Virus record (IMG/VR): IMGVR_UViG_3300030102_004953
Source of the DNA: an uncultured virus (IMG/VR IMGVR_UViG_3300030102_004953)
Lineage: Duplodnaviria > Heunggongvirae > Uroviricota > Caudoviricetes
Strand: one strand, 5' to 3'
Length of the DNA stretch: 64,000 nucleotides
This document shows positions 1-64,000 of the stretch, one piece after another. The position numbers were made by a program, and so were the translations under genes. The notes below the pieces were generated by a model that was given only the letters and a program-made list of their open reading frames with translations, made no database searches and was not told the origin of the DNA. How positions within the stretch are numbered: position 1 is the first letter of the stretch; each line of letters begins with the position of its first letter.

Positions 1-65
1 GAGTCATCGTCTACTAAACCCCACCTATCACCAGGTGGTATTCTATTTGCTACGAGTGTTTTCAT
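1..65 (-). CDS. 5' end of a hypothetical protein running off the window (MKTLVANRIPPGDRW...)
   Basis: ATG at 65 overlaps the stop of the upstream gene (TAATG); frame is open to the window edge. Confidence 0.6.
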   Translation of the reverse strand, partial: MKTLVANRIPPGDRWGLVDDD

Positions 66-439
66 TACACTTCCTTTCTTTCATATTTTAATAAATCTTT
101 AGCTTGTACATTTTTACCACCATGAAACTCATCAGCAAAATGTTTTAACTCATTTGGATATTTTATTATTTCGATTGTGTTACCACTTGGGTCTTTTACA
201 TAATAACTTATACTACCATCTCTATGTTTCTTTACATTCTCCGTATGTGGTAACATATCAACCTCGAACGCTATATGATAAGGATGTTCGTCTTCAATCA
301 CTAAAGCAAGTTTGATATTATCAAATTCTAAAAAAGCCCAAGACTCATCTTGATATAAAACCTTAGAACCGTACTCTTTATAATAATTCACGGACTCAGC
401 TATATCATTAACTTGTAATGCTATGTGGTCAATCTTCAT
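65..439 (-). CDS. VOC (glyoxalase/bleomycin-resistance) family protein
   Basis: MKIDHIALQV...HIAFEV...YVKDPSGNTIE motifs; start moved to ATG 439, which follows a GGAG Shine-Dalgarno. Confidence 0.85.
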   Translation of the reverse strand: MKIDHIALQVNDIAESVNYYKEYGSKVLYQDESWAFLEFDNIKLALVIEDEHPYHIAFEVDMLPHTENVKKHRDGSISYYVKDPSGNTIEIIKYPNELKHFADEFHGGKNVQAKDLLKYERKEV

Positions 440-644
440 CGAATAACTCCATTTGTTTTTTATTTTTTTTGTAAGGATTAAACCATTCACCATACTCATC
501 AACCCAATAACTCCACGGTGATTCTAAATCTTTATTTTCATCATCGTATTTCATATTAGTCGAAATCGTATCTAACATATCTAAGGTTAACGGGTCATCT
601 GAGATTAACTTTATCGGTAACTTACCATGTCTAATTATTCTCAT
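429..644 (-). CDS. hypothetical protein
   Basis: ORF overlaps both neighbours in the operon. Confidence 0.6.
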   Translation of the reverse strand: MRIIRHGKLPIKLISDDPLTLDMLDTISTNMKYDDENKDLESPWSYWVDEYGEWFNPYKKNKKQMELFDED

Positions 645-843
645 CTAAAGCCTCTCTAACTTTCCACACACCTAAAACAAAAAAACTACATATCGTGAGT
701 GCTATAAAAAAACCCATGAATGAAAATAAATATTTTGTGATATAAGGTTGTGATATCACTAATGCAACAAATCCGATTACAACCGTAATAAAAAAACCTA
801 ACCCAGCATTTTGTGAAATGTGGTGTTCTATTTTATCTAACAT
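631..843 (-). CDS. small membrane protein, two predicted TM helices
   Basis: two hydrophobic stretches in 70 aa. Confidence 0.65.
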   Translation of the reverse strand: MLDKIEHHISQNAGLGFFITVVIGFVALVISQPYITKYLFSFMGFFIALTICSFFVLGVWKVREALDENN

Positions 844-845
844 AT

Positions 846-1028
846 TTAAGGCATCCTTTTTAATTTATTTATTGGTACTGTAAATGTTCTAGATGTCTCA
901 AGGTCGTTAACATAATAAGTACCGTTTTCGTTTATGTTCATCAAGATAGTAACACTATCTTTTTTTAAAATTCTATTATCTTCCTCGTGGTCTTCGATGA
1001 CCTTAAACTTATCTTTATTTTTAATCAT
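846..1028 (-). CDS. hypothetical protein
   Basis: ATGA overlap with the upstream gene. Confidence 0.6.
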   Translation of the reverse strand: MIKNKDKFKVIEDHEEDNRILKKDSVTILMNINENGTYYVNDLETSRTFTVPINKLKRMP

Positions 1029-1447
1029 GTTATCTCGTAATCATATATTTCTTCAAACTCATCTGTTTCAATCATTCTGATAGCATCCCATGTGAGAGCT
1101 GTACAAGCCTTTGCACATAACTGACAACCAATACATTCATTAAATCTAACTTGTACTGGTGGCATCGGTATATCATATTTCTCCTTTGGAACTGGCTCTA
1201 TACAATCTACAGGACAAAACGGTATACATACCTGACAGCCTGTGCAGTTATCCTCATCAACGACTGCAACAGACTTTGGTCTCTTCTTCTTAAATCCAAC
1301 TTTAGTAGCTGGTTCTCCAACTGAGCGATAGTGGTCATACATCGGTTNNNNNNNNNNNNNNNNNNNNNNNNNNNNNNNNNNNNNNNNNNNNNNNNNNNNN
1401 NNNNNNNNNNNNNNNNNNNNNNNNNNNNNNATGACTTTCCAATCCAT
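1025..1447 (-). CDS. 2x[4Fe-4S] ferredoxin-like protein (5' part crosses an N gap)
   Basis: CTGCQVCIPFCP and CIGCQLCAKAC motifs; true start uncertain because of the gap. Confidence 0.85.
   Translation of the reverse strand: MDWKVXXXXXXXXXXXXXXXXXXXXXXXXXXXXXPMYDHYRSVGEPATKVGFKKKRPKSVAVVDEDNCTGCQVCIPFCPVDCIEPVPKEKYDIPMPPVQVRFNECIGCQLCAKACTALTWDAIRMIETDEFEEIYDYEIT
1348..1430. other. assembly gap (run of N)
   Basis: 83 consecutive N. Confidence 1.
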
Positions 1448-1542
1448 TATTTAGCTCCTATTAGATATGGTATACATAGACCTATTATTAATAATAAGGT
1501 AATGTAACCAATCGTCATTAATATATCTTTAGTCTTGTACAT
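1447..1542 (-). CDS. 31-aa single-TM peptide (MYKTKDILMTIGYITLLLIIGLCIPYLIGAK), not in the ORF track
   Basis: translated by hand; fills the intergenic space exactly, TAATG overlap with the next gene. Confidence 0.6.
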   Translation of the reverse strand: MYKTKDILMTIGYITLLLIIGLCIPYLIGAK

Positions 1543-1543
1543 A

Positions 1544-2050
1544 TCAATCCATTAAAAATATTTCCATTGAATCAAGAACGACATCATTAACTTCCCACCA
1601 TAACCACATAAAACTACCATCCTTATATCTCCAATCGGTGCAAGTTATACAACCCTGCATTGTTTTTACAGGCTGAACCAACATCTTAAATCTACCATTC
1701 GTATCAACTACACTATATGGTTCAACAATCGGTACGTGATTAGCCAAGTTACGATATCTATAGGTTATTGTATCTTTGTAAACATCATACCATTTACCAT
1801 ACAGTTCATTTTGAATCATTTTTAAGTAACCACTACTATCGGTTCTATCCCAATACATATCGGTGTACCAATTAATCTTCATACCATCTTCACCACCAGC
1901 TACATTACCTCTTATGATGTGTGTAGTATACCACGGCACATCCATAATCTCCATCCTACCATTGAATGGTTCAATCTTTACAACCAGCTCTTTTTGTTTT
2001 GGTTCTAAATCACAACCTAATAACAATAATAATGTTAATAACTTTTTCAT
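1544..2050 (-). CDS. putative lipoprotein
   Basis: MKKLLTLLLLLGC: basic N-terminus, hydrophobic core, lipobox-like LLGC. Confidence 0.7.
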   Translation of the reverse strand: MKKLLTLLLLLGCDLEPKQKELVVKIEPFNGRMEIMDVPWYTTHIIRGNVAGGEDGMKINWYTDMYWDRTDSSGYLKMIQNELYGKWYDVYKDTITYRYRNLANHVPIVEPYSVVDTNGRFKMLVQPVKTMQGCITCTDWRYKDGSFMWLWWEVNDVVLDSMEIFLMD

Positions 2051-2295
2051 TAACTACTCTTTATTGTATGTATATCTTGAACACGATGTTCTGTTCCATT
2101 TGTATCTGTAAATACCTCAGGTAAATTTTCGTATTGTCCTCTTGGTATGTTACCGTGATTAACCATTGAGACACCCTCTCTCTCAGGTGGTAAACCTTCT
2201 AAATCACAATAGTCCCATTGTACTTCTTCATCACCAACACCAACAATCGGTTTACTTCTATTCATTACGTATAGCTGTATCAATGGAAATCTCAT
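2050..2295 (-). CDS. hypothetical protein
   Basis: coupled to both neighbours. Confidence 0.6.
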   Translation of the reverse strand: MRFPLIQLYVMNRSKPIVGVGDEEVQWDYCDLEGLPPEREGVSMVNHGNIPRGQYENLPEVFTDTNGTEHRVQDIHTIKSS

Positions 2296-3131
2296 ATCAC
2301 AGCTCTACCTTTCATCTCTTCCCAATCTTTGTTTTCCCTAACCTTATTATTAACTTTTTCAACTGCTTCTAATAACCCAAGTGTTTCAAAACCACTAATA
2401 ATAGCTGATAAGTCTTTTGGTAAACAATGCCCACCAAATCCCAACTCACCATCAGGACCTGGCACAGCCCAATGTGATTTACCAAGTCTCTCATCGTAAG
2501 TTGCATACTCTACAACTTTATCGTAATCTAAATCTAAATTATCACAAATGTATTTCATCTCATTAGCAAATGAAACTTTAGTTGCCAAGAATGTATTAGT
2601 AAAGTACTTTACCATCTCAGCGTGTTTTGCACCAGTCTTTACTATTGTTGCTTTTGGAAATACCTTTGAGTACACTTGCCTTAATTTTGTAGTTCCTCTA
2701 CGGATTCCACCTAAAATTATTCGGTTTTGATTTCTAAAATCTTCAACAAAATTAGCTTCTGTTAAAAACTCTGGATTGAATATAACATCTACACCTTTGT
2801 ACTTTCTATGTAATCTGTCTGTAGTGCCAGGTGGAACTGTAGACTTAATCACCACAGTTGGTTTATTATCAGAAAGAGGGTTTATACTACTAGCTATATC
2901 ATTTATTTCGTTTACAACACTCTCCACGATATATGTATGACAACTACCATCCTCATTCATCGGTGTTGGAACACAAACAAATATAACATCTGACAACACT
3001 ACCAAGTTTGACAATGGACAAGTAGTCTTAGAATCCAAGTGCTTGTCGTATGTCTCTACCTTGTAATGTTGTTCAAATCCAACCTTGAGTGCAGTTCCTA
3101 CATAACCTTGCCCTACTATTCCTATTATCAT
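2292..3131 (-). CDS. ugd: UDP-glucose/GDP-mannose dehydrogenase family (short form without the C-terminal domain)
   Basis: GQGYVG, FVCVPTP, IKSTVPPGT, NPEFL, GFGGHCLPKD (catalytic Cys). Confidence 0.9.
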   Translation of the reverse strand: MIIGIVGQGYVGTALKVGFEQHYKVETYDKHLDSKTTCPLSNLVVLSDVIFVCVPTPMNEDGSCHTYIVESVVNEINDIASSINPLSDNKPTVVIKSTVPPGTTDRLHRKYKGVDVIFNPEFLTEANFVEDFRNQNRIILGGIRRGTTKLRQVYSKVFPKATIVKTGAKHAEMVKYFTNTFLATKVSFANEMKYICDNLDLDYDKVVEYATYDERLGKSHWAVPGPDGELGFGGHCLPKDLSAIISGFETLGLLEAVEKVNNKVRENKDWEEMKGRAVI

Positions 3132-3880
3132 ATCTTACCTAGAACCGATGGGTCTGGTTCTATATCATACTCCTCTTCTGGCGTTATACCACCTAAAAAT
3201 ATCTCAGCCCACAATTTAGTTGTTTCAGGAAATGTTTTTAACATAATTCTTTTCATAGCTTTTGCATACTCTTGTATCTCTACTTGTGATGTAGGTTCAT
3301 CTCGTAGTTCAATAAAGTTCATAATACTTTGAAATGATGCAGTCCACCAAACTTTTGTATAGACTGTAAGTGGTAGAATACTACGAGCTTGTTCACGAGC
3401 TACTCCACGTTTCAATAACTCTTCATACGCTGTTATAGCTTCTCTCTGTCCTATCTCCCAAATTCTTTGTACGTGTGCTTGGTTGTCTACTAATCCATCA
3501 CTAGCTTGTTTATTATCCTCTGATTGTTTACGAAACTCTGTTGGTTCATAAAACTCATCATAAGGAACATACCTACCACTAATCTCATTCCAAGCGTGGT
3601 CTTTTGTAACGTGAGCAGATGTAGTCTCTATACCAACCACGTGTTTGTACCATTGTCTCATCACAAACTCAGGTGCTTTAATTATAAGCATACAATGTTG
3701 ATGCCTAAATGGTGAATGATGTTTATGTTTAATTAAGAACTTAGATAACTTTCTATCTCTTGAAGTAAACTCTTCACTAAATCCATCAAATGAAACCCTA
3801 GCGGCGTTTACAGGTGTTAAGTCATCACCTAAAGTATCTACTAATTCTATAAAACCTTTGTCTAAAACTTGTATTTTCAT
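3128..3880 (-). CDS. thyX: flavin-dependent thymidylate synthase
   Basis: VNAARVSF, HHSPF, NEISGRY, AREQARSILP, QVEIQEYA. Confidence 0.92.
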   Translation of the reverse strand: MKIQVLDKGFIELVDTLGDDLTPVNAARVSFDGFSEEFTSRDRKLSKFLIKHKHHSPFRHQHCMLIIKAPEFVMRQWYKHVVGIETTSAHVTKDHAWNEISGRYVPYDEFYEPTEFRKQSEDNKQASDGLVDNQAHVQRIWEIGQREAITAYEELLKRGVAREQARSILPLTVYTKVWWTASFQSIMNFIELRDEPTSQVEIQEYAKAMKRIMLKTFPETTKLWAEIFLGGITPEEEYDIEPDPSVLGKI

Positions 3881-4554
3881 AATTCCGATATTGTTTTGAA
3901 TTGTATGTTATGTTCTGATAATAAATATTTTAATACTTCTCTAAAGTGTAAATAATTTTCTTCGTTCCACATATTATCATTCCACTCACCAGCTATGTGA
4001 GATTGAAACATAAAACTACTATCCCAAATACTGATATCTTCTGATTGATTAATACCATCACAACCATAAAATGTTTTACAGCCAAAGTCTAAACCAAAGT
4101 TTATTTTATCGTGTGCAGCCACCCAATCAAATTGTTCACCAATAGCCTTCGCGCTCTCTTGGTTACAACCCCAACCTGGCATACGAAATCCCTTTGGTGT
4201 GTATCCTACAGCGTTCCATACTTCCATACTTCTTTCTATTCTAGCAACTGCACCCTCATAGTTTAACTCTAAAAACTCTTGCTCTCCTATATCATCTCTG
4301 AAAACACATTGGTGAAAATGTCCGTGTGATGATACTTCAACCCAGTCCTTATCCAACCAAAATTTAATCCAATCCATATGCTTATCTAATGGATAATCGT
4401 GATGATAGTTAGATGGTATAAACAAATTAAACTTACAACCAAATTCTTTATTTAACTTTTCTAAATAGGTTACACACTCATCACCATCACAACCCCAATC
4501 TTTTTCAGGATGTAAATCATCTATCGATATTGTTAAACCATATGTTATATCCAT
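3877..4554 (-). CDS. polysaccharide deacetylase-like (NodB/DUF2334-like)
   Basis: ISIDD, HGHFH, GFRMPGW. Confidence 0.75.
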   Translation of the reverse strand: MDITYGLTISIDDLHPEKDWGCDGDECVTYLEKLNKEFGCKFNLFIPSNYHHDYPLDKHMDWIKFWLDKDWVEVSSHGHFHQCVFRDDIGEQEFLELNYEGAVARIERSMEVWNAVGYTPKGFRMPGWGCNQESAKAIGEQFDWVAAHDKINFGLDFGCKTFYGCDGINQSEDISIWDSSFMFQSHIAGEWNDNMWNEENYLHFREVLKYLLSEHNIQFKTISEL

Positions 4555-5177
4555 TAAGCCACCCCCTCACTAAAAACTGCTGCATTCTTTTCTTTTCCAA
4601 ACTTCCAACCAAACGTTTCTATATCTTCTATGAATAAGTTTTGCACAAAATTAGCAGAGTAAGGATCGTAGATTTCTGTATAATGTTTTTTAACATTGGT
4701 AAATGATTGATTCACAAATGGTAACTCAATATCAACACCGTGATTTTCACAAAACTTCTTCCAATCTCTATCTAACATATCAAAGTTTAATGCATAGTGG
4801 GACTTCCAAGTTTCATATCCCTCTGTTCCTTGATGATATTTCATAGATTTGTGAAAATGGACCTGAGACATAAAAAGAGTAGCATCGGTAGCGATTCTCA
4901 TTCTTTCACTTGTTAACCACTCTTTAAAACTAAAGTCGTGATGTGGGTGATGATGTTTTGTATATTCCCACCAACTTACCATTCTTTCCCACGGATTTCT
5001 AAACACCATCATTTTTTTAGCTTTTCTAATTATTTGACTAGGTATCATTTGTTCTAAAACCATAACAGGATAGTGTCCTGCTTTTTCTATCTCTAATGCT
5101 TGCATTATAGACATTCCAGCAGTTTTTTGTTGATGTATAAAAATAATATTATGTTTTTTAGAATAGTTAGTTATCAT
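4554..5177 (-). CDS. sulfotransferase family 2 protein
   Basis: FIHQQKTAGMS (PAPS loop), RNPWERMVSWW, EDIETFGW. Confidence 0.85.
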   Translation of the reverse strand: MITNYSKKHNIIFIHQQKTAGMSIMQALEIEKAGHYPVMVLEQMIPSQIIRKAKKMMVFRNPWERMVSWWEYTKHHHPHHDFSFKEWLTSERMRIATDATLFMSQVHFHKSMKYHQGTEGYETWKSHYALNFDMLDRDWKKFCENHGVDIELPFVNQSFTNVKKHYTEIYDPYSANFVQNLFIEDIETFGWKFGKEKNAAVFSEGVA

Positions 5178-6168
5178 CTTTCTTAAAATCCTTGTAGTTA
5201 AAGAATCTATCTTGATTATAATACAATTTATTTAAATTTCCTTTTGATATATTGTTAAACTCTTTATACCAATTTTTACTAGCTCTCTTGAAATGAGTAT
5301 TTAAACTATCATCCTCACCCTCAACATATCTTCTCTTTTTAGGATGATTTCTATTATGAACTTTCAGTATATTCTTTACAACAAATTGTCTGTAGTTTTG
5401 CCCCATATGTAACATACAACTCTGTAAAAAAGCACTATCATCTCCATTCATATAGACAGCAGGTGGTAAGTTAGCACCAGTCATAAGTAAATCTTTTGAT
5501 ATTATGAGACCACTACCATCAAACTTTGGATGGGTAATCATCCGTACATCTAATTCGTCTACCTTATCATTTAACTCATCCATCTCTTCTTGATTCATAG
5601 TATATCTAATACTCCACGGTGATGATTCAGCTTTTCTTTTATCTTCCTCTGTATCCATATCATAATATGGTTTATCAGTAAATTCATTGTGTTCTAATAT
5701 CTTCCAACTCTCATCCCACATTTTTCTTACTGCGAATGTTGTTATATATCTATGTATATTGTTAGATTTAGCGTGTTCTGATATTTGTTCTAAAACCATA
5801 AAAAGTTGTCTTGGCATTAAACAATCTGATTCGCCCCATATTGTGAAATCATAATTTACACCCCTATTATTCAACTCTCTACGATAAGTAGCCATTGTAT
5901 AAGGTTTCTTATCGTCTTGATAGAATAAACTTTGAAAACCATATTTCTTTTGCAACTCACCTATACGAACAACTATATCTGTTTTCTTTTGTTCTGATTC
6001 ACACTTTTCAAAATACTCTGATAGATTCCACATTATCTCTACAGTTACGTTATCTTTATTATCAATATCCTCTAAAGCGTAACTTACTGATTTTATGTAC
6101 TCTTCAATCATATCAATCTCATAGAACATAGCGTGGCAACCGATTAGATATGTATTATTTAATTTCAT
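5167..6168 (-). CDS. hypothetical protein, possibly GT-A-fold glycosyltransferase
   Basis: WGESD (DxD-like) and GDDSAF motifs; glycan-cluster context. Confidence 0.45.
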   Translation of the reverse strand: MKLNNTYLIGCHAMFYEIDMIEEYIKSVSYALEDIDNKDNVTVEIMWNLSEYFEKCESEQKKTDIVVRIGELQKKYGFQSLFYQDDKKPYTMATYRRELNNRGVNYDFTIWGESDCLMPRQLFMVLEQISEHAKSNNIHRYITTFAVRKMWDESWKILEHNEFTDKPYYDMDTEEDKRKAESSPWSIRYTMNQEEMDELNDKVDELDVRMITHPKFDGSGLIISKDLLMTGANLPPAVYMNGDDSAFLQSCMLHMGQNYRQFVVKNILKVHNRNHPKKRRYVEGEDDSLNTHFKRASKNWYKEFNNISKGNLNKLYYNQDRFFNYKDFKKDDN

Positions 6169-7090
6169 TATCAACAACCTCTAATAGTTTGGTGTAATCA
6201 TTGGTGCCCGTAGTATTAACTTCATAATCATAAGTTTCTTGATTAACTGAACCAATCACATCGTAAACTGGTATCACATTAGCACCAGACAGTTTTCTGA
6301 AGTAACTATTCTCACCAAAATAGTTTGGACGAAGTTCTTTTCCTTTATGCACATAAGATATCACAGTTCCACCAAACAATGATGATAAAATAGAGTTACC
6401 ACCACAAACCGTAATAAAATTACTACAATTAGCCATAATCTTTAATTGTGTTTCATTGTAAGAGTATTTAGTTGGAATATCATCAAACAACCAAACATCA
6501 TCCATATATAATGGTAGTTCTCTATCTGATATTTTACCAATACCATCTACATCAGCTAATATGTTTTCGTAACCATTATGTATAGAGTTCATCTCATTTT
6601 GGTCTATAGCAAACTCTTCTTCTTTGTTCGTAGCCCTCTTGTAAATTACAACATATCCTTTACTCGTTAAGTTTACAAACATATCATACAAACATTTAAT
6701 ATCAAAGAAACCTAATGGTATCTCACCGTGCTCTAAGTTATACTTGTTACTTATAAAAACTATGGGTTTATCATCAAAATTAAATTCATCGTTCTTGTAA
6801 TGTTCTTTGTAAGGTGGTGTAGTCCACTCAGTATAATCTAACACCGCTGGTTCTTCCAATGGATTTATTCCGTGAATCCAATTATTCGGTAATTCATTAA
6901 GTCCTGCCGCAGCGTTGTCAATAGTTCTCTCTGTAAAATCCTCTCTTACATCATCACAAAAATAATAGAATGGTTTCATACCTTTAGAGGTTATAACTGT
7001 ATCTAACTTACCTTGTGTGTGTAAGTGGTAGGCGTATGGAACAACCAATGCTAACTCAACCCCAAACTCTGGATTTGCTTTTACTACCAT
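6155..7090 (-). CDS. hypothetical protein, possibly GT-B-like glycan enzyme
   Basis: EFGVEL N-terminus, FITVCGGNSILSSLFG; context only. Confidence 0.4.
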   Translation of the reverse strand: MVVKANPEFGVELALVVPYAYHLHTQGKLDTVITSKGMKPFYYFCDDVREDFTERTIDNAAAGLNELPNNWIHGINPLEEPAVLDYTEWTTPPYKEHYKNDEFNFDDKPIVFISNKYNLEHGEIPLGFFDIKCLYDMFVNLTSKGYVVIYKRATNKEEEFAIDQNEMNSIHNGYENILADVDGIGKISDRELPLYMDDVWLFDDIPTKYSYNETQLKIMANCSNFITVCGGNSILSSLFGGTVISYVHKGKELRPNYFGENSYFRKLSGANVIPVYDVIGSVNQETYDYEVNTTGTNDYTKLLEVVDNEIK

Positions 7091-7746
7091 TATGATACCT
7101 TTTTAATTAAATGAAAACCCTCAGCATATCCACAATTAGCTTGAATTCCTCTAAACTCACCCAAAACTCTCAACCTATGAGGTACATCAAACCCAGCTTT
7201 TTTATACTTCTTTATTTGGCTTATATGACACTCAGCCACTTTTATTTTCTGTTCCATATATTCAGTTATATCACTATAGTAGTTTATAGTCATTTCATTT
7301 TCTGTATGTCTTGGTACAGGTATCTGTTCATAACAAAATACATTTGGTACATATCTAGCCGCAGCCATTGTAGCTTTAAATGTAGATATATGGTCTTGAT
7401 TAGAATCACCAGCCCAATGAGTATAAATTGTATCTACTTTAAACTTTTGTATCAAACTATCTAACTTAGAAACACTTTCAAAACTAAATGGTACGTGTAA
7501 GTCAGTAAATGGTAAGAACTGAACTTCGGTTTGTATATTCATTTCGTGAACTGCTTTGTACACCTCATCATACAATTCTTCTTCGCTTCTCAAAACTTCA
7601 TTTGTTGTGCCTGATTTAGATTCAGTACTCGTCATACAAACATAAACGACATCATCTCCCTTATCTATATGTTTCATCAAAGTACCACTACAACCAAATT
7701 CTATATCATCAGGATGTGCTCCTATAGCCATAACTGATTTTTTCAT
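7090..7746 (-). CDS. PIG-L/LmbE family deacetylase
   Basis: AIGAHPDDIEFG and THWAGDSNQDH. Confidence 0.9.
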   Translation of the reverse strand: MKKSVMAIGAHPDDIEFGCSGTLMKHIDKGDDVVYVCMTSTESKSGTTNEVLRSEEELYDEVYKAVHEMNIQTEVQFLPFTDLHVPFSFESVSKLDSLIQKFKVDTIYTHWAGDSNQDHISTFKATMAAARYVPNVFCYEQIPVPRHTENEMTINYYSDITEYMEQKIKVAECHISQIKKYKKAGFDVPHRLRVLGEFRGIQANCGYAEGFHLIKKVS

Positions 7747-8432
7747 ATAACCTCTTTTGCTTCCTCTCCGTGATTAAATAACAAATCTAATACTGATAAA
7801 TATGGAACAAATTCTCCAAATAACTGATTATATTTTGGGTGTTCATATTCTTGCCAAGTTAATTCAATATTTCTTTTCTTGAACTCACTCTCATCTATAT
7901 ATCTCTTAGAGCCAGGACCTGAACCTGTAATATATTCCTTAGCACCCAAGTTATCAAGAATATCAAGTATTTTATCTAAGCCTGATAAATTACTCTTACT
8001 AATTGCAGATGATTTTACTATAGCTTGTGGGTATATTGATAACTTAGCTCTGAAGTAGTATATCAACTGACACGATAATTGCTCTAAACTTTTATATTGT
8101 TTTGTCAATATATTTTCTATATCCGAAAAGTAATCATTGAAAAAAGGTGCTTTCTTATAAAAACTTTCTATCAGATTAAGGTGTTTTGCATTCCAATCCA
8201 AATCATAGTTTATGATAGTATCACTAAAACTAACCATATCACTCTTATTTTTAATTGGTACAGTTAACCACTTAGAGCCAGCGTTAGTTTTTATTCTGTT
8301 TCTATGTCCAAAATGCTTTTTACCTCTTGGAAACTGAACATCATCAAATATGACAAATACATCACTTTGAGCCATCTTGTCAAAAAAACCCAACCACGGC
8401 ATATAGTTAGGTTGATGTATAGATACTTTCAT
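7743..8432 (-). CDS. WbqC family protein
   Basis: SIHQPNYMPWLGFF, DDVQF, RNRIK, WLTVP, LSVLDLLFNHG. Confidence 0.92.
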   Translation of the reverse strand: MKVSIHQPNYMPWLGFFDKMAQSDVFVIFDDVQFPRGKKHFGHRNRIKTNAGSKWLTVPIKNKSDMVSFSDTIINYDLDWNAKHLNLIESFYKKAPFFNDYFSDIENILTKQYKSLEQLSCQLIYYFRAKLSIYPQAIVKSSAISKSNLSGLDKILDILDNLGAKEYITGSGPGSKRYIDESEFKKRNIELTWQEYEHPKYNQLFGEFVPYLSVLDLLFNHGEEAKEVI

Positions 8433-9623
8433 TTAGCAGCCTTCATTAACCTCTATATTATCTGTCATCCAAGATTTAATACCTCTAGCAATATAGTTTA
8501 TATTATCAGTAGACAATTCAACATACATCGGTAGTGAGAATATTTCTTTTATCATTTTTTCAGAGTTTTTAAATCCAAAACTACTCAAATAGTTTTTGTA
8601 TATCTTCTGTTGATGACATAATGGTGAATACGCATTAGCTGTAGGAATCTTGTGTTCATCAAGTAACTTCTTACAGAACTCTTCTCTATCCCAATGTTTT
8701 CTTATACGTACAATATATTGCCAGTAAGATTGGTAAACGTTATGGGGTGAAATAGGTGTAGATAACCAATCTAACTTGCCTAAGTGCCATTCATATTCAT
8801 CAGCTATATCATTTCTTTTTTCTAACCAATCATCTAAGTGTTCCATCTGAGATATACCAAGTGCAGCGCAAAATTCTGTCATTCTGTAATTAGTAGATGG
8901 CATCTCACAAGTATATCCATAATCCAATCCCTCATACTTACCATCATTTCTACTTGTTCCGTGGTTTCTAACCACCCTACATTTCTCTGCTAATTCACTA
9001 TTATTAGTGGTAATCATACCACCCTCACCTGTAGTTATGATTTTACTTGGATAAAAACTAAACACACCAGCATCTCCAAACGTACCAGCGAATCTGATAC
9101 TATCAGTATATTCGTCATAGTAATTTGCACCAAGTGAATGTGCATCATCGGTTAACAGAAACAATCCCTTGTCTTTACAATAAGCCTCAATATCTAAAAT
9201 ATCAGGTGGTATCAATCCAGCCATCATAACTAAAACCACACCAGCTATATCTTTATCCTTTTCAACCTCTCTTTTAATAATATCAAAATCAAGACATTGA
9301 GTTTCAGAATTAACATCGGTTATTATCGGTGTGTTACCCGATCGTATTATACAATTCACACTAGCTGCAAATGTTTGTGTTGGAACTATAAACTTCTTAC
9401 CCTTGATACCTGATGCAATCAGTACAGTTTCGAGACCTGTACCACAACTTGTGGTTGCAACTGCATTATCTACCCATATTCTTTTTCTTACAAGTTCTTC
9501 AAACTCAGCTACATACTTACCTTGTATTAAACCACCTGTAGATAGAATATTATCAAATCTATCTAATACATCTTGTTTACTTTCCTCAGGTATGTATGGT
9601 TTAGCTCTATATAACGTATCCAT
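8433..9623 (-). CDS. DegT/DnrJ/EryC1/StrS PLP-dependent sugar aminotransferase
   Basis: DDAHSLGA, FSFYPSKIITTGEGGM (PLP lysine), NYRMTE. Confidence 0.92.
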   Translation of the reverse strand: MDTLYRAKPYIPEESKQDVLDRFDNILSTGGLIQGKYVAEFEELVRKRIWVDNAVATTSCGTGLETVLIASGIKGKKFIVPTQTFAASVNCIIRSGNTPIITDVNSETQCLDFDIIKREVEKDKDIAGVVLVMMAGLIPPDILDIEAYCKDKGLFLLTDDAHSLGANYYDEYTDSIRFAGTFGDAGVFSFYPSKIITTGEGGMITTNNSELAEKCRVVRNHGTSRNDGKYEGLDYGYTCEMPSTNYRMTEFCAALGISQMEHLDDWLEKRNDIADEYEWHLGKLDWLSTPISPHNVYQSYWQYIVRIRKHWDREEFCKKLLDEHKIPTANAYSPLCHQQKIYKNYLSSFGFKNSEKMIKEIFSLPMYVELSTDNINYIARGIKSWMTDNIEVNEGC

Positions 9624-10428
9624 ATTTCTTTGCTCCTTCATTGTAATACCACTCTGCGTAGTCTTTTAATCCCTCATCTAACTTGATGTAATCCAAGTCA
9701 GTCTCAAATTCGAAATCATTTTTAGGTAGTATCGCATTCTCGTCATCTTGAACTAACATAACACTACCTTGATATGCATCATCAAGAACATATTTAAACA
9801 CTTTGTGAACTAAATCAATCATCTCAATATTGTCTCCAACCACCTCAAGCTTTTCATATGTTTTTTCTTGTGTGTTCACCAATCTGAATAATTGTTTAAC
9901 CACATCTTCAACAAACACTATGTTAACTATATTCTTTCCATTACCAGCTATTTCAATATGTTCCATATGAATTAGTTTATTCATATAGTACCCTATTCGT
10001 GGTCTATGATTACCTTTACCAACAATGTAGCTTGGACGAACAATCTTATAATTACGTAAAACTGCTTGTTCTTCTTCTAACATAACCTCAACTGCTTTTT
10101 TATCCTCACCATACGCCCCATATGCGCTACGATATCTACTATCTGCAGCACCACTACTAACAAATATGTAGTTAGTATCACGTGGAATCAATGGTGATAC
10201 AAGTTTCCATTGTTGTGGAAAAAACAAACACATATCAACTATGGTATCGTATTTATCCCACTCTACTTTGTTAAGGTCTTCTGTATTATTTCTATCACCT
10301 TTGATAATACCAACACCATCTGGTCCAGTACCACTTCTATTAAACACATCAACCTTGTGCCATTTCATACTATGTTTTGCGAGAGCTTTACCAACAAATC
10401 TGTTGCCGCCTAATATTAATATGTTCAA
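9607..10428 (-). CDS. NAD-dependent epimerase/dehydratase
   Basis: ILILGGNRFVG, YGEDK (YxxxK), IVRPSYIVG. Confidence 0.85.
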   Translation of the reverse strand: MNILILGGNRFVGKALAKHSMKWHKVDVFNRSGTGPDGVGIIKGDRNNTEDLNKVEWDKYDTIVDMCLFFPQQWKLVSPLIPRDTNYIFVSSGAADSRYRSAYGAYGEDKKAVEVMLEEEQAVLRNYKIVRPSYIVGKGNHRPRIGYYMNKLIHMEHIEIAGNGKNIVNIVFVEDVVKQLFRLVNTQEKTYEKLEVVGDNIEMIDLVHKVFKYVLDDAYQGSVMLVQDDENAILPKNDFEFETDLDYIKLDEGLKDYAEWYYNEGAKKYGYVI

Positions 10429-11312
10429 ATTAACTCCTTAATTTCTTCGATAGTAAAATGTTCTACTTCATTTGATGCAGGACCTTCTTCCAACACTTTC
10501 TCGTGTAGATTCTCGCCAGGTTGTAAACCAATAGTTTTTACAGATATATCCTTACCACCAGAATATTTCTGTATCATAGCTTCTAACAAATCATCAATTC
10601 TCATTGATTTCATTTCAGGACAATAAGGTGTAGAATCTTTTGCATTCTCCATACAATCCCATATCAAATCAACTGCCTGTTCTACAGTCCAAAAGAATCT
10701 TGTAGCACTTGGTTCGGTTACAACAACCTCTTTACCCTCTTGAATTAATTCTTTCCACTTACATAGCACCGAACCTGTAGAGTATAAAACATTACCATAT
10801 CTAACTAACCTAAAATCAGTAGGTAATATAGATGATTTATTACTATAAGTTCTTTCAAATTGTTGAAACATTTTTTCCATTAATAGTTTGGAAGCACCAT
10901 ACACACCCGATACTTGTGCAGCCTTATCAGTACTAATACCTAAAACTAATTCGACACCCGCCTTTACAGATTCTTCTAATAAAATCAAAGAACCAATCGT
11001 GTTAGATTCTACACATTCTCTAACTTGTTCTTCAGCCATACCTACGTGTTTAAAAGCTGCTAGATGCATTACCATATCAATTCCTCTACCATTACATTGT
11101 AATGCTTGTTGTACTGAAAATCTATCTGCAACATCACCGGTGAAACAATAAGCTATTTGTGGGTATTTCATTTGTAGTTTTATTAAGTTACCCTCATTTC
11201 TAGCCATACAGTAAATTATTGCGTTATTTTGCAGCAACCTATCTACTAATTCTCCACCTAAAAATCCACTAGCGCCTGTTATAAGCACTCTTTTACCTGT
11301 AAAGTCATACAT
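10425..11312 (-). CDS. nucleotide-sugar 4,6-dehydratase (PseB/CapD-like), soluble
   Basis: ITGASGFLG, HLAAFKHV, ISTDKA, YGASK, VRYGNV, TRFF, GLQPGE. Confidence 0.9.
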   Translation of the reverse strand: MYDFTGKRVLITGASGFLGGELVDRLLQNNAIIYCMARNEGNLIKLQMKYPQIAYCFTGDVADRFSVQQALQCNGRGIDMVMHLAAFKHVGMAEEQVRECVESNTIGSLILLEESVKAGVELVLGISTDKAAQVSGVYGASKLLMEKMFQQFERTYSNKSSILPTDFRLVRYGNVLYSTGSVLCKWKELIQEGKEVVVTEPSATRFFWTVEQAVDLIWDCMENAKDSTPYCPEMKSMRIDDLLEAMIQKYSGGKDISVKTIGLQPGENLHEKVLEEGPASNEVEHFTIEEIKELI

Positions 11313-13053
11313 AACGTTTACCTTTCATTTTTTTAATTAATTGATTAGAAGCCTCAACACAAGTATCTATTTTACCTGAAAATACGTTGTACATATTTCC
11401 TTCACCTTGTTCCACTAATGTTGGGCGAGCATCATCGTGTTCACGATTAGTTAATACAGTTCTGATAGTGTACATAGAGCCAACGTGTTCTAACTTATCA
11501 AAATCATCAAAGAACTCCATACCAGCTTCTTTAAACAATTCTATGTTAGTAACCTCTGGAAATGATACTACTCCTGCATTTATATACTCTTTAAATTCTT
11601 TTGGTATGATTGGTTTCGTACCTACATTTCTTGAATGTATAGCGTGTTCTACGTGTCCTAAAACGTGAAAGCTTGTGTCTTTAAATGGGTCTAAACACAT
11701 AAAAGGACCATCCATAACAACAATGCTTTTATTTCTGTATTGTTTTGGTAGTAAAACAACAGGCTTCTCACATAGTTCAAACTGATACTCTTGCTTTGCA
11801 CCTTTTAACTGATTAATATTAGCATAAGTTGCATTGACAACATAGTCATAATCATAAGTTTTATTTTTAGTAATTCTGTTATTAAGTTCAACATTTACCC
11901 TTGCACCACGCATCTTATCTTTTACAGAATTTCTTAGAGCTATCATATCAAATAATTCTTCAGTTACTTTTACAGTCAATGCTGTTCCTTTTATTGGTTG
12001 TACTATCTGAAAATCTAAATTTAAGTCTTGTAGAAAATCAATATAATCGTGAGGTTTAGTCAAACTATCTTTTAAAGCTATAGCATAGTAATGTTCTATA
12101 CCACCATTGATAACCGTAGATTCATACTTCCTTTTAAATGATTTTAAACCAACTATACATTCCTCTGCAGTTTTTTTACTTCTTGGATAATGATAACCTC
12201 TATGTAATCTATACTGATTCACATAGGATGCAGCCGTTATCAAATCACTTTTTTCTTCAGCCAAAGTTACGTTAAATCCAGCACAAGACAAAGTTGTTGC
12301 AGCAGTTGTACCAAATACACCACCACCCACAACTAATACCTCATCAAATAACTCTTTCTTTACAGCCTCAGATATTTTTATCGCATTTAAAGTTATCTTT
12401 TTATTAGTTTCCCATTGTGCAGTATCATCAAATATTTTAGTAAACATATCTTTCAATGGATTATTAACTGGCTTAATTTCATAATTGTTAAATGTATGTA
12501 TAAAAGGATAATCGTATTCATCTATTTTGTAATCATATTTACACCTTTCACCATTTATTATCACATCAAACTTAGCTAATCCTTGATGAGCATACCAATG
12601 TTTTTTTACTTTTATATCCTCTGCTTCAAAATCATTGTAACAAAAATCCGACATATAAAAATGATGGTAAGCAAGGTTGTCTATAATATTAGCTCTAAAA
12701 GAACCCCACTTGTGCCATTTAAAAGAATTGTAAGATTCTACGTAGAATATATCTGATTCTTTGTGATACTTGTGATGTCTAAATACATCATCTACATACA
12801 ACTTTACACTCATAAAATCTGCTAAAGCGTACAACTCATTAGCAGCACTTTCAGATAAACATAATGGCTTCTCACAAAATACATTTTTTCTCTGCCCTAA
12901 CCAATACTGAACCTGTTCAAAATGTAAATCATTCGGTGTGGATATGATAATCCAATCTGCATCTTCTGGCTTAACAAACTCAACCATATCTTTGATTGAG
13001 CTTTCTATTTTTTTACCGAAGTAACCTTTTCCTATGATGTGAACTTTAGTCAT
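11305..13053 (-). CDS. fusion of Gfo/Idh/MocA oxidoreductase and FAD-dependent oxidoreductase
   Basis: IIGKGYFG...ISTPNDLH...FCEKP, then VVGGGVFG...ASYVNQYRLHRGYHYPRS; start placed at MTKVHIIG. Confidence 0.8.
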   Translation of the reverse strand: MTKVHIIGKGYFGKKIESSIKDMVEFVKPEDADWIIISTPNDLHFEQVQYWLGQRKNVFCEKPLCLSESAANELYALADFMSVKLYVDDVFRHHKYHKESDIFYVESYNSFKWHKWGSFRANIIDNLAYHHFYMSDFCYNDFEAEDIKVKKHWYAHQGLAKFDVIINGERCKYDYKIDEYDYPFIHTFNNYEIKPVNNPLKDMFTKIFDDTAQWETNKKITLNAIKISEAVKKELFDEVLVVGGGVFGTTAATTLSCAGFNVTLAEEKSDLITAASYVNQYRLHRGYHYPRSKKTAEECIVGLKSFKRKYESTVINGGIEHYYAIALKDSLTKPHDYIDFLQDLNLDFQIVQPIKGTALTVKVTEELFDMIALRNSVKDKMRGARVNVELNNRITKNKTYDYDYVVNATYANINQLKGAKQEYQFELCEKPVVLLPKQYRNKSIVVMDGPFMCLDPFKDTSFHVLGHVEHAIHSRNVGTKPIIPKEFKEYINAGVVSFPEVTNIELFKEAGMEFFDDFDKLEHVGSMYTIRTVLTNREHDDARPTLVEQGEGNMYNVFSGKIDTCVEASNQLIKKMKGKRYV

Positions 13054-13774
13054 ATAAATATTTAAATGTTTTCTCCATCCAATGTGGAACTGATGTTTGT
13101 TTGTCTGGTAACCCATTGAAATGCATCACACCCTCAAAAGTAGTGTGTAGCATATCATCTGCTAATATTTCTTTCTTCAACATACAAGACATATTGTATT
13201 TATAGGGTAGTAATTTAACAGGAATATTTCTTAATGTCAAGTTAAAATTTAACGGAGTTTGGTCTGTGCCTATTCCATAATTGCTTTGTATAGCTTGTAT
13301 ATTATCCTTATGTTCAAAGTAAAAATCTCTCATATGTACAAAGAAATCTCTATGATTATTGTTGACAATTTGAAATCCACTGTTACCATACTTCCAAAAA
13401 TCAAACCAAGCACCATCGTAAACATATTTTTTATAGTGTTCCATACCACGAAGAATCCAATCATAGCTACCATCATCGTGAACTAAACAATATTTGTTTT
13501 CTGTTTTTTCAAAGAAGTTATCACAATTAGGATGGATTATAGTATCAGCATCCACTATCAATGTTTGATTTGATTTTATATCATTGTTATCAAATATATC
13601 AAACATATAATATCTTTGCCAAATTATATGCATATCTTCCATCGGTAGAATAGGTTCTTCTAACAAAAATAGTTGAACATCATTTTTATCACACCATCTT
13701 CTCCAAGATTCTATAGATATATCATACTCTGGCTTAGAACCAACTGAGATTATGTATACAGTATTTTTATTCAT
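13046..13774 (-). CDS. glycosyltransferase, GT8-like
   Basis: IVDADTIIH (DxD), NSGF, DQTPLN, MHFNG. Confidence 0.75.
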   Translation of the reverse strand: MNKNTVYIISVGSKPEYDISIESWRRWCDKNDVQLFLLEEPILPMEDMHIIWQRYYMFDIFDNNDIKSNQTLIVDADTIIHPNCDNFFEKTENKYCLVHDDGSYDWILRGMEHYKKYVYDGAWFDFWKYGNSGFQIVNNNHRDFFVHMRDFYFEHKDNIQAIQSNYGIGTDQTPLNFNLTLRNIPVKLLPYKYNMSCMLKKEILADDMLHTTFEGVMHFNGLPDKQTSVPHWMEKTFKYLYD

Positions 13775-14519
13775 AGTTTTTTCCTACCAAATCCCAAGTT
13801 TGTTTCATTATATCTGTACGTTGTTCTATAGCAAAGCCTGTAAAATGCCATAAGTGGGAATACTTTATAAAGAAAGGTGTTTTATCATCACCATCTTGCC
13901 AGTTATGACTAAACATCTCTCTTTTATGCATAGAAAACATATTCCATATAGGTGGCAATTCTTTCTGTTTTATACCTTGTTTCTTTAGCTCAAAGTTAAG
14001 TAAAGTCTGTACCTTACCACCACCCATAGTTGCTTTACTATCAAGTTCATCTGAATTACTTTCATACAATTCTATTAGTGCATCATAAACTGGCTTATGT
14101 TCTTTTGTAAAGAAACTAACACCTGAATTATAGTAATCAAATACATCTAACTTTATATTAGGGTAATACTTCTGATAATTATTTATACTATTTACAGTCC
14201 ACCGTATGTTAGCATAGTCTCGCACCCAACACCACTCATCTTCATACAAATCAAATGGATTAGGTGCATCCCAATGAATCATTGTATCACTATCAACGTA
14301 ACCTATCTTATCATATTTATCACCAACTAATTCAAATATAGTATCTTTACACCAAACAGGATATTTGTATCTTGGGTTGTGTTCATCAATAACTAAAAAT
14401 TCAATGTCATTATTTTTACACCAACTCTCCCAACTCTTTATACAATACTGAGCATAATCAGAGTTTTGATATTGAGATGTGTTATGATTAATTGCAGTTG
14501 TGTAGATTAAATTTCCCAC
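13767..14519 (-). CDS. glycosyltransferase, GT8-like (paralog of the adjacent gene)
   Basis: YVDSDTMIH, YNSGV, QTLLN, WHFTG. Confidence 0.75.
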   Translation of the reverse strand: MGNLIYTTAINHNTSQYQNSDYAQYCIKSWESWCKNNDIEFLVIDEHNPRYKYPVWCKDTIFELVGDKYDKIGYVDSDTMIHWDAPNPFDLYEDEWCWVRDYANIRWTVNSINNYQKYYPNIKLDVFDYYNSGVSFFTKEHKPVYDALIELYESNSDELDSKATMGGGKVQTLLNFELKKQGIKQKELPPIWNMFSMHKREMFSHNWQDGDDKTPFFIKYSHLWHFTGFAIEQRTDIMKQTWDLVGKNYE

Positions 14520-15160
14520 TTAATTATAACTCCCTCTGAATCTTTTAGTGGTTTTCTTTCTTCGTGGTACATATCTCCCTCTGATAATCCTAATCTAGCC
14601 ACAATACTCATACCTTTATTTGCTGGTAGTAGGTTTTCGTTAACGTAAAGATTAATACTACCATCCCAAGTTTTCTCAAAGTTATCATTTAAACTTGTCC
14701 CATAATCATCAACAATAAAGTAAACTGGTTGTGAGTTATCTGCTATAGCTATAGAACGTTGTACATCAGAATGAAAGTGTGCATAATCGTGCACACAATC
14801 TATGAAAAATACATTAAAGGTTTTATTAATTAATATATCTCTCCAAACAGCATCGTGATATAGATTATAAGGGTACAAATACTCTAAATTACTATACTTT
14901 TCACTTTCTTTTGTTATTTTAGAACCATCATTGGAATCCACTGCTGTAACGTGTCCAAAAATTTGTGCTAGTATTACGCTGGTATAACCTCTCCAAAATC
15001 CCAACTCTAAACATCTAAAATCTCTAGCCTCTGGAAAATCAAAAAAATCAACCATATCTTTTTTGAACTTCTTACTTGTTGTTTGTAGGTGATAGTCTTT
15101 ATCTCTTAAGCCATTATCTATAAAATCATATATTTTTTTCTTATCCACGTTGTATCCCAT
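14507..15160 (-). CDS. class I SAM-dependent methyltransferase
   Basis: CLELGFWRGYTS, FFIDCVHDY, IVDDY. Confidence 0.8.
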   Translation of the reverse strand: MGYNVDKKKIYDFIDNGLRDKDYHLQTTSKKFKKDMVDFFDFPEARDFRCLELGFWRGYTSVILAQIFGHVTAVDSNDGSKITKESEKYSNLEYLYPYNLYHDAVWRDILINKTFNVFFIDCVHDYAHFHSDVQRSIAIADNSQPVYFIVDDYGTSLNDNFEKTWDGSINLYVNENLLPANKGMSIVARLGLSEGDMYHEERKPLKDSEGVIIKWEI

Positions 15161-15770
15161 TATATAAGTTGTTTTGTTTTTCTTGTCTATCTATTGTTTT
15201 AGGATGGTAGAGAGACAGTTCTTCATTTGGTGGTAAATGTGCATATGTCTTAGGTCCACTTATGTATTCGTGAACTGGCTTTACCCATTCTATTCCATCA
15301 ATATTTCTAAAAACCCTAGCTTGGTAATCAGGATAATTTACCCAACCATTTTCATTTACAACCCATCCCCACTTTTGTACGTGTTGTTCTGTAATTCCAT
15401 CTACAGTATTTACTCTTGGAATCCATATTAAATCAACATCATTAATTTCTATTATAGCTGGTAGTTGTTCCATTAATATTTCGTGTGGAACTTCATCAGC
15501 ATCTAAGTGAAATATGAAATCACCACTACACATTTTCTTTGTGTGGTTCTTTAATTTAGCAAAATCATTATCAAATTCAAATGAGTGCCAATTAAACTCA
15601 CTATTTACTGATTTAGCTCTGAGATAATCTTCAACATCTTTAGAACCATTCTTAGAATCATAAGTAATAACAACCTCATCTTCTGCTCTCTTATGTTCTA
15701 ATAAAAATGTAACCAAAGTCTGTATTTCGTTTAACTCATTACAAACCGTTATTGCGTAACTTAACTTCAT
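15141..15770 (-). CDS. glycosyltransferase family 2
   Basis: LSYAITVCNE, IFHLDADE, PDYQAR, VHE. Confidence 0.88.
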   Translation of the reverse strand: MKLSYAITVCNELNEIQTLVTFLLEHKRAEDEVVITYDSKNGSKDVEDYLRAKSVNSEFNWHSFEFDNDFAKLKNHTKKMCSGDFIFHLDADEVPHEILMEQLPAIIEINDVDLIWIPRVNTVDGITEQHVQKWGWVVNENGWVNYPDYQARVFRNIDGIEWVKPVHEYISGPKTYAHLPPNEELSLYHPKTIDRQEKQNNLYNGIQRG

Positions 15771-16477
15771 TACTTACCTATATCGTCTATGTCTCCAAAT
15801 GCTTTTTTTGATTCAACTGCACTAAGTAACTCTGACATCCGTTCATCTCTTAAAACTCCACTCAAATCTTCTAACATAGTTTCTACCGTCTGATTTACCT
15901 CTTTTGTAATTCTTTCTTGAACTGCCTTTATATCTATTGAATCTTCTTGCTTTTCTAAAACTTCCTCGTTTACTTTTTGGTCACCAATCTTTCTTTGAGA
16001 TGGTTTTTTCTTTTTCTCTTCAACTGCCCGTTTCACTTCCTTATCAAAAACTTTATCAGCTTCTCTAACAAAACTTGGTGGTAGAGTTGGTGTTATCTTT
16101 TGTATGTTTGCAGCTTTCAATTCTTTTATCTTGTAAGACCTAAAAGCATCTTCTTTCAAAAATGTTTTAAACTTTGAATATACTGCTCTCTCACCACCCT
16201 CAGGTATATTAACACGATAATATGGTTTTCCATTTACTTCACCATCTCTGATTAAATAAGGCTGATTAGCCATAGCTGGTATGTATCTTGTCAACTCACC
16301 ATCATCTAAGATTATTCTTTTATTTTTAGTAATCTCTAATCCGTGAACTAATCTACCAGCAGCCACATACCTAGCAAATATGATAACTTCTCTTTCAAAG
16401 AATCCTGAACCATATTCTCCCTCGTATTTAAACTTTACGATATCGCCAGATTTTAAATCGTTGTACCTTACTCTCAT
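15770..16477 (-). CDS. hypothetical protein
   Basis: long coupled ORF, no recognised motif. Confidence 0.7.
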   Translation of the reverse strand: MRVRYNDLKSGDIVKFKYEGEYGSGFFEREVIIFARYVAAGRLVHGLEITKNKRIILDDGELTRYIPAMANQPYLIRDGEVNGKPYYRVNIPEGGERAVYSKFKTFLKEDAFRSYKIKELKAANIQKITPTLPPSFVREADKVFDKEVKRAVEEKKKKPSQRKIGDQKVNEEVLEKQEDSIDIKAVQERITKEVNQTVETMLEDLSGVLRDERMSELLSAVESKKAFGDIDDIGK

Positions 16478-16914
16478 TCTTTTATAATACCCATATCTTT
16501 ACAAGCATCCATAAACTCAAACTTATCATAAGTTTTTGCATTTTCTACATCTAAGAATTGTTGATGTCCCTCATACTCACCCTCTTTTCCATTTGGAACT
16601 TCTATCACTTGTGCAAACTTCCACTTATAGTTACTTGGTTCGTGTTTGGATGTCTCAGGAAAAATCATACCTTTTGCACCCATATTCAAAATTGATGGGA
16701 ACCAAACTATCTCACGTGTTTCATCTACAAATTGTAAAATCTTAACTGATTCTGGCATTGTTTTCATATAATCTGCAATCTCTAAAGATTTTTCTACAAA
16801 TCTACTATCTGACATAAATCCACAATTAAAACACATATAAGATGAAAATTCTTTTTGCTCTTCTACAAAGCAGTTCTTTGATAAACAATGTGGGCAAGTT
16901 ATTTTTGTTTCCAT
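16474..16914 (-). CDS. hypothetical protein with N-terminal zinc ribbon
   Basis: CPHC...CFNCG; start at the TAATG overlap. Confidence 0.7.
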   Translation of the reverse strand: METKITCPHCLSKNCFVEEQKEFSSYMCFNCGFMSDSRFVEKSLEIADYMKTMPESVKILQFVDETREIVWFPSILNMGAKGMIFPETSKHEPSNYKWKFAQVIEVPNGKEGEYEGHQQFLDVENAKTYDKFEFMDACKDMGIIKE

Positions 16915-17675
16915 TATATCCAATCCTTCGTTATCTTTAATCTTGTATAATCTCCTGTGCCATCTTGTGCTAATGTGTCAGGACCTACAAGCTTCGTTGT
17001 ATGTTTCATTTCTGAATCTTTCGTATCATAAATAAATAGTTGGTACAAAGGTTCTCCAAATGGTAATCTTATATGACTTCTACCATCAGAGAAATCAAGA
17101 GTTACAAACGCATTTATGAAAGCCATCTTTCTCCACTTATCATTTCTTTGAACTCCAGCTGCTACTTCTATATTTGGTATAGGTTTTCTGTAAAGTGGTG
17201 GAACCATCAACATCTCATAGTTCTTAGGTAGAATAGCAGCCCAAGGACCTGTTAACTTAACTAAGAATTGTTTTTCTTTTTGAGCTATCGGTGTACCCTC
17301 TAAAGAATTATAACTAGATTGTATACTACACTCAAACCTATTTGATGCGAGTTCGAAGTTAAAAAAGTTGTTCTCGTGATTATAGTAAAAATCTACATCA
17401 CACCACATAGGAACTATGAAACCTGATTTGATAGCACCACTTATGCCAGGACATACTTTAGCAGTTTGTGTATATTGATTCTTTACACTTTTGTTTAGAT
17501 GAGATATAAAACCACTATCACTTTTGTAACCATACTTTAATGGATTAAAATCTCTGAAAGGTGGTAGCTTTCTCCACCAAGTGGGTTGTTTACCTTTAGC
17601 AGGAACTATCGGTGCTCTTTCATAAACTGACTTATTGTTAGTTACAAATTGTACAACCTTTTTTCTTTTGAACAT
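16914..17675 (-). CDS. hypothetical phage protein
   Basis: KVCPG...GFIVPMWCD motif; coupled ORF. Confidence 0.65.
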   Translation of the reverse strand: MFKRKKVVQFVTNNKSVYERAPIVPAKGKQPTWWRKLPPFRDFNPLKYGYKSDSGFISHLNKSVKNQYTQTAKVCPGISGAIKSGFIVPMWCDVDFYYNHENNFFNFELASNRFECSIQSSYNSLEGTPIAQKEKQFLVKLTGPWAAILPKNYEMLMVPPLYRKPIPNIEVAAGVQRNDKWRKMAFINAFVTLDFSDGRSHIRLPFGEPLYQLFIYDTKDSEMKHTTKLVGPDTLAQDGTGDYTRLKITKDWI

Positions 17676-19042
17676 TAATTAACCTTTTTTAACTTAGGCA
17701 ATTTTACCTTTGGTGTAGGCTGATTAGTCTCACCTTTATCTCCTTTTGCACCTGCAGTCTTTTTCAACTTTGGTAGTTTTATTGCAACTTGTTTTGGAAA
17801 GTTTGGTAAGTTTTCATCTAATATAGTCTCTAACTTATCCCTCATAGCTTTCATTGAAAATTTACTTTTGTTTACGTGTGCACATAACTTAGCTTTTTTC
17901 TCGTACTTCTTATAGTTTTTGAAAACATCTTTCAAGATAGCTGATGCTTGGCTGTAGTTTACAGAGAACCATTTCTGTCCTTCACAAGTAAAATCTTTTG
18001 GAAAAGCATCTTTTGGCGTACCAACTAAACTGCCCGGTAGTAAAACTGCATTTTTATGATTTATAAAATCCATATGCCCACTCCAACCTGATACTATCAC
18101 GGGCTTACCACTTAAACTAGCTTCAAGTAGTGGGCGTCCAAATCCCTCACCGTGTGTGAACGATACGTGAGCCTTTACCTTTGGGTGATTGTACAACTCA
18201 TTCATTTCTTCATCTTCTAAATCACCGTGTAAAACATAAACATTAGGTAGTGATTTAGCCTTTACAGTTTTTCTGATATCTTCTATCTTTTTTAAGATTT
18301 CATTTCTTCCTATGACTGAAAAATCAGCACCACTTGTTTTTAAAATTAAAGCTGGTGTTTTCTTTTTATTCTTAAAACTTTCAAAGAATGTTTTTACTAA
18401 CATACCAGTATCTTTCCTATCATTACCAAGTCCACCTTGTAACCAATGTCCTACAAACAGAAAACAAAATGTTTCTGATATCTTATTCATCTCTTTCTTT
18501 AGTTCTTTTGATATCACTTTTGTAGGTTTAAATATAGATGTATCAGCACCCTCAAACAACACCTCGTTTTTTGTGGTTAACTTTAACTCACCCACTTTTT
18601 TAGATGAGTCCTGTTTATCATTTATATCATAAGTTGAGTTAGCTATAGAATCTCTTGAATGGTTAGTAGAAAAAAGAATCATTTCTGCATTATTAGCACC
18701 TTGTACCCACTTTGGTGGAACTACAGTAGCTTCAAACCCAGCAGTAACACCTATGTTAAACTTAGCCCATTTTTGAAACTCATTTGGAACTGTAACTTGA
18801 AATGATACATCGAAAGGAATCTTACCATCCTCTTGTGTCATTATCCTATCTATAATTTTTCTATCTCTCTCACTCTCAACACTAAGTGCATTTTCTGGTG
18901 TATTACCCCATTTTTGTGGCATAATCTTAACATCATACTTATCGATATCAATTAAAGCGTGAACTAAATCTCTAGCTCTTGAACCATAACCACTTCGTGT
19001 TCCTATAGGACCTGAAAATAATACTCTTATTTTATCACTCAT
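17675..19042 (-). CDS. glycosyltransferase family 4 (GT-B)
   Basis: TRSGYG, FLFVGHW, GEGFGRPLLEA, WSGHMDF. Confidence 0.9.
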   Translation of the reverse strand: MSDKIRVLFSGPIGTRSGYGSRARDLVHALIDIDKYDVKIMPQKWGNTPENALSVESERDRKIIDRIMTQEDGKIPFDVSFQVTVPNEFQKWAKFNIGVTAGFEATVVPPKWVQGANNAEMILFSTNHSRDSIANSTYDINDKQDSSKKVGELKLTTKNEVLFEGADTSIFKPTKVISKELKKEMNKISETFCFLFVGHWLQGGLGNDRKDTGMLVKTFFESFKNKKKTPALILKTSGADFSVIGRNEILKKIEDIRKTVKAKSLPNVYVLHGDLEDEEMNELYNHPKVKAHVSFTHGEGFGRPLLEASLSGKPVIVSGWSGHMDFINHKNAVLLPGSLVGTPKDAFPKDFTCEGQKWFSVNYSQASAILKDVFKNYKKYEKKAKLCAHVNKSKFSMKAMRDKLETILDENLPNFPKQVAIKLPKLKKTAGAKGDKGETNQPTPKVKLPKLKKVN

Positions 19043-19050
19043 TATAACTC

Positions 19051-20448
19051 CTACGACTTAAACATTTCATAACGTTTTCTTGGTTTGAACTTTTCAAATA
19101 CAGTATTTATATCATTAATAAATCTTTTACCCATATTGTCAGCACTCAAACCAGTCTCTTCCATTAAACAAAACTCTCTACCTTTTAACCCAGCTTTTTT
19201 TCTTTCTTCTTTTGGTGTTTCGTACCACTCATATATTCTATCAGCTGCATCTTCCCAACTTGGTCTATCATCAAATATATATGGTGTCGGTGGTGAACCT
19301 TGTAATGAACGATTGGTAGGCCAGATTGGCTTTACCCACTCTCCGTGAGTTAAATCTGGATTATCCTTCCATTTTTTAGCATCGTGTAAGGAATGTACCC
19401 AACTATAATCCTCATCCGTTAAAAGTTTATCTTTGTACTTAAAACCACATTGGTCTTGCATACCACCCGTAACGTTAACAATGATTGGTGTACCAGCCAT
19501 AAGAGCTTCACAAGTTCCTAATCCAAATCCCTCGTTACTAGCTATATTAATACATACATCAGCCATATTATAAAGTACATTCAACTCTTCTTGTTTTATT
19601 TGATTTGTAGAAAAGAATATGTTAGCATCAGGACCTGCTATAGCATCTTTCACTTTCACCAAATCAGTTCCATTCTGATCTACAGGAGATGTGTGCATTA
19701 AAAATGCCACCTTATCTTTTTTATCTTCAGGTAACATATCAACGAATGTTTTCCAAGCCAAAATTAAATCACCAGGCAGTTTTCTACGAATGTTTCTAGC
19801 ATTGTAAAATAGAATAAACTCAAAATCCTTCTTAAACTTACTTCTGTTATCTGCAACATCTTTCAATCCTGCTTCATCGGTAAGTGGTTTAAATACCTTC
19901 TCATTAATTCCGTGTGGAATATATGTGGCTTGCCAATCTTCATACGTACTTCTTACATTCTTAACAATATTAACAGTCTGTTTTGATATGTTAAACAATG
20001 AATCTACTGAATCATAATACTCTCTATTCCACATAGGATATGGTAAATCATCCCAAATATTATAATACAGTATCGGTATCTCTTGTCTTATCTCGTGTTC
20101 CATTTGAAATAGCCAAATCCAAAATCTTGGGTCTGTATAAATCATAATAGCATCTGGCTTTTCTTTACCCAACAACATTCTAACAAGAGCTTGGCTACCA
20201 TAACCTGCTACTGGATATATTTTAAGATAAGGTTTAGTTCCATCTTCACGTTTTGTAGTACCCCAATCTTTCATAACTGCATCCGATAAATCTATCTCTT
20301 TTCCTTTTTCAGGATGGTCTATAGCACCACCTAACTGAACCCAATCGAACTCGTGAATTGTTTGTCTTACGATTTCCGCAGACATTGTTGCAACCCCACT
20401 ACTCATTCTCAAATCATCTGCTAAGAGTAGAATCTTTTTTCGTTTCAT
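19051..20448 (-). CDS. glycosyltransferase family 4 (GT-B)
   Basis: SGVATM, ARNIRRK, NEGFGLGTCEALMAGTPII. Confidence 0.9.
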   Translation of the reverse strand: MKRKKILLLADDLRMSSGVATMSAEIVRQTIHEFDWVQLGGAIDHPEKGKEIDLSDAVMKDWGTTKREDGTKPYLKIYPVAGYGSQALVRMLLGKEKPDAIMIYTDPRFWIWLFQMEHEIRQEIPILYYNIWDDLPYPMWNREYYDSVDSLFNISKQTVNIVKNVRSTYEDWQATYIPHGINEKVFKPLTDEAGLKDVADNRSKFKKDFEFILFYNARNIRRKLPGDLILAWKTFVDMLPEDKKDKVAFLMHTSPVDQNGTDLVKVKDAIAGPDANIFFSTNQIKQEELNVLYNMADVCINIASNEGFGLGTCEALMAGTPIIVNVTGGMQDQCGFKYKDKLLTDEDYSWVHSLHDAKKWKDNPDLTHGEWVKPIWPTNRSLQGSPPTPYIFDDRPSWEDAADRIYEWYETPKEERKKAGLKGREFCLMEETGLSADNMGKRFINDINTVFEKFKPRKRYEMFKS

Positions 20449-20455
20449 ATAACCT

Positions 20456-20698
20456 CTAACCTCTTATAACTTTCTTACTACCAACTTCTACTTCAAAATA
20501 ATCTAACATTTCTAATTTGTCTGCGCTGTCTGCCATCAATCCAAGTTCCTTCTCAATTTCATCCATTACATCTCCGTGTTCACCTATACCTACAGAATTG
20601 TTCATTAGGTTTTCTACATTTATGCGATGCTTTTCAATCTGTGCCTTGAAATTCATTCTAAGTGCATCTATATAATCATCTCTCATATTTATGCTCAT
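20456..20698 (-). CDS. hypothetical protein
   Basis: ORF with SD, ATGA overlap. Confidence 0.65.
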   Translation of the reverse strand: MSINMRDDYIDALRMNFKAQIEKHRINVENLMNNSVGIGEHGDVMDEIEKELGLMADSADKLEMLDYFEVEVGSKKVIRG

Positions 20699-20880
20699 AG
20701 TCCACTCCCACTTACTTCTAATGTTTTATAGCTAATTAACTTAGCCTGATACGTTTCGTCATTTAAGAATAAATGTATAGAGCGATTTACCAACTTCTGT
20801 AAGGTAAACTCTTCCCTAAGACTTTTTATTCTAAAATCTTTATGTAATTCTGGTAAAATTTTTACTGATGTCAACTTCAT
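20695..20880 (-). CDS. small ribbon-helix-helix-like DNA-binding protein
   Basis: LTSVKI beta-pattern followed by two amphipathic helices. Confidence 0.5.
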   Translation of the reverse strand: MKLTSVKILPELHKDFRIKSLREEFTLQKLVNRSIHLFLNDETYQAKLISYKTLEVSGSGL

Positions 20881-20910
20881 AAGATATACCTATATAACTA
20901 TATTTGTATA

Positions 20911-20918
20911 TATAAATA
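20911..20918 (-). promoter_or_regulatory. TATTTATA motif (putative phage promoter)
   Basis: same octamer recurs upstream of several genes in this window. Confidence 0.55.
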
Positions 20919-20922
20919 TTAA

Positions 20923-21285
20923 CTAACTTTTAAAAACTACTTTTTTATTTTGCTTTTTTGTCTCTTTTATGAGAGTCTGTAGATTGGCTGGTAAATCATC
21001 CTTATTATTAATAAAAACAAAAAGAGAATCGATTGATTGTGCTAATCTCTTACTACTACCAAATTGAGCTTTTATAGATTTCTGAAAAGGCTTTATATCT
21101 TCACACTCTATGTCAAACTCGTTTGCATATTTTCTAGCTAATGCCTCAGCGCCATTCTTTTTCCCACGAGTACATATAATTAAATGACCCTCAAAGAACT
21201 TATTGAGTTCAAAGATACTTTTTTTTACTTTTACTTTATTTGAATATTCTTTAACACCACTTACACCAATTCTAATTTTCTTCAT
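20923..21285 (-). CDS. SLOG/DUF2493-like protein
   Basis: IGVSGVKEY...GAEALARKYA. Confidence 0.6.
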   Translation of the reverse strand: MKKIRIGVSGVKEYSNKVKVKKSIFELNKFFEGHLIICTRGKKNGAEALARKYANEFDIECEDIKPFQKSIKAQFGSSKRLAQSIDSLFVFINNKDDLPANLQTLIKETKKQNKKVVFKS

Positions 21286-21664
21286 CAGTCCTCTTTTGTT
21301 TTTTAACCATTGGTGTAGTGTTATTTATAAAGTTAAAAATACGTTTAAAATGTTCTAAACCTGCTATTGGATTAGCCAGTATCTTAAACCTAAAATTTGT
21401 GTGTAAATTCAAACCATCGTGTATGTAGAAAAAAGAAAAGTCTCTATTAGCACCTAGTTCTTCATTATGAAAGTCTGTTTTGAAATTAAAACTATTCTCA
21501 TACTTTTTTACAAACTCTGCTATAGTTCCATAATCTTCATTAACATAAAACTGAAAATGAACATTTCCATATTTCGTTTGAATATTTTCTACTCTACTCA
21601 TCACCGCCTCTTCTATTTCCGTTTTAAAAAAAGAATTGAGGTGAAGTCTTATTGATGGTATCAT
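21272..21664 (-). CDS. hypothetical protein
   Basis: coupled ORF. Confidence 0.6.
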   Translation of the reverse strand: MIPSIRLHLNSFFKTEIEEAVMSRVENIQTKYGNVHFQFYVNEDYGTIAEFVKKYENSFNFKTDFHNEELGANRDFSFFYIHDGLNLHTNFRFKILANPIAGLEHFKRIFNFINNTTPMVKKQKRTDEEN

Positions 21665-22257
21665 TTGATAATCTCCACATTACTGGCTTGGTTTTTGTCA
21701 TACGTTAAAAAGAAAACTTGAAATAATCTACCGCTTTCGAATGAGTGTCCGTAATAGTTTGTAGCATCGTGCCACAAGGTGCCAGGATATGCCACTAATC
21801 TATTGAAAAGTAATCCTATTCTAGCAACTTCTTCCCATTGAGTTTTATCAAAAAGATTTATTCCACTTTCAACTACATACTTGTTAATATCTTCACTTGA
21901 AATTTCTAAAGAATTATCTATCTTATTTCTGTAAAAGGATGTACCTGCATTTACAGGTTGTTTTCTATCTAAAAATACAACTGCAGCTAGAGGATCGACA
22001 TCTGTATGTGGAAAAGTTTTATCCATAGATGTACATACTTGAAATCTTCCACACATATTTCCGTGTGGATACACTTGACGTCCAAAGTATCTTGATAACT
22101 TATCTATAGCTTCTTCAGTAACATATTCTAATTCAGTCCTCTTACCTGAAAACCCTTTTGCACCTGTAAGCTCTTCACAAGTTTTGTACTCTTGTTTAAG
22201 TGCTAAGTCATATACCTGCTCTGGATTATCATAAAACCAATCTTCTACTATAATCAT
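21661..22257 (-). CDS. 2OG-Fe(II) oxygenase-like (DUF6445-like)
   Basis: IIVEDWFYDNP, HTD, GTSFY, FNRLVAY..LWH, GRLFQVFF. Confidence 0.75.
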   Translation of the reverse strand: MIIVEDWFYDNPEQVYDLALKQEYKTCEELTGAKGFSGKRTELEYVTEEAIDKLSRYFGRQVYPHGNMCGRFQVCTSMDKTFPHTDVDPLAAVVFLDRKQPVNAGTSFYRNKIDNSLEISSEDINKYVVESGINLFDKTQWEEVARIGLLFNRLVAYPGTLWHDATNYYGHSFESGRLFQVFFLTYDKNQASNVEIIK

Positions 22258-23123
22258 TTTATACCCTTATCACAATGTTCAGTTTGATTAAACTCGCAAA
22301 ACCTACAATTTTTCTTAGAAGCCTCAGCTCTGTATTCTTTTAATAAATAGTTACCATCTTCATCAAAACAATCATCTATGAAATCTTTCAATCTGTATAA
22401 AACTTTGTTCATAGACGGCTTACCATTCGCTGGTGTAAATAATTGTACTTTCTTTTGAGGAAAGTCTACATTCTCATATAACTTTCTTTTCAGAATAAAG
22501 TATTCAACATCTATCTTATCAGGTGATATTTCCCATTGTAGCGATAAGAATTGTTTATACAACAATAACTGGTCAGTTTTATTCTTATCAGCTTTCATAT
22601 ACTTGTTCCAACCTTTAGTTGAAGTCTTGATATCTATTATTTTTATCCTATCTCTGACAGTATCCTTTAGAACTACATCCATAAAACCTATAAAATTCAC
22701 TGCACTACTCATCTTATAATTTAACGGCATCTCTATCCCAAGAAGTTCATAACCTCTCTTATTAAAGTATTGTCCTTTACGTTTTTTAAACCAATCTAAC
22801 AAAGAAACACCATCATTATAGAACTCACCTAAATCTTCCTTAGAGCAAGGTACAAAGTTTTCATCACTATTTTGTTCTTTAGCTTTATTAAACTCTATCT
22901 TTAACTCTTCTAAAAGTCTACTATTGACATCTATAGAATCTGCTTCTTTAATTGTCTTATGAAAAAATGTAGTTAGGTACTCTTGTATTACAGTGTGAAT
23001 AGCACTACCAAATATAGTATGTATATTACCTGTAAAGTCTCTCATATCATCTACATAATTCAACTTCCATCTTTGAGGACATTGAGACCACATCCCAAAC
23101 TGACTATAACTAATTTTTGCCAC
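22254..23123 (-). CDS. PD-(D/E)XK nuclease, Cas4/AddB-like with probable Fe-S cysteines
   Basis: ISYSQ..QCP, GFMD...IIDIKTS, C-terminal CRFC...C. Confidence 0.85.
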   Translation of the reverse strand: MAKISYSQFGMWSQCPQRWKLNYVDDMRDFTGNIHTIFGSAIHTVIQEYLTTFFHKTIKEADSIDVNSRLLEELKIEFNKAKEQNSDENFVPCSKEDLGEFYNDGVSLLDWFKKRKGQYFNKRGYELLGIEMPLNYKMSSAVNFIGFMDVVLKDTVRDRIKIIDIKTSTKGWNKYMKADKNKTDQLLLYKQFLSLQWEISPDKIDVEYFILKRKLYENVDFPQKKVQLFTPANGKPSMNKVLYRLKDFIDDCFDEDGNYLLKEYRAEASKKNCRFCEFNQTEHCDKGIK

Positions 23124-23307
23124 TTGATTCCAATCCTACGTTATTTAATAAATCATCGAATGATATTTCTTCTGATAGTGATATCTTTTCACCACCTAAA
23201 TCTAAATCACCTGCTGGTATTTGTGTTAACATTCTGATGTAAGCGCCTAATACCCTATCATCATCAAATTGTTCACACATTATTTTTAGAGCTTCCATTA
23301 TAGTCAT
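23110..23307 (-). CDS. hypothetical protein
   Basis: ATG at 23307 in TGATG overlap with the upstream small ORF. Confidence 0.6.
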   Translation of the reverse strand: MTIMEALKIMCEQFDDDRVLGAYIRMLTQIPAGDLDLGGEKISLSEEISFDDLLNNVGLESSGKN

Positions 23308-23426
23308 CAATCCATCCACCTTCCATCATTTATTAAGTGATATGTTCTGTGCTTTATAATTTCATACATAAGACCTAACCAAGTCTTTGACTTATATACA
23401 CCAGCTTGACATTTGTATAGATACAT
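23307..23426 (-). CDS. 39-aa protein (MYLYKCQAGVYKSKTWLGLMYEIIKHRTYHLINDGRWMD), not in the ORF track
   Basis: translated by hand; stop/start overlaps at both ends. Confidence 0.7.
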   Translation of the reverse strand: MYLYKCQAGVYKSKTWLGLMYEIIKHRTYHLINDGRWMD

Positions 23427-23809
23427 TATTTACCCCACTTACCTCTACCAACAATCGTAGCCATAATACCATAGTTAGATACATCAAGATACGCATCTTC
23501 TAATGGTTCATCTTTTACAGCTGATTTTCTATCACCAAGTAATAATGTCTTTACACGTTGTAGCTTATCATTCATACGAAACCACAAGCCTGTAAGTGAT
23601 AGTTTGATTTCTTCAGGTGTTACCAAAAAAGTTCCTACACTAATATTACCAGGACCATAATCGTGTTGTTTATGTAGGAATAATTCATATTGTTCTCTTT
23701 GAATCTTCTTAAACTCTTCTGTCATCAAGGGCCATTCTTCTTCCATCTTTTGAATAACATCATAACCTTTATCATTAGTGCCTGTTTTAGATTCTTTTAT
23801 AACTTTCAT
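23426..23809 (-). CDS. DUF1599-like (nucleotide-modification-associated) protein
   Basis: KQHDYG, RMNDKLQR, EPLEDAYLDVSNY. Confidence 0.75.
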   Translation of the reverse strand: MKVIKESKTGTNDKGYDVIQKMEEEWPLMTEEFKKIQREQYELFLHKQHDYGPGNISVGTFLVTPEEIKLSLTGLWFRMNDKLQRVKTLLLGDRKSAVKDEPLEDAYLDVSNYGIMATIVGRGKWGK

Positions 23810-23812
23810 TAC

Positions 23813-24025
23813 TTAATTACCTTTCTTAGTTGTGTAATCTCCACCTAACTTAGCTCTCATTTCAGATTTATATTCATTAACACCCTTACCTAAATCCAAA
23901 TACCAACCTTGATTGGGTTTTCTTATCTCATCTAATATAGCATCAGCTATAGTTTCTTTAGCTGATTCAGATGCTAAGTTAGCACTTTGAAAATTACTTA
24001 GTACTTTTACTATTAATTTTTTCAT
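23813..24025 (-). CDS. hypothetical protein
   Basis: ORF in operon. Confidence 0.6.
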   Translation of the reverse strand: MKKLIVKVLSNFQSANLASESAKETIADAILDEIRKPNQGWYLDLGKGVNEYKSEMRAKLGGDYTTKKGN

Positions 24026-24650
24026 CTTCAATCCTCTTTATTTTCTTTTTGATTCCTTTGTTAAGATAATATACATATATATTTTTATTTTTGCGTTTTA
24101 TAAAAAATATATTTTCATCTCCAGCTTCCCACCTACGTCTTATTTCTCTACTGTATGGTTTTTCTGGTTGACTAAGAGACCTACTATGATATTCTTTACC
24201 ATCTACCATAAGAACTCTGCCTGCTGCAGTTTGTCCGTATGATACAAAATTACTAGCCTTATAAATTACCCCCTCGTGTCCGTAATGTCTATCTGCAAAA
24301 GATACAATAACTTCATAATTTGTATTCTGTTTTAACCACTTGATAGTTTGTGATACAAAGAAACTTTCACTATTCTTAGGTGCTTCATCTAAACAAACTA
24401 ATCTTCTCAACTCTACACATCTATCAGGATTAACAGGATTATATTTTTTAGCCGTGTTTGGCATTGATGGTATAGCGTACATCATAGCACCAACCATTCT
24501 TGGAATATTAAACTTACCTGGTGAAAATAATGCAAAACACTCTAAACCTTGTATTCCATTAGTATTATGACTATAGTGATACTTTTCTATAAAGTTTTGT
24601 ATAGCACTTCTTGGAACAAGTTCCACAGAATATCCCTCTAACTTACTCAT
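23994..24650 (-). CDS. Mom-like GNAT-fold DNA modification protein (copy 1)
   Basis: HYSH, VELRRL, PKNSESFF, VSFAD..GHEGVIYKASNF. Confidence 0.8.
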   Translation of the reverse strand: MSKLEGYSVELVPRSAIQNFIEKYHYSHNTNGIQGLECFALFSPGKFNIPRMVGAMMYAIPSMPNTAKKYNPVNPDRCVELRRLVCLDEAPKNSESFFVSQTIKWLKQNTNYEVIVSFADRHYGHEGVIYKASNFVSYGQTAAGRVLMVDGKEYHSRSLSQPEKPYSREIRRRWEAGDENIFFIKRKNKNIYVYYLNKGIKKKIKRIEDEKINSKSTK

Positions 24651-25093
24651 ATTTTAAGTTTCTTAACCAATTTTTTATCAATACCATATGTATCGAAAAT
24701 ACTAAATAATTCTTCTTTACCACTGTCTGAATTTAACAATAAATCTATATACGTGTCAACCTCTTTTTTGCTCGCCTCATAATGTTTACACAATAAATCA
24801 ATCACCCAACTTTCATTTAATTTATCACGAGTTTTCTTACCTTTCATCCACTTGAAATAGTAATTACTTTTTGGTATAAGCTCACTATAAACTTTATATG
24901 TCTCACGTGATTTTAAACCTAACTTTTGCACCTCATTAACTAAATCAACAAAATTAGAGTTCATAGATATAAACCTATTAACCATATACACACTAAACTT
25001 TTTCTGAGAAGCTTCATCGAAAGTATCCCAATTTTCCTTAGTGTTAGTTATCTTTTTGCACCACTCCCACGGTGTTTTAACTACTTTACTCAT
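24647..25093 (-). CDS. clamp loader small subunit (T4 gp62-like)
   Basis: FSVYMVNRFISM...NEVQ...YFKWMK; near the gp44-like gene. Confidence 0.75.
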   Translation of the reverse strand: MSKVVKTPWEWCKKITNTKENWDTFDEASQKKFSVYMVNRFISMNSNFVDLVNEVQKLGLKSRETYKVYSELIPKSNYYFKWMKGKKTRDKLNESWVIDLLCKHYEASKKEVDTYIDLLLNSDSGKEELFSIFDTYGIDKKLVKKLKI

Positions 25094-26582
25094 AAGTGTT
25101 ATCCCTTAATAGGTTTTTATAATAACGTATTTCTTCATCTATTGTTTTCTTAGCAAGTTCAAAATCTACACTTCTATGTGCTTCAGTACAATGTGATTTA
25201 TCTATAAACTTAATAGATTGCATAACTGATAACCAAGATGATAAACCAAAATTTTCTTCTAAATCATCTATAAACATATCTTTACCTGTAGGAAGTCTTT
25301 TATTCTGATATATATCTTCCATAAAATTATCAAACACTTCAGCATATCTTATGTTTCTTTTAGCGTGTTTCCAAAAGTCTGTCGTTCCTCTGTTATTTAT
25401 ATAATGTAGTTGTATAAAACTAAGAAAATGTGAAAATGTTTTACCACAATGTGTATTATAAAGTTCTGATATCAAATTGGTATCATTAGAATTAGATAGT
25501 AAACCAGCCAAGTAATTAGCTTGTCCTGTAGTTATCGTGGTAGCATTAGATTCTAAAGGTTCTATAAAGCCTGATGCTAATCCTACAGCATACATATTTT
25601 TTATACCCAATCGTTCAAACATACCTGTTTTCATATCTATTTTAGAAGTGATATCTATCTTACCAAATCTACTTTCTAATTCTAACACAGCATCATCCGC
25701 TGTAATAAAATCCGAACTATAAACATAACCTCTACTCGTTTTGTTTCTTAATGGTATCTCCCAACTCCAACCACTATTAAACGCTGTTGCAGTTACAAAA
25801 TTCTTTCTAAGAGGTTCATACTTTTCACCAACCTTTTCAAATGCTATAGCACTATCTACAGGTAAAAAATCCTTAAAACTAACAAACTTTTCTTTGAGAA
25901 TCCTTTCGAATAGAACTCTACTAAATCCACTACAATCTATAAAAACATCACCTGATATTTTACTACCATCTTCACAAATAACCTCTTGACAATTACCAAC
26001 GATATCTTTTTTTACATCTACTACTTGATTCTCAACAACTTTGATTCCATATTTCTCTACACAAAAATCAGCTATGTAATCTATAAACTTATTTATATCA
26101 ATATGAAGAGCGTAAGGACCTACTCTACTCGGATAATTCCATTGAACGTCTGTAGTAAAGGTTTGCTCTACAAACTTCTTGATAGGTTTTTTTCTACTCA
26201 ACATCATTTGTGTTCCTATAGCACTAATATCTACCCTCTCATCATTAGCTATAAAAACTTCATCCATCGTGAGTTCATCTTCTACAAAAGGTAAACCAAA
26301 TACTGGATGATAATAATCATACTCTTGAAACCCAACAAACTGAGTTCCCCATTTGTAAGTTCCATTGGATTTATTTAGTATATCATTTTCATCTATTCCA
26401 ATAGCATTGATTAATGTTGCCAGACTTGGGAATGTACTTTCCCCTACTGATAACCTATCTACTTTTGGTGATTCTATTAAGGTTACATCAATAACCTTAG
26501 TAGGATTAGTCTTTTTTACATAAGACAAAGCAGTAGCCATCAACCAACCAGAGCTACCTCCGCCTATTATTACTACCTTCAT
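25086..26582 (-). CDS. flavin-dependent halogenase (tryptophan halogenase/PrnA family)
   Basis: GGGSSG, VGEST, TYKWG (catalytic Lys), IDCSG, WSWEIP, FIEPLES. Confidence 0.9.
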   Translation of the reverse strand: MKVVIIGGGSSGWLMATALSYVKKTNPTKVIDVTLIESPKVDRLSVGESTFPSLATLINAIGIDENDILNKSNGTYKWGTQFVGFQEYDYYHPVFGLPFVEDELTMDEVFIANDERVDISAIGTQMMLSRKKPIKKFVEQTFTTDVQWNYPSRVGPYALHIDINKFIDYIADFCVEKYGIKVVENQVVDVKKDIVGNCQEVICEDGSKISGDVFIDCSGFSRVLFERILKEKFVSFKDFLPVDSAIAFEKVGEKYEPLRKNFVTATAFNSGWSWEIPLRNKTSRGYVYSSDFITADDAVLELESRFGKIDITSKIDMKTGMFERLGIKNMYAVGLASGFIEPLESNATTITTGQANYLAGLLSNSNDTNLISELYNTHCGKTFSHFLSFIQLHYINNRGTTDFWKHAKRNIRYAEVFDNFMEDIYQNKRLPTGKDMFIDDLEENFGLSSWLSVMQSIKFIDKSHCTEAHRSVDFELAKKTIDEEIRYYKNLLRDNTYE

Positions 26583-26842
26583 TAGTCTCCGACTAAGTTT
26601 TCAACACTATCACCACCTGTACCAATATCTTTTAATTTACCACAATCACCACAAGCAAAAACTTGAATAGGTATAATACCCTCTTGACCTGTTGGTGATA
26701 TCAATGCTGATATCTTTTTCAAAACATATGATTCAATAAATAAAGTATTATTACAATCATCACATTTCATTGTTTCGGCTTCTTTTAAGTTAACCTTAAC
26801 TTGTGCCTGAGGTTTCTGTTTTTTCATTGGATGCATACTCAT
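26582..26842 (-). CDS. small zinc-ribbon protein
   Basis: CDDC...CGDC. Confidence 0.7.
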   Translation of the reverse strand: MSMHPMKKQKPQAQVKVNLKEAETMKCDDCNNTLFIESYVLKKISALISPTGQEGIIPIQVFACGDCGKLKDIGTGGDSVENLVGD

Positions 26843-27756
26843 TTTATTACTCCTAGTAATTCTATTAACATAGCCATAGCATTAATTTCTTTATCAACTA
26901 CTACAGCATCACTCTCTTGATACTTTGCGACAATTAGTATAACTTCCGCTACGTGTCCTTTACCAAAATCATCTACATTATCATAAAGTAACCTATACAA
27001 ATCTTCAAACTGAGTAACCTTACTATCTAATAGTAATTTTCTAATACCATTAAATGCAGTTTTCTTATCTTCTTTTAGTAACTCTAAAACTTTTATCTTG
27101 TAATCGTTCTGAATAACACTAGTCTTATCCATCTTTAATTCACCATCAACAACTTGTCTTTGTGCAGCGTTGATTACTCTACGGATATCAGGATACCCAC
27201 TATTAACTATATCAGCAACATCTTTTATTTCATACTTTACACTTTCTTCAGATAAGATATGTACTAATTGTTGTGCCACTTGTTTTCTATCAGGCGGTAT
27301 AACTTGAAATGTCTGACAACGAGATTGTATAGGTGATATTATCTTCTCAACAAAATTACAAGTTAGAATGAATCTACAATGTTTACTGAATGTTTCCATC
27401 ATATTTCTTAAAGCAGCCTGAGCATTTGGTGATAGGTAATCACACTCATCCAAGATAATCACTTTCATATCTTGGAATCCCATTGTAGCTGCAAAGTTCT
27501 TCATTCTTGTTCTGACATTTTCTACGCCTGTTTCATCAGAAGCGTTTATGTAAATATAATCACAATCTATATTACCAACTAATAATTTAGCAAGAGTTGT
27601 TTTTCCTGTACCAGCTTTTCCATACAATAAAAGGTGTGGTAAATCCCCACTATCAAGATACAACTTAACCTTATCTTTTAGCATATCGTTACCTACATAA
27701 TTATCAAGTTGTTGTGGGCGATATTTCTCTACCCATAAAGTATGATTTTTACTCAT
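26839..27756 (-). CDS. clamp loader AAA+ subunit (gp44/RFC small subunit-like)
   Basis: WVEKYRP, GKAGTGKT, LDECD, SRC. Confidence 0.95.
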   Translation of the reverse strand: MSKNHTLWVEKYRPQQLDNYVGNDMLKDKVKLYLDSGDLPHLLLYGKAGTGKTTLAKLLVGNIDCDYIYINASDETGVENVRTRMKNFAATMGFQDMKVIILDECDYLSPNAQAALRNMMETFSKHCRFILTCNFVEKIISPIQSRCQTFQVIPPDRKQVAQQLVHILSEESVKYEIKDVADIVNSGYPDIRRVINAAQRQVVDGELKMDKTSVIQNDYKIKVLELLKEDKKTAFNGIRKLLLDSKVTQFEDLYRLLYDNVDDFGKGHVAEVILIVAKYQESDAVVVDKEINAMAMLIELLGVIK

Positions 27757-28513
27757 TTGTTATTCCTTTATTAACTTCGATTTCTTCGATTGGTGGTAAG
27801 TACTCGTCTGCATTTGTTGGATAATCTTTTGACTCGTACTTCATAAATTTTTTAAATCTTTTATTCTCTGATTTACTTCCTAAAAAATATATATACCTAT
27901 GTTTCTCTGGCTCTCTTCTTCTCCAAAATGTATGTCCTATAGCAGATTTTAGTTTATCTATATTATGGCTACCAAATCTAGCGAAAACAGTTCTACTATG
28001 TATCCAATCATATGGTTCTTCTACCAATGATACTGAATAATTAGGCATAAGATTCAATCCTGCACCTTGATAAATCCAATTTGTAGCTTTGTAGATACCA
28101 CCTAAATGCAACCTATCTGGATCTGCATAACTTATTAATACCTTAACACTTTTATCATAATGTTTCAACCATTTAAACGATTGTGATATTGAATACGATT
28201 CTATGTTTTTACCATAACCATCGTGAATGAAAAGCCTTGTTAATTCAAGAACCGATTCATAATCTATTATTTCTTCTTTGAACAAAGAACCGACTACACT
28301 TCTGCCAACTGGATGCCCATAAGTAAGGCATCCAATTAGCTTTTCTTCTTTCTCACCCTCAAAAAATCTATGTTCCGTATCTTCTTGATAGAAGATTCCA
28401 ATAGCGTGCCTACAGAGTGAGAACTTACGACTATAATGATTTTCTACAATCATTTTCTTAGCCGTCTTTTTGTCTATCTTTCTAAGTACAACCTTAGAAG
28501 TATCAACATACAT
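27749..28513 (-). CDS. Mom-like GNAT-fold DNA modification protein (copy 2)
   Basis: HYSRK, LELTRL, KNIES, ISYAD..HLGGIYKATNW. Confidence 0.8.
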   Translation of the reverse strand: MYVDTSKVVLRKIDKKTAKKMIVENHYSRKFSLCRHAIGIFYQEDTEHRFFEGEKEEKLIGCLTYGHPVGRSVVGSLFKEEIIDYESVLELTRLFIHDGYGKNIESYSISQSFKWLKHYDKSVKVLISYADPDRLHLGGIYKATNWIYQGAGLNLMPNYSVSLVEEPYDWIHSRTVFARFGSHNIDKLKSAIGHTFWRRREPEKHRYIYFLGSKSENKRFKKFMKYESKDYPTNADEYLPPIEEIEVNKGITNE

Positions 28514-29229
28514 TAACTATCCTGATTAGCCACCAAGAAGTAAGTTGAATCAAACTCATCAATCTTAAAGTTCATCTTAGCAAGACCTTCTGAACTGATT
28601 TCAAGCATTGAACTTTCACAATCTTTATTAGCTGATAGTATCTCTTTCATTACGTGTGCATTGAAAGTTAACTTATCAACCTCAGAATATTCAACAACTT
28701 CAGTTCTAATTGTAACTCTATTTGATGCGATTGAACTATAACCTATTACGATATCAACTTCACCATCTCTACAAACCACAGTGCAGGTATCCACCTCTGA
28801 CAATGCACTCTTACCAGCTAAGAACTTACCAATGAACTCTCTATCAACTTTAACTTTCAAGCTCATATCAGGTAGATTTTTCATAGCAGGAACTTTAGGT
28901 ATCACACTTTCATCACTTAACATAAAAAGTGATTTAGCGACACTATCATCAAACGTAACAGAAATAGATTTATCACCTGATTTCTGTACATCTAATTTAA
29001 CATTGTCTCCCATAACAGATAGCATCTTTAAGAAAACTTCTGTATCGTATACTCCGATACTCTCATCTCCAAATCCTAAACCATCTGCTTCAACCCTACC
29101 AAGCATAGATTTATCAGCAGTTATAAAATCACAACTAAGAACTTTGCCTTTGGATTTTATCATAACTGATGGAACTCTATTTCCAAGATAGTATTTCTGT
29201 ATGAAATTGATTAGACCATTTTTATTCAT
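28513..29229 (-). CDS. sliding clamp (gp45/PCNA-like)
   Basis: size, position between polymerase and clamp loader, ISSEGLAK...YFL C-terminus. Confidence 0.75.
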   Translation of the reverse strand: MNKNGLINFIQKYYLGNRVPSVMIKSKGKVLSCDFITADKSMLGRVEADGLGFGDESIGVYDTEVFLKMLSVMGDNVKLDVQKSGDKSISVTFDDSVAKSLFMLSDESVIPKVPAMKNLPDMSLKVKVDREFIGKFLAGKSALSEVDTCTVVCRDGEVDIVIGYSSIASNRVTIRTEVVEYSEVDKLTFNAHVMKEILSANKDCESSMLEISSEGLAKMNFKIDEFDSTYFLVANQDS

Positions 29230-29258
29230 TTATCATAACCTCATTTATTATTAAGTAG

Positions 29259-31748
29259 TTAAAAAAATCTTTCAAGTGTATTTTTTTTATCTACGGGCAT
29301 ATCCCAAGATAAAGCCTCATAGAACATCTGAATTTTCTTTTGAAGAGCTTGTTTATACATTTTATCTGTATCAATATATTGTTTTATAAACTCTATAACT
29401 TGTCTTGGGTCTTCATATCCCTTGTAAGCCATAGTTTGGAATCCATATGGATTGTTCTTCATATAAACCCATTTTATCTTTTGAGATTCACCTATCTTTT
29501 CGTATCTCTTTAGTTTGTTTATCTGAAGAAAGTTGTTGTAATTATAAGCTGATTTAACGTGTACGGGAGTACCAAGTTTAGGTATGTGTAATCCATCCTC
29601 ATTCATATCAGAATACTTCTTAACACCTTTTACACCAATAGGCATAGATATCTTGTCAAAATCAATTAACTTCATACTCTTCTTAAAGTTTATTATATAC
29701 TCATCTAATTTATCTTTAGGAACATCCATTAAAATATCTTCTAATAGTTTAGATAATACTTTTTTCATAGCGGCTGGAAAACTACTACGAACTGTATCTA
29801 ATCCTTTTACCATCATCTTATCAACTTTCTTTCCGTTATCATTGATAATTTTCATACCATATCTTTTTTTAGTTATAAACAAACCACCTTTAGCAATCAA
29901 CTCTTGTTTGATATCAAACCTATGTTCATCTATATTACAAAACTTTTCAGCAAAGTAATCATACGATTTGTTAAGAAAAGTTTGTATCTCACTAGCAATC
30001 TCAAGGATAGCCTTTGACATTTTATCTTCGTCTCTGATATCCATATCAGGAAATCTTTTCTTAACAATAGGCACAGCAGAATAAAATACAGAATCAGTAT
30101 CAATGTAGATACAATAGTCCTCATTCGTTTCTAATTGCTTATTGTAATAATGATTACCTATCTTCTTGGTAAACTTAATAAGGGATTGACCTGTATAAGT
30201 TGTAGCCTCTGCGTTATCCAAATCATAAAATCTAAATACAGGTAAACCTAACACACCATACAATGAATTTAATAGAATCTTTTGTAGATATTGCCTCCTA
30301 TCAAAATAATCTGATTGATTCTTGTCTCCCTCTTCGTGAAACTTCTTAGATAACTTACGATACTGAACCCTCTCATCAAACCACTTCTCAAGTAAAGCTG
30401 GTAATAATCCTTTTACTTCACTTTTATACATTACACCATTTGTAGCGATGGTAGCTTTTGATGTTTCAAGGTACTTCTTTAATTCAGTTTCAGTTAACTT
30501 ACCAACTTCCTTTTGGTTCTTAGTTATAGTATATGTTTTTTTATTATCTGCTTTTATAAACTCTTCAGGATTCCAGCCATTGATTTTACCAATCTTTGTT
30601 TCAGGTGATATATTCAAAGACATAATACACGATGGATACATTGATGTGATATCTAAATCATAAACCCATCTATGTTTACCTTTTTGTGGCTCTTGAACAT
30701 AAGCACCCACAAACTTTTCATCAGGATTCTTTGTAGCTCTATTCTTTGGTTTATTAGGTGCTATAATATTTTTGTTCTTTAGGTAAGTAAGTATAGCACC
30801 CTCAAGATAACGAGAACTCATAAATATATCCTCATAACCACAATGCCCTAAGTGAGCCAAACCACGAGCAATTTCTATAAAATCAAGTTTATCATCTAAC
30901 ATCTTAACAAGTCTAACATCGTGAATGTTATACTCAATAAACTTATTAATATCATTTTCATATAAATCGTTAAGTGTTCCCTCATACTCAACCTTACGTT
31001 CACCTAATTCATAATCACCAATAGCATCTAATCTATATGAAGACCTCTCACTAAAAGTAAACTTTCTATACAACTGAAAGTAATCAAGTGTGTTTACACC
31101 TGCTATTTTTATAGATAGGTTATCTCTATCTATCCTCTTAACTATATTTATTGGCGATAAACACGTTGCCATATCATAACCTAAAACTTGTTCCATTCTA
31201 TTAAACAAGTAAGGCATATCAAAAAACTCAATGTTCCAACCTGTTAGAATGGTTGGAGCAATCTCTAAATACTTTGTCATAAAGTTTTTTAATAAGTCAT
31301 ACTCATTATCATATGAATGAATTTGTTCTGAATCTTCTACCTCATTTTTAGTATCTAAAACAAAACAATGATACTCTTCTGTTAAGTCATCGTAAGTAGC
31401 GATTGAAGTTATAGTGTTATCAGCTCTTCTAACATCAGGAAAACCTTCAGTAACTTCAACCTCAATATCTAATACAAGTACCTTATGCCCCTCTGAAACT
31501 TCTTCAGATTCGTGATACATATCAACCAACGTTCTAATCTCAGGCATCACATCGGATTCAAATAAACCATCCTCATCCTTTTCAAACTTATAAACTTTTT
31601 GTAACTTATCACCATACAAAGAAATATATTGTCCATTTGGCGATTTAATATATGCATACTTCTTATGTGGAAAGGATAAATAACCTTTTTTATCATCCCA
31701 CAAATGAATTTTATTTTTTCTGTTATCGTAAAATATAGACTGATACAT
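29259..31748 (-). CDS. family B DNA polymerase (gp43-like)
   Basis: exonuclease DIE, GWNIEFFD, YNIHD; polymerase DITSMYPS, KILLNSLYG, YIDTDS, KKRY. Confidence 0.97.
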   Translation of the reverse strand: MYQSIFYDNRKNKIHLWDDKKGYLSFPHKKYAYIKSPNGQYISLYGDKLQKVYKFEKDEDGLFESDVMPEIRTLVDMYHESEEVSEGHKVLVLDIEVEVTEGFPDVRRADNTITSIATYDDLTEEYHCFVLDTKNEVEDSEQIHSYDNEYDLLKNFMTKYLEIAPTILTGWNIEFFDMPYLFNRMEQVLGYDMATCLSPINIVKRIDRDNLSIKIAGVNTLDYFQLYRKFTFSERSSYRLDAIGDYELGERKVEYEGTLNDLYENDINKFIEYNIHDVRLVKMLDDKLDFIEIARGLAHLGHCGYEDIFMSSRYLEGAILTYLKNKNIIAPNKPKNRATKNPDEKFVGAYVQEPQKGKHRWVYDLDITSMYPSCIMSLNISPETKIGKINGWNPEEFIKADNKKTYTITKNQKEVGKLTETELKKYLETSKATIATNGVMYKSEVKGLLPALLEKWFDERVQYRKLSKKFHEEGDKNQSDYFDRRQYLQKILLNSLYGVLGLPVFRFYDLDNAEATTYTGQSLIKFTKKIGNHYYNKQLETNEDYCIYIDTDSVFYSAVPIVKKRFPDMDIRDEDKMSKAILEIASEIQTFLNKSYDYFAEKFCNIDEHRFDIKQELIAKGGLFITKKRYGMKIINDNGKKVDKMMVKGLDTVRSSFPAAMKKVLSKLLEDILMDVPKDKLDEYIINFKKSMKLIDFDKISMPIGVKGVKKYSDMNEDGLHIPKLGTPVHVKSAYNYNNFLQINKLKRYEKIGESQKIKWVYMKNNPYGFQTMAYKGYEDPRQVIEFIKQYIDTDKMYKQALQKKIQMFYEALSWDMPVDKKNTLERFF

Positions 31749-31755
31749 AGGTTAG

Positions 31756-31785
31756 AATATAACTATTTTTCCTCATTTAAGTCAA
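31756..31785 (-). promoter_or_regulatory. sigma70-type promoter TTGACT-N18-TATATT upstream of the polymerase gene
   Basis: same spacing as the elements at 44039-44068 and 44344-44373. Confidence 0.7.
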
Positions 31786-32302
31786 GCTTTTTATTTTTAG
31801 GATACACTTTCATTTTATCCAATTCTTCTTCTGAGAAGTTCATAAAGTAATCAGTTTTCCAAAGCGTTCTATGTGTTTCATCAAACTGGGTATCACTTCC
31901 TATATTAATCAAAAAGTAAGGTGCTTTCTCTCTCGTATCTTCTTCAGCAATTTTCCATTCTTCAAATGGTGATAAACATATAGCTTTTAAACCTTTGAAT
32001 CCTTTTTCTTTCATTAGTATTTGTATTGCTTTCTGAAATTTAGCTCTATCAACATCTTTCCAATTTAATCCATCCGTATTCTCACAAACGAATAGTGCTG
32101 ATGAGTACTCACTTTTTTTAAATTTTTCTAATAATTCTAAGAAAGGTTTTTTGTTTGGTTTCCAAACTTCTATCATTAACTTATCATTTTTCCTCTCTGC
32201 TTTTACAAACGGGCAAACAGGCATTCCACCAAAGTTTTCACTTGGTTTTTCTAAGTAATCGATATACTCATTGACTTCTTTTAATATTTGTTTTTTACTC
32301 AT
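31763..32302 (-). CDS. hypothetical protein
   Basis: GGMPVCPF motif; no function recognised. Confidence 0.7.
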   Translation of the reverse strand: MSKKQILKEVNEYIDYLEKPSENFGGMPVCPFVKAERKNDKLMIEVWKPNKKPFLELLEKFKKSEYSSALFVCENTDGLNWKDVDRAKFQKAIQILMKEKGFKGLKAICLSPFEEWKIAEEDTREKAPYFLINIGSDTQFDETHRTLWKTDYFMNFSEEELDKMKVYPKNKKLDLNEEK

Positions 32303-32313
32303 AACATTTAGAG

Positions 32314-32339
32314 AAAAAGGGGGGAATAAATCCCCCCTT
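32314..32339 (-). terminator. intrinsic terminator after the TonB-dependent receptor gene
   Basis: AAGGGGGGA-TTTAT-TCCCCCCTT stem followed by a T run on the minus strand. Confidence 0.9.
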
Positions 32340-32346
32340 AATCAAT

Positions 32347-35121
32347 TTAGAAATTAACAGTCAAACCTATGTTTGCATAACGTGGTGTTCCTAAGAATAC
32401 CTCAGCGTTATGTGGTAGGTGAAGTTTATCACCAAACCCATTATAAGGTGAGTTGTCAACTGCGTCTTGTACATATAATGCATCAAGAGCGTTAAATACG
32501 TGACCTGTAATAGCCATATCTAAACCACCAATCTTAGGTAGTTTGTATGAACCGTGTAAGTCTAAACGATTATAGCCTGGTGCTTCCCAAACTTGTGCTC
32601 TATCTGCGTCTGCATCACTACCATCATACTCACGTGCTGCAGGACTCCAATCAGCGTAGTTCTTTTCATACATCTTGAAAATACCTTGTAATCTAAGACC
32701 TTTGATTGGTGTAAGTGTTGCACCCAAGACATAAGAAGTCTGAGGTTGGTCACCTACGAACAATCCATCAAGTGCGTAGTTATATGGTGTCTGAGTAACT
32801 CCAATTACCTGACCTTCACTATTGTATTGGTCTTCTTGGTAGTTACCTTTTGCATCACCATCGAACTTCCAATTACCAAATGATACTGCTCCGTCTAAAC
32901 GAATCATCTCATTGAGTTTCATAGAAGCTTCAATCTCCATACCTTGATGTTTCTGATTGATACCTGATAGGAAGATAACATCAGTATCACCTGATGAACC
33001 TTGACCTGATTGTACTGCTTTAGTCAAGTTTCTATCCATCCAATCAGTATTGTATACGTTTACTTTTACAGCAACGTTTTCTGTTTTGAAGTTTACACCA
33101 GCTTCAGTTGATAAGAATTTCTCATTATCAGGATCGGAAGCGACTGTACCATCATAGTAGATTACGTTATCCATAATTGGTGGTTTCTGAACATATCCAG
33201 CGTTACCAAAGATAGATACATTGTCATCTACATCATAAGTAGCACCACCCTTAACTTGGAAAGTAGAGATAGCGTCTGCTTTGATTACTTCGTTAGCTAC
33301 TGTAAAATGGTCTTGGTAAGAATATTTGATACTTGATAATCCACCCATACCATAAACGTTTAGTTTATCGGCTGTGTAGTTACCTTGTAAAAATCCACCA
33401 ATCCAATCAACCGTTGTTGAGTTGTGATAAGCTATCTCATCACCTAAACGAACAACTTTACCATCAGGAGCGTTATCATCAGCGTAGTCTACGTAGTAAT
33501 CACCACCAAGTAAATCACGAACTTCACGAGCGTGTTCAATACCTGCTGTTCTCCAATCAATACCAAATTGTAATTCAAGTTCATCACTAACAACGTGATT
33601 CAACTTAGAAATAACACCATAAGTGTTCTGTCTATTGATTGAGTTACGAAGAATACCTTTTGAACGATTCTCTGTTGGATGGAAGTTTGTATCCACTCTA
33701 TCTGAGTTGGTTGCGATAGCTGCATCCCAATCCCAACCCCACGGTGAGCTTCTGTACCACTTTTGTCCTTCAACAGCTGGTTTTCTGAACGAACTACCAT
33801 AAGTTCCTGTTCCACCACCTGAACCACCACTCCAATAAAATACAGAACTCAAACGAGTTTTATCTGTAAGAGTTAGGAAATGGTTGATGTTCATAAGTGG
33901 CTTGTGGAAGAAGTTCTCTCTTTCATTCAAGAAATCAGAACTGTATCTATCACGTAGCCCTTTATCAAACAAACCACCGACACCATACATATACCAATAT
34001 TGTTTACCCTTGTAGTCTGAACTAACTGAGCCCCAATTTTGGTTGAATGTTCTACCAGCTTCGGTTTCGAACTTAGCGCCTTCAGCGAAAGCACTTACAT
34101 CATATCCATCGATATCACCAGCTAACTTCTGTGAGTAAGTAGCGATATTCTGTTTGTATAGATTCTGTCCGTGTCTTTGTGGAGCGCCAACTATGTATGC
34201 TTCAACTCTGTGTCCATCGTTGATTGCATATGTAGCACCCATATAGTAAGCCCAAGCATCTGTCCAAGTAGCATCAATAATACCATCACCAGTCTTACGA
34301 ACAAGTGTACCACTAAGTGCTAACTTATCATTCATCATAAGACCTGTATTATAGTTCAGAGTAGTTTTCAAGAAACCACCTGCACCAAACTCTTGCTTAT
34401 ACTTACCACCTCTATCGAAAGCGGCAGGGTCGGTTATGATGTTCATAGTTCCACCAATAGATGGTGTAGCCAAATTGACAGCTGATAAACCACGTTGCAT
34501 CTGAATTGATGCAGCGGCATCTCCAACACCATCCCAATTAGACCAGTATACCCACCCGTTTTCCATATCATTTTGCGGTACACCGTTAATCATAACTGCT
34601 ACGTTTCTCTGGTTGAATCCACGAACATTAATACGGGCATCACCCGCACCACCACCTTGTTGAGTTGCATATACTGATGGAGTTGTATTAAGAACCATAG
34701 GGATATCTTGAGAACCAAGACGAACTTCCATATCTTCCTTAGTTACCATCGAGTAAGCAACAGGTGTTTTTTCATCAGCACGAGAAGCCAAAACTTCAAC
34801 GTCTGATAATTCAATCACGTTTAGTGGTAAAACAAAAGCCATTGTTAAATCATTATCGCCCTCATTTAACTGAACCATTTGTGATTGTGGTTTAAATCCA
34901 ATAACTGTAGCTGTAATTGTGTAGCTTCCAGCACCTAAATCGAGCATAAACATACCACCCTCATCGGTTACCGTACCCTTATCAGTACCTACTACAACAA
35001 TATTAGCATTAGCTAATGGGTCTCCTGCTTCTGATGTAACTTTTCCCGTTACCGATTGTGCGAACAACATCATCGGTGTTAGTAGAGTCATCATCATAGC
35101 AATTAGATTACGATTTCTCAT
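32347..35121 (-). CDS. TonB-dependent outer-membrane receptor with N-terminal carboxypeptidase-regulatory-like domain
   Basis: signal peptide, VTGKVT...GTVTDEGGMF, plug INVRGF...VMINGVP, C-terminal Phe; start at ATG 35121 after GAGGAG. Confidence 0.93.
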   Translation of the reverse strand: MRNRNLIAMMMTLLTPMMLFAQSVTGKVTSEAGDPLANANIVVVGTDKGTVTDEGGMFMLDLGAGSYTITATVIGFKPQSQMVQLNEGDNDLTMAFVLPLNVIELSDVEVLASRADEKTPVAYSMVTKEDMEVRLGSQDIPMVLNTTPSVYATQQGGGAGDARINVRGFNQRNVAVMINGVPQNDMENGWVYWSNWDGVGDAAASIQMQRGLSAVNLATPSIGGTMNIITDPAAFDRGGKYKQEFGAGGFLKTTLNYNTGLMMNDKLALSGTLVRKTGDGIIDATWTDAWAYYMGATYAINDGHRVEAYIVGAPQRHGQNLYKQNIATYSQKLAGDIDGYDVSAFAEGAKFETEAGRTFNQNWGSVSSDYKGKQYWYMYGVGGLFDKGLRDRYSSDFLNERENFFHKPLMNINHFLTLTDKTRLSSVFYWSGGSGGGTGTYGSSFRKPAVEGQKWYRSSPWGWDWDAAIATNSDRVDTNFHPTENRSKGILRNSINRQNTYGVISKLNHVVSDELELQFGIDWRTAGIEHAREVRDLLGGDYYVDYADDNAPDGKVVRLGDEIAYHNSTTVDWIGGFLQGNYTADKLNVYGMGGLSSIKYSYQDHFTVANEVIKADAISTFQVKGGATYDVDDNVSIFGNAGYVQKPPIMDNVIYYDGTVASDPDNEKFLSTEAGVNFKTENVAVKVNVYNTDWMDRNLTKAVQSGQGSSGDTDVIFLSGINQKHQGMEIEASMKLNEMIRLDGAVSFGNWKFDGDAKGNYQEDQYNSEGQVIGVTQTPYNYALDGLFVGDQPQTSYVLGATLTPIKGLRLQGIFKMYEKNYADWSPAAREYDGSDADADRAQVWEAPGYNRLDLHGSYKLPKIGGLDMAITGHVFNALDALYVQDAVDNSPYNGFGDKLHLPHNAEVFLGTPRYANIGLTVNF

Positions 35122-35149
35122 ATCGAATCTCCTCATTATTGTTATGTAC

Positions 35150-35183
35150 GACACATTTTTCTACAGGTGTGTCTACTGCCTGT
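35150..35183 (-). promoter_or_regulatory. putative H-type RNA pseudoknot in the receptor gene leader
   Basis: ACAGG/CCTGT and GACACA/TGTGTC interleaved perfect complements. Confidence 0.55.
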
Positions 35184-35201
35184 TTCTTGGTATGCGAAAT
35201 C

Positions 35202-37211
35202 TTAATTGGCATATTCTTGGTCATCATTATCACCTGTAAATGATGGAACTTCACAGCTATCATTATTACAGAATTTATCTATTTCAGCTTCCTCATTTTT
35301 GATAACACCAAAAGACAACTTACCTAGTTTTTTCATTTGTTTATTGTATTCTTTTTCATCTATAGCTTCATATGGCATTTGTGGATATGCACCATAATCG
35401 TGTCTTGGTAATAACGATATACCTTTCAAGTGATATTGAAAATAATTTAACACTTGAGGTATCTGTTCACCCTCTGTTTTAGGATCGAATGTAACGGTAC
35501 AACTCACTTGGTTATCAGCCCAATGTCGTTGCATAAATGCAGCTAAACTAAATTGTTCCCAAATAGATAACTCACTTGCAGTTCTGATACCCTCTCCAAC
35601 ATCTACTGGCACCTCAACTACGCAAGTTGTATCTTCAGAACCAAATGCAGGTTCTATCTTGTAACCTGCTTTCTTCATAGGTTCAATTAGTTCAGAATGT
35701 TTAGATAACCTAATTCTTCTAATATAAAATCTACTTTCGGGATAATGTAAGCCTGGAGTAGCACCAGCCAATAATGAGACTGTACCACTTGGTTTAACTG
35801 AAGTAGTTTTGATGGAACGTGGTACAGCAAACCAATCTGAATACATCTTATCCCACTCTTGAATAACATCATATCCCTCTTCCAACCAATGTCTAAATTC
35901 ATTAATACCTCTGTTTGTAACAAACTGAGCAACACCACTTACGCTACATCCAATTCTTCTGTTTCTTAGCATCACTCTGTTAGTATCACTCCAATGTGTT
36001 CTACCAAGTGTAACTGTCTTTGCATATAAATATGCGTATTTTAGAGTTCTTGCATAATCTTCGAAACTATCGTGGTTACTTGGAAATGTTTCCACAAGGC
36101 AACACAACTCATATGATTCAAGTGTTTGCTCTAAACAAGGATTACCACCCATAGCTCTATAATCTTTATCATCACCACCATTTTTAATTCTTGAGTAATG
36201 TCTCATATTTTCTAACCAAGCAAAACCTGGCTCACCATTATCTACAATACGTTTTGCAGCTTCTGTATAATCCATACCAAGTTCTGCAAAGATAGAGTTA
36301 TTAGATGTCCATCCAAATGTTTCTCTATGTGGATTAACCTTATAGTTTTTTAAATCCAAGTATTCTTCATTGTGTGGGTCACCAAAAACTATCTCAGCAG
36401 TTCTTCTAACATTACCTGCCACAACACACTTACCAATAAGATTCATTATATCTACGATCGTAGTTATTGTGATTGGTTCACCACTATTTTTTTCTAATAC
36501 TTTTCTGATATCTTCGTGAACTTCTTTCAATGGTTCAGGACCTGAACTAACTCCACCGAATCCTTTGATTGGTTCTCCAGCTGGTCTTACTATACTATAA
36601 TCAAATTGCATAGGAGCAGTTCCGTGGAAATAACTTTCTAAAAGTAAACGAAGTGATTCTACCCAACCCTCACGATTATCTGGTATTTGAAATGTTTCTT
36701 CAGCTCTATCTTTATTTACACCTTTAACAACAATCTCACCTGCGCCTTTAGTATCAAATCCAACTCCAACACCTAACATACTTGCATCCATAAGGAAACA
36801 AAATGGTTTGGAATAATCTTCTTTTATTGTTTTTGTTGAAACAAATGCGCAATTGTTTAGGGCGGCATATAATCCTTTTTCTTCTGTGATTGGTGTTCCC
36901 ATCGCCCACAGCCCGCGTCCAGGAGGCAAGAATTTCATATTAAAAATACGCTCATACATATCTTGAGCTGACTTTTGTGCTTGCCACGCGTTCCACCCTA
37001 ATTGGTGAGACTCAATCCAATTTTTTTGCATTGAGTATGTTCCCTCGACAACCCTTTGAACGGTTTCCCACCATCTCTCATTTTTACCGTTCTCTTTGAT
37101 TCGAGAATAGGTTCTCATATATACTAATTCACCTAATCCATTAAAACCGAAAGGTGCTTTTTTCCTCTTAAATTTATCCAAAAACTTTTCTGACAACTGA
37201 AATTTATCCAT
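35202..37211 (-). CDS. nrdJ: class II adenosylcobalamin-dependent ribonucleotide reductase, monomeric type
   Basis: FLPPGRGLW, LNNCAF, VVAGNVRR, NPCLEQ, SVKPSGTVS, C-terminal CNNDSC. Confidence 0.95.
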   Translation of the reverse strand: MDKFQLSEKFLDKFKRKKAPFGFNGLGELVYMRTYSRIKENGKNERWWETVQRVVEGTYSMQKNWIESHQLGWNAWQAQKSAQDMYERIFNMKFLPPGRGLWAMGTPITEEKGLYAALNNCAFVSTKTIKEDYSKPFCFLMDASMLGVGVGFDTKGAGEIVVKGVNKDRAEETFQIPDNREGWVESLRLLLESYFHGTAPMQFDYSIVRPAGEPIKGFGGVSSGPEPLKEVHEDIRKVLEKNSGEPITITTIVDIMNLIGKCVVAGNVRRTAEIVFGDPHNEEYLDLKNYKVNPHRETFGWTSNNSIFAELGMDYTEAAKRIVDNGEPGFAWLENMRHYSRIKNGGDDKDYRAMGGNPCLEQTLESYELCCLVETFPSNHDSFEDYARTLKYAYLYAKTVTLGRTHWSDTNRVMLRNRRIGCSVSGVAQFVTNRGINEFRHWLEEGYDVIQEWDKMYSDWFAVPRSIKTTSVKPSGTVSLLAGATPGLHYPESRFYIRRIRLSKHSELIEPMKKAGYKIEPAFGSEDTTCVVEVPVDVGEGIRTASELSIWEQFSLAAFMQRHWADNQVSCTVTFDPKTEGEQIPQVLNYFQYHLKGISLLPRHDYGAYPQMPYEAIDEKEYNKQMKKLGKLSFGVIKNEEAEIDKFCNNDSCEVPSFTGDNDDQEYAN

Positions 37212-37292
37212 TATGTAACGCTCCCATATAATCTATTTTTCTTGTTTGAAACTCATTTTTAAATATAATATATATCCGATTCAAAACCAAAT

Positions 37293-38669
37293 TTATTCAA
37301 ATCCATCAAGATTTTTTTCAGTAGTTTTAAAATCATCATACTTATTTTTTAGAAAGCCTGTCAACATTTCATCGGAATTCATTTTTTCAGTTTGTTCTTT
37401 ACCTTGCCAAGAATCCCCCTCAAAAACCTCAAGCTTACCTACGTTTGTGTTAATATTGGCAGGATACGTATTACCATCTTGTCCAAATCTATTCTTCATA
37501 ATATGAACCCTACCTGTATTAGCTATCTTATCTGTTGCTTTTCTACTAACCGACATAATAAAATCTGCTGTCATAACCTTACTATAAGATTCAGCAACCT
37601 TATCAGCCTCAATAACATCCTCTTCAAGAGAACTTCTATTAGCTTGTGATGCAGTCCATATCGGAATATCATACTCACCAGCTAAACCTCTTAAATCTTC
37701 ATAGATGTTACCTAATTGTAACCTGTAATCTTTTATACCACTCGTATCTCTGAGTATATCAGCATAGTCTACCAAAACTACATCTGGCATTTTATCGTGT
37801 AGCTCTAAGTTTTTTAAGTGAGCAGAAAGAGTTTGAACACTAGCAGTTCTTGTTGGGAAATATTTTATCAACAAATTGCCTGTTAGCTTACTAATAATCT
37901 TTTCTACATCACTCATACTATACTTTAGATTAGCAGTTGGAATACCTGTAAAGATAGTATCATATCTTAACCCAACATACGCTTGATTTAACTCAAGTGT
38001 ATAATGCACTACCGATTTACCTCTCTTAACAGCATCAGCACCAATCGATTGTAAGAACCAAGTCTTACCTATACCAGCTGGAGCAACAACAACTCCAAGT
38101 TCTCCTTTACCTAAACCACCATCCATAACATCATTGATTACATCCCACGGAGTTTTTATTGTATCTCTTGTGGATTCCTCAAATCTTGATAATAGTTCAT
38201 TTATATAATCGTGTCCTAAATCAGATAATGTACCAGCCTTCATCGCTTTATCTATAACAGTCTTTATCTTATCATATTCACCAATTTGTAACAAATCAAC
38301 TGATTTTAATATAGCATTTTTTAAACTTTGATTCTTACAAAACTCAATCATTTTCTTCTGAACAAAATCTAAATCATCAGCTTCACGATAGTTGTAGACA
38401 TCTTTTAAATTAGATATTACTGAAGTCTTTAAGATATCATCTTGTATATCTTCTATAGATATTTTCAAAGCCTCTAACGTTGGCTCTTTTTTAAACTCTA
38501 AGAAATATTCTTTGGTTTGTTTCACTAACCATTTATCTGCTTCACTATCAAACATATTAGAATCTAATATATCAAATATAGTTTGTAAGAATGGTTTTTT
38601 AAATATTAGGGATGTTAGTATTTTCTTCTGAAATGAAGTGCCGTATTGGCTAAGTGAATCTTGATTCAA
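37293..38669 (-). CDS. DnaB/gp41-like replicative helicase
   Basis: APAGIGKT, TLEL, VDYAD, TASQANR, KNRFG; TTG start. Confidence 0.93.
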   Translation of the reverse strand: MNQDSLSQYGTSFQKKILTSLIFKKPFLQTIFDILDSNMFDSEADKWLVKQTKEYFLEFKKEPTLEALKISIEDIQDDILKTSVISNLKDVYNYREADDLDFVQKKMIEFCKNQSLKNAILKSVDLLQIGEYDKIKTVIDKAMKAGTLSDLGHDYINELLSRFEESTRDTIKTPWDVINDVMDGGLGKGELGVVVAPAGIGKTWFLQSIGADAVKRGKSVVHYTLELNQAYVGLRYDTIFTGIPTANLKYSMSDVEKIISKLTGNLLIKYFPTRTASVQTLSAHLKNLELHDKMPDVVLVDYADILRDTSGIKDYRLQLGNIYEDLRGLAGEYDIPIWTASQANRSSLEEDVIEADKVAESYSKVMTADFIMSVSRKATDKIANTGRVHIMKNRFGQDGNTYPANINTNVGKLEVFEGDSWQGKEQTEKMNSDEMLTGFLKNKYDDFKTTEKNLDGFE

Positions 38670-38840
38670 TTACTGCTCTCCATATAAATCTTTTTTAATA
38701 TCATTAATTTTTTTATCACGATAACGTTTGACAGCACGCCGTTTAATTTTATCTTTATTTCTTTCGTAGTATTCCATATTCCAACGACGTTGAGCTTCTT
38801 TCCTTTCTTCTTCAGTTATATATATTTTTTTTCTACCCAT
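38670..38840 (-). CDS. 56-aa basic protein (MGRKKIYITEEERKEAQRRW...), not in the ORF track
   Basis: translated by hand; fills the gap, stop abuts the helicase start. Confidence 0.7.
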   Translation of the reverse strand: MGRKKIYITEEERKEAQRRWNMEYYERNKDKIKRRAVKRYRDKKINDIKKDLYGEQ

Positions 38841-38849
38841 AATACAATT

Positions 38850-39851
38850 TTATTTTTTCATATAGTTATCCAGTCTGAGAAAGTGTTGATTTAGCCAAGT
38901 ATCAATATTAGGTAGGTTCATAAACAACCTATCTTCAAAGAATAATTTCTCAAATTTAAACTTTTGTAATCTTGGTTTAACATTATCTATCAAGTCAAGT
39001 ATTTTAATTTTTGTATTACCTGATATATCAACATCACTCAGCTGCATTAGCCTATAATTTAAATCAATTAAATCAGTATGTTCAGTTAGTTTTGATTTTA
39101 ACTTATCTAAGGTGAAGTCCTCTGAATCACATAATTCAGGAAACTTTTTTATTGCAGTTTTCAACCCAAATCTCGGAACACCTTTTATATTATCAGACTT
39201 ATCACCATCTAATATTTTGTAGTAGATAAAATTAGTTGGATGAACCTTGTATTCATCATTAACTAAATCTACATCGTATAGTTTTTTTCTTACAGGACTC
39301 CAAACTTTAATATCTTCCGATACTAATTGTAGGAAGTCCTTATCAGTAGACATAATTATAGATTTTTTAAATCTATTTTTTGCTAAGTACGCTATAACGT
39401 CATCAGCTTCTATATTATCTACTGCCATAACATTTACAGGTAAAACCTCAAGATAGTTCAACAATCTTTTCAACTGAATTATCATATTGGTTTTTTCATC
39501 ATCAGATTCAAGACCATCTTGTCTATTCAATCGAACTGCACCAGTTCTTTTTTCTTTATATTCAGGAAATATTTTCCGGCGACGAGTAGAACCACCTTTA
39601 CCATCAAACACTATTACAACCCTTGTTGGTGATAACATATTAATAGCGTAACCTACACTCCTAAGAAAACCTACCAACCCACCAACGTGTATACCGTTAT
39701 CATTCATTGTTGGCAAAACACTAAACACTCTAATAAAAGTGTTTAAACCATCAACTATTAATACTTTATCATCTACATCGCCGCCGTGAATATCCTGTTT
39801 AGACTTGTCTTTTATCTGATTGAGAATGGATATATAGTTGTCATTAGACAT
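38850..39851 (-). CDS. 5'-3' exonuclease / flap endonuclease (T4 RNase H-like)
   Basis: LIVDGLN, VFDG, EADD, STDKD, GDKSDNIKGV. Confidence 0.93.
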   Translation of the reverse strand: MSNDNYISILNQIKDKSKQDIHGGDVDDKVLIVDGLNTFIRVFSVLPTMNDNGIHVGGLVGFLRSVGYAINMLSPTRVVIVFDGKGGSTRRRKIFPEYKEKRTGAVRLNRQDGLESDDEKTNMIIQLKRLLNYLEVLPVNVMAVDNIEADDVIAYLAKNRFKKSIIMSTDKDFLQLVSEDIKVWSPVRKKLYDVDLVNDEYKVHPTNFIYYKILDGDKSDNIKGVPRFGLKTAIKKFPELCDSEDFTLDKLKSKLTEHTDLIDLNYRLMQLSDVDISGNTKIKILDLIDNVKPRLQKFKFEKLFFEDRLFMNLPNIDTWLNQHFLRLDNYMKK

Positions 39852-40954
39852 TAATCATCCATTACATCTTCAGTTTCAGTAACATCATCTATACCTAGTT
39901 CACTCATATCATATTTGAGAACTAGCTTTTCACAAATCATATTGTAACAATGTTCCTTAAACTCTTCATCTTCCAATTTCTCATTCCAATCTTTAGATTG
40001 AAACTTGAGTTCTTTACCTTTATGATCGTTCATAGTATACCAAGCACCACCTTGCTTCACAAGTTTATGGTCTTTCAATATCTTTAACCAACTACCTGTA
40101 TCATCTATACCACTTTCAAAGTATAATGGAAACTCGGCTTGTCTTAGTGGAGGACCTAATCTATTTTTGATAACTTGAGCAAGTATAGTCATTCCAATTA
40201 CATTACCTTTACTATCTTTAATCTGTCCTTTATTCTTTAACCTAACACGAGTTGAAGCGTGAAAAGGTAAAGCTTTACCACCACTTGTAGTCCACGGGTC
40301 ACCAAACATAACACCAAGTTTTTGCCTGAGTTGATTCGTGAATACAAGAGCAACTTTTTGCCTACCAATCATTTGGGTAATTTTTCTCATTGCTTTAGAT
40401 ATGATAATTGCTTTTGATGTAGCCCAACCGTCTTTATCATAATCAGCTTCCATCTCAACTTTAGTTGATGCAGCAGCTAATGAATCTACAAGAATAGTTA
40501 CTAACCTATCTTTATCTGATTCACGTACTTTAGCTACTATATGTTCTATAGCTGAGAATATATCCTCAACAGTTTCTAAGTGAACATACAACATACTATT
40601 GATATCTACACCTATAACCTTTAGAAAATCTTGGCTTACTGCAGTTTCAGTATCTATGTAAACTGCTACACCACCTTTCTTCTGAGTTTCAGCTAACATA
40701 TGTGCACCAAGTAGAGATTTACCACTTGATTCTAATCCATTTAATTCTGTAATCCTACCGACAGCGATACCACCATTCGGGCGATTAGATATTGCTAAAT
40801 CTAACATTGTAGAACCAGTTGATATGAATTCTTTTATATCAGTTGGTGTGGTTACACCATTATCTAAAAAGAAAGCTACATTATCTTTACTACCTTTAAA
40901 TGATTGATTTAGATTTTCGGCTAAAATGCCTGCGAGTTCATCTCGTGTACTCAT
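39851..40954 (-). CDS. RecA/UvsX recombinase
   Basis: GRITELNGLESSGKS, VDSLAA, TNQLR, TTSGGKAL. Confidence 0.95.
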   Translation of the reverse strand: MSTRDELAGILAENLNQSFKGSKDNVAFFLDNGVTTPTDIKEFISTGSTMLDLAISNRPNGGIAVGRITELNGLESSGKSLLGAHMLAETQKKGGVAVYIDTETAVSQDFLKVIGVDINSMLYVHLETVEDIFSAIEHIVAKVRESDKDRLVTILVDSLAAASTKVEMEADYDKDGWATSKAIIISKAMRKITQMIGRQKVALVFTNQLRQKLGVMFGDPWTTSGGKALPFHASTRVRLKNKGQIKDSKGNVIGMTILAQVIKNRLGPPLRQAEFPLYFESGIDDTGSWLKILKDHKLVKQGGAWYTMNDHKGKELKFQSKDWNEKLEDEEFKEHCYNMICEKLVLKYDMSELGIDDVTETEDVMDD

Positions 40955-40967
40955 TTACTTCTCCTAT

Positions 40968-40997
40968 AAAAGTTATGGGGCAGCTGATGCTGCCCCA
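40968..40997 (-). terminator. hairpin/terminator after the SSB gene
   Basis: TGGGGCAGC/GCTGCCCCA stem with an imperfect T tail. Confidence 0.7.
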
Positions 40998-41007
40998 ATT
41001 AACTAAC

Positions 41008-41775
41008 TTAACTATTGAATAAATCGTCAAATGAATCTGTTACAGATTGAACTGAATCAGATTTACCTACTGGAGCATTTGTAGTTTTTTCTTCGGTAGG
41101 TTCATCTGCATCGTCATCATTTTCTGAATTACCATTCACCCAATTTTCAAGGGCTAATGTTAGTTCCTCATAACTCTGCTCTTTATAAATCTCTCGGATA
41201 TCTTTTTGATTCTCCATAAGATTTTCCATTAAAGAAGCATCTTCCGTGATCGGTGTTTGATTAGGTTTAACCCTAATACTTGTTTTAGGATACTGAGCAC
41301 CCAATTCTTCTGCTGTTTTGAACTCGACAACAATATCACGACCATTCATTGAGTCGGTGATATCAAAGTAATCAGGATCGGTATTAATAGATAACAGTTC
41401 TTGATAAACTGTTTTACCAAATCCCCAAAACTTAACACCCTCTGATTCTTGTCCTCTAACCACGATTGGTGCGAAAGTTCTCATCTTAGCTTCTAACTTT
41501 CTACCCATAGCGTAATCATCACGATTGCCGTTAGCTTTCAATTTCTTTGAAAACTCTTCGATTGGGTCAGGACGTCCAAATGAAATTGGTGAAAGATAAT
41601 TTTTCTTACCAATTTGATAATGAAAGTACAATTCAATAAAAGGATTTTCCTTATTGAATTTGTAAGGTACTATTCTAATTTGGGTTTTACCAGCTGATGG
41701 TTTCCACAGATTACTTACACGAGTATTTGATTCTTGAAGTTGGGATAACCTTGCTTTTATTGCGTTAATATCCAT
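41008..41775 (-). CDS. single-stranded DNA-binding protein (gp32-like)
   Basis: IRIVP, ITDSMNGRD, acidic tail ending FDDLFNS; next to the recombinase. Confidence 0.85.
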   Translation of the reverse strand: MDINAIKARLSQLQESNTRVSNLWKPSAGKTQIRIVPYKFNKENPFIELYFHYQIGKKNYLSPISFGRPDPIEEFSKKLKANGNRDDYAMGRKLEAKMRTFAPIVVRGQESEGVKFWGFGKTVYQELLSINTDPDYFDITDSMNGRDIVVEFKTAEELGAQYPKTSIRVKPNQTPITEDASLMENLMENQKDIREIYKEQSYEELTLALENWVNGNSENDDDADEPTEEKTTNAPVGKSDSVQSVTDSFDDLFNS

Positions 41776-41876
41776 TCGATATTCTCCTATTGTTTACTGT
41801 TTATTTGTTAATTCGTATTCGAGACATTCTCGTCTCAAACATAAATATAACCTTATGTTTAAAAAACGTATTTTTT

Positions 41877-44015
41877 TTATTTCGTTAAAAACATTTTGTT
41901 CATAGTTTTAGCCACTTCCATTACATTCGTAACGTTAATGAAACTAGCATCTTTACCATACATAGTTTTGAAATCTTGAACATATCTATCTCTATCATAC
42001 GTATCACCGATGAAGTAAGATAAAACATTAACTCCCATACCACGTATCTTGTTTACCATTTTTTTAGTATGATTCAAAGCATCACCGTAATAGTAGTCAA
42101 CACCACCACCACTAAACATTGGCATTCCATCTGAGAAATTCAAGAAGTAAGAATCTCTATCATTAGAAGTAGGAATGATATCTTTTAAGATAGCTTCGAA
42201 ACACAAGCCCTCAGGAGTAGTTCCACCAGGTCTTATGAAAGCAAAGTGTCTCTTGATTTTAGACATCTTATCAACTCTTGAATCATAACCTACAGCTATT
42301 AAAGGCATATAATTACTATTCCCTCTAGTTCCTCTAGCAGCCTCGTGTGTAGTTCTAAAAGAAACAACGACATCAACATTTTGAATCATTGAAGCAGCCT
42401 GACAAATAGCGACAACTGAAGTCATCGTCTTATCCCACTTATCTCCACTCATACTACCTGAGGCATCAACTGAGATATGTAAGAAAGCATCCGAGAACTT
42501 TTCCACAAAAGTAGTGTTGAAAACTCTCTGATTTCCAAAACCTAATTCACTAATTAATCTCTTATCAATCTTACCACTATCAAGTCTAGTCCACTTGGTA
42601 TCTCTTGATTCTCCACGAACTTGAAGTTTTCTACCAAGTTTCTTACCAAGAGCGATACCTTCATTGATTGGCACTTTGTTGTGTTCCATAACTCTAAGAT
42701 AGTAATCCCTTAAATCTGTTCTATTTCTATCTCTGAAATTTGTACTCATTAGAGCTGGAAAAACATAATCATCAAACATACCATCAGTAAGTTTATTAAC
42801 ATAAATACACTTTACACCTTTTACAGCAACAGGCTTGTAACTACCACTCACATAATCATACTGCTCTTGAGTAAGACCATCACCAACGTTTTTTAACTCA
42901 ACACCAGCTTCTTCCATACTCTTGACAATACCTTCATCTTTTTTAGATAACTTACCTGTCTTAGGTGATTCACCATTTATAAACTTCTTCTGCTTCTCAA
43001 TAGCATTAGCAAGTTGCTTTTTCTGATTATCAGTAAGTTCTACTACTTCACCACCACTACCACTTTTCATCTCACCATTTTCAATAAGTTTTTTTATTTC
43101 ATCAACTTTTGAATCTGGAACTGAACCACCATTACTCATCTTATCACCATCTGATATTTCAGAAGCAGGCTTTACTTCACCTGTCTTATCATTACTAACT
43201 GCATTAGGTAGTAATTTGTAAATAGTGTAAACAACTTCTTGAGCAACTTCAAGAGCTTCACTCGTAGATTGCATACTCTTGATACCACCCATATCTTTAA
43301 AGATAAGATTGTAAATTTTATCCAACTTAGGAAGAACATCTAACCTACGATTTTTATTAGTAAAGTTTAATATTCTGAATAAGTATGAATCCCAACTGAT
43401 AGAAGTATGTTCATCAGATAGAACAGCTTTGTCAATCACTTTGGAATGAAAATACTTATCATACATAGAAGTGTAGTAACCCTTGTAGCCAGGTGAAGTA
43501 GTAAAGACATAATAGTCAATACGTCTATCCTCAACGTAGTTCAACATATTTTTTACGTGTCCCATCACATCATATCTACTGTATCCCGCCCCTTTACCAA
43601 GTTCATAAACATCGTGTCTAATTTCGAACTCAAGATTTTTAAGTAGAACAAAATCAGAAAGTTTGATATGTGAACCCTCGTGAAGAGCCAAACCAACCGT
43701 TGAGTCAAAGTTTTTGTCATCAAGTTTAGAACCGATAGTAACAACTTTACCATCAGTATAAGAATCATTACTAGTTTGAAATCTTACAGGAATAGAAGAA
43801 TCGCCAGTAACAATACTAACGAAGTTTGAGATAGCTCTACGATACGAAGCCAAAGCAATATGGTCAACACCACGTTTTACTTCTACTTCATCATCGTCAA
43901 AAATACTTGTTTTACGAGAATCTAAATCACCCATCCAAAAGCCAGAGTAATTAGTATTATTAGAAGAATACTTTTCTCGAAGAGCCATTGGATTGAAATG
44001 TTTTAACTTTGACAT
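41877..44015 (-). CDS. HEXXH metallopeptidase-like plus VWA domain protein
   Basis: ALHEGSH, NYVEDRRID, DASGSMS (MIDAS), GTTPE, SDGMP; start at ATG 44015 downstream of a promoter. Confidence 0.8.
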   Translation of the reverse strand: MSKLKHFNPMALREKYSSNNTNYSGFWMGDLDSRKTSIFDDDEVEVKRGVDHIALASYRRAISNFVSIVTGDSSIPVRFQTSNDSYTDGKVVTIGSKLDDKNFDSTVGLALHEGSHIKLSDFVLLKNLEFEIRHDVYELGKGAGYSRYDVMGHVKNMLNYVEDRRIDYYVFTTSPGYKGYYTSMYDKYFHSKVIDKAVLSDEHTSISWDSYLFRILNFTNKNRRLDVLPKLDKIYNLIFKDMGGIKSMQSTSEALEVAQEVVYTIYKLLPNAVSNDKTGEVKPASEISDGDKMSNGGSVPDSKVDEIKKLIENGEMKSGSGGEVVELTDNQKKQLANAIEKQKKFINGESPKTGKLSKKDEGIVKSMEEAGVELKNVGDGLTQEQYDYVSGSYKPVAVKGVKCIYVNKLTDGMFDDYVFPALMSTNFRDRNRTDLRDYYLRVMEHNKVPINEGIALGKKLGRKLQVRGESRDTKWTRLDSGKIDKRLISELGFGNQRVFNTTFVEKFSDAFLHISVDASGSMSGDKWDKTMTSVVAICQAASMIQNVDVVVSFRTTHEAARGTRGNSNYMPLIAVGYDSRVDKMSKIKRHFAFIRPGGTTPEGLCFEAILKDIIPTSNDRDSYFLNFSDGMPMFSGGGVDYYYGDALNHTKKMVNKIRGMGVNVLSYFIGDTYDRDRYVQDFKTMYGKDASFINVTNVMEVAKTMNKMFLTK

Positions 44016-44038
44016 ATAACCTCTATTATTTATATTAG

Positions 44039-44068
44039 ATCTTAATACATTTTGACCATATGAGTCAA
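44039..44068 (-). promoter_or_regulatory. sigma70-type promoter TTGACT-N18-TAAGAT with upstream A tract
   Basis: AAAAAAAGACTTGAC shared with the element at 44344-44373. Confidence 0.7.
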
Positions 44069-44085
44069 GTCTTTTTTTAACTTTT

Positions 44086-44316
44086 TTACCCATATTTTAT
44101 AAATTCTTCTGTCTCTATAAAGTCATCTCCTATATCTTCTATAGCTTGTTCCATAGCAGTTTCTTGTTCTGAGCCAGTAAAAGCCTCTTCTTTAGATTCT
44201 TTTAACATTGACTTCATTACATCCTCAGCCTCAAGACAACCGAAAAGTTCATATCTCTGAAATATGGTCATCTTCTTAACTTCACTATAAGTGTATTTAC
44301 CTACGTTAGAGTTCAT
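44086..44316 (-). CDS. hypothetical acidic protein
   Basis: AAGGA SD, downstream of a promoter. Confidence 0.65.
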   Translation of the reverse strand: MNSNVGKYTYSEVKKMTIFQRYELFGCLEAEDVMKSMLKESKEEAFTGSEQETAMEQAIEDIGDDFIETEEFIKYG

Positions 44317-44343
44317 TTATTATTCCTTTATTTTTCATATGAG

Positions 44344-44373
44344 AATATAAGAATAAAAATGTATATGTGTCAA
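44344..44373 (-). promoter_or_regulatory. sigma70-type promoter TTGACA-N18-TATATT with upstream A tract
   Basis: consensus -35, near-consensus -10. Confidence 0.75.
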
Positions 44374-44381
44374 GTCTTTTT

Positions 44382-44795
44382 TTAAATATTTCCGTGAGTC
44401 TCTGTATCGATTATCTTGTGTAGTTTAGTATTTATACGTTGAACTTTCTCTGTAGAGTCGTAAAGTAGTATACAATTTTTGTAATTATCCCAATCAATAC
44501 TAAAGCTCTTATCCAGTATACCATTGTTGAGTTCTCTAATCAGCATATTTAGAGCGTTAATGGTATATAATGTATTTGATTGCTTTTTTCTATGTAATGA
44601 TATGGTGTTTTTAGCCCCCTGCAAAAAGTCATCTGTTTTTGGTATATTATATGTACACATCAACTGAGATGAATCATCTGTATTTGATAGCACATATATT
44701 TTATTATACATTATTTCGTTGCATTCAACGATTAAATCTATAGTTGGTTGTAGACTATTCGTATCTGTAAAAGTACATAATAGTTGTGTATTCAT
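44382..44795 (-). CDS. hypothetical phage protein
   Basis: TQLLCTF...TISLHRKKQSNTLYTINALN. Confidence 0.75.
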   Translation of the reverse strand: MNTQLLCTFTDTNSLQPTIDLIVECNEIMYNKIYVLSNTDDSSQLMCTYNIPKTDDFLQGAKNTISLHRKKQSNTLYTINALNMLIRELNNGILDKSFSIDWDNYKNCILLYDSTEKVQRINTKLHKIIDTETHGNI

Positions 44796-44799
44796 TGTA

Positions 44800-46641
44800 T
44801 TATTTCACCTTGCATTGTAAGAATCCTATAGTATTTTTTGTTTTATTATTGTAAGTACGTTCTACTTGACGTTCACCTGTAGCGAGTATCTTAGATTTAT
44901 CTCTACCGTTTAAAATTGAGACTTCCTCTCCATTTTCCGTTTCATACTCAAAAAAGGCTACACTATCAGGATTATCACCTTTATAATATTTTCGTTTATC
45001 TTTTGCCATCCTTAATCTACCATCTTCTAAAGCTTTTTTCATTTTATTCACAACCTTTTCAGAATTTTTGTTTGGTGGAATGGGTACAGATACCACCTTA
45101 CCTTTATCTACATAAAGAAATTCTCTCATTTCTTTTGGTGGATTAGTGCCAACAAAGTTCCACAATAAATGGTCAAAAAGCACGTTAGCCCCCTTTTCTC
45201 CTCCAGCTTCTTGTGCAACTTCCATAGTAGCTTCTAACATACTTTCTGCAAAGTTGGTTTTATCTTCTGGCATATTAACCATTTTGTTGTAATACTTTTC
45301 TCTAATCGCTTCAGGTAGTTTTGAAATCATTTTTTCTTTATAGTCTTGTAAAGCTTTTTTACGTTCTTCACTTTCTGGTTCAGTTGAAGCTATCGCATCT
45401 CTTGCTTTTCCAGCGCCTAACTGTCCTAACTGACTATTTGTTCCATCTTTTATTGAAATACCCACTAAAAGCACCTTTTCACCATCAGGAGTTGTACCAT
45501 AAACAAATAAATCTGACCTATTCTCATCTGTATCCAATCCACCTTCACACACTATGCTCAACTTCGTACCCTCTGGTAAATCTCCTTGTTCAATCGCACT
45601 ATCTAATGTAGATTTAGCGGCTGCTCTAATATCAGCTACATCTTCTTTATCTAAAAGAGGTTTTAATAAACCTAAAGCCTTATCAAAATTATTTGGGTCT
45701 TGTAACCAAAGTTTTCCCGTTCCTTTTAATTCTTGTACATTTACTACAGTTCCTTCAGATGTTGTAAATGTTCCCTCATTTATTAATTGAGTTAATGCAT
45801 CACTCATTGACTCCGGAGTTATATCTTCAGTTCCTGCAATAACCATAGATAAAGCTGATATCGCTTCGTATGCTTCTGATTCTCCTTGTGCTTTTCCTAC
45901 TCCTGGATCCTTTTTTACAAATATTTTAGATTTAGTTCCATCTGGAGCTACAACAAAAAACTCTGTTGGTTTTGAAGTTTCTTTTATTTCATAACCTTCC
46001 TTTTTTAATTCTGCCATAACTTCATCTGCTTTTGCTTTTCTAACAGCATTATTACCACTATCGGTTAGAACTCTTAAATGTATTGTGCTTTTAGCTGAAG
46101 TAGCAAAAGAGATAAAATTAAAATTTTTAGTAGCAGCTGCTGTTGATCCTGGTATAACAGGAGAACCTGCTATCTTTTGTATAGAATCTGCCATTTTTTC
46201 TACTGATTCTACTTTATCTTTTAGTATTTTTTCTGAAAGTTCTTTATCTGCGTTTTCAAGATTTTTTAATGAATCTTCTTTAACTTTCTGAAATGTTTTT
46301 AGCCCACTATGTCTATCTTCTAATGTTTCGGATTCTGTAGTTTCTTCTTCATCATCTTCTTTTTCTTTGTACTTTTTGATATCATCTTCGGAAGCATTTT
46401 TCTTAATTAAATCTTGTGTTTTTGGATTATGTTTTTTAACAGGATAAATGTTACCACTTTTTTTATTTTTAATGATATCATCCTCATATAGATTAGAAAT
46501 TAGCTCATCTATTGCATCTCGTGCCCATTCTTCTTCTACCAAAGCCTCTTTCAACATTACAATATCAGCGTGTCTCTTCCAATTAGGCGCACCACCCTTA
46601 CATTTGTAAGCTATTTTATTTACAATACTACTGAAGTTCAT
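44800..46641 (-). CDS. large charged protein with possible C-terminal PD-(D/E)XK-like motif
   Basis: EAYEA...RSDLFV...GISIK. Confidence 0.55.
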   Translation of the reverse strand: MNFSSIVNKIAYKCKGGAPNWKRHADIVMLKEALVEEEWARDAIDELISNLYEDDIIKNKKSGNIYPVKKHNPKTQDLIKKNASEDDIKKYKEKEDDEEETTESETLEDRHSGLKTFQKVKEDSLKNLENADKELSEKILKDKVESVEKMADSIQKIAGSPVIPGSTAAATKNFNFISFATSAKSTIHLRVLTDSGNNAVRKAKADEVMAELKKEGYEIKETSKPTEFFVVAPDGTKSKIFVKKDPGVGKAQGESEAYEAISALSMVIAGTEDITPESMSDALTQLINEGTFTTSEGTVVNVQELKGTGKLWLQDPNNFDKALGLLKPLLDKEDVADIRAAAKSTLDSAIEQGDLPEGTKLSIVCEGGLDTDENRSDLFVYGTTPDGEKVLLVGISIKDGTNSQLGQLGAGKARDAIASTEPESEERKKALQDYKEKMISKLPEAIREKYYNKMVNMPEDKTNFAESMLEATMEVAQEAGGEKGANVLFDHLLWNFVGTNPPKEMREFLYVDKGKVVSVPIPPNKNSEKVVNKMKKALEDGRLRMAKDKRKYYKGDNPDSVAFFEYETENGEEVSILNGRDKSKILATGERQVERTYNNKTKNTIGFLQCKVK

Positions 46642-47902
46642 AACTACTCATTTCTTGATAATTTTTACCTATGGTAGTTTTAGTGGAATAACCGTCAACC
46701 TCAAGTAAGTTTCTTAAATCTAACAAAGTTTTTTCTCCGTCTTGTTTACAAAAATCAAAAAGAAAAGCATCGTAACTATATAAGATTAATTTACTTTTCT
46801 TATCAGCCAAGTACTGTTTGATATCATTAATCAAGCGTATATTTCTTTCAGTCTCTAATGACTGAATCATATAATTAAACAACTTATTAGGGTTCATATC
46901 ATCAAAAGTTGTTCTTTTAAATACTCTTATATAAATATCAGTAGTTACTTCTTTTTGCGTGGTAAATGTATTCCAAAGAGTATCTATATATTCCCTAACC
47001 CTATCAAAGTAATCAATTTGTTTAGAAATTTCTTTAGGTATACCACCATAAAGGTATTTAAAACTTAGTTTCTTGGATTCTTCATAACTAACACCATACT
47101 CTTTAGCCATATGTTCGTGTACTGAACCATTAGGAAAACTATAACCTACTTTATCTGCGATTAATCTTAGATGATAAGCATCAAAATCATACTCAACTAA
47201 CATACCATCATCGAATCTACTTATATATTTCTCTCTACTACCATCGGTTTTGTTCAGAGCTGCATAGTTAACACCACCAAATCTATTAGATGGACGACCT
47301 GTAGATGTAAATGAATTATACTGAGTATACTCTATACCATCTTTTGTGTGTAGTCCACTTTGTTCTATGTAATTTAGGTTTTCTATTATCTCATTACTAT
47401 ATTGTTTACACTCAAACTTTTCTAATATATACTGACAATACTTAAAAGCCACCCTACAATATTCTAAGTGTTTCATCAATGGTATGAAGTTATTTATATT
47501 CTCCACACCATAATAGTTAACCTGATACCATCTATGCGCATCAAATGAGTATAACTCTTCAATACCAAAGTACTTACCACTCACCAAATGTAGGTAGTGA
47601 TTTAAATCAGTATAGTTAGTAATCTTATATCTATGTAACAACTCTTTAGCGCCAAATAGATACACCTTACCGAAATTATCAAACTCATTACTAACTAAAT
47701 CCACTTTATTCGAATCAGAGTTCTTGAGGTTAATTAGATAGTCTTGTTTAAAGTCATTTATATAAATAACAGATATGTCATTTAAGATAGGGTGTTTGTA
47801 TGCATCTTCATATACGAATTGCATAAAGATATCTTTACCCTTTAACTTTTTATATAACCTATCAAGACCTTCTACAGTCTCAATTATTTTTACTTTTTCC
47901 AT
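46628..47902 (-). CDS. divergent, compact family A DNA polymerase-like protein
   Basis: TSTGRPS, YDFDAYHLR (motif A), SKKLSFKYLYG (motif B), NYMIQS, YSYDAF (motif C). Confidence 0.85.
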   Translation of the reverse strand: MEKVKIIETVEGLDRLYKKLKGKDIFMQFVYEDAYKHPILNDISVIYINDFKQDYLINLKNSDSNKVDLVSNEFDNFGKVYLFGAKELLHRYKITNYTDLNHYLHLVSGKYFGIEELYSFDAHRWYQVNYYGVENINNFIPLMKHLEYCRVAFKYCQYILEKFECKQYSNEIIENLNYIEQSGLHTKDGIEYTQYNSFTSTGRPSNRFGGVNYAALNKTDGSREKYISRFDDGMLVEYDFDAYHLRLIADKVGYSFPNGSVHEHMAKEYGVSYEESKKLSFKYLYGGIPKEISKQIDYFDRVREYIDTLWNTFTTQKEVTTDIYIRVFKRTTFDDMNPNKLFNYMIQSLETERNIRLINDIKQYLADKKSKLILYSYDAFLFDFCKQDGEKTLLDLRNLLEVDGYSTKTTIGKNYQEMSSYELQ

Positions 47903-48540
47903 TCAATGATATTGTACTCGTTTGCATATTCATTTTCGGGATCGAAGAAAAACGCAATTAGAGTCCATCTATTACCTCTAGTTACTGGCTCAACTCCGTG
48001 TATAGTTAACCCGTTATGAAAACTCCCACAACCTTTATTTACAACCTTACTTTGTTTTACTTCCCTATTATTTAGGTATTCAAATTCACCACCCTCATAA
48101 TCAGAAAAATTATTTAATAGTATAGTCATAGATACAAGAGATAAATCACAATGATGTCTTAACTTACCTCTAGCACCATCACCATACTTTCTCACGAAGA
48201 ATTCTGCATTAGTAATCTCAGAGTTCATTTCGTAAGCTATATTTACTATATTATCTATCTTAGCTTCACCACACATATTTTCCATATCTTTTTGTAGATA
48301 GTTCACCTGCCACTCTGGTTCTCCGTCTACTGTATCTATTCTTTCACCGTCTATGTGCTTGTCTGTATGATTTATTAAGTATTCACACGCTTCATCAGAT
48401 AGAAGATTAATCTCATCACGTGGATTCTCATCAGAAAGAAAACATTGTTCAACTCTCAACCTAGCATAATCTGTACGAACATCTTGTTGAATTTTATCAA
48501 GAATATTCCAAGCTTGGCTAGAGGTGCCTGTATTTATCAA
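47890..48540 (-). CDS. 2OG-Fe(II) oxygenase (prolyl-hydroxylase-like)
   Basis: HCD, YEGGEF, HGVEPVTRGNRWTL. Confidence 0.88.
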   Translation of the reverse strand: MINTGTSSQAWNILDKIQQDVRTDYARLRVEQCFLSDENPRDEINLLSDEACEYLINHTDKHIDGERIDTVDGEPEWQVNYLQKDMENMCGEAKIDNIVNIAYEMNSEITNAEFFVRKYGDGARGKLRHHCDLSLVSMTILLNNFSDYEGGEFEYLNNREVKQSKVVNKGCGSFHNGLTIHGVEPVTRGNRWTLIAFFFDPENEYANEYNIIEWKK

Positions 48541-48549
48541 GTATAACCT

Positions 48550-49107
48550 TTATTTATAGTATTTAATATAATTAGTGATTAGTTTTTTCAAACCACGAAA
48601 ATTTTTATCAGCGATTAAAACCGCCTGTCTATTTGCTTCCATAACTTTAGTTCTATCGCCTGTAAGTTTCCAATCTATAATAGAATATTCATATAGGTTA
48701 TCTGCACCAAAAGTTGCTTTCTTTATTTCAAATGGTATTCTATCACCAACTTTTTTAGCAAAAAATCTTTTGAAGTAACCCTCTTTATAACTTACATCAT
48801 CAGGTTTTGTTTTACCTGAAACTACAGGATTAACAAACTTTTTATTTTGTGATAACTCTTGATACTTTTGTCTTTCATCTTCAATAGATATTCTTGATTT
48901 TGGTACAATAATCTTACTCGTATTAACAGAATGTTTATCTCCAGTCATATAAACTATTTCACCATTTTGCAAGTAATGTGCGTGATAATCAACTCCACCT
49001 GGCACATCACCCCCCTCAAGATAATAAAATTGTTTACCCTTAGTTTTACCAATAAATTTAGTAGATAAGGTTAATCTGTTTACTTTTTTAATTAATTTAA
49101 CTGACAT
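48550..49107 (-). CDS. hypothetical protein in the tail/baseplate module
   Basis: position only. Confidence 0.65.
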   Translation of the reverse strand: MSVKLIKKVNRLTLSTKFIGKTKGKQFYYLEGGDVPGGVDYHAHYLQNGEIVYMTGDKHSVNTSKIIVPKSRISIEDERQKYQELSQNKKFVNPVVSGKTKPDDVSYKEGYFKRFFAKKVGDRIPFEIKKATFGADNLYEYSIIDWKLTGDRTKVMEANRQAVLIADKNFRGLKKLITNYIKYYK

Positions 49108-49112
49108 ATCTT

Positions 49113-52010
49113 TTACCCATCTCCGTCTGGTCCAGCTTGTTGATTACTGGTTATCACTTGGTCATCATAGTCAAATCTACTATCTTTAGAAATTACTAAT
49201 TTTTCATTACTTTTACCCAACTTCTCTAGTAATCTTGTATCAGCTTCAGTTAATGCTACATCTAAAGATTTAAACTCATTATCAGTAACAGCGACACTTG
49301 TTTTCATATAGTCAGCCTTATATATTGCTCTCATATTTCCTGTTATATCCGTAGTCCATTTGTTTTCTACTATTTGGTGTTCTATTTTTGATACGTAGAA
49401 TACTGTTTCTTTTTTATACCTATCCTCTATGTAATCAGTATGAAACTGGTCACCCCAATCCAATCCAGCTATTCCAAGAGTTCTTATTCTTAATTCAACC
49501 ATATCTAGTAACTGAGTATTACCACCTGATAACTCTACTATTAATCCATCTTTTACTGAAAATTTTCTCTGTAAGAAGTAATTCATAGTCTGTTTAAAGT
49601 TATTGTACATTATACCCTCAGCATCGTAAGCTACTCCGTGTTTAAATGCTGCTTCTACTTTTACTCGTGTATCACCAACTATTTTTCTCTCTACTTCCTT
49701 TGTTTTTGTAGATTTAGTACGACCAAACTCTCTATCGTATTTTACTTTTTTTCTAAACTCAGGAGCTATTCTTCTATAGCTCTTATCACCATCTATTGAT
49801 ATATTTCTGACTATAACCATCTCATTACTCTGAAAGCCTGGATTTACTTTAACTCTTTCTGATGGTGTGGATTCATTCTCTTTTCCACCCTCATTTATGG
49901 TTTTGAAAGTATTTACAGCAGATGTATCAGAAATTAAAGCCTTATTCTCAATCTGTTTTTTACCCTCTAAAGTATTACCATACACCATAGCTAACATATT
50001 ACCAGTTGGTAATTTTACAGTTAAATCTTGTTGTATCACAAAACCACCCTCATTATTCCAAGTTGGAAAAACAAAAGGTTCACCAGCTTTAGGTGTATCT
50101 GTTTGTAAAGAGGAATCAATTATTGTTTGTTTAGCTATCTCTATAGCTTTTCTACCCTTTTCAGTCAATGAATTTACTTCGTAACACCCTATCTTATTAT
50201 CAGTTTCATAAATATCAAACTTCCAAAAACGAGTATATCCCATTCCTTCAACCTGTTTGAATAGGTTTTTTAATCCCTCTTGAACTGTACTAGCATTTTG
50301 AAATGCTGATTGGATTAAACTATAGTGTAGTACTAATCTTCTGATAGAACCTATCCTATTTTCCGATGTGGCTACTTTATCCTCTCTTCCATCATATACA
50401 TCTTTACCAGCTTCATCATCACTTCTATACACATCGAATCCTAATGCAGCCTCTGATATTCCTAAGTACTTTCTAACTATAGGGTGATATGATAAGAATA
50501 TCTCATCAAATTGTAATGTTTGCTCTACATCAGTAGTTTTAGTATAATAGGTATTTCCCCTATCCACAACAATTTCTTTTTTATATCCCACTGTTGCAGC
50601 TTTATCTGGAGTTTTATACTTTCTCTCCAACTCAGTTGGAAATCTTCCTGGTATTATCATAAGATTAGGATGAGATGTATAAAGGTAATTGTGTGAGTTT
50701 AGAGGTAAAGGGACACCATCTTCATCCGTAGATTCAAATTTCATTGGTGAATTATCAGATTCAAGATTAGAATATACAACACTCAAAATATTATCTTCCA
50801 TCCAGCCCCAAGTTACATAAGGACCTAACTCATTATTAAAATTATTATAGTCAAATTTTGTACCTGCTATTGTCTCTGGTTTTAACTCTGGATCGTAGTA
50901 TACACCAAACTTTCGTATAGAATCAAATTTACTGTAATCCCTTTGCTTAGATGTTGGAAAATCTTTATCTTCACCACTTCCTCCAGCTATTGTCTGGATA
51001 AGACTATCTCTTACCTCATCTAATGCTTCATTAGTAGATATTGTTTTAGCTGAATCTATAATGTACTCTTTTAGGTTCTTAAAAAAATCTCGTGGTGTAG
51101 CAGCACTAAATGCAGAATCCATAGTGAAAGTTGTTTTCTTTTGAATCTGTGCACTAGCAAAATCAACTATTCCTGTTTTTTGAAAATTAGGTAAATTTTC
51201 TTTTGCTTTTTCCCAATCACCCGTAACCACACCACCAAGAAAAGATCCAAGTTTTGGAGTGTAAGTCTCTTCTATTTCTACATCTCTTGATTCAGGTGAT
51301 TTATCAGGTGATGCGTTTCTTGGTGCTATCTCTTTGAACCCACTACTCTCTGTTGATGATGTGAATCTTTTAAATAATGTTGAATTGCCCATAAAATCTA
51401 CACTAAAATTAAATGCACCTGATTCTATCAAGTTATACTCAAAGTTATTCACAACTGCTATTTGTGCCTCACCATTACCATTTGTTTCTTTTCTATACCT
51501 TTCACAATAATTGAACTTTTCATCTTCTGATAAAGCTGCAAACCTAACTAAGTTAATTAGTTTAGCTGGTTGATATCCCCATTCTATTAACCAATATCTA
51601 CCAGGAGTTAATAATATGGGTTTGTAAAAATCAATCTGTTCTAACGTAGGAATAATACCTTTAGCTTGTATCTTAATTAATCCTTTACCACTAAATCCCT
51701 CCTGTTGAATTGATATGTCTGTTAAACCAGTATCAGGTCGGTTGTATTTTTTACCATAACTTCTAGTTGGTGTTGGTGTATTAGTTGGTAGTATACCAAG
51801 AGTATATAGTTGAATTATATCCTCTTCAGTAGTATTTGGGTTTTTCTTTTGTTCTGCAGCTACTATATCAGGAAAATTAAGTGGCACCATTCTAACATAC
51901 GCACTTTTATTAAACTCATCCATATTACGATCGATAAGTTTTTTCTTACGTAGTTGTAAGGCTTGTTTGATTGGAGGATCTATATCACCGAATAGCTTGT
52001 TTTGTGGCAT
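49113..52010 (-). CDS. baseplate hub-like protein
   Basis: C-terminal LGIAGLDWGD...FYVSKIEHQI..WTTDITG resembles gp27/VgrG-type hubs; follows the LysM-like gene. Confidence 0.6.
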   Translation of the reverse strand: MPQNKLFGDIDPPIKQALQLRKKKLIDRNMDEFNKSAYVRMVPLNFPDIVAAEQKKNPNTTEEDIIQLYTLGILPTNTPTPTRSYGKKYNRPDTGLTDISIQQEGFSGKGLIKIQAKGIIPTLEQIDFYKPILLTPGRYWLIEWGYQPAKLINLVRFAALSEDEKFNYCERYRKETNGNGEAQIAVVNNFEYNLIESGAFNFSVDFMGNSTLFKRFTSSTESSGFKEIAPRNASPDKSPESRDVEIEETYTPKLGSFLGGVVTGDWEKAKENLPNFQKTGIVDFASAQIQKKTTFTMDSAFSAATPRDFFKNLKEYIIDSAKTISTNEALDEVRDSLIQTIAGGSGEDKDFPTSKQRDYSKFDSIRKFGVYYDPELKPETIAGTKFDYNNFNNELGPYVTWGWMEDNILSVVYSNLESDNSPMKFESTDEDGVPLPLNSHNYLYTSHPNLMIIPGRFPTELERKYKTPDKAATVGYKKEIVVDRGNTYYTKTTDVEQTLQFDEIFLSYHPIVRKYLGISEAALGFDVYRSDDEAGKDVYDGREDKVATSENRIGSIRRLVLHYSLIQSAFQNASTVQEGLKNLFKQVEGMGYTRFWKFDIYETDNKIGCYEVNSLTEKGRKAIEIAKQTIIDSSLQTDTPKAGEPFVFPTWNNEGGFVIQQDLTVKLPTGNMLAMVYGNTLEGKKQIENKALISDTSAVNTFKTINEGGKENESTPSERVKVNPGFQSNEMVIVRNISIDGDKSYRRIAPEFRKKVKYDREFGRTKSTKTKEVERKIVGDTRVKVEAAFKHGVAYDAEGIMYNNFKQTMNYFLQRKFSVKDGLIVELSGGNTQLLDMVELRIRTLGIAGLDWGDQFHTDYIEDRYKKETVFYVSKIEHQIVENKWTTDITGNMRAIYKADYMKTSVAVTDNEFKSLDVALTEADTRLLEKLGKSNEKLVISKDSRFDYDDQVITSNQQAGPDGDG

Positions 52011-52012
52011 AC

Positions 52013-52318
52013 CTAATACGATGCTCCTGCATCTGCTAATATTTGCGGTAGTCTATTCTTATTAGGTATTCTGATAACCTCTTTACTTGCATCTATCCCA
52101 AAACCTTTTTTACCCACACCATTTGCTCTAGCTATAACCCACCATAGGGTTTCATCATCATAGTGTTCTTTAGCAAGCGCACTTAGTCCTACACCTGAAG
52201 TATTCACTACAAAATCATCAGAATCATCTGTAGGTATCGATGGTGGCATCTTAGGAACAAAGTATCTCCTACCTTGTTTATCTCGTCTTATTTGATTTTC
52301 TGTTTTATATCTACTCAT
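52013..52318 (-). CDS. baseplate wedge / LysM-like protein (gp53-like)
   Basis: LSALAKEHYDDETLWWVIARAN...IRIP. Confidence 0.8.
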   Translation of the reverse strand: MSRYKTENQIRRDKQGRRYFVPKMPPSIPTDDSDDFVVNTSGVGLSALAKEHYDDETLWWVIARANGVGKKGFGIDASKEVIRIPNKNRLPQILADAGASY

Positions 52319-52319
52319 A

Positions 52320-54701
52320 TTATGTTATATATCCTGCATTTCTTTCACCCTCTACGACAGCTTTATTAAAAGCCCTCTCAGATTGTGATTGTGGTGGGCT
52401 ATGTTCTGCAGCTTTTTGTACATCGGTTAACATACCATCAGTCTCGCTGGTTAGGTTTTCACCATCACCTACCATATACTTTAATCCATAATGTTTACCT
52501 CTACCCTTAATAGGATACTTTCCAATATATTGAAAATCTACACTTGCTTCAACGTATTTAGGTAACTCAAATTCAGGATTGATATCCCACGGTGATTGGT
52601 CGGTTACAGTTAAAGATATGTTATTTATCAAGCCAGGTGCCCTATCAAACATACCACCAAGTGTTAGTTCTATTAGTGGTGTAACCATTCTACCACTTTC
52701 ATAACCAGATGGATAAGCCAAACCAACTAAGTAGTTTAGTTTTTCCCACCCTACCACTAACTCTTGTTTTGTAAAAGCTGCGTATTTAAAAGTAAAGTTT
52801 ATGTTTCTAATAGCACCCTTGTAAATGTAAACTTGGTCAGCTCTACCTAAATATCTTATAGGGTCATACTCAGGTCTTACTGTATCTGTTACAGCACCTA
52901 ATATAGCTCTAAACTGAATGTGTTTTTTATTATACACATCGTGAAAAGCAAATGGTACAAAATCATCTCTTAAATTATTATCATCGTGATGCGGACGGTG
53001 TATGGTAACTTTATCTGATTTACGAGATGACTTCCATCTTCCTAACTTTGCATCCTCTGCTATTTCATCAACAAGTTTTACACCATAGTCTCCTAAAGTG
53101 CTTGCTTTCTCATCTTTCAAAAATTCTGATAATGAATTCTTATCTGCGATACCTGCTGGATGAAAAAATCCTATTCCAGTATTAGAAAACTTCGTCATTA
53201 ATTGTGAGTAAGGAAGTGTTCTAAATTCTATTTGTCTATGATAATCACCATCCCTACCTTCATTTCTAAACAATTTATCAGGATTCACATATTTTATATT
53301 TGGTTCATCTGAGATTAAAGATAATCTACTAATGTGTACAAATGAGGATGGGAACTTGTCATCAACGTCTGGAACACTCATACCCTTATATGCAGCTATT
53401 TTTCCTGCACCAAAATCTTTAACAAAAATTTTATCTCTATCAAAGCTCGCCTCTTCTATTTGATTAGATTTATATGCATAAGGTGCGTATATGTTGTACT
53501 TGTTTAGATTACTTGTAGGACTTGTTTGTGAAATAGTGGCTTTAGTTCCTTGTGCAAAAGAAGCTTGAATAGAATTGGTAACAAACTTTGGATCTACATT
53601 TAATATTTTACCAACAAATACACCTGCTTTATTTGTTTGTTGAACAACTTCTTCAGCAAAACTCTGTTGAGCAAAAACACTAGCAGTATCGATTGCAATA
53701 TTTAAACCAGCATTTATAATATTTGATACTCCATTCGCTACAGGTCCACTACCAAGTGATATGTTTGCATTTAAACCACCAAATAATCCACCAATAAAAT
53801 CTCTACCTCTATCTACTAACTTTCTGCTACCTGCACCAATCAAATCACCCAATGAACCACCTAATGCTTGAGCTGCTATAGATTTAAAAGTAGGACCTAC
53901 CTTTTGAATTTTCAGTTTTCTTGGATTTAAAAATGCCTGTTCTACTATTGAAGATATTTTATTTTGAGCTAATGGTTCAAATCTCTTAGCAAAGCCATCT
54001 ACTAAATCAGAGCCAATTCTTACTAAAGCACCCTCTTGTTTCTCATTTGTTGGTAATATAACCCTATCTTCATTTGGTGCTAGATTAGGAAAGTTTTCTG
54101 TAAGAAAAGAACTTCTACTTCCATCTCCATCGGATACGAACCTACCAAAAGCATCTTCTTTAGTACTTCTGTTTATCTTATGTCTTTCTATATGAAAGCC
54201 TGGTTGTAAAGAACCTCTTATACCAAATGGTGAAAACACTCTGTTATCACTCTTATATACTTTATAAACACCACCTCTAGCAGATGAACCATCAAATGAT
54301 TCTGGCATAGCATTGTATTGTTGTAGTAGAGACTGATTAGTTATGAAAAGTTGTCCCTCATTTGAATCTAAGAAACTTCCTATTCTAATTCTATGATTTT
54401 TTATTTGAGTTAGTGGAAACTGAACTTCAGCTCTAATTGGTGTATCAACATAAGGTTGAGTATGAAATATATCTCCTTGACTAAAATCCGATATTTTTAG
54501 GCTACCTCTAGCTTTTCCAATCGATATTTCAGGTGAAGAAACAGGATTTCCTATACTAAACTCTTTAGCTACTTCATTAGGTAATAACTGAGGGTACTCA
54601 CCTTGTTTTGGCGGGCTTTTACTTTCAAATGGTGCAGACTTACTAAAGCCAGTTTTTCGAAATGCTTCTGATAAATTTGTTTTTATATCTAATATACTCA
54701 T
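52320..54701 (-). CDS. baseplate / tail-tube initiator-like protein
   Basis: C-terminal FRAILGAVTD...YLGRADQVYIY...PLIELTLG...SPWDI. Confidence 0.6.
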   Translation of the reverse strand: MSILDIKTNLSEAFRKTGFSKSAPFESKSPPKQGEYPQLLPNEVAKEFSIGNPVSSPEISIGKARGSLKISDFSQGDIFHTQPYVDTPIRAEVQFPLTQIKNHRIRIGSFLDSNEGQLFITNQSLLQQYNAMPESFDGSSARGGVYKVYKSDNRVFSPFGIRGSLQPGFHIERHKINRSTKEDAFGRFVSDGDGSRSSFLTENFPNLAPNEDRVILPTNEKQEGALVRIGSDLVDGFAKRFEPLAQNKISSIVEQAFLNPRKLKIQKVGPTFKSIAAQALGGSLGDLIGAGSRKLVDRGRDFIGGLFGGLNANISLGSGPVANGVSNIINAGLNIAIDTASVFAQQSFAEEVVQQTNKAGVFVGKILNVDPKFVTNSIQASFAQGTKATISQTSPTSNLNKYNIYAPYAYKSNQIEEASFDRDKIFVKDFGAGKIAAYKGMSVPDVDDKFPSSFVHISRLSLISDEPNIKYVNPDKLFRNEGRDGDYHRQIEFRTLPYSQLMTKFSNTGIGFFHPAGIADKNSLSEFLKDEKASTLGDYGVKLVDEIAEDAKLGRWKSSRKSDKVTIHRPHHDDNNLRDDFVPFAFHDVYNKKHIQFRAILGAVTDTVRPEYDPIRYLGRADQVYIYKGAIRNINFTFKYAAFTKQELVVGWEKLNYLVGLAYPSGYESGRMVTPLIELTLGGMFDRAPGLINNISLTVTDQSPWDINPEFELPKYVEASVDFQYIGKYPIKGRGKHYGLKYMVGDGENLTSETDGMLTDVQKAAEHSPPQSQSERAFNKAVVEGERNAGYIT

Positions 54702-56008
54702 CGAGCTACATCTCTTATTTCTTTTCTAAACGTTGTCTGCATATTATCAAATCCTTGTGCATTAGTAGTTGTTAAATCATCTAACTTTTGTCCTAATGCC
54801 TTTATATCATCGTTTTCAATTTTTAGTTGTGGTACTACAGGTGATGGTGCAGCTGCTGGAGCACCTACTGCTACGTTAATACCAGCAGATACAATTTTAC
54901 CAACTTCAGAGGTAGTAAGATTGAAAGCATCTGCTATAGCTTGTCTTTGCATTGGACCTACTCTATTAAACCCACCCATAGCTTGTACTGCTCTTCTAAT
55001 TTCCGCAACAACTAATTCTTGTGCCTGTCCTGTTTTACCAGCAAAGTTTAATCGTGTGGCTTCTTCAAAATTTACTCTCTGTCCTAATACTGCTGATAAC
55101 TGAAATTGTGCAGCTATAGCTTCTTCTACATTTAGTAGTTTCTCTGAAATCTTAGATGTTGCATCAAGTGAAAGTCCTAATTGTTTTGCAAACACCAATG
55201 CTCTATTTATATTTTTAGCACCCTCATCAGTAAACTTGGCGAAGAAATCAGCATTTCTGGCTACATCTTCAAAAGCCTGGTTTACTAATACACCAGCATT
55301 CATAGCCGCATCTTTTAGATTATCTCTAGCCGCATCAGAACTAATCGCTAGTATATCGAATAAACGAGCTACCTTAACAGCTTCACTTGCAGTTATACTA
55401 TTTAGTTTAGCAAACTCAGCTATATTCTTTACAGCTTGACTACTAGCAGCGTTAATAGTACCGAACTCTTGTGTGATAGCTTTAGCAGTATCTCTAACTA
55501 ATTGTCCACTAAATTGTAGTAGAACGCTACTTCTTTGTGCTTTCTGTATCTCAAACGCTAGTTTAGCAGATTGAGTTACACTACCACCTATTTCTTCCCT
55601 AACCTTATTTGCTGTTCGTAAAAAATCACCTAAAGCTAATACAATAGCACCAACAGCAACTAATAATGGATTTGCCATAAGAGCTGCAGCGAAAGCTCTT
55701 GCTCCTCGTGCAGCTGCAAGTATACCAGCTCCTAAATCTTTTATCTTTCCTACCTGCCCATCTATTATATCAGTTACTTGTTGTTGTGCCTCAACACCTC
55801 TTTTTGTAGAGTTAGATTGTTCATCACCAGCCTCGTTTTGCTCTTCTTTTAATCTAGCTATTTCTTCTTCAAGTTGAACAACCTGGTCAAGTGTACCAAG
55901 TAACTTGGACATAAATCTTGGAAGATCTCTAGCGTGTTGCGTACTTTTTTTAAGGAGATCTTCTAATTCTGCTACGATATTTCTGGTTTCTTTTAGATTG
56001 TCTGCCAT
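54698..56008 (-). CDS. tape measure protein-like
   Basis: Ala/Leu-rich helical protein, ANPLLVAVGAIV, position after the chaperone. Confidence 0.7.
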   Translation of the reverse strand: MADNLKETRNIVAELEDLLKKSTQHARDLPRFMSKLLGTLDQVVQLEEEIARLKEEQNEAGDEQSNSTKRGVEAQQQVTDIIDGQVGKIKDLGAGILAAARGARAFAAALMANPLLVAVGAIVLALGDFLRTANKVREEIGGSVTQSAKLAFEIQKAQRSSVLLQFSGQLVRDTAKAITQEFGTINAASSQAVKNIAEFAKLNSITASEAVKVARLFDILAISSDAARDNLKDAAMNAGVLVNQAFEDVARNADFFAKFTDEGAKNINRALVFAKQLGLSLDATSKISEKLLNVEEAIAAQFQLSAVLGQRVNFEEATRLNFAGKTGQAQELVVAEIRRAVQAMGGFNRVGPMQRQAIADAFNLTTSEVGKIVSAGINVAVGAPAAAPSPVVPQLKIENDDIKALGQKLDDLTTTNAQGFDNMQTTFRKEIRDVAR

Positions 56009-56043
56009 AATTTTTATTCCAAGAAAAACCTAATTGATTTGTT

Positions 56044-56289
56044 TTACTTGTCTATACCCAACTTTTTAAACATAGCTTTTTCATAATTAGCATAGCTACC
56101 ATACTTCTGAATCATTCTCTTTCTAATATCTTTTTGCTTCTTTTCTACAAATTCTAAATCACGAGCTAGTTCAGGATCATTCTTTTTCAATTTACGTAGT
56201 GTATTAGATTTTGTACCTTTGGCGATGGCAGTAAATAATTTCTCAATTACTTTATCTATTACACCCTCTGAAATTTGTTTTTTGGACAT
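56044..56289 (-). CDS. hypothetical protein
   Basis: ORF preceded by a TATTTATA motif. Confidence 0.65.
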   Translation of the reverse strand: MSKKQISEGVIDKVIEKLFTAIAKGTKSNTLRKLKKNDPELARDLEFVEKKQKDIRKRMIQKYGSYANYEKAMFKKLGIDK

Positions 56290-56313
56290 AGAATAATCTT
56301 TCGGTTTGTTTAA

Positions 56314-56321
56314 TATAAATA
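56314..56321 (-). promoter_or_regulatory. TATTTATA motif
   Basis: recurring octamer upstream of a start codon. Confidence 0.55.
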
Positions 56322-56331
56322 TTAAGAAAGA

Positions 56332-56529
56332 TTACTTTTGGAACTGTTTCTGCTGCTTTTCGATTTCAGCATTTCTGTCTTTATATTCTTTTACAGTTCT
56401 ATTTAAGTAAAATTTTCTTAGATATATTGGTAGGTTGTAACATTCGGTGAAAGAAAATCCACCGTTGGTATTAAAGATAAGTTGAAATATTTCTTCGTGT
56501 ATGGTAACGGAATCTTTAGAGCGAAGGCC
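56332..56529 (-). CDS. start-less 65-codon frame, probable frameshift extension of the chaperone (gp51-like)
   Basis: GLRSKDSVTIHEEIFQLIFNTNGGFSFTECYNLPIYLRKFYL...FQK*; no ATG/GTG/TTG in frame; begins at a T7 run. Confidence 0.7.
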   Translation of the reverse strand, partial: GLRSKDSVTIHEEIFQLIFNTNGGFSFTECYNLPIYLRKFYLNRTVKEYKDRNAEIEKQQKQFQK

Positions 56530-57256
56530 AAAAAAACGAAACGGTCATCGGGACCGTTACTATTCTCCTCTCTCCAGATGACATTTCTGCTTTAACTTCC
56601 ATATTCAAATCTGGTGTCATATCTAATACGTGTTTTCTAAAAACTAATGTATCTCTTGACAAGAATTCATTATCAACAAAGTTATTGATAACTGATTGTG
56701 CATCTTCTCCATCCACTGCTGTAATCATCTTTTTAAGTCTTGTACTAACTTCTCTGTCTACACTCAATCCAACTTTTTTAAGTGATTCTATTTCTTCTCT
56801 TATATCAGCATCATCTTTTTGAGTTAGTAATCTAAAAGTTAATTCTCTTTTTGTAGATGGTAAAGTGTAATTAAAACTATTTTTATGTTTAGGATACTTA
56901 CTGAAATCAATATCTTTAGCTGATATGTCAGATAAATCTACTTTACCTTTTTCATCTCCAATATTAAATTCATAATCATTTCCGTATGCTAAGACTCTTG
57001 CACTAATAAAAAGTGCGTTCTTATCACCTAACAACATTGTATCCAAGTCAACTTTCTTATCAACAACTAATTCTTTAAGTAGAACATCTAATACTGTGCC
57101 TTGTTCTATTAAATTAACTGACGTAAGAATATCCTCTTCTTTTGCCGTCATATATTTTATTTCTACCTTACCACTTGACAATGGGTTATCTTTTGCGTAA
57201 AAATGCCCTTGAGATGGTAAGTCTACAAATTCCGTAGGGAAGCTACTATTAGCCAT
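56516..57256 (-). CDS. baseplate hub / tail assembly chaperone (gp26-like)
   Basis: LPSQG, MTAKEEDIL, LPSTK..TFRLLT, ends FFWP. Confidence 0.8.
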   Translation of the reverse strand: MANSSFPTEFVDLPSQGHFYAKDNPLSSGKVEIKYMTAKEEDILTSVNLIEQGTVLDVLLKELVVDKKVDLDTMLLGDKNALFISARVLAYGNDYEFNIGDEKGKVDLSDISAKDIDFSKYPKHKNSFNYTLPSTKRELTFRLLTQKDDADIREEIESLKKVGLSVDREVSTRLKKMITAVDGEDAQSVINNFVDNEFLSRDTLVFRKHVLDMTPDLNMEVKAEMSSGERRIVTVPMTVSFFWPSL

Positions 57257-57318
57257 AAACGATTCCTTGATTTAAATTATAACCAATTATAAGTATAACC
57301 GTTATTCTTGAAAAAAAC

Positions 57319-57474
57319 TTATTTTTTTCCTGGCATCATTTTTTCTTTGATTGGCTTGAGAACTGCATCAAATAAGATGTCATCATATTTTGTTGGTGTA
57401 AGTTTAACAATCTTCTCGATTGCATAAAATGCTACCAAAACATATTCCCAATTTGCCGCTAGCCATTCACTCAT
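57319..57474 (-). CDS. 51-aa membrane-associated, holin-like protein, not in the ORF track
   Basis: MSEWLAANWEYVLVAFYAIEKIVKLTPTKYDD...; AGGAG SD; holin role is a guess. Confidence 0.6.
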   Translation of the reverse strand: MSEWLAANWEYVLVAFYAIEKIVKLTPTKYDDILFDAVLKPIKEKMMPGKK

Positions 57475-57486
57475 TATTATCTCCTA

Positions 57487-57975
57487 TTAGAAGTTAAGTA
57501 TTGCGTAATCATAAGTTAACTGAATTGTGATATCAGCAACTTCATTTGATTGATATTCTAAAGTATTCCAATTAGCTTGTGATATGTAAGTGCCTTTTAA
57601 TTGCCACTCTTCAACAATATCACCTGTTGGACCTAACATATTAAATGTTACATCTTTTTTATAAAAATCTGCATATCCATCACGACCTGTTACAGATTCG
57701 TGAGACAAACGAATCCACTCGATAACTGATTGAGCGCCACTTGGAACGATTGGATCGTATAGTGTCAATTCGATTGGTTGCCAAGCTGCTTTACCTTTTA
57801 GGTATCTCTTTACATTGATATGGTCTAGTGTGATAGTTTCAAACTGTACACTTGGACGACTTGCAGCTTTTACTAAGAAAGATGGTACTCCGTCAATGTA
57901 CCATATATACCTATTTTTAACCTTTGGCTCAAAGGTTGTAAAAAATATTTCTTGTGCTGATAAAACGTCTGGCAT
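57487..57975 (-). CDS. tail tube protein (gp19-like)
   Basis: FEPKVKNRY, LTLYDPI, GRDGYADFYKK, LTYDYA; follows the sheath. Confidence 0.9.
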   Translation of the reverse strand: MPDVLSAQEIFFTTFEPKVKNRYIWYIDGVPSFLVKAASRPSVQFETITLDHINVKRYLKGKAAWQPIELTLYDPIVPSGAQSVIEWIRLSHESVTGRDGYADFYKKDVTFNMLGPTGDIVEEWQLKGTYISQANWNTLEYQSNEVADITIQLTYDYAILNF

Positions 57976-58006
57976 TACTTATCTCCAAATTATATTTACT
58001 TCTATC

Positions 58007-58014
58007 TATAAATA
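58007..58014 (-). promoter_or_regulatory. TATTTATA motif upstream of the tail tube gene
   Basis: lies downstream of the sheath terminator, where a new promoter is needed. Confidence 0.6.
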
Positions 58015-58049
58015 TAAGCTATCTAACAATTTCAGTTATTTGTACCTTG

Positions 58050-58078
58050 ATAGTTTTTCATAGTTTTTTCATAGTTTT
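58050..58078. repeat. three short tandem units ATAGTTTT(T/TT)C
   Basis: atagtttttc atagttttttc atagtttt. Confidence 0.7.
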
Positions 58079-58111
58079 ACTATCTTACTATCACTCATAA
58101 AATAAATAGTA

Positions 58112-58144
58112 AATAAAACAAAAAACCCCTCGTTAAAGGGGTTT
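58112..58144 (-). terminator. intrinsic terminator after the sheath gene
   Basis: AAACCCCT/AGGGGTTT stem with T-rich tail on the minus strand. Confidence 0.85.
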
Positions 58145-58172
58145 CTTGCACACATTAATTTAGATTAAGTTA

Positions 58173-60773
58173 TTACTCAGGAAATGCTGCCCCAGTAGGT
58201 AATACAACAAAATCTAATACGATGAACTCTGCAGTTCTCGTAGGTTGTAATAGTATTTGTCCAACAAGCTGATTTCTATCAACTACATCTGGCGTGTTAT
58301 TGGTATCATCCATAACAACTTTAAATGCACTTAATCCTCTTGCTTGTTGAATTGATTCAAGATATGGATTAACAATGTTTAGGAATCTGTTTCTTGTAGT
58401 CAAATCGTTTTGTTCGAATACTAAGTATCTTGAACTTGATGCCACAAACTTCTTAACGTTGATTAACAATCTTCTTACGTTAATTCTGTCAAGAGCTGAT
58501 GTAGCAGATTGAAGTGTTTTCTGTCCGAATACTGCATACCCTATGTTAGTAAAGTGTGCAATAGGATTGATACGATTGTCGTACAAATCATCCCTTTCAG
58601 GACCTCTCAACTTTGTTTCAGCCGAAGCCACCATTGATAAACCACCTCTGTTCAATCCAGCAGGTGCGAACCACTCACTTGCTACAGCATCATTATTAGC
58701 GATAGCGTGTGCGATTACAACTGATGGTGGAACCCAAACTTGACTTCCAATATTACCTTGCATTCTAACCCACGGATAGTAACAACCTGCGTAGTTAGTA
58801 TCAAGATTTTGTATTGTATTCTTTGTGGTTGATATTGAATCACCATATGCTGATGGGTCTAGGATAAAGAATGCATCTGCTCTATCCTCTACTTTTGATA
58901 TAGCATAGTTTGTGATAGCTGAGTGTTGGTTATGATTTACACCAGGCATTAACAATAGATTGAAATCTACTATTTCAGGATCAGCTACCGTGTCAACTGC
59001 TCTCTTAAATGCAGTATATCCAGCTGCTGATGTACTTGAAATATTAAATCCAAATGTGTTAGTACCAGTTATATCCACACCAGTATTTACTGCTGTATGT
59101 GGATTGTTTCCATCAAATCCCCACTGCATAGGTACTGCAAATCTCCTTTGTGAGATGTGTGAATTCCCTAAAGTAATTTTAGTACTTGCGTTTGCGAATG
59201 TGCTTGTATCTTGTACCGTACCAACATCTGCACTTCCAAACATATCTTCAAGAGACATAGTAACGTTGTTACCTGTAGAAGCACCACTTGTTCCGTAAGG
59301 AATTGGTGCGAAGTAAGGTAAGTTATCATTGTCGTGGAAGTTAAATCCGTAGTATTCAGGATTCTTACTTAGTTGTCCGTCTTTCTTACTTAACTGCTGT
59401 CTATTGAAACTAGCAGTAGGTACAGTTGCAAGGCTTGAACTCATCGCTCCACCGAAAACTGGAGTCATTGTCAAACTTGGTGGTGTAACTGGAATGTTCA
59501 ATGCATCAAATCCCATTGGAACTGCTGCTTTTGGAACGTTATCATTAATTAAATCATCATAATCACCAATACGAACATAATTTTGTGTTAGCGGATATTG
59601 CCCATATTCAGATACTTTACCAGCTGAATCGGTTGTGAAAAACTTATCACCAACCTTTTTTGCAACGAAGTCTGAAGAAAGAGGATCCATAGAACAATTT
59701 GAAATTGTTTGTACTAATTGCTTATTAGCGGTAGGAGCTTTTCTGTCATCATCCATCTCATCCTTTGGTGCTGTAAAGATTTGTATTGAGAATGTACCAT
59801 AATCTGAGTTTGCTATTTCACCAGCGGGCTTAATATCACTAATACCAACAAAGTACTTCTTATTCATTTGAGTACCGTGTCCTTGAGTGTAAACTCTAAA
59901 CAAGTTAGAACGTCCACCACCTATTAATTGTGATTGGATATATGGTGTTCTAGCTGCACTAAACTCTTTATTACCAGTCCAAGTGTTAGCTTGTCCTGTA
60001 TTACTGAATCCAGTAGAACCACTTGTAAAGTTCAATGAACCTGTTAAGTTTACTATGAAAGCATTAAGTTTTACTTCATTACCTTGTCTGAAAGCAGATG
60101 ATGATTGGAAATGACTATGTAAGTAATAGTATGCCGTACTATTATCACCATTCTTGGTAGCTCTGGGATTTGAAGAAAAGAAATCTTCTATGTAAGTGTT
60201 AGCACCACTACCTCCTGTATTAAATGATACTTTGTTACCAGTATCCGTAAATGAACCATTTTGTAAGTCAAGTGTAAATGCACTAGCACTATAAGCAGTA
60301 TTTGGTACAGCACTTGCGTTAGTAGCAGTATGTGTTCCCTCTGCTGGTGCAAGAACTGCTAATACCTGAGGAATACCTATTGAGCCTGATAAAGCGTGAA
60401 CAGTATCAATACCCCCATTTGCTTCTACTAAAGAACCTGAAGCGATAGAGCTTGATACCATCAAGTAGTTTACTTCACCACTACCATAGATGTATCCATC
60501 TAAGTGTAATGTACGAACTACAGTAAGTGAAGTAGCTCCACCATTAAAGTATTCTCTAGCAGCTAAAGGTACATAGTAATTAATATTTGATTCTGTGTTA
60601 TCTCCGAATAACTCATTGAATTCTGTTACGGAAGTTACAACCGTTGGTGTGAATGCAGGACCTCGTTCAGTAGCTCCGACAACTACTGCCCCTATCCCTT
60701 GAACACCCGTAGGTAAAAAGGATAAGTCTCGCTCCCTTGTAAACACACCTGGACTAACAATTCGTTCAGCCAT
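58173..60773 (-). CDS. contractile tail sheath protein (gp18-like)
   Basis: SPGVFTRERD, YYPWV, WFAPAGLNRG, FGQKT, RINVRRL, FEQND, AEFIVL. Confidence 0.96.
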   Translation of the reverse strand: MAERIVSPGVFTRERDLSFLPTGVQGIGAVVVGATERGPAFTPTVVTSVTEFNELFGDNTESNINYYVPLAAREYFNGGATSLTVVRTLHLDGYIYGSGEVNYLMVSSSIASGSLVEANGGIDTVHALSGSIGIPQVLAVLAPAEGTHTATNASAVPNTAYSASAFTLDLQNGSFTDTGNKVSFNTGGSGANTYIEDFFSSNPRATKNGDNSTAYYYLHSHFQSSSAFRQGNEVKLNAFIVNLTGSLNFTSGSTGFSNTGQANTWTGNKEFSAARTPYIQSQLIGGGRSNLFRVYTQGHGTQMNKKYFVGISDIKPAGEIANSDYGTFSIQIFTAPKDEMDDDRKAPTANKQLVQTISNCSMDPLSSDFVAKKVGDKFFTTDSAGKVSEYGQYPLTQNYVRIGDYDDLINDNVPKAAVPMGFDALNIPVTPPSLTMTPVFGGAMSSSLATVPTASFNRQQLSKKDGQLSKNPEYYGFNFHDNDNLPYFAPIPYGTSGASTGNNVTMSLEDMFGSADVGTVQDTSTFANASTKITLGNSHISQRRFAVPMQWGFDGNNPHTAVNTGVDITGTNTFGFNISSTSAAGYTAFKRAVDTVADPEIVDFNLLLMPGVNHNQHSAITNYAISKVEDRADAFFILDPSAYGDSISTTKNTIQNLDTNYAGCYYPWVRMQGNIGSQVWVPPSVVIAHAIANNDAVASEWFAPAGLNRGGLSMVASAETKLRGPERDDLYDNRINPIAHFTNIGYAVFGQKTLQSATSALDRINVRRLLINVKKFVASSSRYLVFEQNDLTTRNRFLNIVNPYLESIQQARGLSAFKVVMDDTNNTPDVVDRNQLVGQILLQPTRTAEFIVLDFVVLPTGAAFPE

Positions 60774-60834
60774 TTATTTTCTCCTAATGTGAGTGAGGTT
60801 TACAAATTTTTTTTAGAAAAACTAAAATTCTACC

Positions 60835-60842
60835 TATAAATA
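60835..60842 (-). promoter_or_regulatory. TATTTATA motif upstream of the sheath gene
   Basis: recurring octamer. Confidence 0.55.
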
Positions 60843-60882
60843 GTATATAAATTTCGTAAACACAACTATTTATAGAGTTTTT

Positions 60883-61176
60883 TTAAGAATTTGGTGTAAA
60901 AGTATTTGTTTTTGGATCGTAGTTACCCTCACCATACTTTTTTTCCAATTCAGCCATCAATTTCTTTTCATTTTCTTGATTATCTTTATATTCTTGAGTA
61001 GTTTTTTCCTTACTAACTTCTAAATCTTCCATTTGATTCTGAAGTAAAAGCATCTGAACTTCAATCTGTCCAAACACTTGTTGTAAGTTAACATAGTTTG
61101 CACTAATTTGCTTTAGTGTATTTACTTCCTCATCAGTAAACGTTATGTTGTCTACTTTTTTTTCTTTATCAGCCAT
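60883..61176 (-). CDS. small coiled-coil protein
   Basis: heptad-like E/Q/K-rich sequence ending KYGEG. Confidence 0.7.
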   Translation of the reverse strand: MADKEKKVDNITFTDEEVNTLKQISANYVNLQQVFGQIEVQMLLLQNQMEDLEVSKEKTTQEYKDNQENEKKLMAELEKKYGEGNYDPKTNTFTPNS

Positions 61177-61178
61177 TA

Positions 61179-62012
61179 TTAGACTCCTAACTTATTTTTA
61201 TAATCGATTAATCCTTTTTCCAAAGTAAATTTAGGTTTCCACTTTGGTAAAAATTTATTTTTATTCGCTTTTGTTTCAAACTGATAACCTTTTGGTATCA
61301 TATCTTTATTGTGATAGTAATAATCAATTCCTAATGTTTTTAACACAGTTTCAAACCTATTACTCTTTCCCAAACCAACATCGTAAACTCCAGCTGGTAC
61401 ATCATCCAAACATCTTACATTCGCTGATACCACATCATTAATGTAAACAAAATCTCTTTTTGGATTGCCTGGAAATAATCTAAACTTTTCTTTTTGTGCA
61501 TACCTTGATAATTCTTTATCTTTATTTCCACTCACCATATTCATAGCCTGATAAGCAACTGATGCCATTTTTCCTTTATGTGATTCACCCTTACCATAAA
61601 CATTGAAGTAACGTAAGGCTATAAAATCTTTTACAGTGGATACACCATATATTTCTGCTATATATTTACTCCAACCATATAAATTACTTGGAACACCATC
61701 AGTACCATAACAAGCTGCAGATGATGAATATACTACTTTTTTATTTAGGATACTAGCTAAATCAAATAAGACTTTACTAAACTCAACATTGTAGTACATC
61801 ATTTTATTAACATCTTTTTCCATTGTGTCTGATATAGCACCAACGTGATATATGATATCACAATCTTCTACAGCTTTAAACAAAGTTGTTTCGTAACCTT
61901 TGTACTCACAATACTTTTGTTCTATAGAACTTACTTGTGTAGCTTTTTTAAGTAGAGACTTTTTTAAAGCGTTACCTATAAACCCCTCACCTCCTGTTAA
62001 TAATATCCGCAT
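61179..62012 (-). CDS. hldD: ADP-L-glycero-D-manno-heptose 6-epimerase-like
   Basis: TGGEGFIG, GAISDT, YGWSK, LRYFNVYGKGESHKGKMASV, RDFVY. Confidence 0.8.
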   Translation of the reverse strand: MRILLTGGEGFIGNALKKSLLKKATQVSSIEQKYCEYKGYETTLFKAVEDCDIIYHVGAISDTMEKDVNKMMYYNVEFSKVLFDLASILNKKVVYSSSAACYGTDGVPSNLYGWSKYIAEIYGVSTVKDFIALRYFNVYGKGESHKGKMASVAYQAMNMVSGNKDKELSRYAQKEKFRLFPGNPKRDFVYINDVVSANVRCLDDVPAGVYDVGLGKSNRFETVLKTLGIDYYYHNKDMIPKGYQFETKANKNKFLPKWKPKFTLEKGLIDYKNKLGV

Positions 62013-63498
62013 ACACCTCCTCATACCAATAAGATTCATCATCGTAAACCTTATCGGGTCTGTAAAACTCTAACAACTCTTCTACATTCTGTGCTTTAAA
62101 AAATAAATTTTGTACTTCATCACTATACTCATCATCGTAATCTCCTTGCCAAGCTGAATCTCTTCCTATATGTTCACTTGCGCCAGGCAAAACTGCTATT
62201 ATCTCTTTTATATCAGGACCAGGAGCTACCTCTGAGTAATCCATTAAGTACCAATCTAAACCACCGTGCCAATTTAAATTATCGTGTCCACCATTATGAT
62301 GCATCCATATAGGCATCATATCTAAAAAATCTTTTATTCTTAACATCATATGACAACCACGTGTATGGTCTTTTAACACCCAATTACCATCTACATTTTT
62401 AACATCGTGTTCAGGACTATTATGATATGAAACCATCCAAATGTAAGGTGATGAATCTAACTTTTCTACACCTGTAGTTAGAGGTTCTCTGATTACCATA
62501 TCGTGGTCTATATTCATATAATATTCACAATCATCAAAGAATCCTGTTTCCCAAACTCTATTAGTTCCTAACCTACATCCAAGATTATACGGCATATCCA
62601 TAATTTGAATATCTATTTTTTCAGCAGCCTTGTAAGTTAATTCCAAACACTTTTTCTTTTCTTCAACATCAGATGATTGTTCAAGTAAAAATAGTTTATC
62701 TCGTTTATCCATTGTTTTTACTAAACTATCAAGAGTTTTCTCAAGGTAATCTGAACGATTGTAACTAAAACAAACTACGCCTACTCTCCTCTTTCTATCT
62801 TTTGGCTTTATGTAATCGGTATACCATTTTCTTTCCGTCTTACTTATAATGTAATTACCCATCACTAAGTAATCCATTTGAGTATTTTCAAAACAATCTA
62901 TAGCATTTTCAGGTGATTCTACGATAGGTTGTGCGTTGTCATTAAAAGATGTATTTAAAACAACTGGTATGCCTGTTATATTTTTAAATTCGTTTATAAG
63001 TTTCCAATATCTTGGATTAGTTTTTTTAGATACTGTTTGTAATCTGGCGGTTCCGTCTATATGTGTAATAGCTGGTAATCTACTTCTCCACTCGTGTTTT
63101 ACATCGGATATCAATAACATATGAGGACTATCTGTACTATGTGTAAAATACTTATCAGCTTCTTCTTCTAAACAACTTGGTGCAAAAGGGCGATACCATT
63201 CTCTATGTTTTACCGAATCGTTTATTCTATCTTTCATTCTAAAACTTCTAGCATCAGCCAAAATACTTCTATTACCCAATGCACGAGGACCTGTTTCAGA
63301 TGCACCTTGAAACCATCCAACTATATTTTGTTCTGCGATAAGTTTAGCTACTTTTTTATACAATGTTTTTTCTGAACACTTTTCGTATGTCATAATAATA
63401 CCACCAAAACGATCGGTTGTATTACCACAATATTTTTGAATAGCACCCATAATCTGTTCATCAGAGTAAACCATTCCTAAGTAAGCATCTTTTTTCAT
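61987..63498 (-). CDS. carbamoyltransferase C-terminal domain fused to a GT2-like domain
   Basis: GPRALGNRSIL, KHREWYRPFAP, HIDGTARLQTV, LNTSFN; then FSYNR...NIDHD. Confidence 0.85.
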   Translation of the reverse strand: MKKDAYLGMVYSDEQIMGAIQKYCGNTTDRFGGIIMTYEKCSEKTLYKKVAKLIAEQNIVGWFQGASETGPRALGNRSILADARSFRMKDRINDSVKHREWYRPFAPSCLEEEADKYFTHSTDSPHMLLISDVKHEWRSRLPAITHIDGTARLQTVSKKTNPRYWKLINEFKNITGIPVVLNTSFNDNAQPIVESPENAIDCFENTQMDYLVMGNYIISKTERKWYTDYIKPKDRKRRVGVVCFSYNRSDYLEKTLDSLVKTMDKRDKLFLLEQSSDVEEKKKCLELTYKAAEKIDIQIMDMPYNLGCRLGTNRVWETGFFDDCEYYMNIDHDMVIREPLTTGVEKLDSSPYIWMVSYHNSPEHDVKNVDGNWVLKDHTRGCHMMLRIKDFLDMMPIWMHHNGGHDNLNWHGGLDWYLMDYSEVAPGPDIKEIIAVLPGASEHIGRDSAWQGDYDDEYSDEVQNLFFKAQNVEELLEFYRPDKVYDDESYWYEEVYADIINRR

Positions 63499-63523
63499 AT
63501 TAGGTTTCCTATAACCATTACTA

Positions 63524-63531
63524 TATAAATA
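63524..63531 (-). promoter_or_regulatory. TATTTATA motif between the two carbamoyltransferase halves
   Basis: recurring octamer upstream of ATG 63498. Confidence 0.55.
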
Positions 63532-63549
63532 TTATCAAAGATTTTAGAA

Positions 63550-63999
63550 TCAATTATTTTTTGGTAAGAATTGATTCCAATAACCATAGTATGCACATCC
63601 TATAGCTATACCTGTATCATCTGCTGCAGGTATCACGTGTACATTCTTAAATATATTACTATCAGTTATCTTTTGGTTAACTATTGAATTTAAAAAACAA
63701 CCACCAGCTAAATACAAGTTATCACTTGGATTTAATATCTTTGCTTTCCTAACTAAAAACATAATAGCTCTTTCAAATTCTTTTTGAACCCAAAGAGCAA
63801 AGTTTGCCTTATCTTGAAATTCTGAATTTTGTAAATTAATATTATACCAAGTGTTTCTGTAATTGTAAAATCCATTAACATTCCAAGTTGGTAACATTTG
63901 ATTATGATAATTTTTTGGTATATAGAAATCATTATTATCTATAACGATACACTCCTCATACATATACTTCTGTAAGAGTTTTTCATAATACTTACTATC
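63550..63999 (-). CDS. carbamoyltransferase N-terminal (Kae1-like) domain, 5' end outside the window
   Basis: LYLAGGCFLNSIVN, PAADDTGIAIG; frame open to the window edge. Confidence 0.88.
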   Translation of the reverse strand, partial: DSKYYEKLLQKYMYEECIVIDNNDFYIPKNYHNQMLPTWNVNGFYNYRNTWYNINLQNSEFQDKANFALWVQKEFERAIMFLVRKAKILNPSDNLYLAGGCFLNSIVNQKITDSNIFKNVHVIPAADDTGIAIGCAYYGYWNQFLPKNN

Positions 64000-64000
64000 A

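Follow-up and report, generated by a model that had tools for sequence, protein, structure and literature searches.

Two divergent predicted Mom-family genes in the replication operon of an uncultured marine T4-like myophage

Mom systems and layout of the operon

In bacteriophage Mu, the mom gene lies at the end of the genome, where the gene for the translational regulator Com overlaps it, and its transcription is controlled by Dam/OxyR/C; Mu Mom was reportedly also treated by Karambelkar et al. in NAR in 2020 (PMC7261163). In Silva et al. (Nat Commun 2026; PMC13219725; PDB 8BV8), Mu mom is described as a late gene of the lytic cycle, and the protein hypermodifies adenine after replication, on double-stranded DNA, with glycine donated by Gly-tRNA(Gly). 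The same text gives R111 and S124 as essential and W48 as needed for both homodimer formation and activity (PMC13219725). An R151 alanine mutant has no detectable activity. The original prediction for the present DNA had correctly described Mom as a GNAT enzyme that hypermodifies adenine, to which the donor can now be added.

The window, a 64,000-nucleotide stretch of IMG/VR record IMGVR_UViG_3300030102_004953, comes from an uncultured, widespread and abundant marine T4-like myophage and encodes two Mom-like proteins, Mom1 and Mom2. These resemble Mu Mom in belonging to the same Pfam family, well over its cut-off, in a GNAT fold with the Mom-specific insert (as modeled for Mom2), in retaining H58, Y59, R111, S124, D149 and Y159 (Mu numbering, by alignment), in being phage proteins without a dedicated partner enzyme, and in a presumed anti-restriction role. 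In contrast, they share only ∼25–28% core identity with Mu Mom and lack R151 and W48, they occur as two divergent copies per genome rather than one, and their genes sit among replication genes, in an early/middle-type operon of a lytic T4-like phage. The closest Mom-like protein in a cultured phage is that annotated in Polaribacter phage P12002L (YP_009209713), which aligns with Mom1 across 88% of its length at 42.9% identity and adjoins DNA methyltransferase genes in a replication/early region. P12002L is a siphophage, however, with a single copy outside a clamp/loader operon, and its protein falls outside the window's clades on the Mom tree.

All genes of the operon lie on the minus strand, and most overlap or abut. 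At its head is polB (29259..31748), a family B DNA polymerase (T4 gp43-like; PF00136 E 1.1e-35, PF03104 E 3.9e-23, phrog_262 E 1.4e-186) with a sigma70-like site just 5′ of it at 31785-31756, followed by the gp45-like sliding clamp (28513..29229; phrog_223 E 9.4e-14, with no Pfam family matched), which adjoins polB in relatives too. Mom1 (254 aa; 27749..28513) comes next, its start overlapping the clamp stop by 1 nt and its other end overlapping the clamp-loader large subunit (gp44-like AAA+; 26839..27756; phrog_168 E 4.4e-85, PF00004 E 1.5e-18) by 8 nt. Beyond an 86-aa Cys-rich protein (26582..26842), possibly a zinc ribbon given weak Zn-ribbon Pfam matches only (E 0.012), and a flavin-dependent, tryptophan-type halogenase (498 aa; 25086..26582; PF04820 E 1.5e-93) lies the gp62-like clamp-loader small subunit (24647..25093; phrog_225 E 3.1e-14; PF16790 Phage_clamp_A at 25.4 bits, just below the cut-off of 27), which overlaps Mom2 (218 aa; 23994..24650) by 4 nt; the two Mom genes thus overlap their neighbors by 1–8 nt at three junctions. 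A 72-aa ORF with a TTG start (23813..24031; from the ORF list only) overlaps the Mom2 3′ end, and the order continues with a DUF1599 protein (127 aa; 23426..23809; PF07659 at 27.3 bits versus a cut-off of 25), a 69-aa ORF from the ORF list (23110..23319), a Cas4-like PD-(D/E)XK nuclease (289 aa; 22254..23123; PF12705 E 6.5e-20, phrog_69 exonuclease E 4.4e-24) and a DUF6445 protein of the 2OG-Fe(II) oxygenase type (198 aa; 21661..22257; PF20043 at 30.5 bits versus a cut-off of 24). Positions and order were therefore as originally predicted for both Mom-like genes, one between clamp and loader and one after the small loader subunit, and for the DUF1599-like gene, Cas4-like nuclease and oxygenase. 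The halogenase, the 86-aa protein between the loader subunits, and the 72-aa and 69-aa ORFs flanking DUF1599 had been omitted from that account.

Within 20400-32400, just one terminator-like hairpin is strong, and its position (32339-32317) is upstream of the operon; downstream of the clamp, the coding strand has a single further hairpin, weak and inside the DUF6445 gene. At least 0.88 of the sampled words of the stretch are present in 19 DNA runs, and the segments from the 86-aa protein through halogenase and gp62 to Mom2, and from DUF6445 through the nuclease to DUF1599, are bridged by contigs of three runs from three studies. An assembly artefact was ruled out by these 19 runs and the bridging contigs of independent runs. 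Evidence for expression consists of contigs of one metatranscriptomic library only, possibly DNA carry-over.

Family membership, residues and fold of Mom1 and Mom2

The predicted Mom identity held: profile search assigned both proteins to Pfam PF25680 (Mom) and not to another GNAT family, Mom1 at E 1.9e-42 (145.7 bits versus a cut-off of 27.1) and Mom2 at E 2.6e-38, with matches to phrog_1384 at E 1.3e-42 and 2.3e-51, respectively. Mu Mom (8bv8) was the sole significant PDB match for each (E 5.2e-6 and 1.1e-11), and when the 64-kb window was searched with a profile of 131 Mom sequences, only the Mom1 and Mom2 ORFs matched at E ≤ 10. The second copy is indeed diverged, the two being 32% identical across 166 columns. 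Among 36 orthologues of Mom1, H26, Y27, R93, S106, Y141 and W170 are invariant and D131 is present in at least 90%, these aligning with Mu H58, Y59, R111, S124, Y159, W181 and D149, respectively; H25, Y26, R83, S96, D120 and Y130 of Mom2 are invariant among its 27 orthologues. The column of Mu R151 holds D in Mom1, with an R one position later, and H in Mom2, with an R one position earlier, while that of W48 holds K and S, respectively. Mom2 is also without W181 and the C-terminal (P)YPK motif common to Mu Mom and clade A/B members. On the Mom tree, Mom1 falls in clade A (A1) and Mom2 in the divergent clade C, on a long branch.

An AF2 model of Mom2 (pLDDT 84.4) gave 8bv8_A as its best Foldseek match, with E 4.5e-13 and a TM of 0.74 that includes the insert region, as compared to at most 0.51 for other GNATs. 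The HTH-like insert is the region of greatest divergence between Mom1 and Mom2, with 4 of 35 positions identical versus 36 of 133 in the core; compared with an orthologue, each Mom retains 19–25 of 38–39 identical insert positions. Judged by profile and alignment, Mom1 and Mom2 are true Mom-family members with conserved catalytic residues. W48 is absent from both, and their oligomeric state may therefore differ from the Mu homodimer; a Mom1-Mom2 heterodimer may form.

Mom slots, replication backbone and possible roles

Sixty unique related loci show both Mom slots, and their slot proportions are not population frequencies, since Mom1, Mom2 or DUF1599 served as bait in retrieving the loci: 34 of the 60 hold no Mom, 21 hold both, five hold Mom1 only (named loci include L018, L019, L097 and L111) and none holds Mom2 only. 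In Mom-less relatives, the slot between clamp and clamp loader is empty (gap of 6–24 nt). A clade related to the Mom1 type stands alone in L021, L022 and L065, and a more distant group carries tandem Moms upstream of polB in 39 of 42 informative loci. Divergent Mom pairs occur in three layouts, namely split (as here), tandem upstream of polB, and tandem between helicase and RNR (L200, L201), and the partner of the Mom1-type clade varies by phage group: clade C in the present arrangement, clade B in the tandem one upstream of polB. On the gp44 tree, co-occurrence of Mom1 and Mom2 stems from few independent events, with only two contrasts on supported branches. The Mom1 or Mom2 slot in other relatives is occupied by N6_N4_Mtase (L098, E 2.7e-47; L137, 28.4 bits versus a cut-off of 26.7), by DruA-type GNATs (Pfam PF14236; L038, E 2e-21; L051, E 3e-19) or by a DruA-like protein (L185). 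The slots act like a cassette site for DNA-marking enzymes, and the Moms are accessory genes. The window has no DruA gene, and no methyltransferase was found in a Pfam or PHROGs scan of nearly all its ORFs of at least 100 aa.

The conserved replication backbone comprises polB, clamp, large loader subunit, the 86-aa protein (between gp44 and gp62 in most relatives), small loader subunit, DUF1599 and nuclease. DUF1599 and the nuclease are included because the polB-clamp-loader-DUF1599-nuclease order also occurs without any Mom; gp62-DUF1599-nuclease is present in the 34 informative loci that are Mom-free at both slots. DUF1599 has 590 relatives in viral_contigs, of which 80 (72–91% identical) were retained, and comes after gp62 in loci with and without Moms; nearly all of the 80 DUF1599-bait loci with a readable slot after gp62 lack Mom2, which occurs there only in L152 and L162. 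Its model (pLDDT 76.8) has four helices and matched no known fold convincingly. The nuclease follows DUF1599 or gp62 in Mom-bearing and Mom-less relatives alike, and its one N-terminal Cys and C-terminal CxxCx7C (four Cys) form a Cas4-like pattern.

We consider it moderately probable that Mom1 and Mom2 are two swappable, probably independent aminoacyl-tRNA-dependent adenine modifiers serving restriction evasion. By homology with Mu Mom, each would accept the aminoacyl group of a charged host tRNA (Gly in the case of Mu) and pass it to N6 of those adenines of double-stranded DNA that lie in a short sequence context of its own; the adduct would then rearrange into a carbamoylmethyl-type group, by which restriction enzymes are blocked. 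Since the genes overlap those of clamp and loader, the Moms would be made together with the replisome, and new phage DNA would be modified soon after synthesis. As separate enzymes that differ in target context, and possibly in donor, they would jointly widen protection; the basis of such divergent specificity would be the insert that differs so strongly between them, a region for which DNA binding has been proposed in Mu. Substrate, donor, product and timing, as well as the independence of the two enzymes, we infer, and the chemistry (donor, base, product) is borrowed from one distant characterized relative, Mu Mom. R151 is not conserved at its aligned column, though the alanine mutant in Mu shows no detectable activity, and the absence of Mom2-type genes on their own, together with the frequency of tandem pairs, is as compatible with functional coupling as with shared descent.

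In a rival reading, the Moms would be an obligate pair, either a heterodimer replacing the Mu homodimer or two consecutive steps on one adenine, with neither active alone. Mu Mom is a tight homodimer whose monomeric W48A form is nearly inactive (PMC13219725); W48 is lost in both window Moms, Mom2-type genes always accompany Mom1-type in the 60 loci, and divergent pairs recur in three layouts. However, R151 is the only member of the catalytic set missing from the two Moms, so that neither resembles an inactive scaffold, and the solo Mom1-type and related loci, the exchange of partner clades, and the few independent events on the gp44 tree further make an obligate pair unlikely. That one or both act on another base, on RNA/tRNA or on protein, or that Mom2 is a regulator rather than an enzyme, is less probable again. 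GNAT substrates are unreadable from fold or alignment according to Silva et al. (PMC13219725), and the long branch of Mom2 and its lack of W181 and the C-terminal motif are consistent with a changed role, but Mu Mom is by a wide margin the structure closest to Mom2, insert included, its catalytic residues are invariant, and the same slots in relatives hold DNA methyltransferases, which points to DNA as the common target.

Comparably improbable is a physical coupling of the Moms to replication, in which they would travel on the sliding clamp and act on DNA at the replication fork. Mom1 lies between clamp and clamp-loader genes and overlaps both, and all 49 Mom1-related proteins of the tandem group end in an aromatic peptide (...INFW, ...KTFW or ...INYW), polymerase C-termini being ...KFF, ...FFSF or ...FFGF (...LERFF in the window). 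The window's own Moms, however, end in ...PIEEIEVNKGITNE (Mom1) and ...KINSKSTK (Mom2), neither aromatic; among related Mom1-type (clade A1) tails, none of 19 ends in an FF-like aromatic pair and 18 of 19 lack an aromatic last residue. Mu Mom acts on completed double-stranded DNA, both in lysates and with purified components (PMC13219725), and gene position shows co-expression at most. The original prediction had woven Moms, DUF1599, nuclease and oxygenase into one system in the replisome operon, possibly with the nuclease acting on unmodified DNA; the oxygenase or DUF1599 might then process the modification. Placement of the Moms in that operon, with overlapping frames, stands, and the genes lie side by side in one orientation; DUF1599 bears the Pfam name "nucleotide modification associated domain 1," and 2OG oxygenases lie beside Mom1 in L001, L010 and L012. 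Partnership with the Moms is nevertheless largely refuted by distribution, and we regard it as very improbable: DUF1599 and the nuclease persist in the Mom-free loci, the nuclease being kept equally well there, nearly all readable DUF1599-bait loci lack Mom2, and DUF6445 was matched in none of 202 related viral loci compared, including L164, the closest relative extending beyond the nuclease. Distant DUF6445 homologues sit in cyanophage oxygenase arrays with no Mom annotated in the stretches fetched, and Mu Mom needs no partner enzyme (PMC13219725).

Halogenase, oxygenase and small open reading frames

The halogenase matched PDB tryptophan halogenases from E 3e-56 and aligned over its whole length with VirX1 (PDB 6QGM; E 4.7e-44). 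Homologues with 27–31% identity are found in the cyanophages Syn9, Syn10 and P-SSM2 and in pelagiphage HTVC008M; in contrast to VirX1 and these, the gene here is wedged between the loader subunit genes, a position that contigs from independent runs span. It had no match in the 202 related viral loci compared and no close relative in viral_contigs, and no link to the Moms was found. The DUF6445 protein displays the HxD...H...R pattern of 2OG-Fe(II) oxygenases and aligns with genes of the cyanophage 2OG-oxygenase arrays, again with no close relative in viral_contigs. We read both genes as lineage-specific cargo without relation to the Moms, belonging to types often present in marine T4-like phages.

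The 72-aa ORF matched no family in Pfam or PHROGs, and a near relative (L163) has a 66-aa ORF in the same position, a positional match only. The 69-aa ORF has 77% identical copies in two relatives (L102 and L118).

Gene order and transcription of the replisome operon

All genes in the 64-kb window are encoded on the minus strand, at a GC content of ~0.30–0.35 with one richer stretch at 32–36 kb, and assignments from PHROG and Pfam (tail sheath, tube, baseplate, UvsX, gp32, DnaB-like helicase, RNR, and ThyX) identify a T4-like myophage. In order of transcription, the replisome operon opens with a family B DNA polymerase (polB; 29259–31748, minus strand, as for all genes that follow) and the clamp (28513–29229), after which a Mom-like gene, Mom1 (27749–28513; PF25680, phrog_1384), precedes the clamp-loader large subunit gp44 (26839–27756). 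The operon continues with an 86-residue Cys-rich protein (p86; 26582–26842), a 498-residue flavin-dependent halogenase (25086–26582; PF04820), the clamp-loader small subunit gp62 (24647–25093), and a second Mom-like gene, Mom2 (23994–24650; PF25680, phrog_1384). Between Mom2 and DUF1599 (23426–23809; PF07659) lies a 72-residue ORF with a TTG start, and a 69-residue ORF separates DUF1599 from a Cas4-like PD-(D/E)XK nuclease (22254–23123; PF12705); DUF6445 (21661–22257; PF20043) is last in order. Adjacent frames mostly overlap by 1 to 14 nt or are separated by spacers of 3 to 29 nt, with a 38-nt overlap for the TTG-initiated ORF and a sole larger gap of 106 nt located 3′ of DUF1599. The presence of both Mom-like genes in the replisome operon, as stated in the original prediction, was confirmed, because ORF, Pfam, and PHROG assignments all match this gene order; the halogenase and the small ORFs were absent from the earlier gene list. 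The stretch is contained in 19 marine DNA runs, and contigs from three DNA runs of three studies bridged the halogenase and DUF6445 positions with few differences (24551–27384, 23681–26125, and 21661–23504). In one sequencing run (X10), a joint jumps over 24605–26829 with unknown letters in between, and probably derives from a relative.

The Mom genes are certainly co-located with replisome genes and very probably co-transcribed with them. The single strong terminator-like hairpin detected in 20400–32400 lies upstream of the operon, at 32339–32317. Contigs of an RNA run (X20, one metatranscriptomic library) spanned the point where gp44 meets Mom1 and covered Mom2 in part as well as gp62 through the halogenase, with some bins uncovered and with DNA carry-over possible. 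The T4-type late promoter word TATAAATA had 21 matches, as compared to 14.2 ± 3.4 in shuffles, none of them tellingly placed, and sigma70-like sites were not enriched (53 versus 61 ± 7). Scans returned no tRNA genes and no Rfam families, and no meaningful repeats were present in 20400–32400.

Family assignment of Mom1 and Mom2 and comparison with Mu Mom

Both proteins scored far above the 27.1-bit cut-off of the Mom family PF25680 (145.7 bits for Mom1 and 132.1 bits for Mom2) and matched phrog_1384 (E 1.3e-42 and 2.3e-51, respectively). Among PDB sequences, the sole significant match of either protein was 8bv8 (“Methylcarbamoylase mom”), the structure of the characterized phage Mu enzyme (E 5.2e-6 for Mom1 and 1.1e-11 for Mom2). 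Mom2 is the more divergent of the two, and its AlphaFold2 model (pLDDT 84.4) retrieved 8bv8_A in Foldseek with E 4.5e-13 and a TM score of 0.74, the next GNAT proteins reaching at most 0.51. A GNAT fold with the Mom-specific helix-turn-helix (HTH)-like insert is supported for Mom2 by the model and predicted for Mom1 from its sequence match to 8bv8, and the predicted membership of both in the Mom family was borne out, with Mu Mom as the nearest structure. A profile built from all aligned Moms found Mom1 and Mom2 as the only ORFs in the window, and NCBIfam gave no match for the Moms, DUF1599, DUF6445, or the nuclease.

The mechanism of Mom enzymes was established in 2026, for Mu Mom only (Silva et al., Nat Commun, PMC13219725). 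According to that paper, Mu Mom takes glycine from Gly-tRNA(Gly) and attaches it to the N6 of adenine in double-stranded DNA at SAS motifs (~20% of dA), and the adduct rearranges to 6-NcmdA. The same paper describes a tight homodimer, with dimer contact through W48, and reports that R111, S124, and R151 are required for activity, that R151A is without detectable activity, and that variants of H58, Y59, W48, Y159, and W181 are strongly impaired. The HTH-like insert (Mu residues 175–209) is likewise required for activity, and section 13 of the same paper proposes that it lies in the major groove. When aligned with Mu Mom (reference from NC_000929; Mu numbering throughout), both Mom1 and Mom2 share H58, Y59, R111, S124, D149, and Y159, six residues that show no variation, or are shared by ≥90% of rows, in the orthologue alignments (36 Mom1-type and 27 Mom2-type). 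In contrast, R151 and W48 of Mu are not kept in either protein. The R151 position is occupied by D in Mom1 (with R at +1) and by H in Mom2 (with R at −1), and across a 131-row Mom alignment this column reads G/D, K, and H/E/Q in the three phage clades, with R in two of nine other loci; since the column varies across all clades, R151 was treated as a feature of Mu rather than as family-defining. At the W48 position, Mom1 has K and Mom2 has S, and tryptophan is kept in no clade. W181 is kept in Mom1 and replaced by E in Mom2. Prediction of a Mom1–Mom2 complex gave no answer, with a score of 0.00 in both runs (alignments A1 and A2), and is neutral on a heterodimer. Mom1 and Mom2 are genuine Mom-type proteins and probably active DNA adenine modifiers.

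Mom genes as swappable cargo in related phages

Related viral contig loci were collected with Mom1 as bait (80 loci), with DUF1599 as bait (80 of 590 relatives), and with Mom2 as bait (43 loci, comprising 42 new loci, L163–L204, and L152, already obtained with DUF1599), and the window proteins were mapped by tblastn onto all fetched loci (202 compared). A conserved backbone emerged, consisting of polB, clamp, gp44, p86, gp62, DUF1599, nuclease, small ORFs, and two glycosyltransferases. In sixty loci, unique by gp44 DNA, the sequence covers the clamp/gp44 junction as well as the one following gp62, and since these very genes served as bait in collecting the loci, the counts that follow describe co-occurrence and not natural frequency. 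Mom genes were found at neither junction in 34 of the 60, and Mom1 and Mom2 were placed exactly as in the window in 21, one of which carries an extra gene. Mom1 without Mom2 at its slot occurred in five loci and Mom2 without Mom1 in none; in one of the five (L017), Mom1-only by slot, a Mom2-type gene sits between polB and the clamp. Among the 34 Mom-less loci, clamp and gp44 are spaced by 6 to 24 nt in 25, and the slot is otherwise occupied in nine. A Pfam scan of 29 proteins from representative loci identified N6_N4_Mtase in Mom slots, strongly in L098 (3332–4309; E 2.7e-47), slightly over the cut-off in L137 (2380–3588) and L120 (4862–5941), and slightly under it in L090 (1420–2634). DruA (PF14236) was detected in the clamp/gp44 slot of L038 (13476–14684; E 2.1e-21) and L051 (14956–16176; E 3.2e-19), and DruA-like proteins lie 3′ of Mom2 in L185 (8605–9201) and L190 (5882–6490). 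Families 2OG-FeII_Oxy_3 and NT5C adjoin Mom1 in L001–L015, and ClpP is also among the slot contents. These contents indicate that the two slots act like cassette sites, with DNA-marking enzymes prominent among their occupants, and the presence of DruA, a bacterial defense-system family, within phage replication operons suggests that it too may act on DNA. In this widespread marine phage, the replication operon carries Mom1 and Mom2 as exchangeable cargo. The 2OG-Fe(II) oxygenase genes of relatives that lie directly 3′ of Mom1 include L001:8762–9523, L010:5852–6502, and L012:8738–9463, a placement that recurs within one subgroup.

The original prediction went further, to a two-enzyme, replication-coupled base-modification system set among DUF1599, the Cas4-like nuclease, and the oxygenase, with the nuclease possibly acting on unmodified DNA. 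Neither a system of all five genes nor the proposed role of the nuclease is supported. DUF1599 and the nuclease occur without a Mom at either slot in the same 34 of 60 loci, and no counterpart of DUF6445 turned up in the 202 loci compared. As the nuclease is retained in Mom-less phages, an attack on unmodified DNA likewise finds no support. DUF1599 and the nuclease are backbone genes, the former located 3′ of gp62 in loci with and without Moms, and in annotation they should not be labeled Mom partners. The DUF1599 (Nmad1; PF07659) match reached 27.3 bits (cut-off 25) and covered profile positions 16 to 59 of 61, and the Atlas clusters nearest to the protein carry PF07659. Its model comprises four helices (pLDDT 76.8), for which Foldseek returned no PDB match at E ≤0.001 and the highest Z among 48,161 chains compared with VIA-align was 7.3, all matches being to generic helical hairpins and within the noise range for helical models; phmmer gave no match among PDB sequences at E ≤10. 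An E..ED...D pattern and a weak 2p06 row raise the idea of a candidate MazG-like pyrophosphatase. The nuclease matched the Cas4/RecB-like family PF12705 (E 6.5e-20) over residues 4 to 279, and its translation contains one N-terminal Cys and a C-terminal CxxCx7C, four Cys which, judging from the family, would bind an Fe-S cluster.

A Mom tree of 131 sequences (84 distinct), rooted on Mu, contained three well-supported phage clades: clade A, which unites window Mom1 and its orthologues with the second genes of tandem pairs; clade B, formed by the first genes of those pairs; and clade C, a long branch that bears window Mom2 together with its orthologues. Within a distant group of loci (L020–L069), tandem Moms lie just upstream of polB in 39 loci and a single Mom in three whose upstream flank reaches ≥1 kb, a further eight loci being too short to tell. 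Clade C genes are located between exonuclease and helicase in L182–184, and in L200 and L201 clade C and clade A genes form a tandem pair flanked by helicase and RNR. From these several layouts, pairs of divergent Moms recur, with the partner of clade A varying, and single Moms also exist. In a 61-row gp44 tree, Mom1 requires six state changes and Mom2 four; for joint gain and loss of the two, only two independent contrasts fall on supported branches, too few for a usable p-value. The nearest virus record (G001; 23% shared words, 21% complete) had no Mom match, but neither did the control genomes, so this absence carries no weight.

The HTH-like insert is the part in which Mom1 and Mom2 differ most, with 4 of 35 positions identical as compared to 36 of 133 in the core, and each Mom is identical to an orthologue at 19–25 of 38–39 insert positions. 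This pattern is as would be expected if the two proteins met different DNA contexts. A broader reading, which we consider unlikely, holds that the Moms are non-redundant and lay down two different marks, the enzymes differing in aminoacyl-tRNA donor or else in the base or sequence context they act on, and that both slots form a general cassette site at which T4-like phages swap Mom, DruA-type enzymes, and methyltransferases against host restriction. If two marks were indeed made, an abundant marine lineage would carry a doubly hypermodified genome, with a second chemistry never described. For the window itself, we retain the reading of Mom1 and Mom2 as probable adenine modifiers carried as exchangeable cargo. 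Large lytic phages retain, in their replisome operon, two divergent Moms with active sites that are intact by sequence. The window's phage population is found in many marine metagenomes, and Mom2-type proteins form 928 sequence clusters in public data. If motif or donor differs, Mom1 and Mom2 would be a natural pair for dissecting Mom specificity, and they would suggest that adenine hypermodification, so far unmeasured, is widespread in marine viral DNA, which bears on restriction evasion, long-read base calling, and enzymatic library preparation from viromes.

No report of paired Moms in T4-like phages was found among the papers listed by literature searches. Silva et al. refer to thousands of Mom homologues in viromes and describe tests of a few, two of them named, chosen at random (PMC13219725); the authors may have seen these clades, as the supplements hold a similarity network and tested homologues. 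One tested protein, Mom Homolog A, came from metagenome 3300002484, a number shared with the names of loci L140 and L180; should it fall in clade A, B, or C, activity would already be established for one of these clades. The word “paralog” is absent from PMC13219725, and “Mom” is absent from the main text of the MetaGPA paper (PMC8670742).

Polymerase C termini in these loci are aromatic (...KFF, ...FFSF, and ...FFGF, the last among the tandem-group loci L020–L069). In the tandem group, 49 of 49 clade A Moms also end in aromatic residues (...INFW in 45, ...KTFW in three, and ...INYW in one), which may represent a clamp-binding tail. The window's Moms have no such aromatic tail, Mom1 ending in ...PIEEIEVNKGITNE and Mom2 in a basic tail, and an aromatic pair like the FF of the polymerases was present in none of 19 related clade A1 tails.

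Oxygenase, halogenase, and other genes of the window

DUF6445 scored 30.5 bits against PF20043 (cut-off 24). An HxD...H iron triad together with a 2OG-binding Arg, on a jelly-roll fold, constitutes the signature of 2OG-Fe(II) oxygenases, and the H-T-D, the distal H in LWHDA, and the R in SGRLF of DUF6445 align with annotated cyanophage 2OG oxygenases, consistent with a predicted enzyme of the 2OG-Fe(II) oxygenase type. Its distant homologues (24–30% identity) are members of tandem 2OG-oxygenase arrays in cyanophages (e.g., Syn9 and S-CREM1). The halogenase matched PF04820 over residues 2 to 464 (E 1.5e-93) and 30 PDB halogenase sequences at E ≤1e-5, with E 3e-56 for the best PDB enzymes and 4.7e-44 for the cyanophage enzyme VirX1. 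Flavin-dependent halogenases are marked by GxGxxG and WxWxIP motifs and a catalytic Lys, and the translation contains GGGSSG, WSWEIP, and the K in GTYKWG. Homologues at 27–31% identity occur in cyanophages and in pelagiphage HTVC008M. Neither DUF6445 nor the halogenase had a match in the 202 related viral loci or a close relative in viral_contigs, and the phage collection yielded only distant relatives of both. The two genes have the GC content of their surroundings and represent lineage-specific cargo, of types that marine T4-like phages commonly carry. The halogenase overlaps both of its neighbors (by 1 and 8 nt) between the clamp-loader subunit genes, a placement unique among the 202 related loci. 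No sign of action on nucleotides or DNA was seen for it, yet its co-expression with the replisome is odd. A second 2OG-Fe(II) oxygenase gene lies elsewhere in the window (47890–48540, minus strand).

A 935-residue TonB-dependent-receptor-like gene (32347–35154, minus strand; CarboxypepD_reg and Plug domains) stands between RNR and polB, with a GC content of 0.37–0.39 as compared to ~0.31, and is followed by the region's strongest terminator-like hairpin (32339–32317). The gene is also next to polB in relatives (97% identical in L011, 64–81% in others), and because of this shared position it represents phage-borne cargo rather than an assembly chimera. An outer-membrane receptor gene is unusual in a phage and could offer a clue to the host group.

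An extended block of sugar-nucleotide, glycan, and glycosyltransferase genes occupies 2292–20448 (minus strand) and includes UDP-glucose dehydrogenase, DegT aminotransferase, WbqC, PIG-L deacetylase, epimerases, GT2, and two large GT1-family glycosyltransferases. The two GT1 genes (17675–20448) belong to the conserved backbone downstream of the nuclease, and one has a further match to PF20706 (“GT4 in conflict systems”; E 1.6e-7). Directly downstream of these glycosyltransferases, a 253-residue protein (16914–17675, minus strand) matches phrog_7084 (E 9.3e-23) and no Pfam family even at E 5, and the next ORF (16474–16923) is conserved in relatives. A NodU/CmcH-type carbamoyltransferase is apparently split into 61987–63498 and 63550–63999 (minus strand). 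The end of its N-terminal domain (Carbam_trans_N positions 263–345) lies in the ORF that runs off the window end, and the C-terminal domain lies in the next ORF, 51 nt downstream, fused to ~280 further residues; the split could be natural, a frameshift, or a sequencing error.

Follow-up and report, generated by a model that had tools for sequence, protein, structure and literature searches.

What is a compact RNA pseudoknot doing in the leader of a phage-encoded receptor gene, and is the structure real in the first place? The locus lies in a window of 64,000 nt, the whole stretch of DNA that was analysed, which comes from a T4-like marine phage. All 60-odd long open reading frames of the window are on the minus strand, and the neighbours of the locus form the phage replication module, with genes for a DnaB-like helicase, a family B polymerase, a 5'-3' exonuclease, a UvsX-like recombinase, a gp32-like SSB, a sliding clamp and a clamp loader. 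The G+C content is 33%, and Shine-Dalgarno (SD) sequences are found at many genes. Inside the replication module, PHROG matches at 25086-26582 and 27749-28513 (minus strand) correspond to a tryptophan-halogenase-like protein and a Mom-like DNA modification protein. The window also contains a run of 83 N at positions 1348-1430.

The gene served by the leader (32347..35121, minus strand) encodes a protein of 924 aa, which was identified as a TonB-dependent receptor on the basis of its CarboxypepD_reg-like and Plug domains (CarbopepD_reg_2, CarboxypepD_reg and Plug); its relatives additionally carry the barrel family PF00593. Comparison with the SusC/RagA, haem and BtuB models gave weak N-terminal matches only, BtuB scoring 28 bits against a cut-off of 836, and a protein search in metagenome collections yielded no useful name for the receptor family. 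An intrinsic terminator, consisting of a GGGGGGA/TCCCCCC hairpin and a T run (32314..32337, minus strand), follows 10 nt past the receptor stop codon. A strict hairpin with a T tail was found downstream of the receptor in 50 of the 74 distinct regions from relatives, and by eye many of the other 24 likewise have a G-run/C-run hairpin, whose stem is imperfect or whose loop is longer. After this terminator, many relatives show an A-tract and CTTGAC, resembling the -35 part of the next promoter. The upstream gene (35202..37211, minus strand; stop codon 35204-35202) encodes an adenosylcobalamin-dependent ribonucleoside-triphosphate reductase (TIGR02505, 368 bits, above the cut-off). In 32347-37211 (minus strand), the phage's own TonB-dependent receptor gene is thereby placed directly 3' of an adenosylcobalamin-dependent reductase.

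Between these two genes, an earlier note had described an H-type pseudoknot at 35150..35183 (minus strand), with two stems, no base between them, an A-rich loop 3 and a distance of about 15 nt to the sequence GAGGAG, and all of these details proved correct. The element spans 34 nt, from 35183 to 35150 on the minus strand, and its two interleaved stems are both perfectly Watson-Crick paired. The 5' strand of stem 1, ACAGG (35179..35183), pairs with CCTGT (35163..35167), while the 5' strand of stem 2, GACACA (35168..35173), pairs with TGTGTC (35150..35155). Loop 1, CAGTA (35174..35178, 5 nt), crosses stem 2, loop 3, the A-rich AGAAAAA (35156..35162, 7 nt), crosses stem 1, and the 3' strand of stem 1 abuts stem 2 without a linker.

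Taken by itself, the window does not allow this pseudoknot to be distinguished from chance. A scan for H-type patterns with a stem 1 of 5 bp, a stem 2 of 6 bp and loops of defined length (L1 1-7, L2 0-1, L3 3-10) found 16 in the window versus 8.1 +/- 4.5 in 40 dinucleotide shuffles, which is not above chance. Folding of the 116-nt leader was unremarkable relative to shuffles (z -1.05), and the single stems have energies of only -4.4 and -4.6 kcal/mol.

Comparative evidence for the pseudoknot

Homologous leaders were collected from IMG/VR through protein-based scans. The first scan used the receptor as the query, confirmed 310 relatives and kept 77 loci (63-100% identity); the knot was found in 73 of the 73 loci with upstream DNA, the remaining four being cut before the knot site. 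The second used a deep-branching relative (L071) as the query, confirmed 398 relatives and kept 80 loci, and the knot was again found in every locus having at least 110 nt upstream (75 of 75). This second set contains 12 variants that depart from the initial search pattern with both helices intact, as well as two loci that show only the 3' part of the knot because of the offset of the 110-nt extract.

An alignment of 47 distinct variants drawn from both protein-retrieved sets (A2) showed standard pairing in 97.1% of 517 cells and two-sided changes at 6 of the 11 pairs, three in each stem. Four pairs switch cleanly, with zero unpaired cells: pairs 2 and 3 of stem 1 covary as C:G (42 variants) or U:A (5) and as A:U (40) or U:A (7), and pairs 2 and 4 of stem 2 are each A:U in 40 variants and G:C in 7. 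The covariation score of the alignment was 0.207 against 0.088 +/- 0.008 after shuffling, a value that 0 of 500 shuffles reached, and slid partners scored at most 0.067. The same pairing and covariation picture emerged from a larger set of 59 variants, which was partly retrieved by a DNA pattern fixing some positions and from which L170, L185 and L190 were left out as chance pattern matches without a receptor gene. On a FastTree phylogeny of 51 distinct receptor proteins, pair 4 of stem 2 switched at least six times and pair 2 of stem 1 at least four times, both sides together, although recombination of leaders could inflate these counts. Covariation in both stems among homologous leaders was the test that the earlier note had named, and its outcome is the opposite of a refutation. 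Judged by these aligned leaders, the pseudoknot is real and strongly conserved, and we regard the comparative evidence as decisive.

The same alignment bears on the question of whether the element acts at the level of DNA, either as a recombination or insertion site of a gene cassette or as a protein site on folded single-stranded DNA. The presence of the cassette behind different genes in different phages, with the knot at its 5' boundary, would suit such a site. However, the covariation preserves two interleaved helices, which have no known use in duplex DNA, and the few G.U pairs of the knot are compatible with the sense strand only, turning into C.A mismatches on the opposite strand. Moreover, all genes are on the strand of the knot, the knot falls in the interval from a stop codon to an SD and keeps a fixed distance to the start codon, and no repeat of it occurs at the other end of the cassette or elsewhere. 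A DNA-level site is thus very improbable.

Among the 47 variants, none has a base between the two stems, and the two junction-side G:C pairs of stem 1 are invariant, as are pairs 3, 5 and 6 of stem 2. Stem 1 effectively comprises 4 to 5 bp, as its outermost pair is weak (unpaired in 13 variants); pair 1 of stem 2 is G:C in 41 variants, A:U in 3 and G.U in 1. Loop 1 keeps its opening CA in at least 90% of the variants and is free to vary at its last two bases; L283 has ATAAG and L264 a 4-nt loop. The final four A of loop 3 never change, and at least 90% of the variants retain the fifth; the loop varies in its first bases and in its length (4 to 9 nt). Overall, 14 of 54 aligned columns (the knot and its 10-nt flanks) are invariant and all 14 fall inside the 34-nt knot, made up of the invariant pairs named above in the two stems and the four A that close loop 3.

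The two stems stack into one 11-bp helix. As the invariant bases gather around the junction and in the A-run, we infer a triplex core by analogy with known compact pseudoknots: loop 3 would occupy the minor groove of stem 1, with its adenines at the G:C pairs, and loop 1 would enter the major groove of stem 2 with its first bases, which would make this core rigid. In the MFE fold of the window, stem 2 is prolonged by GTA/TAC, an extension that was rejected as relatives do not keep it. A sigma-70-type promoter within the knot was also rejected: TTGAC is present only in some loop 1 variants, and the promoter-like match of the window rests on the variable linker.

The receptor cassette and its leader

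The pseudoknot is present in a single copy per phage record, always 5' of the receptor gene. A covariance model found one copy in the window (61.3 bits; next match 11.8 bits, E 0.49) and one strong match in each of five other phage records (44-165 kb). A pattern scan of one genome per species, covering 185,579 bacterial and archaeal species, gave two matches, both of which are short phage-like MAG contigs with the layout reductase-knot-receptor. One of these two MAGs (1.9 Mb) also has a cellular-looking receptor homologue with 67% identity over residues 8-293 (L207, G006 C156, 786-1655). No knot was found in the 210-nt region upstream of this homologue, and the gene before it is an ORF resembling, by eye, an SRAP-family peptidase. 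The upstream neighbour of the knot is the reductase in 63 of 71 loci and another gene in the other 8, where the knot is still found with the receptor. Since the knot accompanies the receptor behind differing genes and is absent at the cellular homologue, it belongs to a portable phage receptor cassette, and neither to the reductase nor to the cellular gene.

The gene preceding the cassette in L001 (1918-2919), L039 and L046 encodes a short glutamine-synthetase-like protein (Gln-synt_C, Gln-synt_N). A protein search recovered 5682 receptor relatives in metagenome collections; GenBank phages gave no match at the DNA level and, at the protein level, only unannotated records whose receptors reach no more than 31% identity. 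In the ESM Atlas, the cellular clusters nearest to the receptor are mostly Fidelibacterota, which we take to be the phylum also named Marinimicrobia or SAR406, and this provides a lead toward the host.

Downstream of the knot, the linker to the SD (35135..35149, minus strand; 15 nt in the window) is unstructured and G-poor. In 114 distinct leaders it is composed of 56% A, 22% T, 18% C and 4% G, is variable in sequence and measures 15-19 nt in 92 of them. The SD GAGGAG (35129..35134, minus strand) is followed by 7 nt and then by the ATG at 35121-35119, and an SD of the GGAG type is kept in relatives. The distance from the end of the knot to the ATG is 27-30 nt in 70 of 92 distinct leaders and spans 24-39 nt overall. 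An in-frame GTG at 35154 was rejected as the start codon in favour of the ATG at 35121, because the linkers differ in length and sequence among relatives.

Partition-function folding of the 114 leaders predicted hardly any pairing between the knot and the initiation region (median 0.01 bp, mean 0.21). No intrinsic terminator was found 3' of the knot on the minus strand, where GTACATAAC comes after the knot; a terminator-like site was seen solely on the plus strand, at 35163-35183, where no gene runs. In the absence of both knot-to-initiation pairing and a terminator, the leader has no classical expression platform, which argues against a classical riboswitch.

A portable cassette made of pseudoknot, linker, SD, receptor and intrinsic terminator, found behind different genes, could be headed by a passive structural module without any specific partner. 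Such a module would work as a ribonuclease barrier, protecting the 5' end after transcript processing, and as an insulator that keeps the A-rich ribosome landing site single-stranded whatever the upstream gene. By analogy with pseudoknots of the frameshifter type, triplex contacts alone could account for all the invariant bases of the knot, which supports this possibility. An RNA-library contig (X4 record 17; 35166-35316, no differences) runs from the 3' end of the reductase gene into the knot and fits a polycistronic precursor, and metatranscriptome contigs from four runs extend over the end of the reductase gene, the knot and portions of the receptor gene. These contigs, however, cannot reveal RNA ends, gaps in their cover are uninformative, and DNA may be present in RNA libraries. 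In the accessible part of PMC3014915, the T4 gene 32 mRNA starts near its pseudoknot after RNase E cleavage and is the most stable T4 message, which also suits a passive module. On the other hand, such a module would need neither 14 invariant positions out of 34 nor a fixed distance to the start codon, and the cellular homologue manages without a knot. We therefore retain a passive module as a tentative alternative only.

Known RNA families and possible roles

The 4227 models of Rfam 15 gave no family at gathering thresholds in the window or at E<=10 in 34900-35500, and ten other knot variants gave no match at E<=1. Weak matches were to eukaryotic families only, with E above 0.6 and scores below half of the gathering scores. 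No model match was obtained for preQ1-I (RF00522), cobalamin (RF00174, RF01689 and relatives), SAM-II/SAM-V, guanidine-III, fluoride or other small pseudoknot riboswitches, which bears out the remark in the earlier note that the element does not resemble the cobalamin, preQ1-I or SAM-II consensus. Full-text literature searches turned up no paper describing the motif or the reductase-receptor cassette. The proposal of an undescribed cis-regulatory or mRNA-stabilising RNA is supported by these searches, together with the recovery of the knot in all leaders of both scans (73 of 73 and 75 of 75).

In preQ1-I-type aptamers, which are H-type pseudoknots, an inter-stem loop carries the C that pairs with the ligand, and the SD is overlapped by the 3' strand of stem 2 or a terminator comes next. 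The receptor-leader knot shares with RF00522 a size of about 34 nt, the H-type fold, a first stem of 5 bp and an A-rich 3' loop that precedes the second stem. In contrast to preQ1-I, it has no inter-stem loop (47 of 47 variants), a stem 2 of 6 bp and a loop 1 of 5 nt, its SD is located outside the knot (15-19 nt downstream in 92 of 114 leaders), and it serves no queuosine genes. With no base between the stems, a pocket of the preQ1-I type is missing. Cobalamin riboswitches are multi-helix aptamers several times larger than the 34-nt knot. Like RF00174 and its variants, the knot precedes a TonB-dependent receptor and has a B12-dependent enzyme adjoining, but this gene context is all they have in common, and no Rfam match links the two.

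Compact triplex pseudoknots of the luteovirus type have a short GC-rich first stem, a loop 1 that begins with C, an A-rich last loop and abutting stems, and the receptor-leader knot resembles these frameshift and read-through elements in each of these features. Unlike recoding pseudoknots, it lies outside any reading frame. A recoding function was rejected, the gap between the upstream stop codon and the knot being 8-39 nt and the upstream gene differing in 8 of 71 loci, and an intrinsic terminator or attenuator was rejected for lack of a hairpin and U run on the transcribed strand. The pseudoknot is a new RNA family, of a type already known.

The similarity in size and layout to preQ1-I-type aptamers also speaks for a new class of small-molecule riboswitch, in which the 34-nt triplex knot would be the entire aptamer and would alter ribosome access or mRNA decay with the SD left unsequestered. 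The putative ligand would be the cargo of the receptor or a related metabolite; a cobamide is our guess here, made because a B12-dependent reductase adjoins. That the receptor takes up cobamides for this reductase is likewise a guess, and its match to BtuB is weak. The knot has invariant bases at the helical junction and in the loops and covarying distal pairs, as aptamers do, and it is tied to one transporter gene, usually behind the adenosylcobalamin-dependent reductase. Furthermore, its folding could be ligand-dependent given the marginal stability of each stem alone (-4.4 and -4.6 kcal/mol). Enhanced B12 uptake by viruses with this reductase class is a speculation of the preprint 10.1101/2023.03.13.532061, in the accessible text of which the term 'receptor' is absent by term count; the accessible part of PMC8620254 deals with bacterial btuB genes only.

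Several observations stand against such a sensor. No expression platform is present, the SD being 15-19 nt off behind a variable linker and no terminator being found, loop 1 can be replaced wholesale (L283) or shortened (L264), and no Rfam family matches. In addition, the motif is lacking in the 185,579 species genomes except for the two phage-like MAG contigs, and is also lacking at the cellular homologue, which would be unusual for a metabolite sensor. Hence, we consider a new riboswitch class unlikely, and doubt even more the specific version of a phage-only class whose 34-nt aptamer would sense the cargo of the phage receptor and affect ribosome loading or decay from a distance, instead of masking the SD. 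If the latter is true, no natural sensor for such a ligand would be smaller, and a viral nutrient-uptake gene would follow a new regulatory logic.

Most likely, the knot controls the translation or the stability of the receptor message. We favour a translational operator with the design of the T4 gene 32 leader, at a probability of roughly 0.4, acting through a protein or the 30S subunit and perhaps through stability of the 5' end, on the basis of the gene 32-like layout and of a linker make-up equal to that of SSB leaders. According to the accessible part of PMC3014915, the gene 32 pseudoknot of T4 nucleates cooperative gp32 binding over an unstructured A+U-rich stretch up to the ribosome-binding site. 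Like the T4/T2 gene 32 leader, the receptor leader belongs to a T4-type phage and combines an H-type pseudoknot with stacked stems, 5' of the initiation region, with an unstructured A-rich stretch from the knot to the ribosome-binding site. Unlike it, the receptor knot does not precede the SSB gene and is hence not autogenous, and it is located about 28 nt from the start codon instead of about 40-67 nt, and its linker is far shorter. The two leaders are not alike in sequence.

In an operator of this kind, the folded knot would mark the 5' edge of the initiation region and would nucleate or anchor a factor on the single-stranded linker. Candidates for this factor are the phage gp32-like SSB, another RNA-binding protein, or the 30S platform/S1, and the bound factor would govern how readily ribosomes reach the SD. 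Once the reductase-receptor transcript has been processed, the knot would in addition protect the receptor message on its 5' side. The analysis shows the structure, its conservation, its exclusive association with the receptor gene, its spacing and the character of the linker, whereas the triplex, the partner, the direction of the regulation and any influence on stability are inferred.

The leaders of SSB genes were compared with the receptor linker. In the window, the gp32-like SSB gene (41008-41775) has a leader (41776-41876, minus strand) with a GAGAC/GTCTC hairpin followed by a G-poor stretch, and SSB leaders in related phages (L293-L372) have a hairpin and then AUAAAC-type repeats up to the SD. 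The SSB leaders and the receptor linker have the same composition (A 0.56, G 0.05) and contain 4.0 and 5.0 AAAC per 100 nt, versus 1.27 in the other upstream regions of the window, a contrast that is overstated because the comparison regions are partly coding sequence of tightly packed genes. The SSB-gene leader itself resembles what could be an autoregulatory operator of the T4 gene 32 type in marine T4-like phages.

A single protein reading both leaders is no obvious fit, since the SSB leader has a hairpin and no second copy of the knot is present in the six records. Being an outer-membrane protein, the receptor cannot autoregulate, which also counts against an operator. The linker presumably offers room for only about two SSB monomers, judging by the gp32 site size, far below the gene 32 leaders. 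Lastly, the invariant core and the A-rich loop would suit a ligand pocket equally well.

If real, the element would constitute a very compact family of structured RNA, seemingly confined to abundant uncultured marine T4-like phages. The cassette that it heads equips the phage with its own TonB-dependent outer-membrane receptor, and could offer a handle on how a virus times or doses a nutrient-uptake gene during infection. With its 34-nt size, clean covariation, invariant junction core and lack of an expression platform, the knot is well suited to the study of regulation that acts away from the SD, of gene 32-type operators beyond the SSB gene, or of an orphan riboswitch.

Other features of the leader

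The longest linkers (L015, L076, L077, L078, L095, L102, L138, L144 and L168) contain a short palindrome, e.g., TTCGTTAACGAA or ATTCATTAATGAAT, which, if folded, would restore the usual effective distance. The start codon is found in the loop of a small hairpin (35100-35128, minus strand) formed by the bases before the ATG and codons 3-4, with CGAT/ATCG in the window and ACGTTT/AAACGT in other leaders. The best helix of this hairpin reaches at least 5 bp in 86 of 92 leaders, versus about 50% when the upstream 10 nt are shuffled. Codons 4-6 of the receptor gene, CGTAATCT, are nearly invariant at the DNA level.

Upstream of the knot, the window carries the optional box TTCGCATAC (consensus TTCRCRTAY; 35190..35198, minus strand). 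This box was found in 49 of 86 distinct contexts, 0-22 nt 5' of the knot within the 70 nt upstream that were examined, and is placed outside the core element as it is missing from whole clades. Pairing of the box with the 3' strand of stem 2 was rejected: there is no covariation between them, since many stem 2 variants of the G:C type keep a CACA box, which by eye gives A.C mismatches. In some loci, the box can pair with the end of the upstream gene, as GGTAT/ATACC in L055 and GTATGT/ACATAC in L001.
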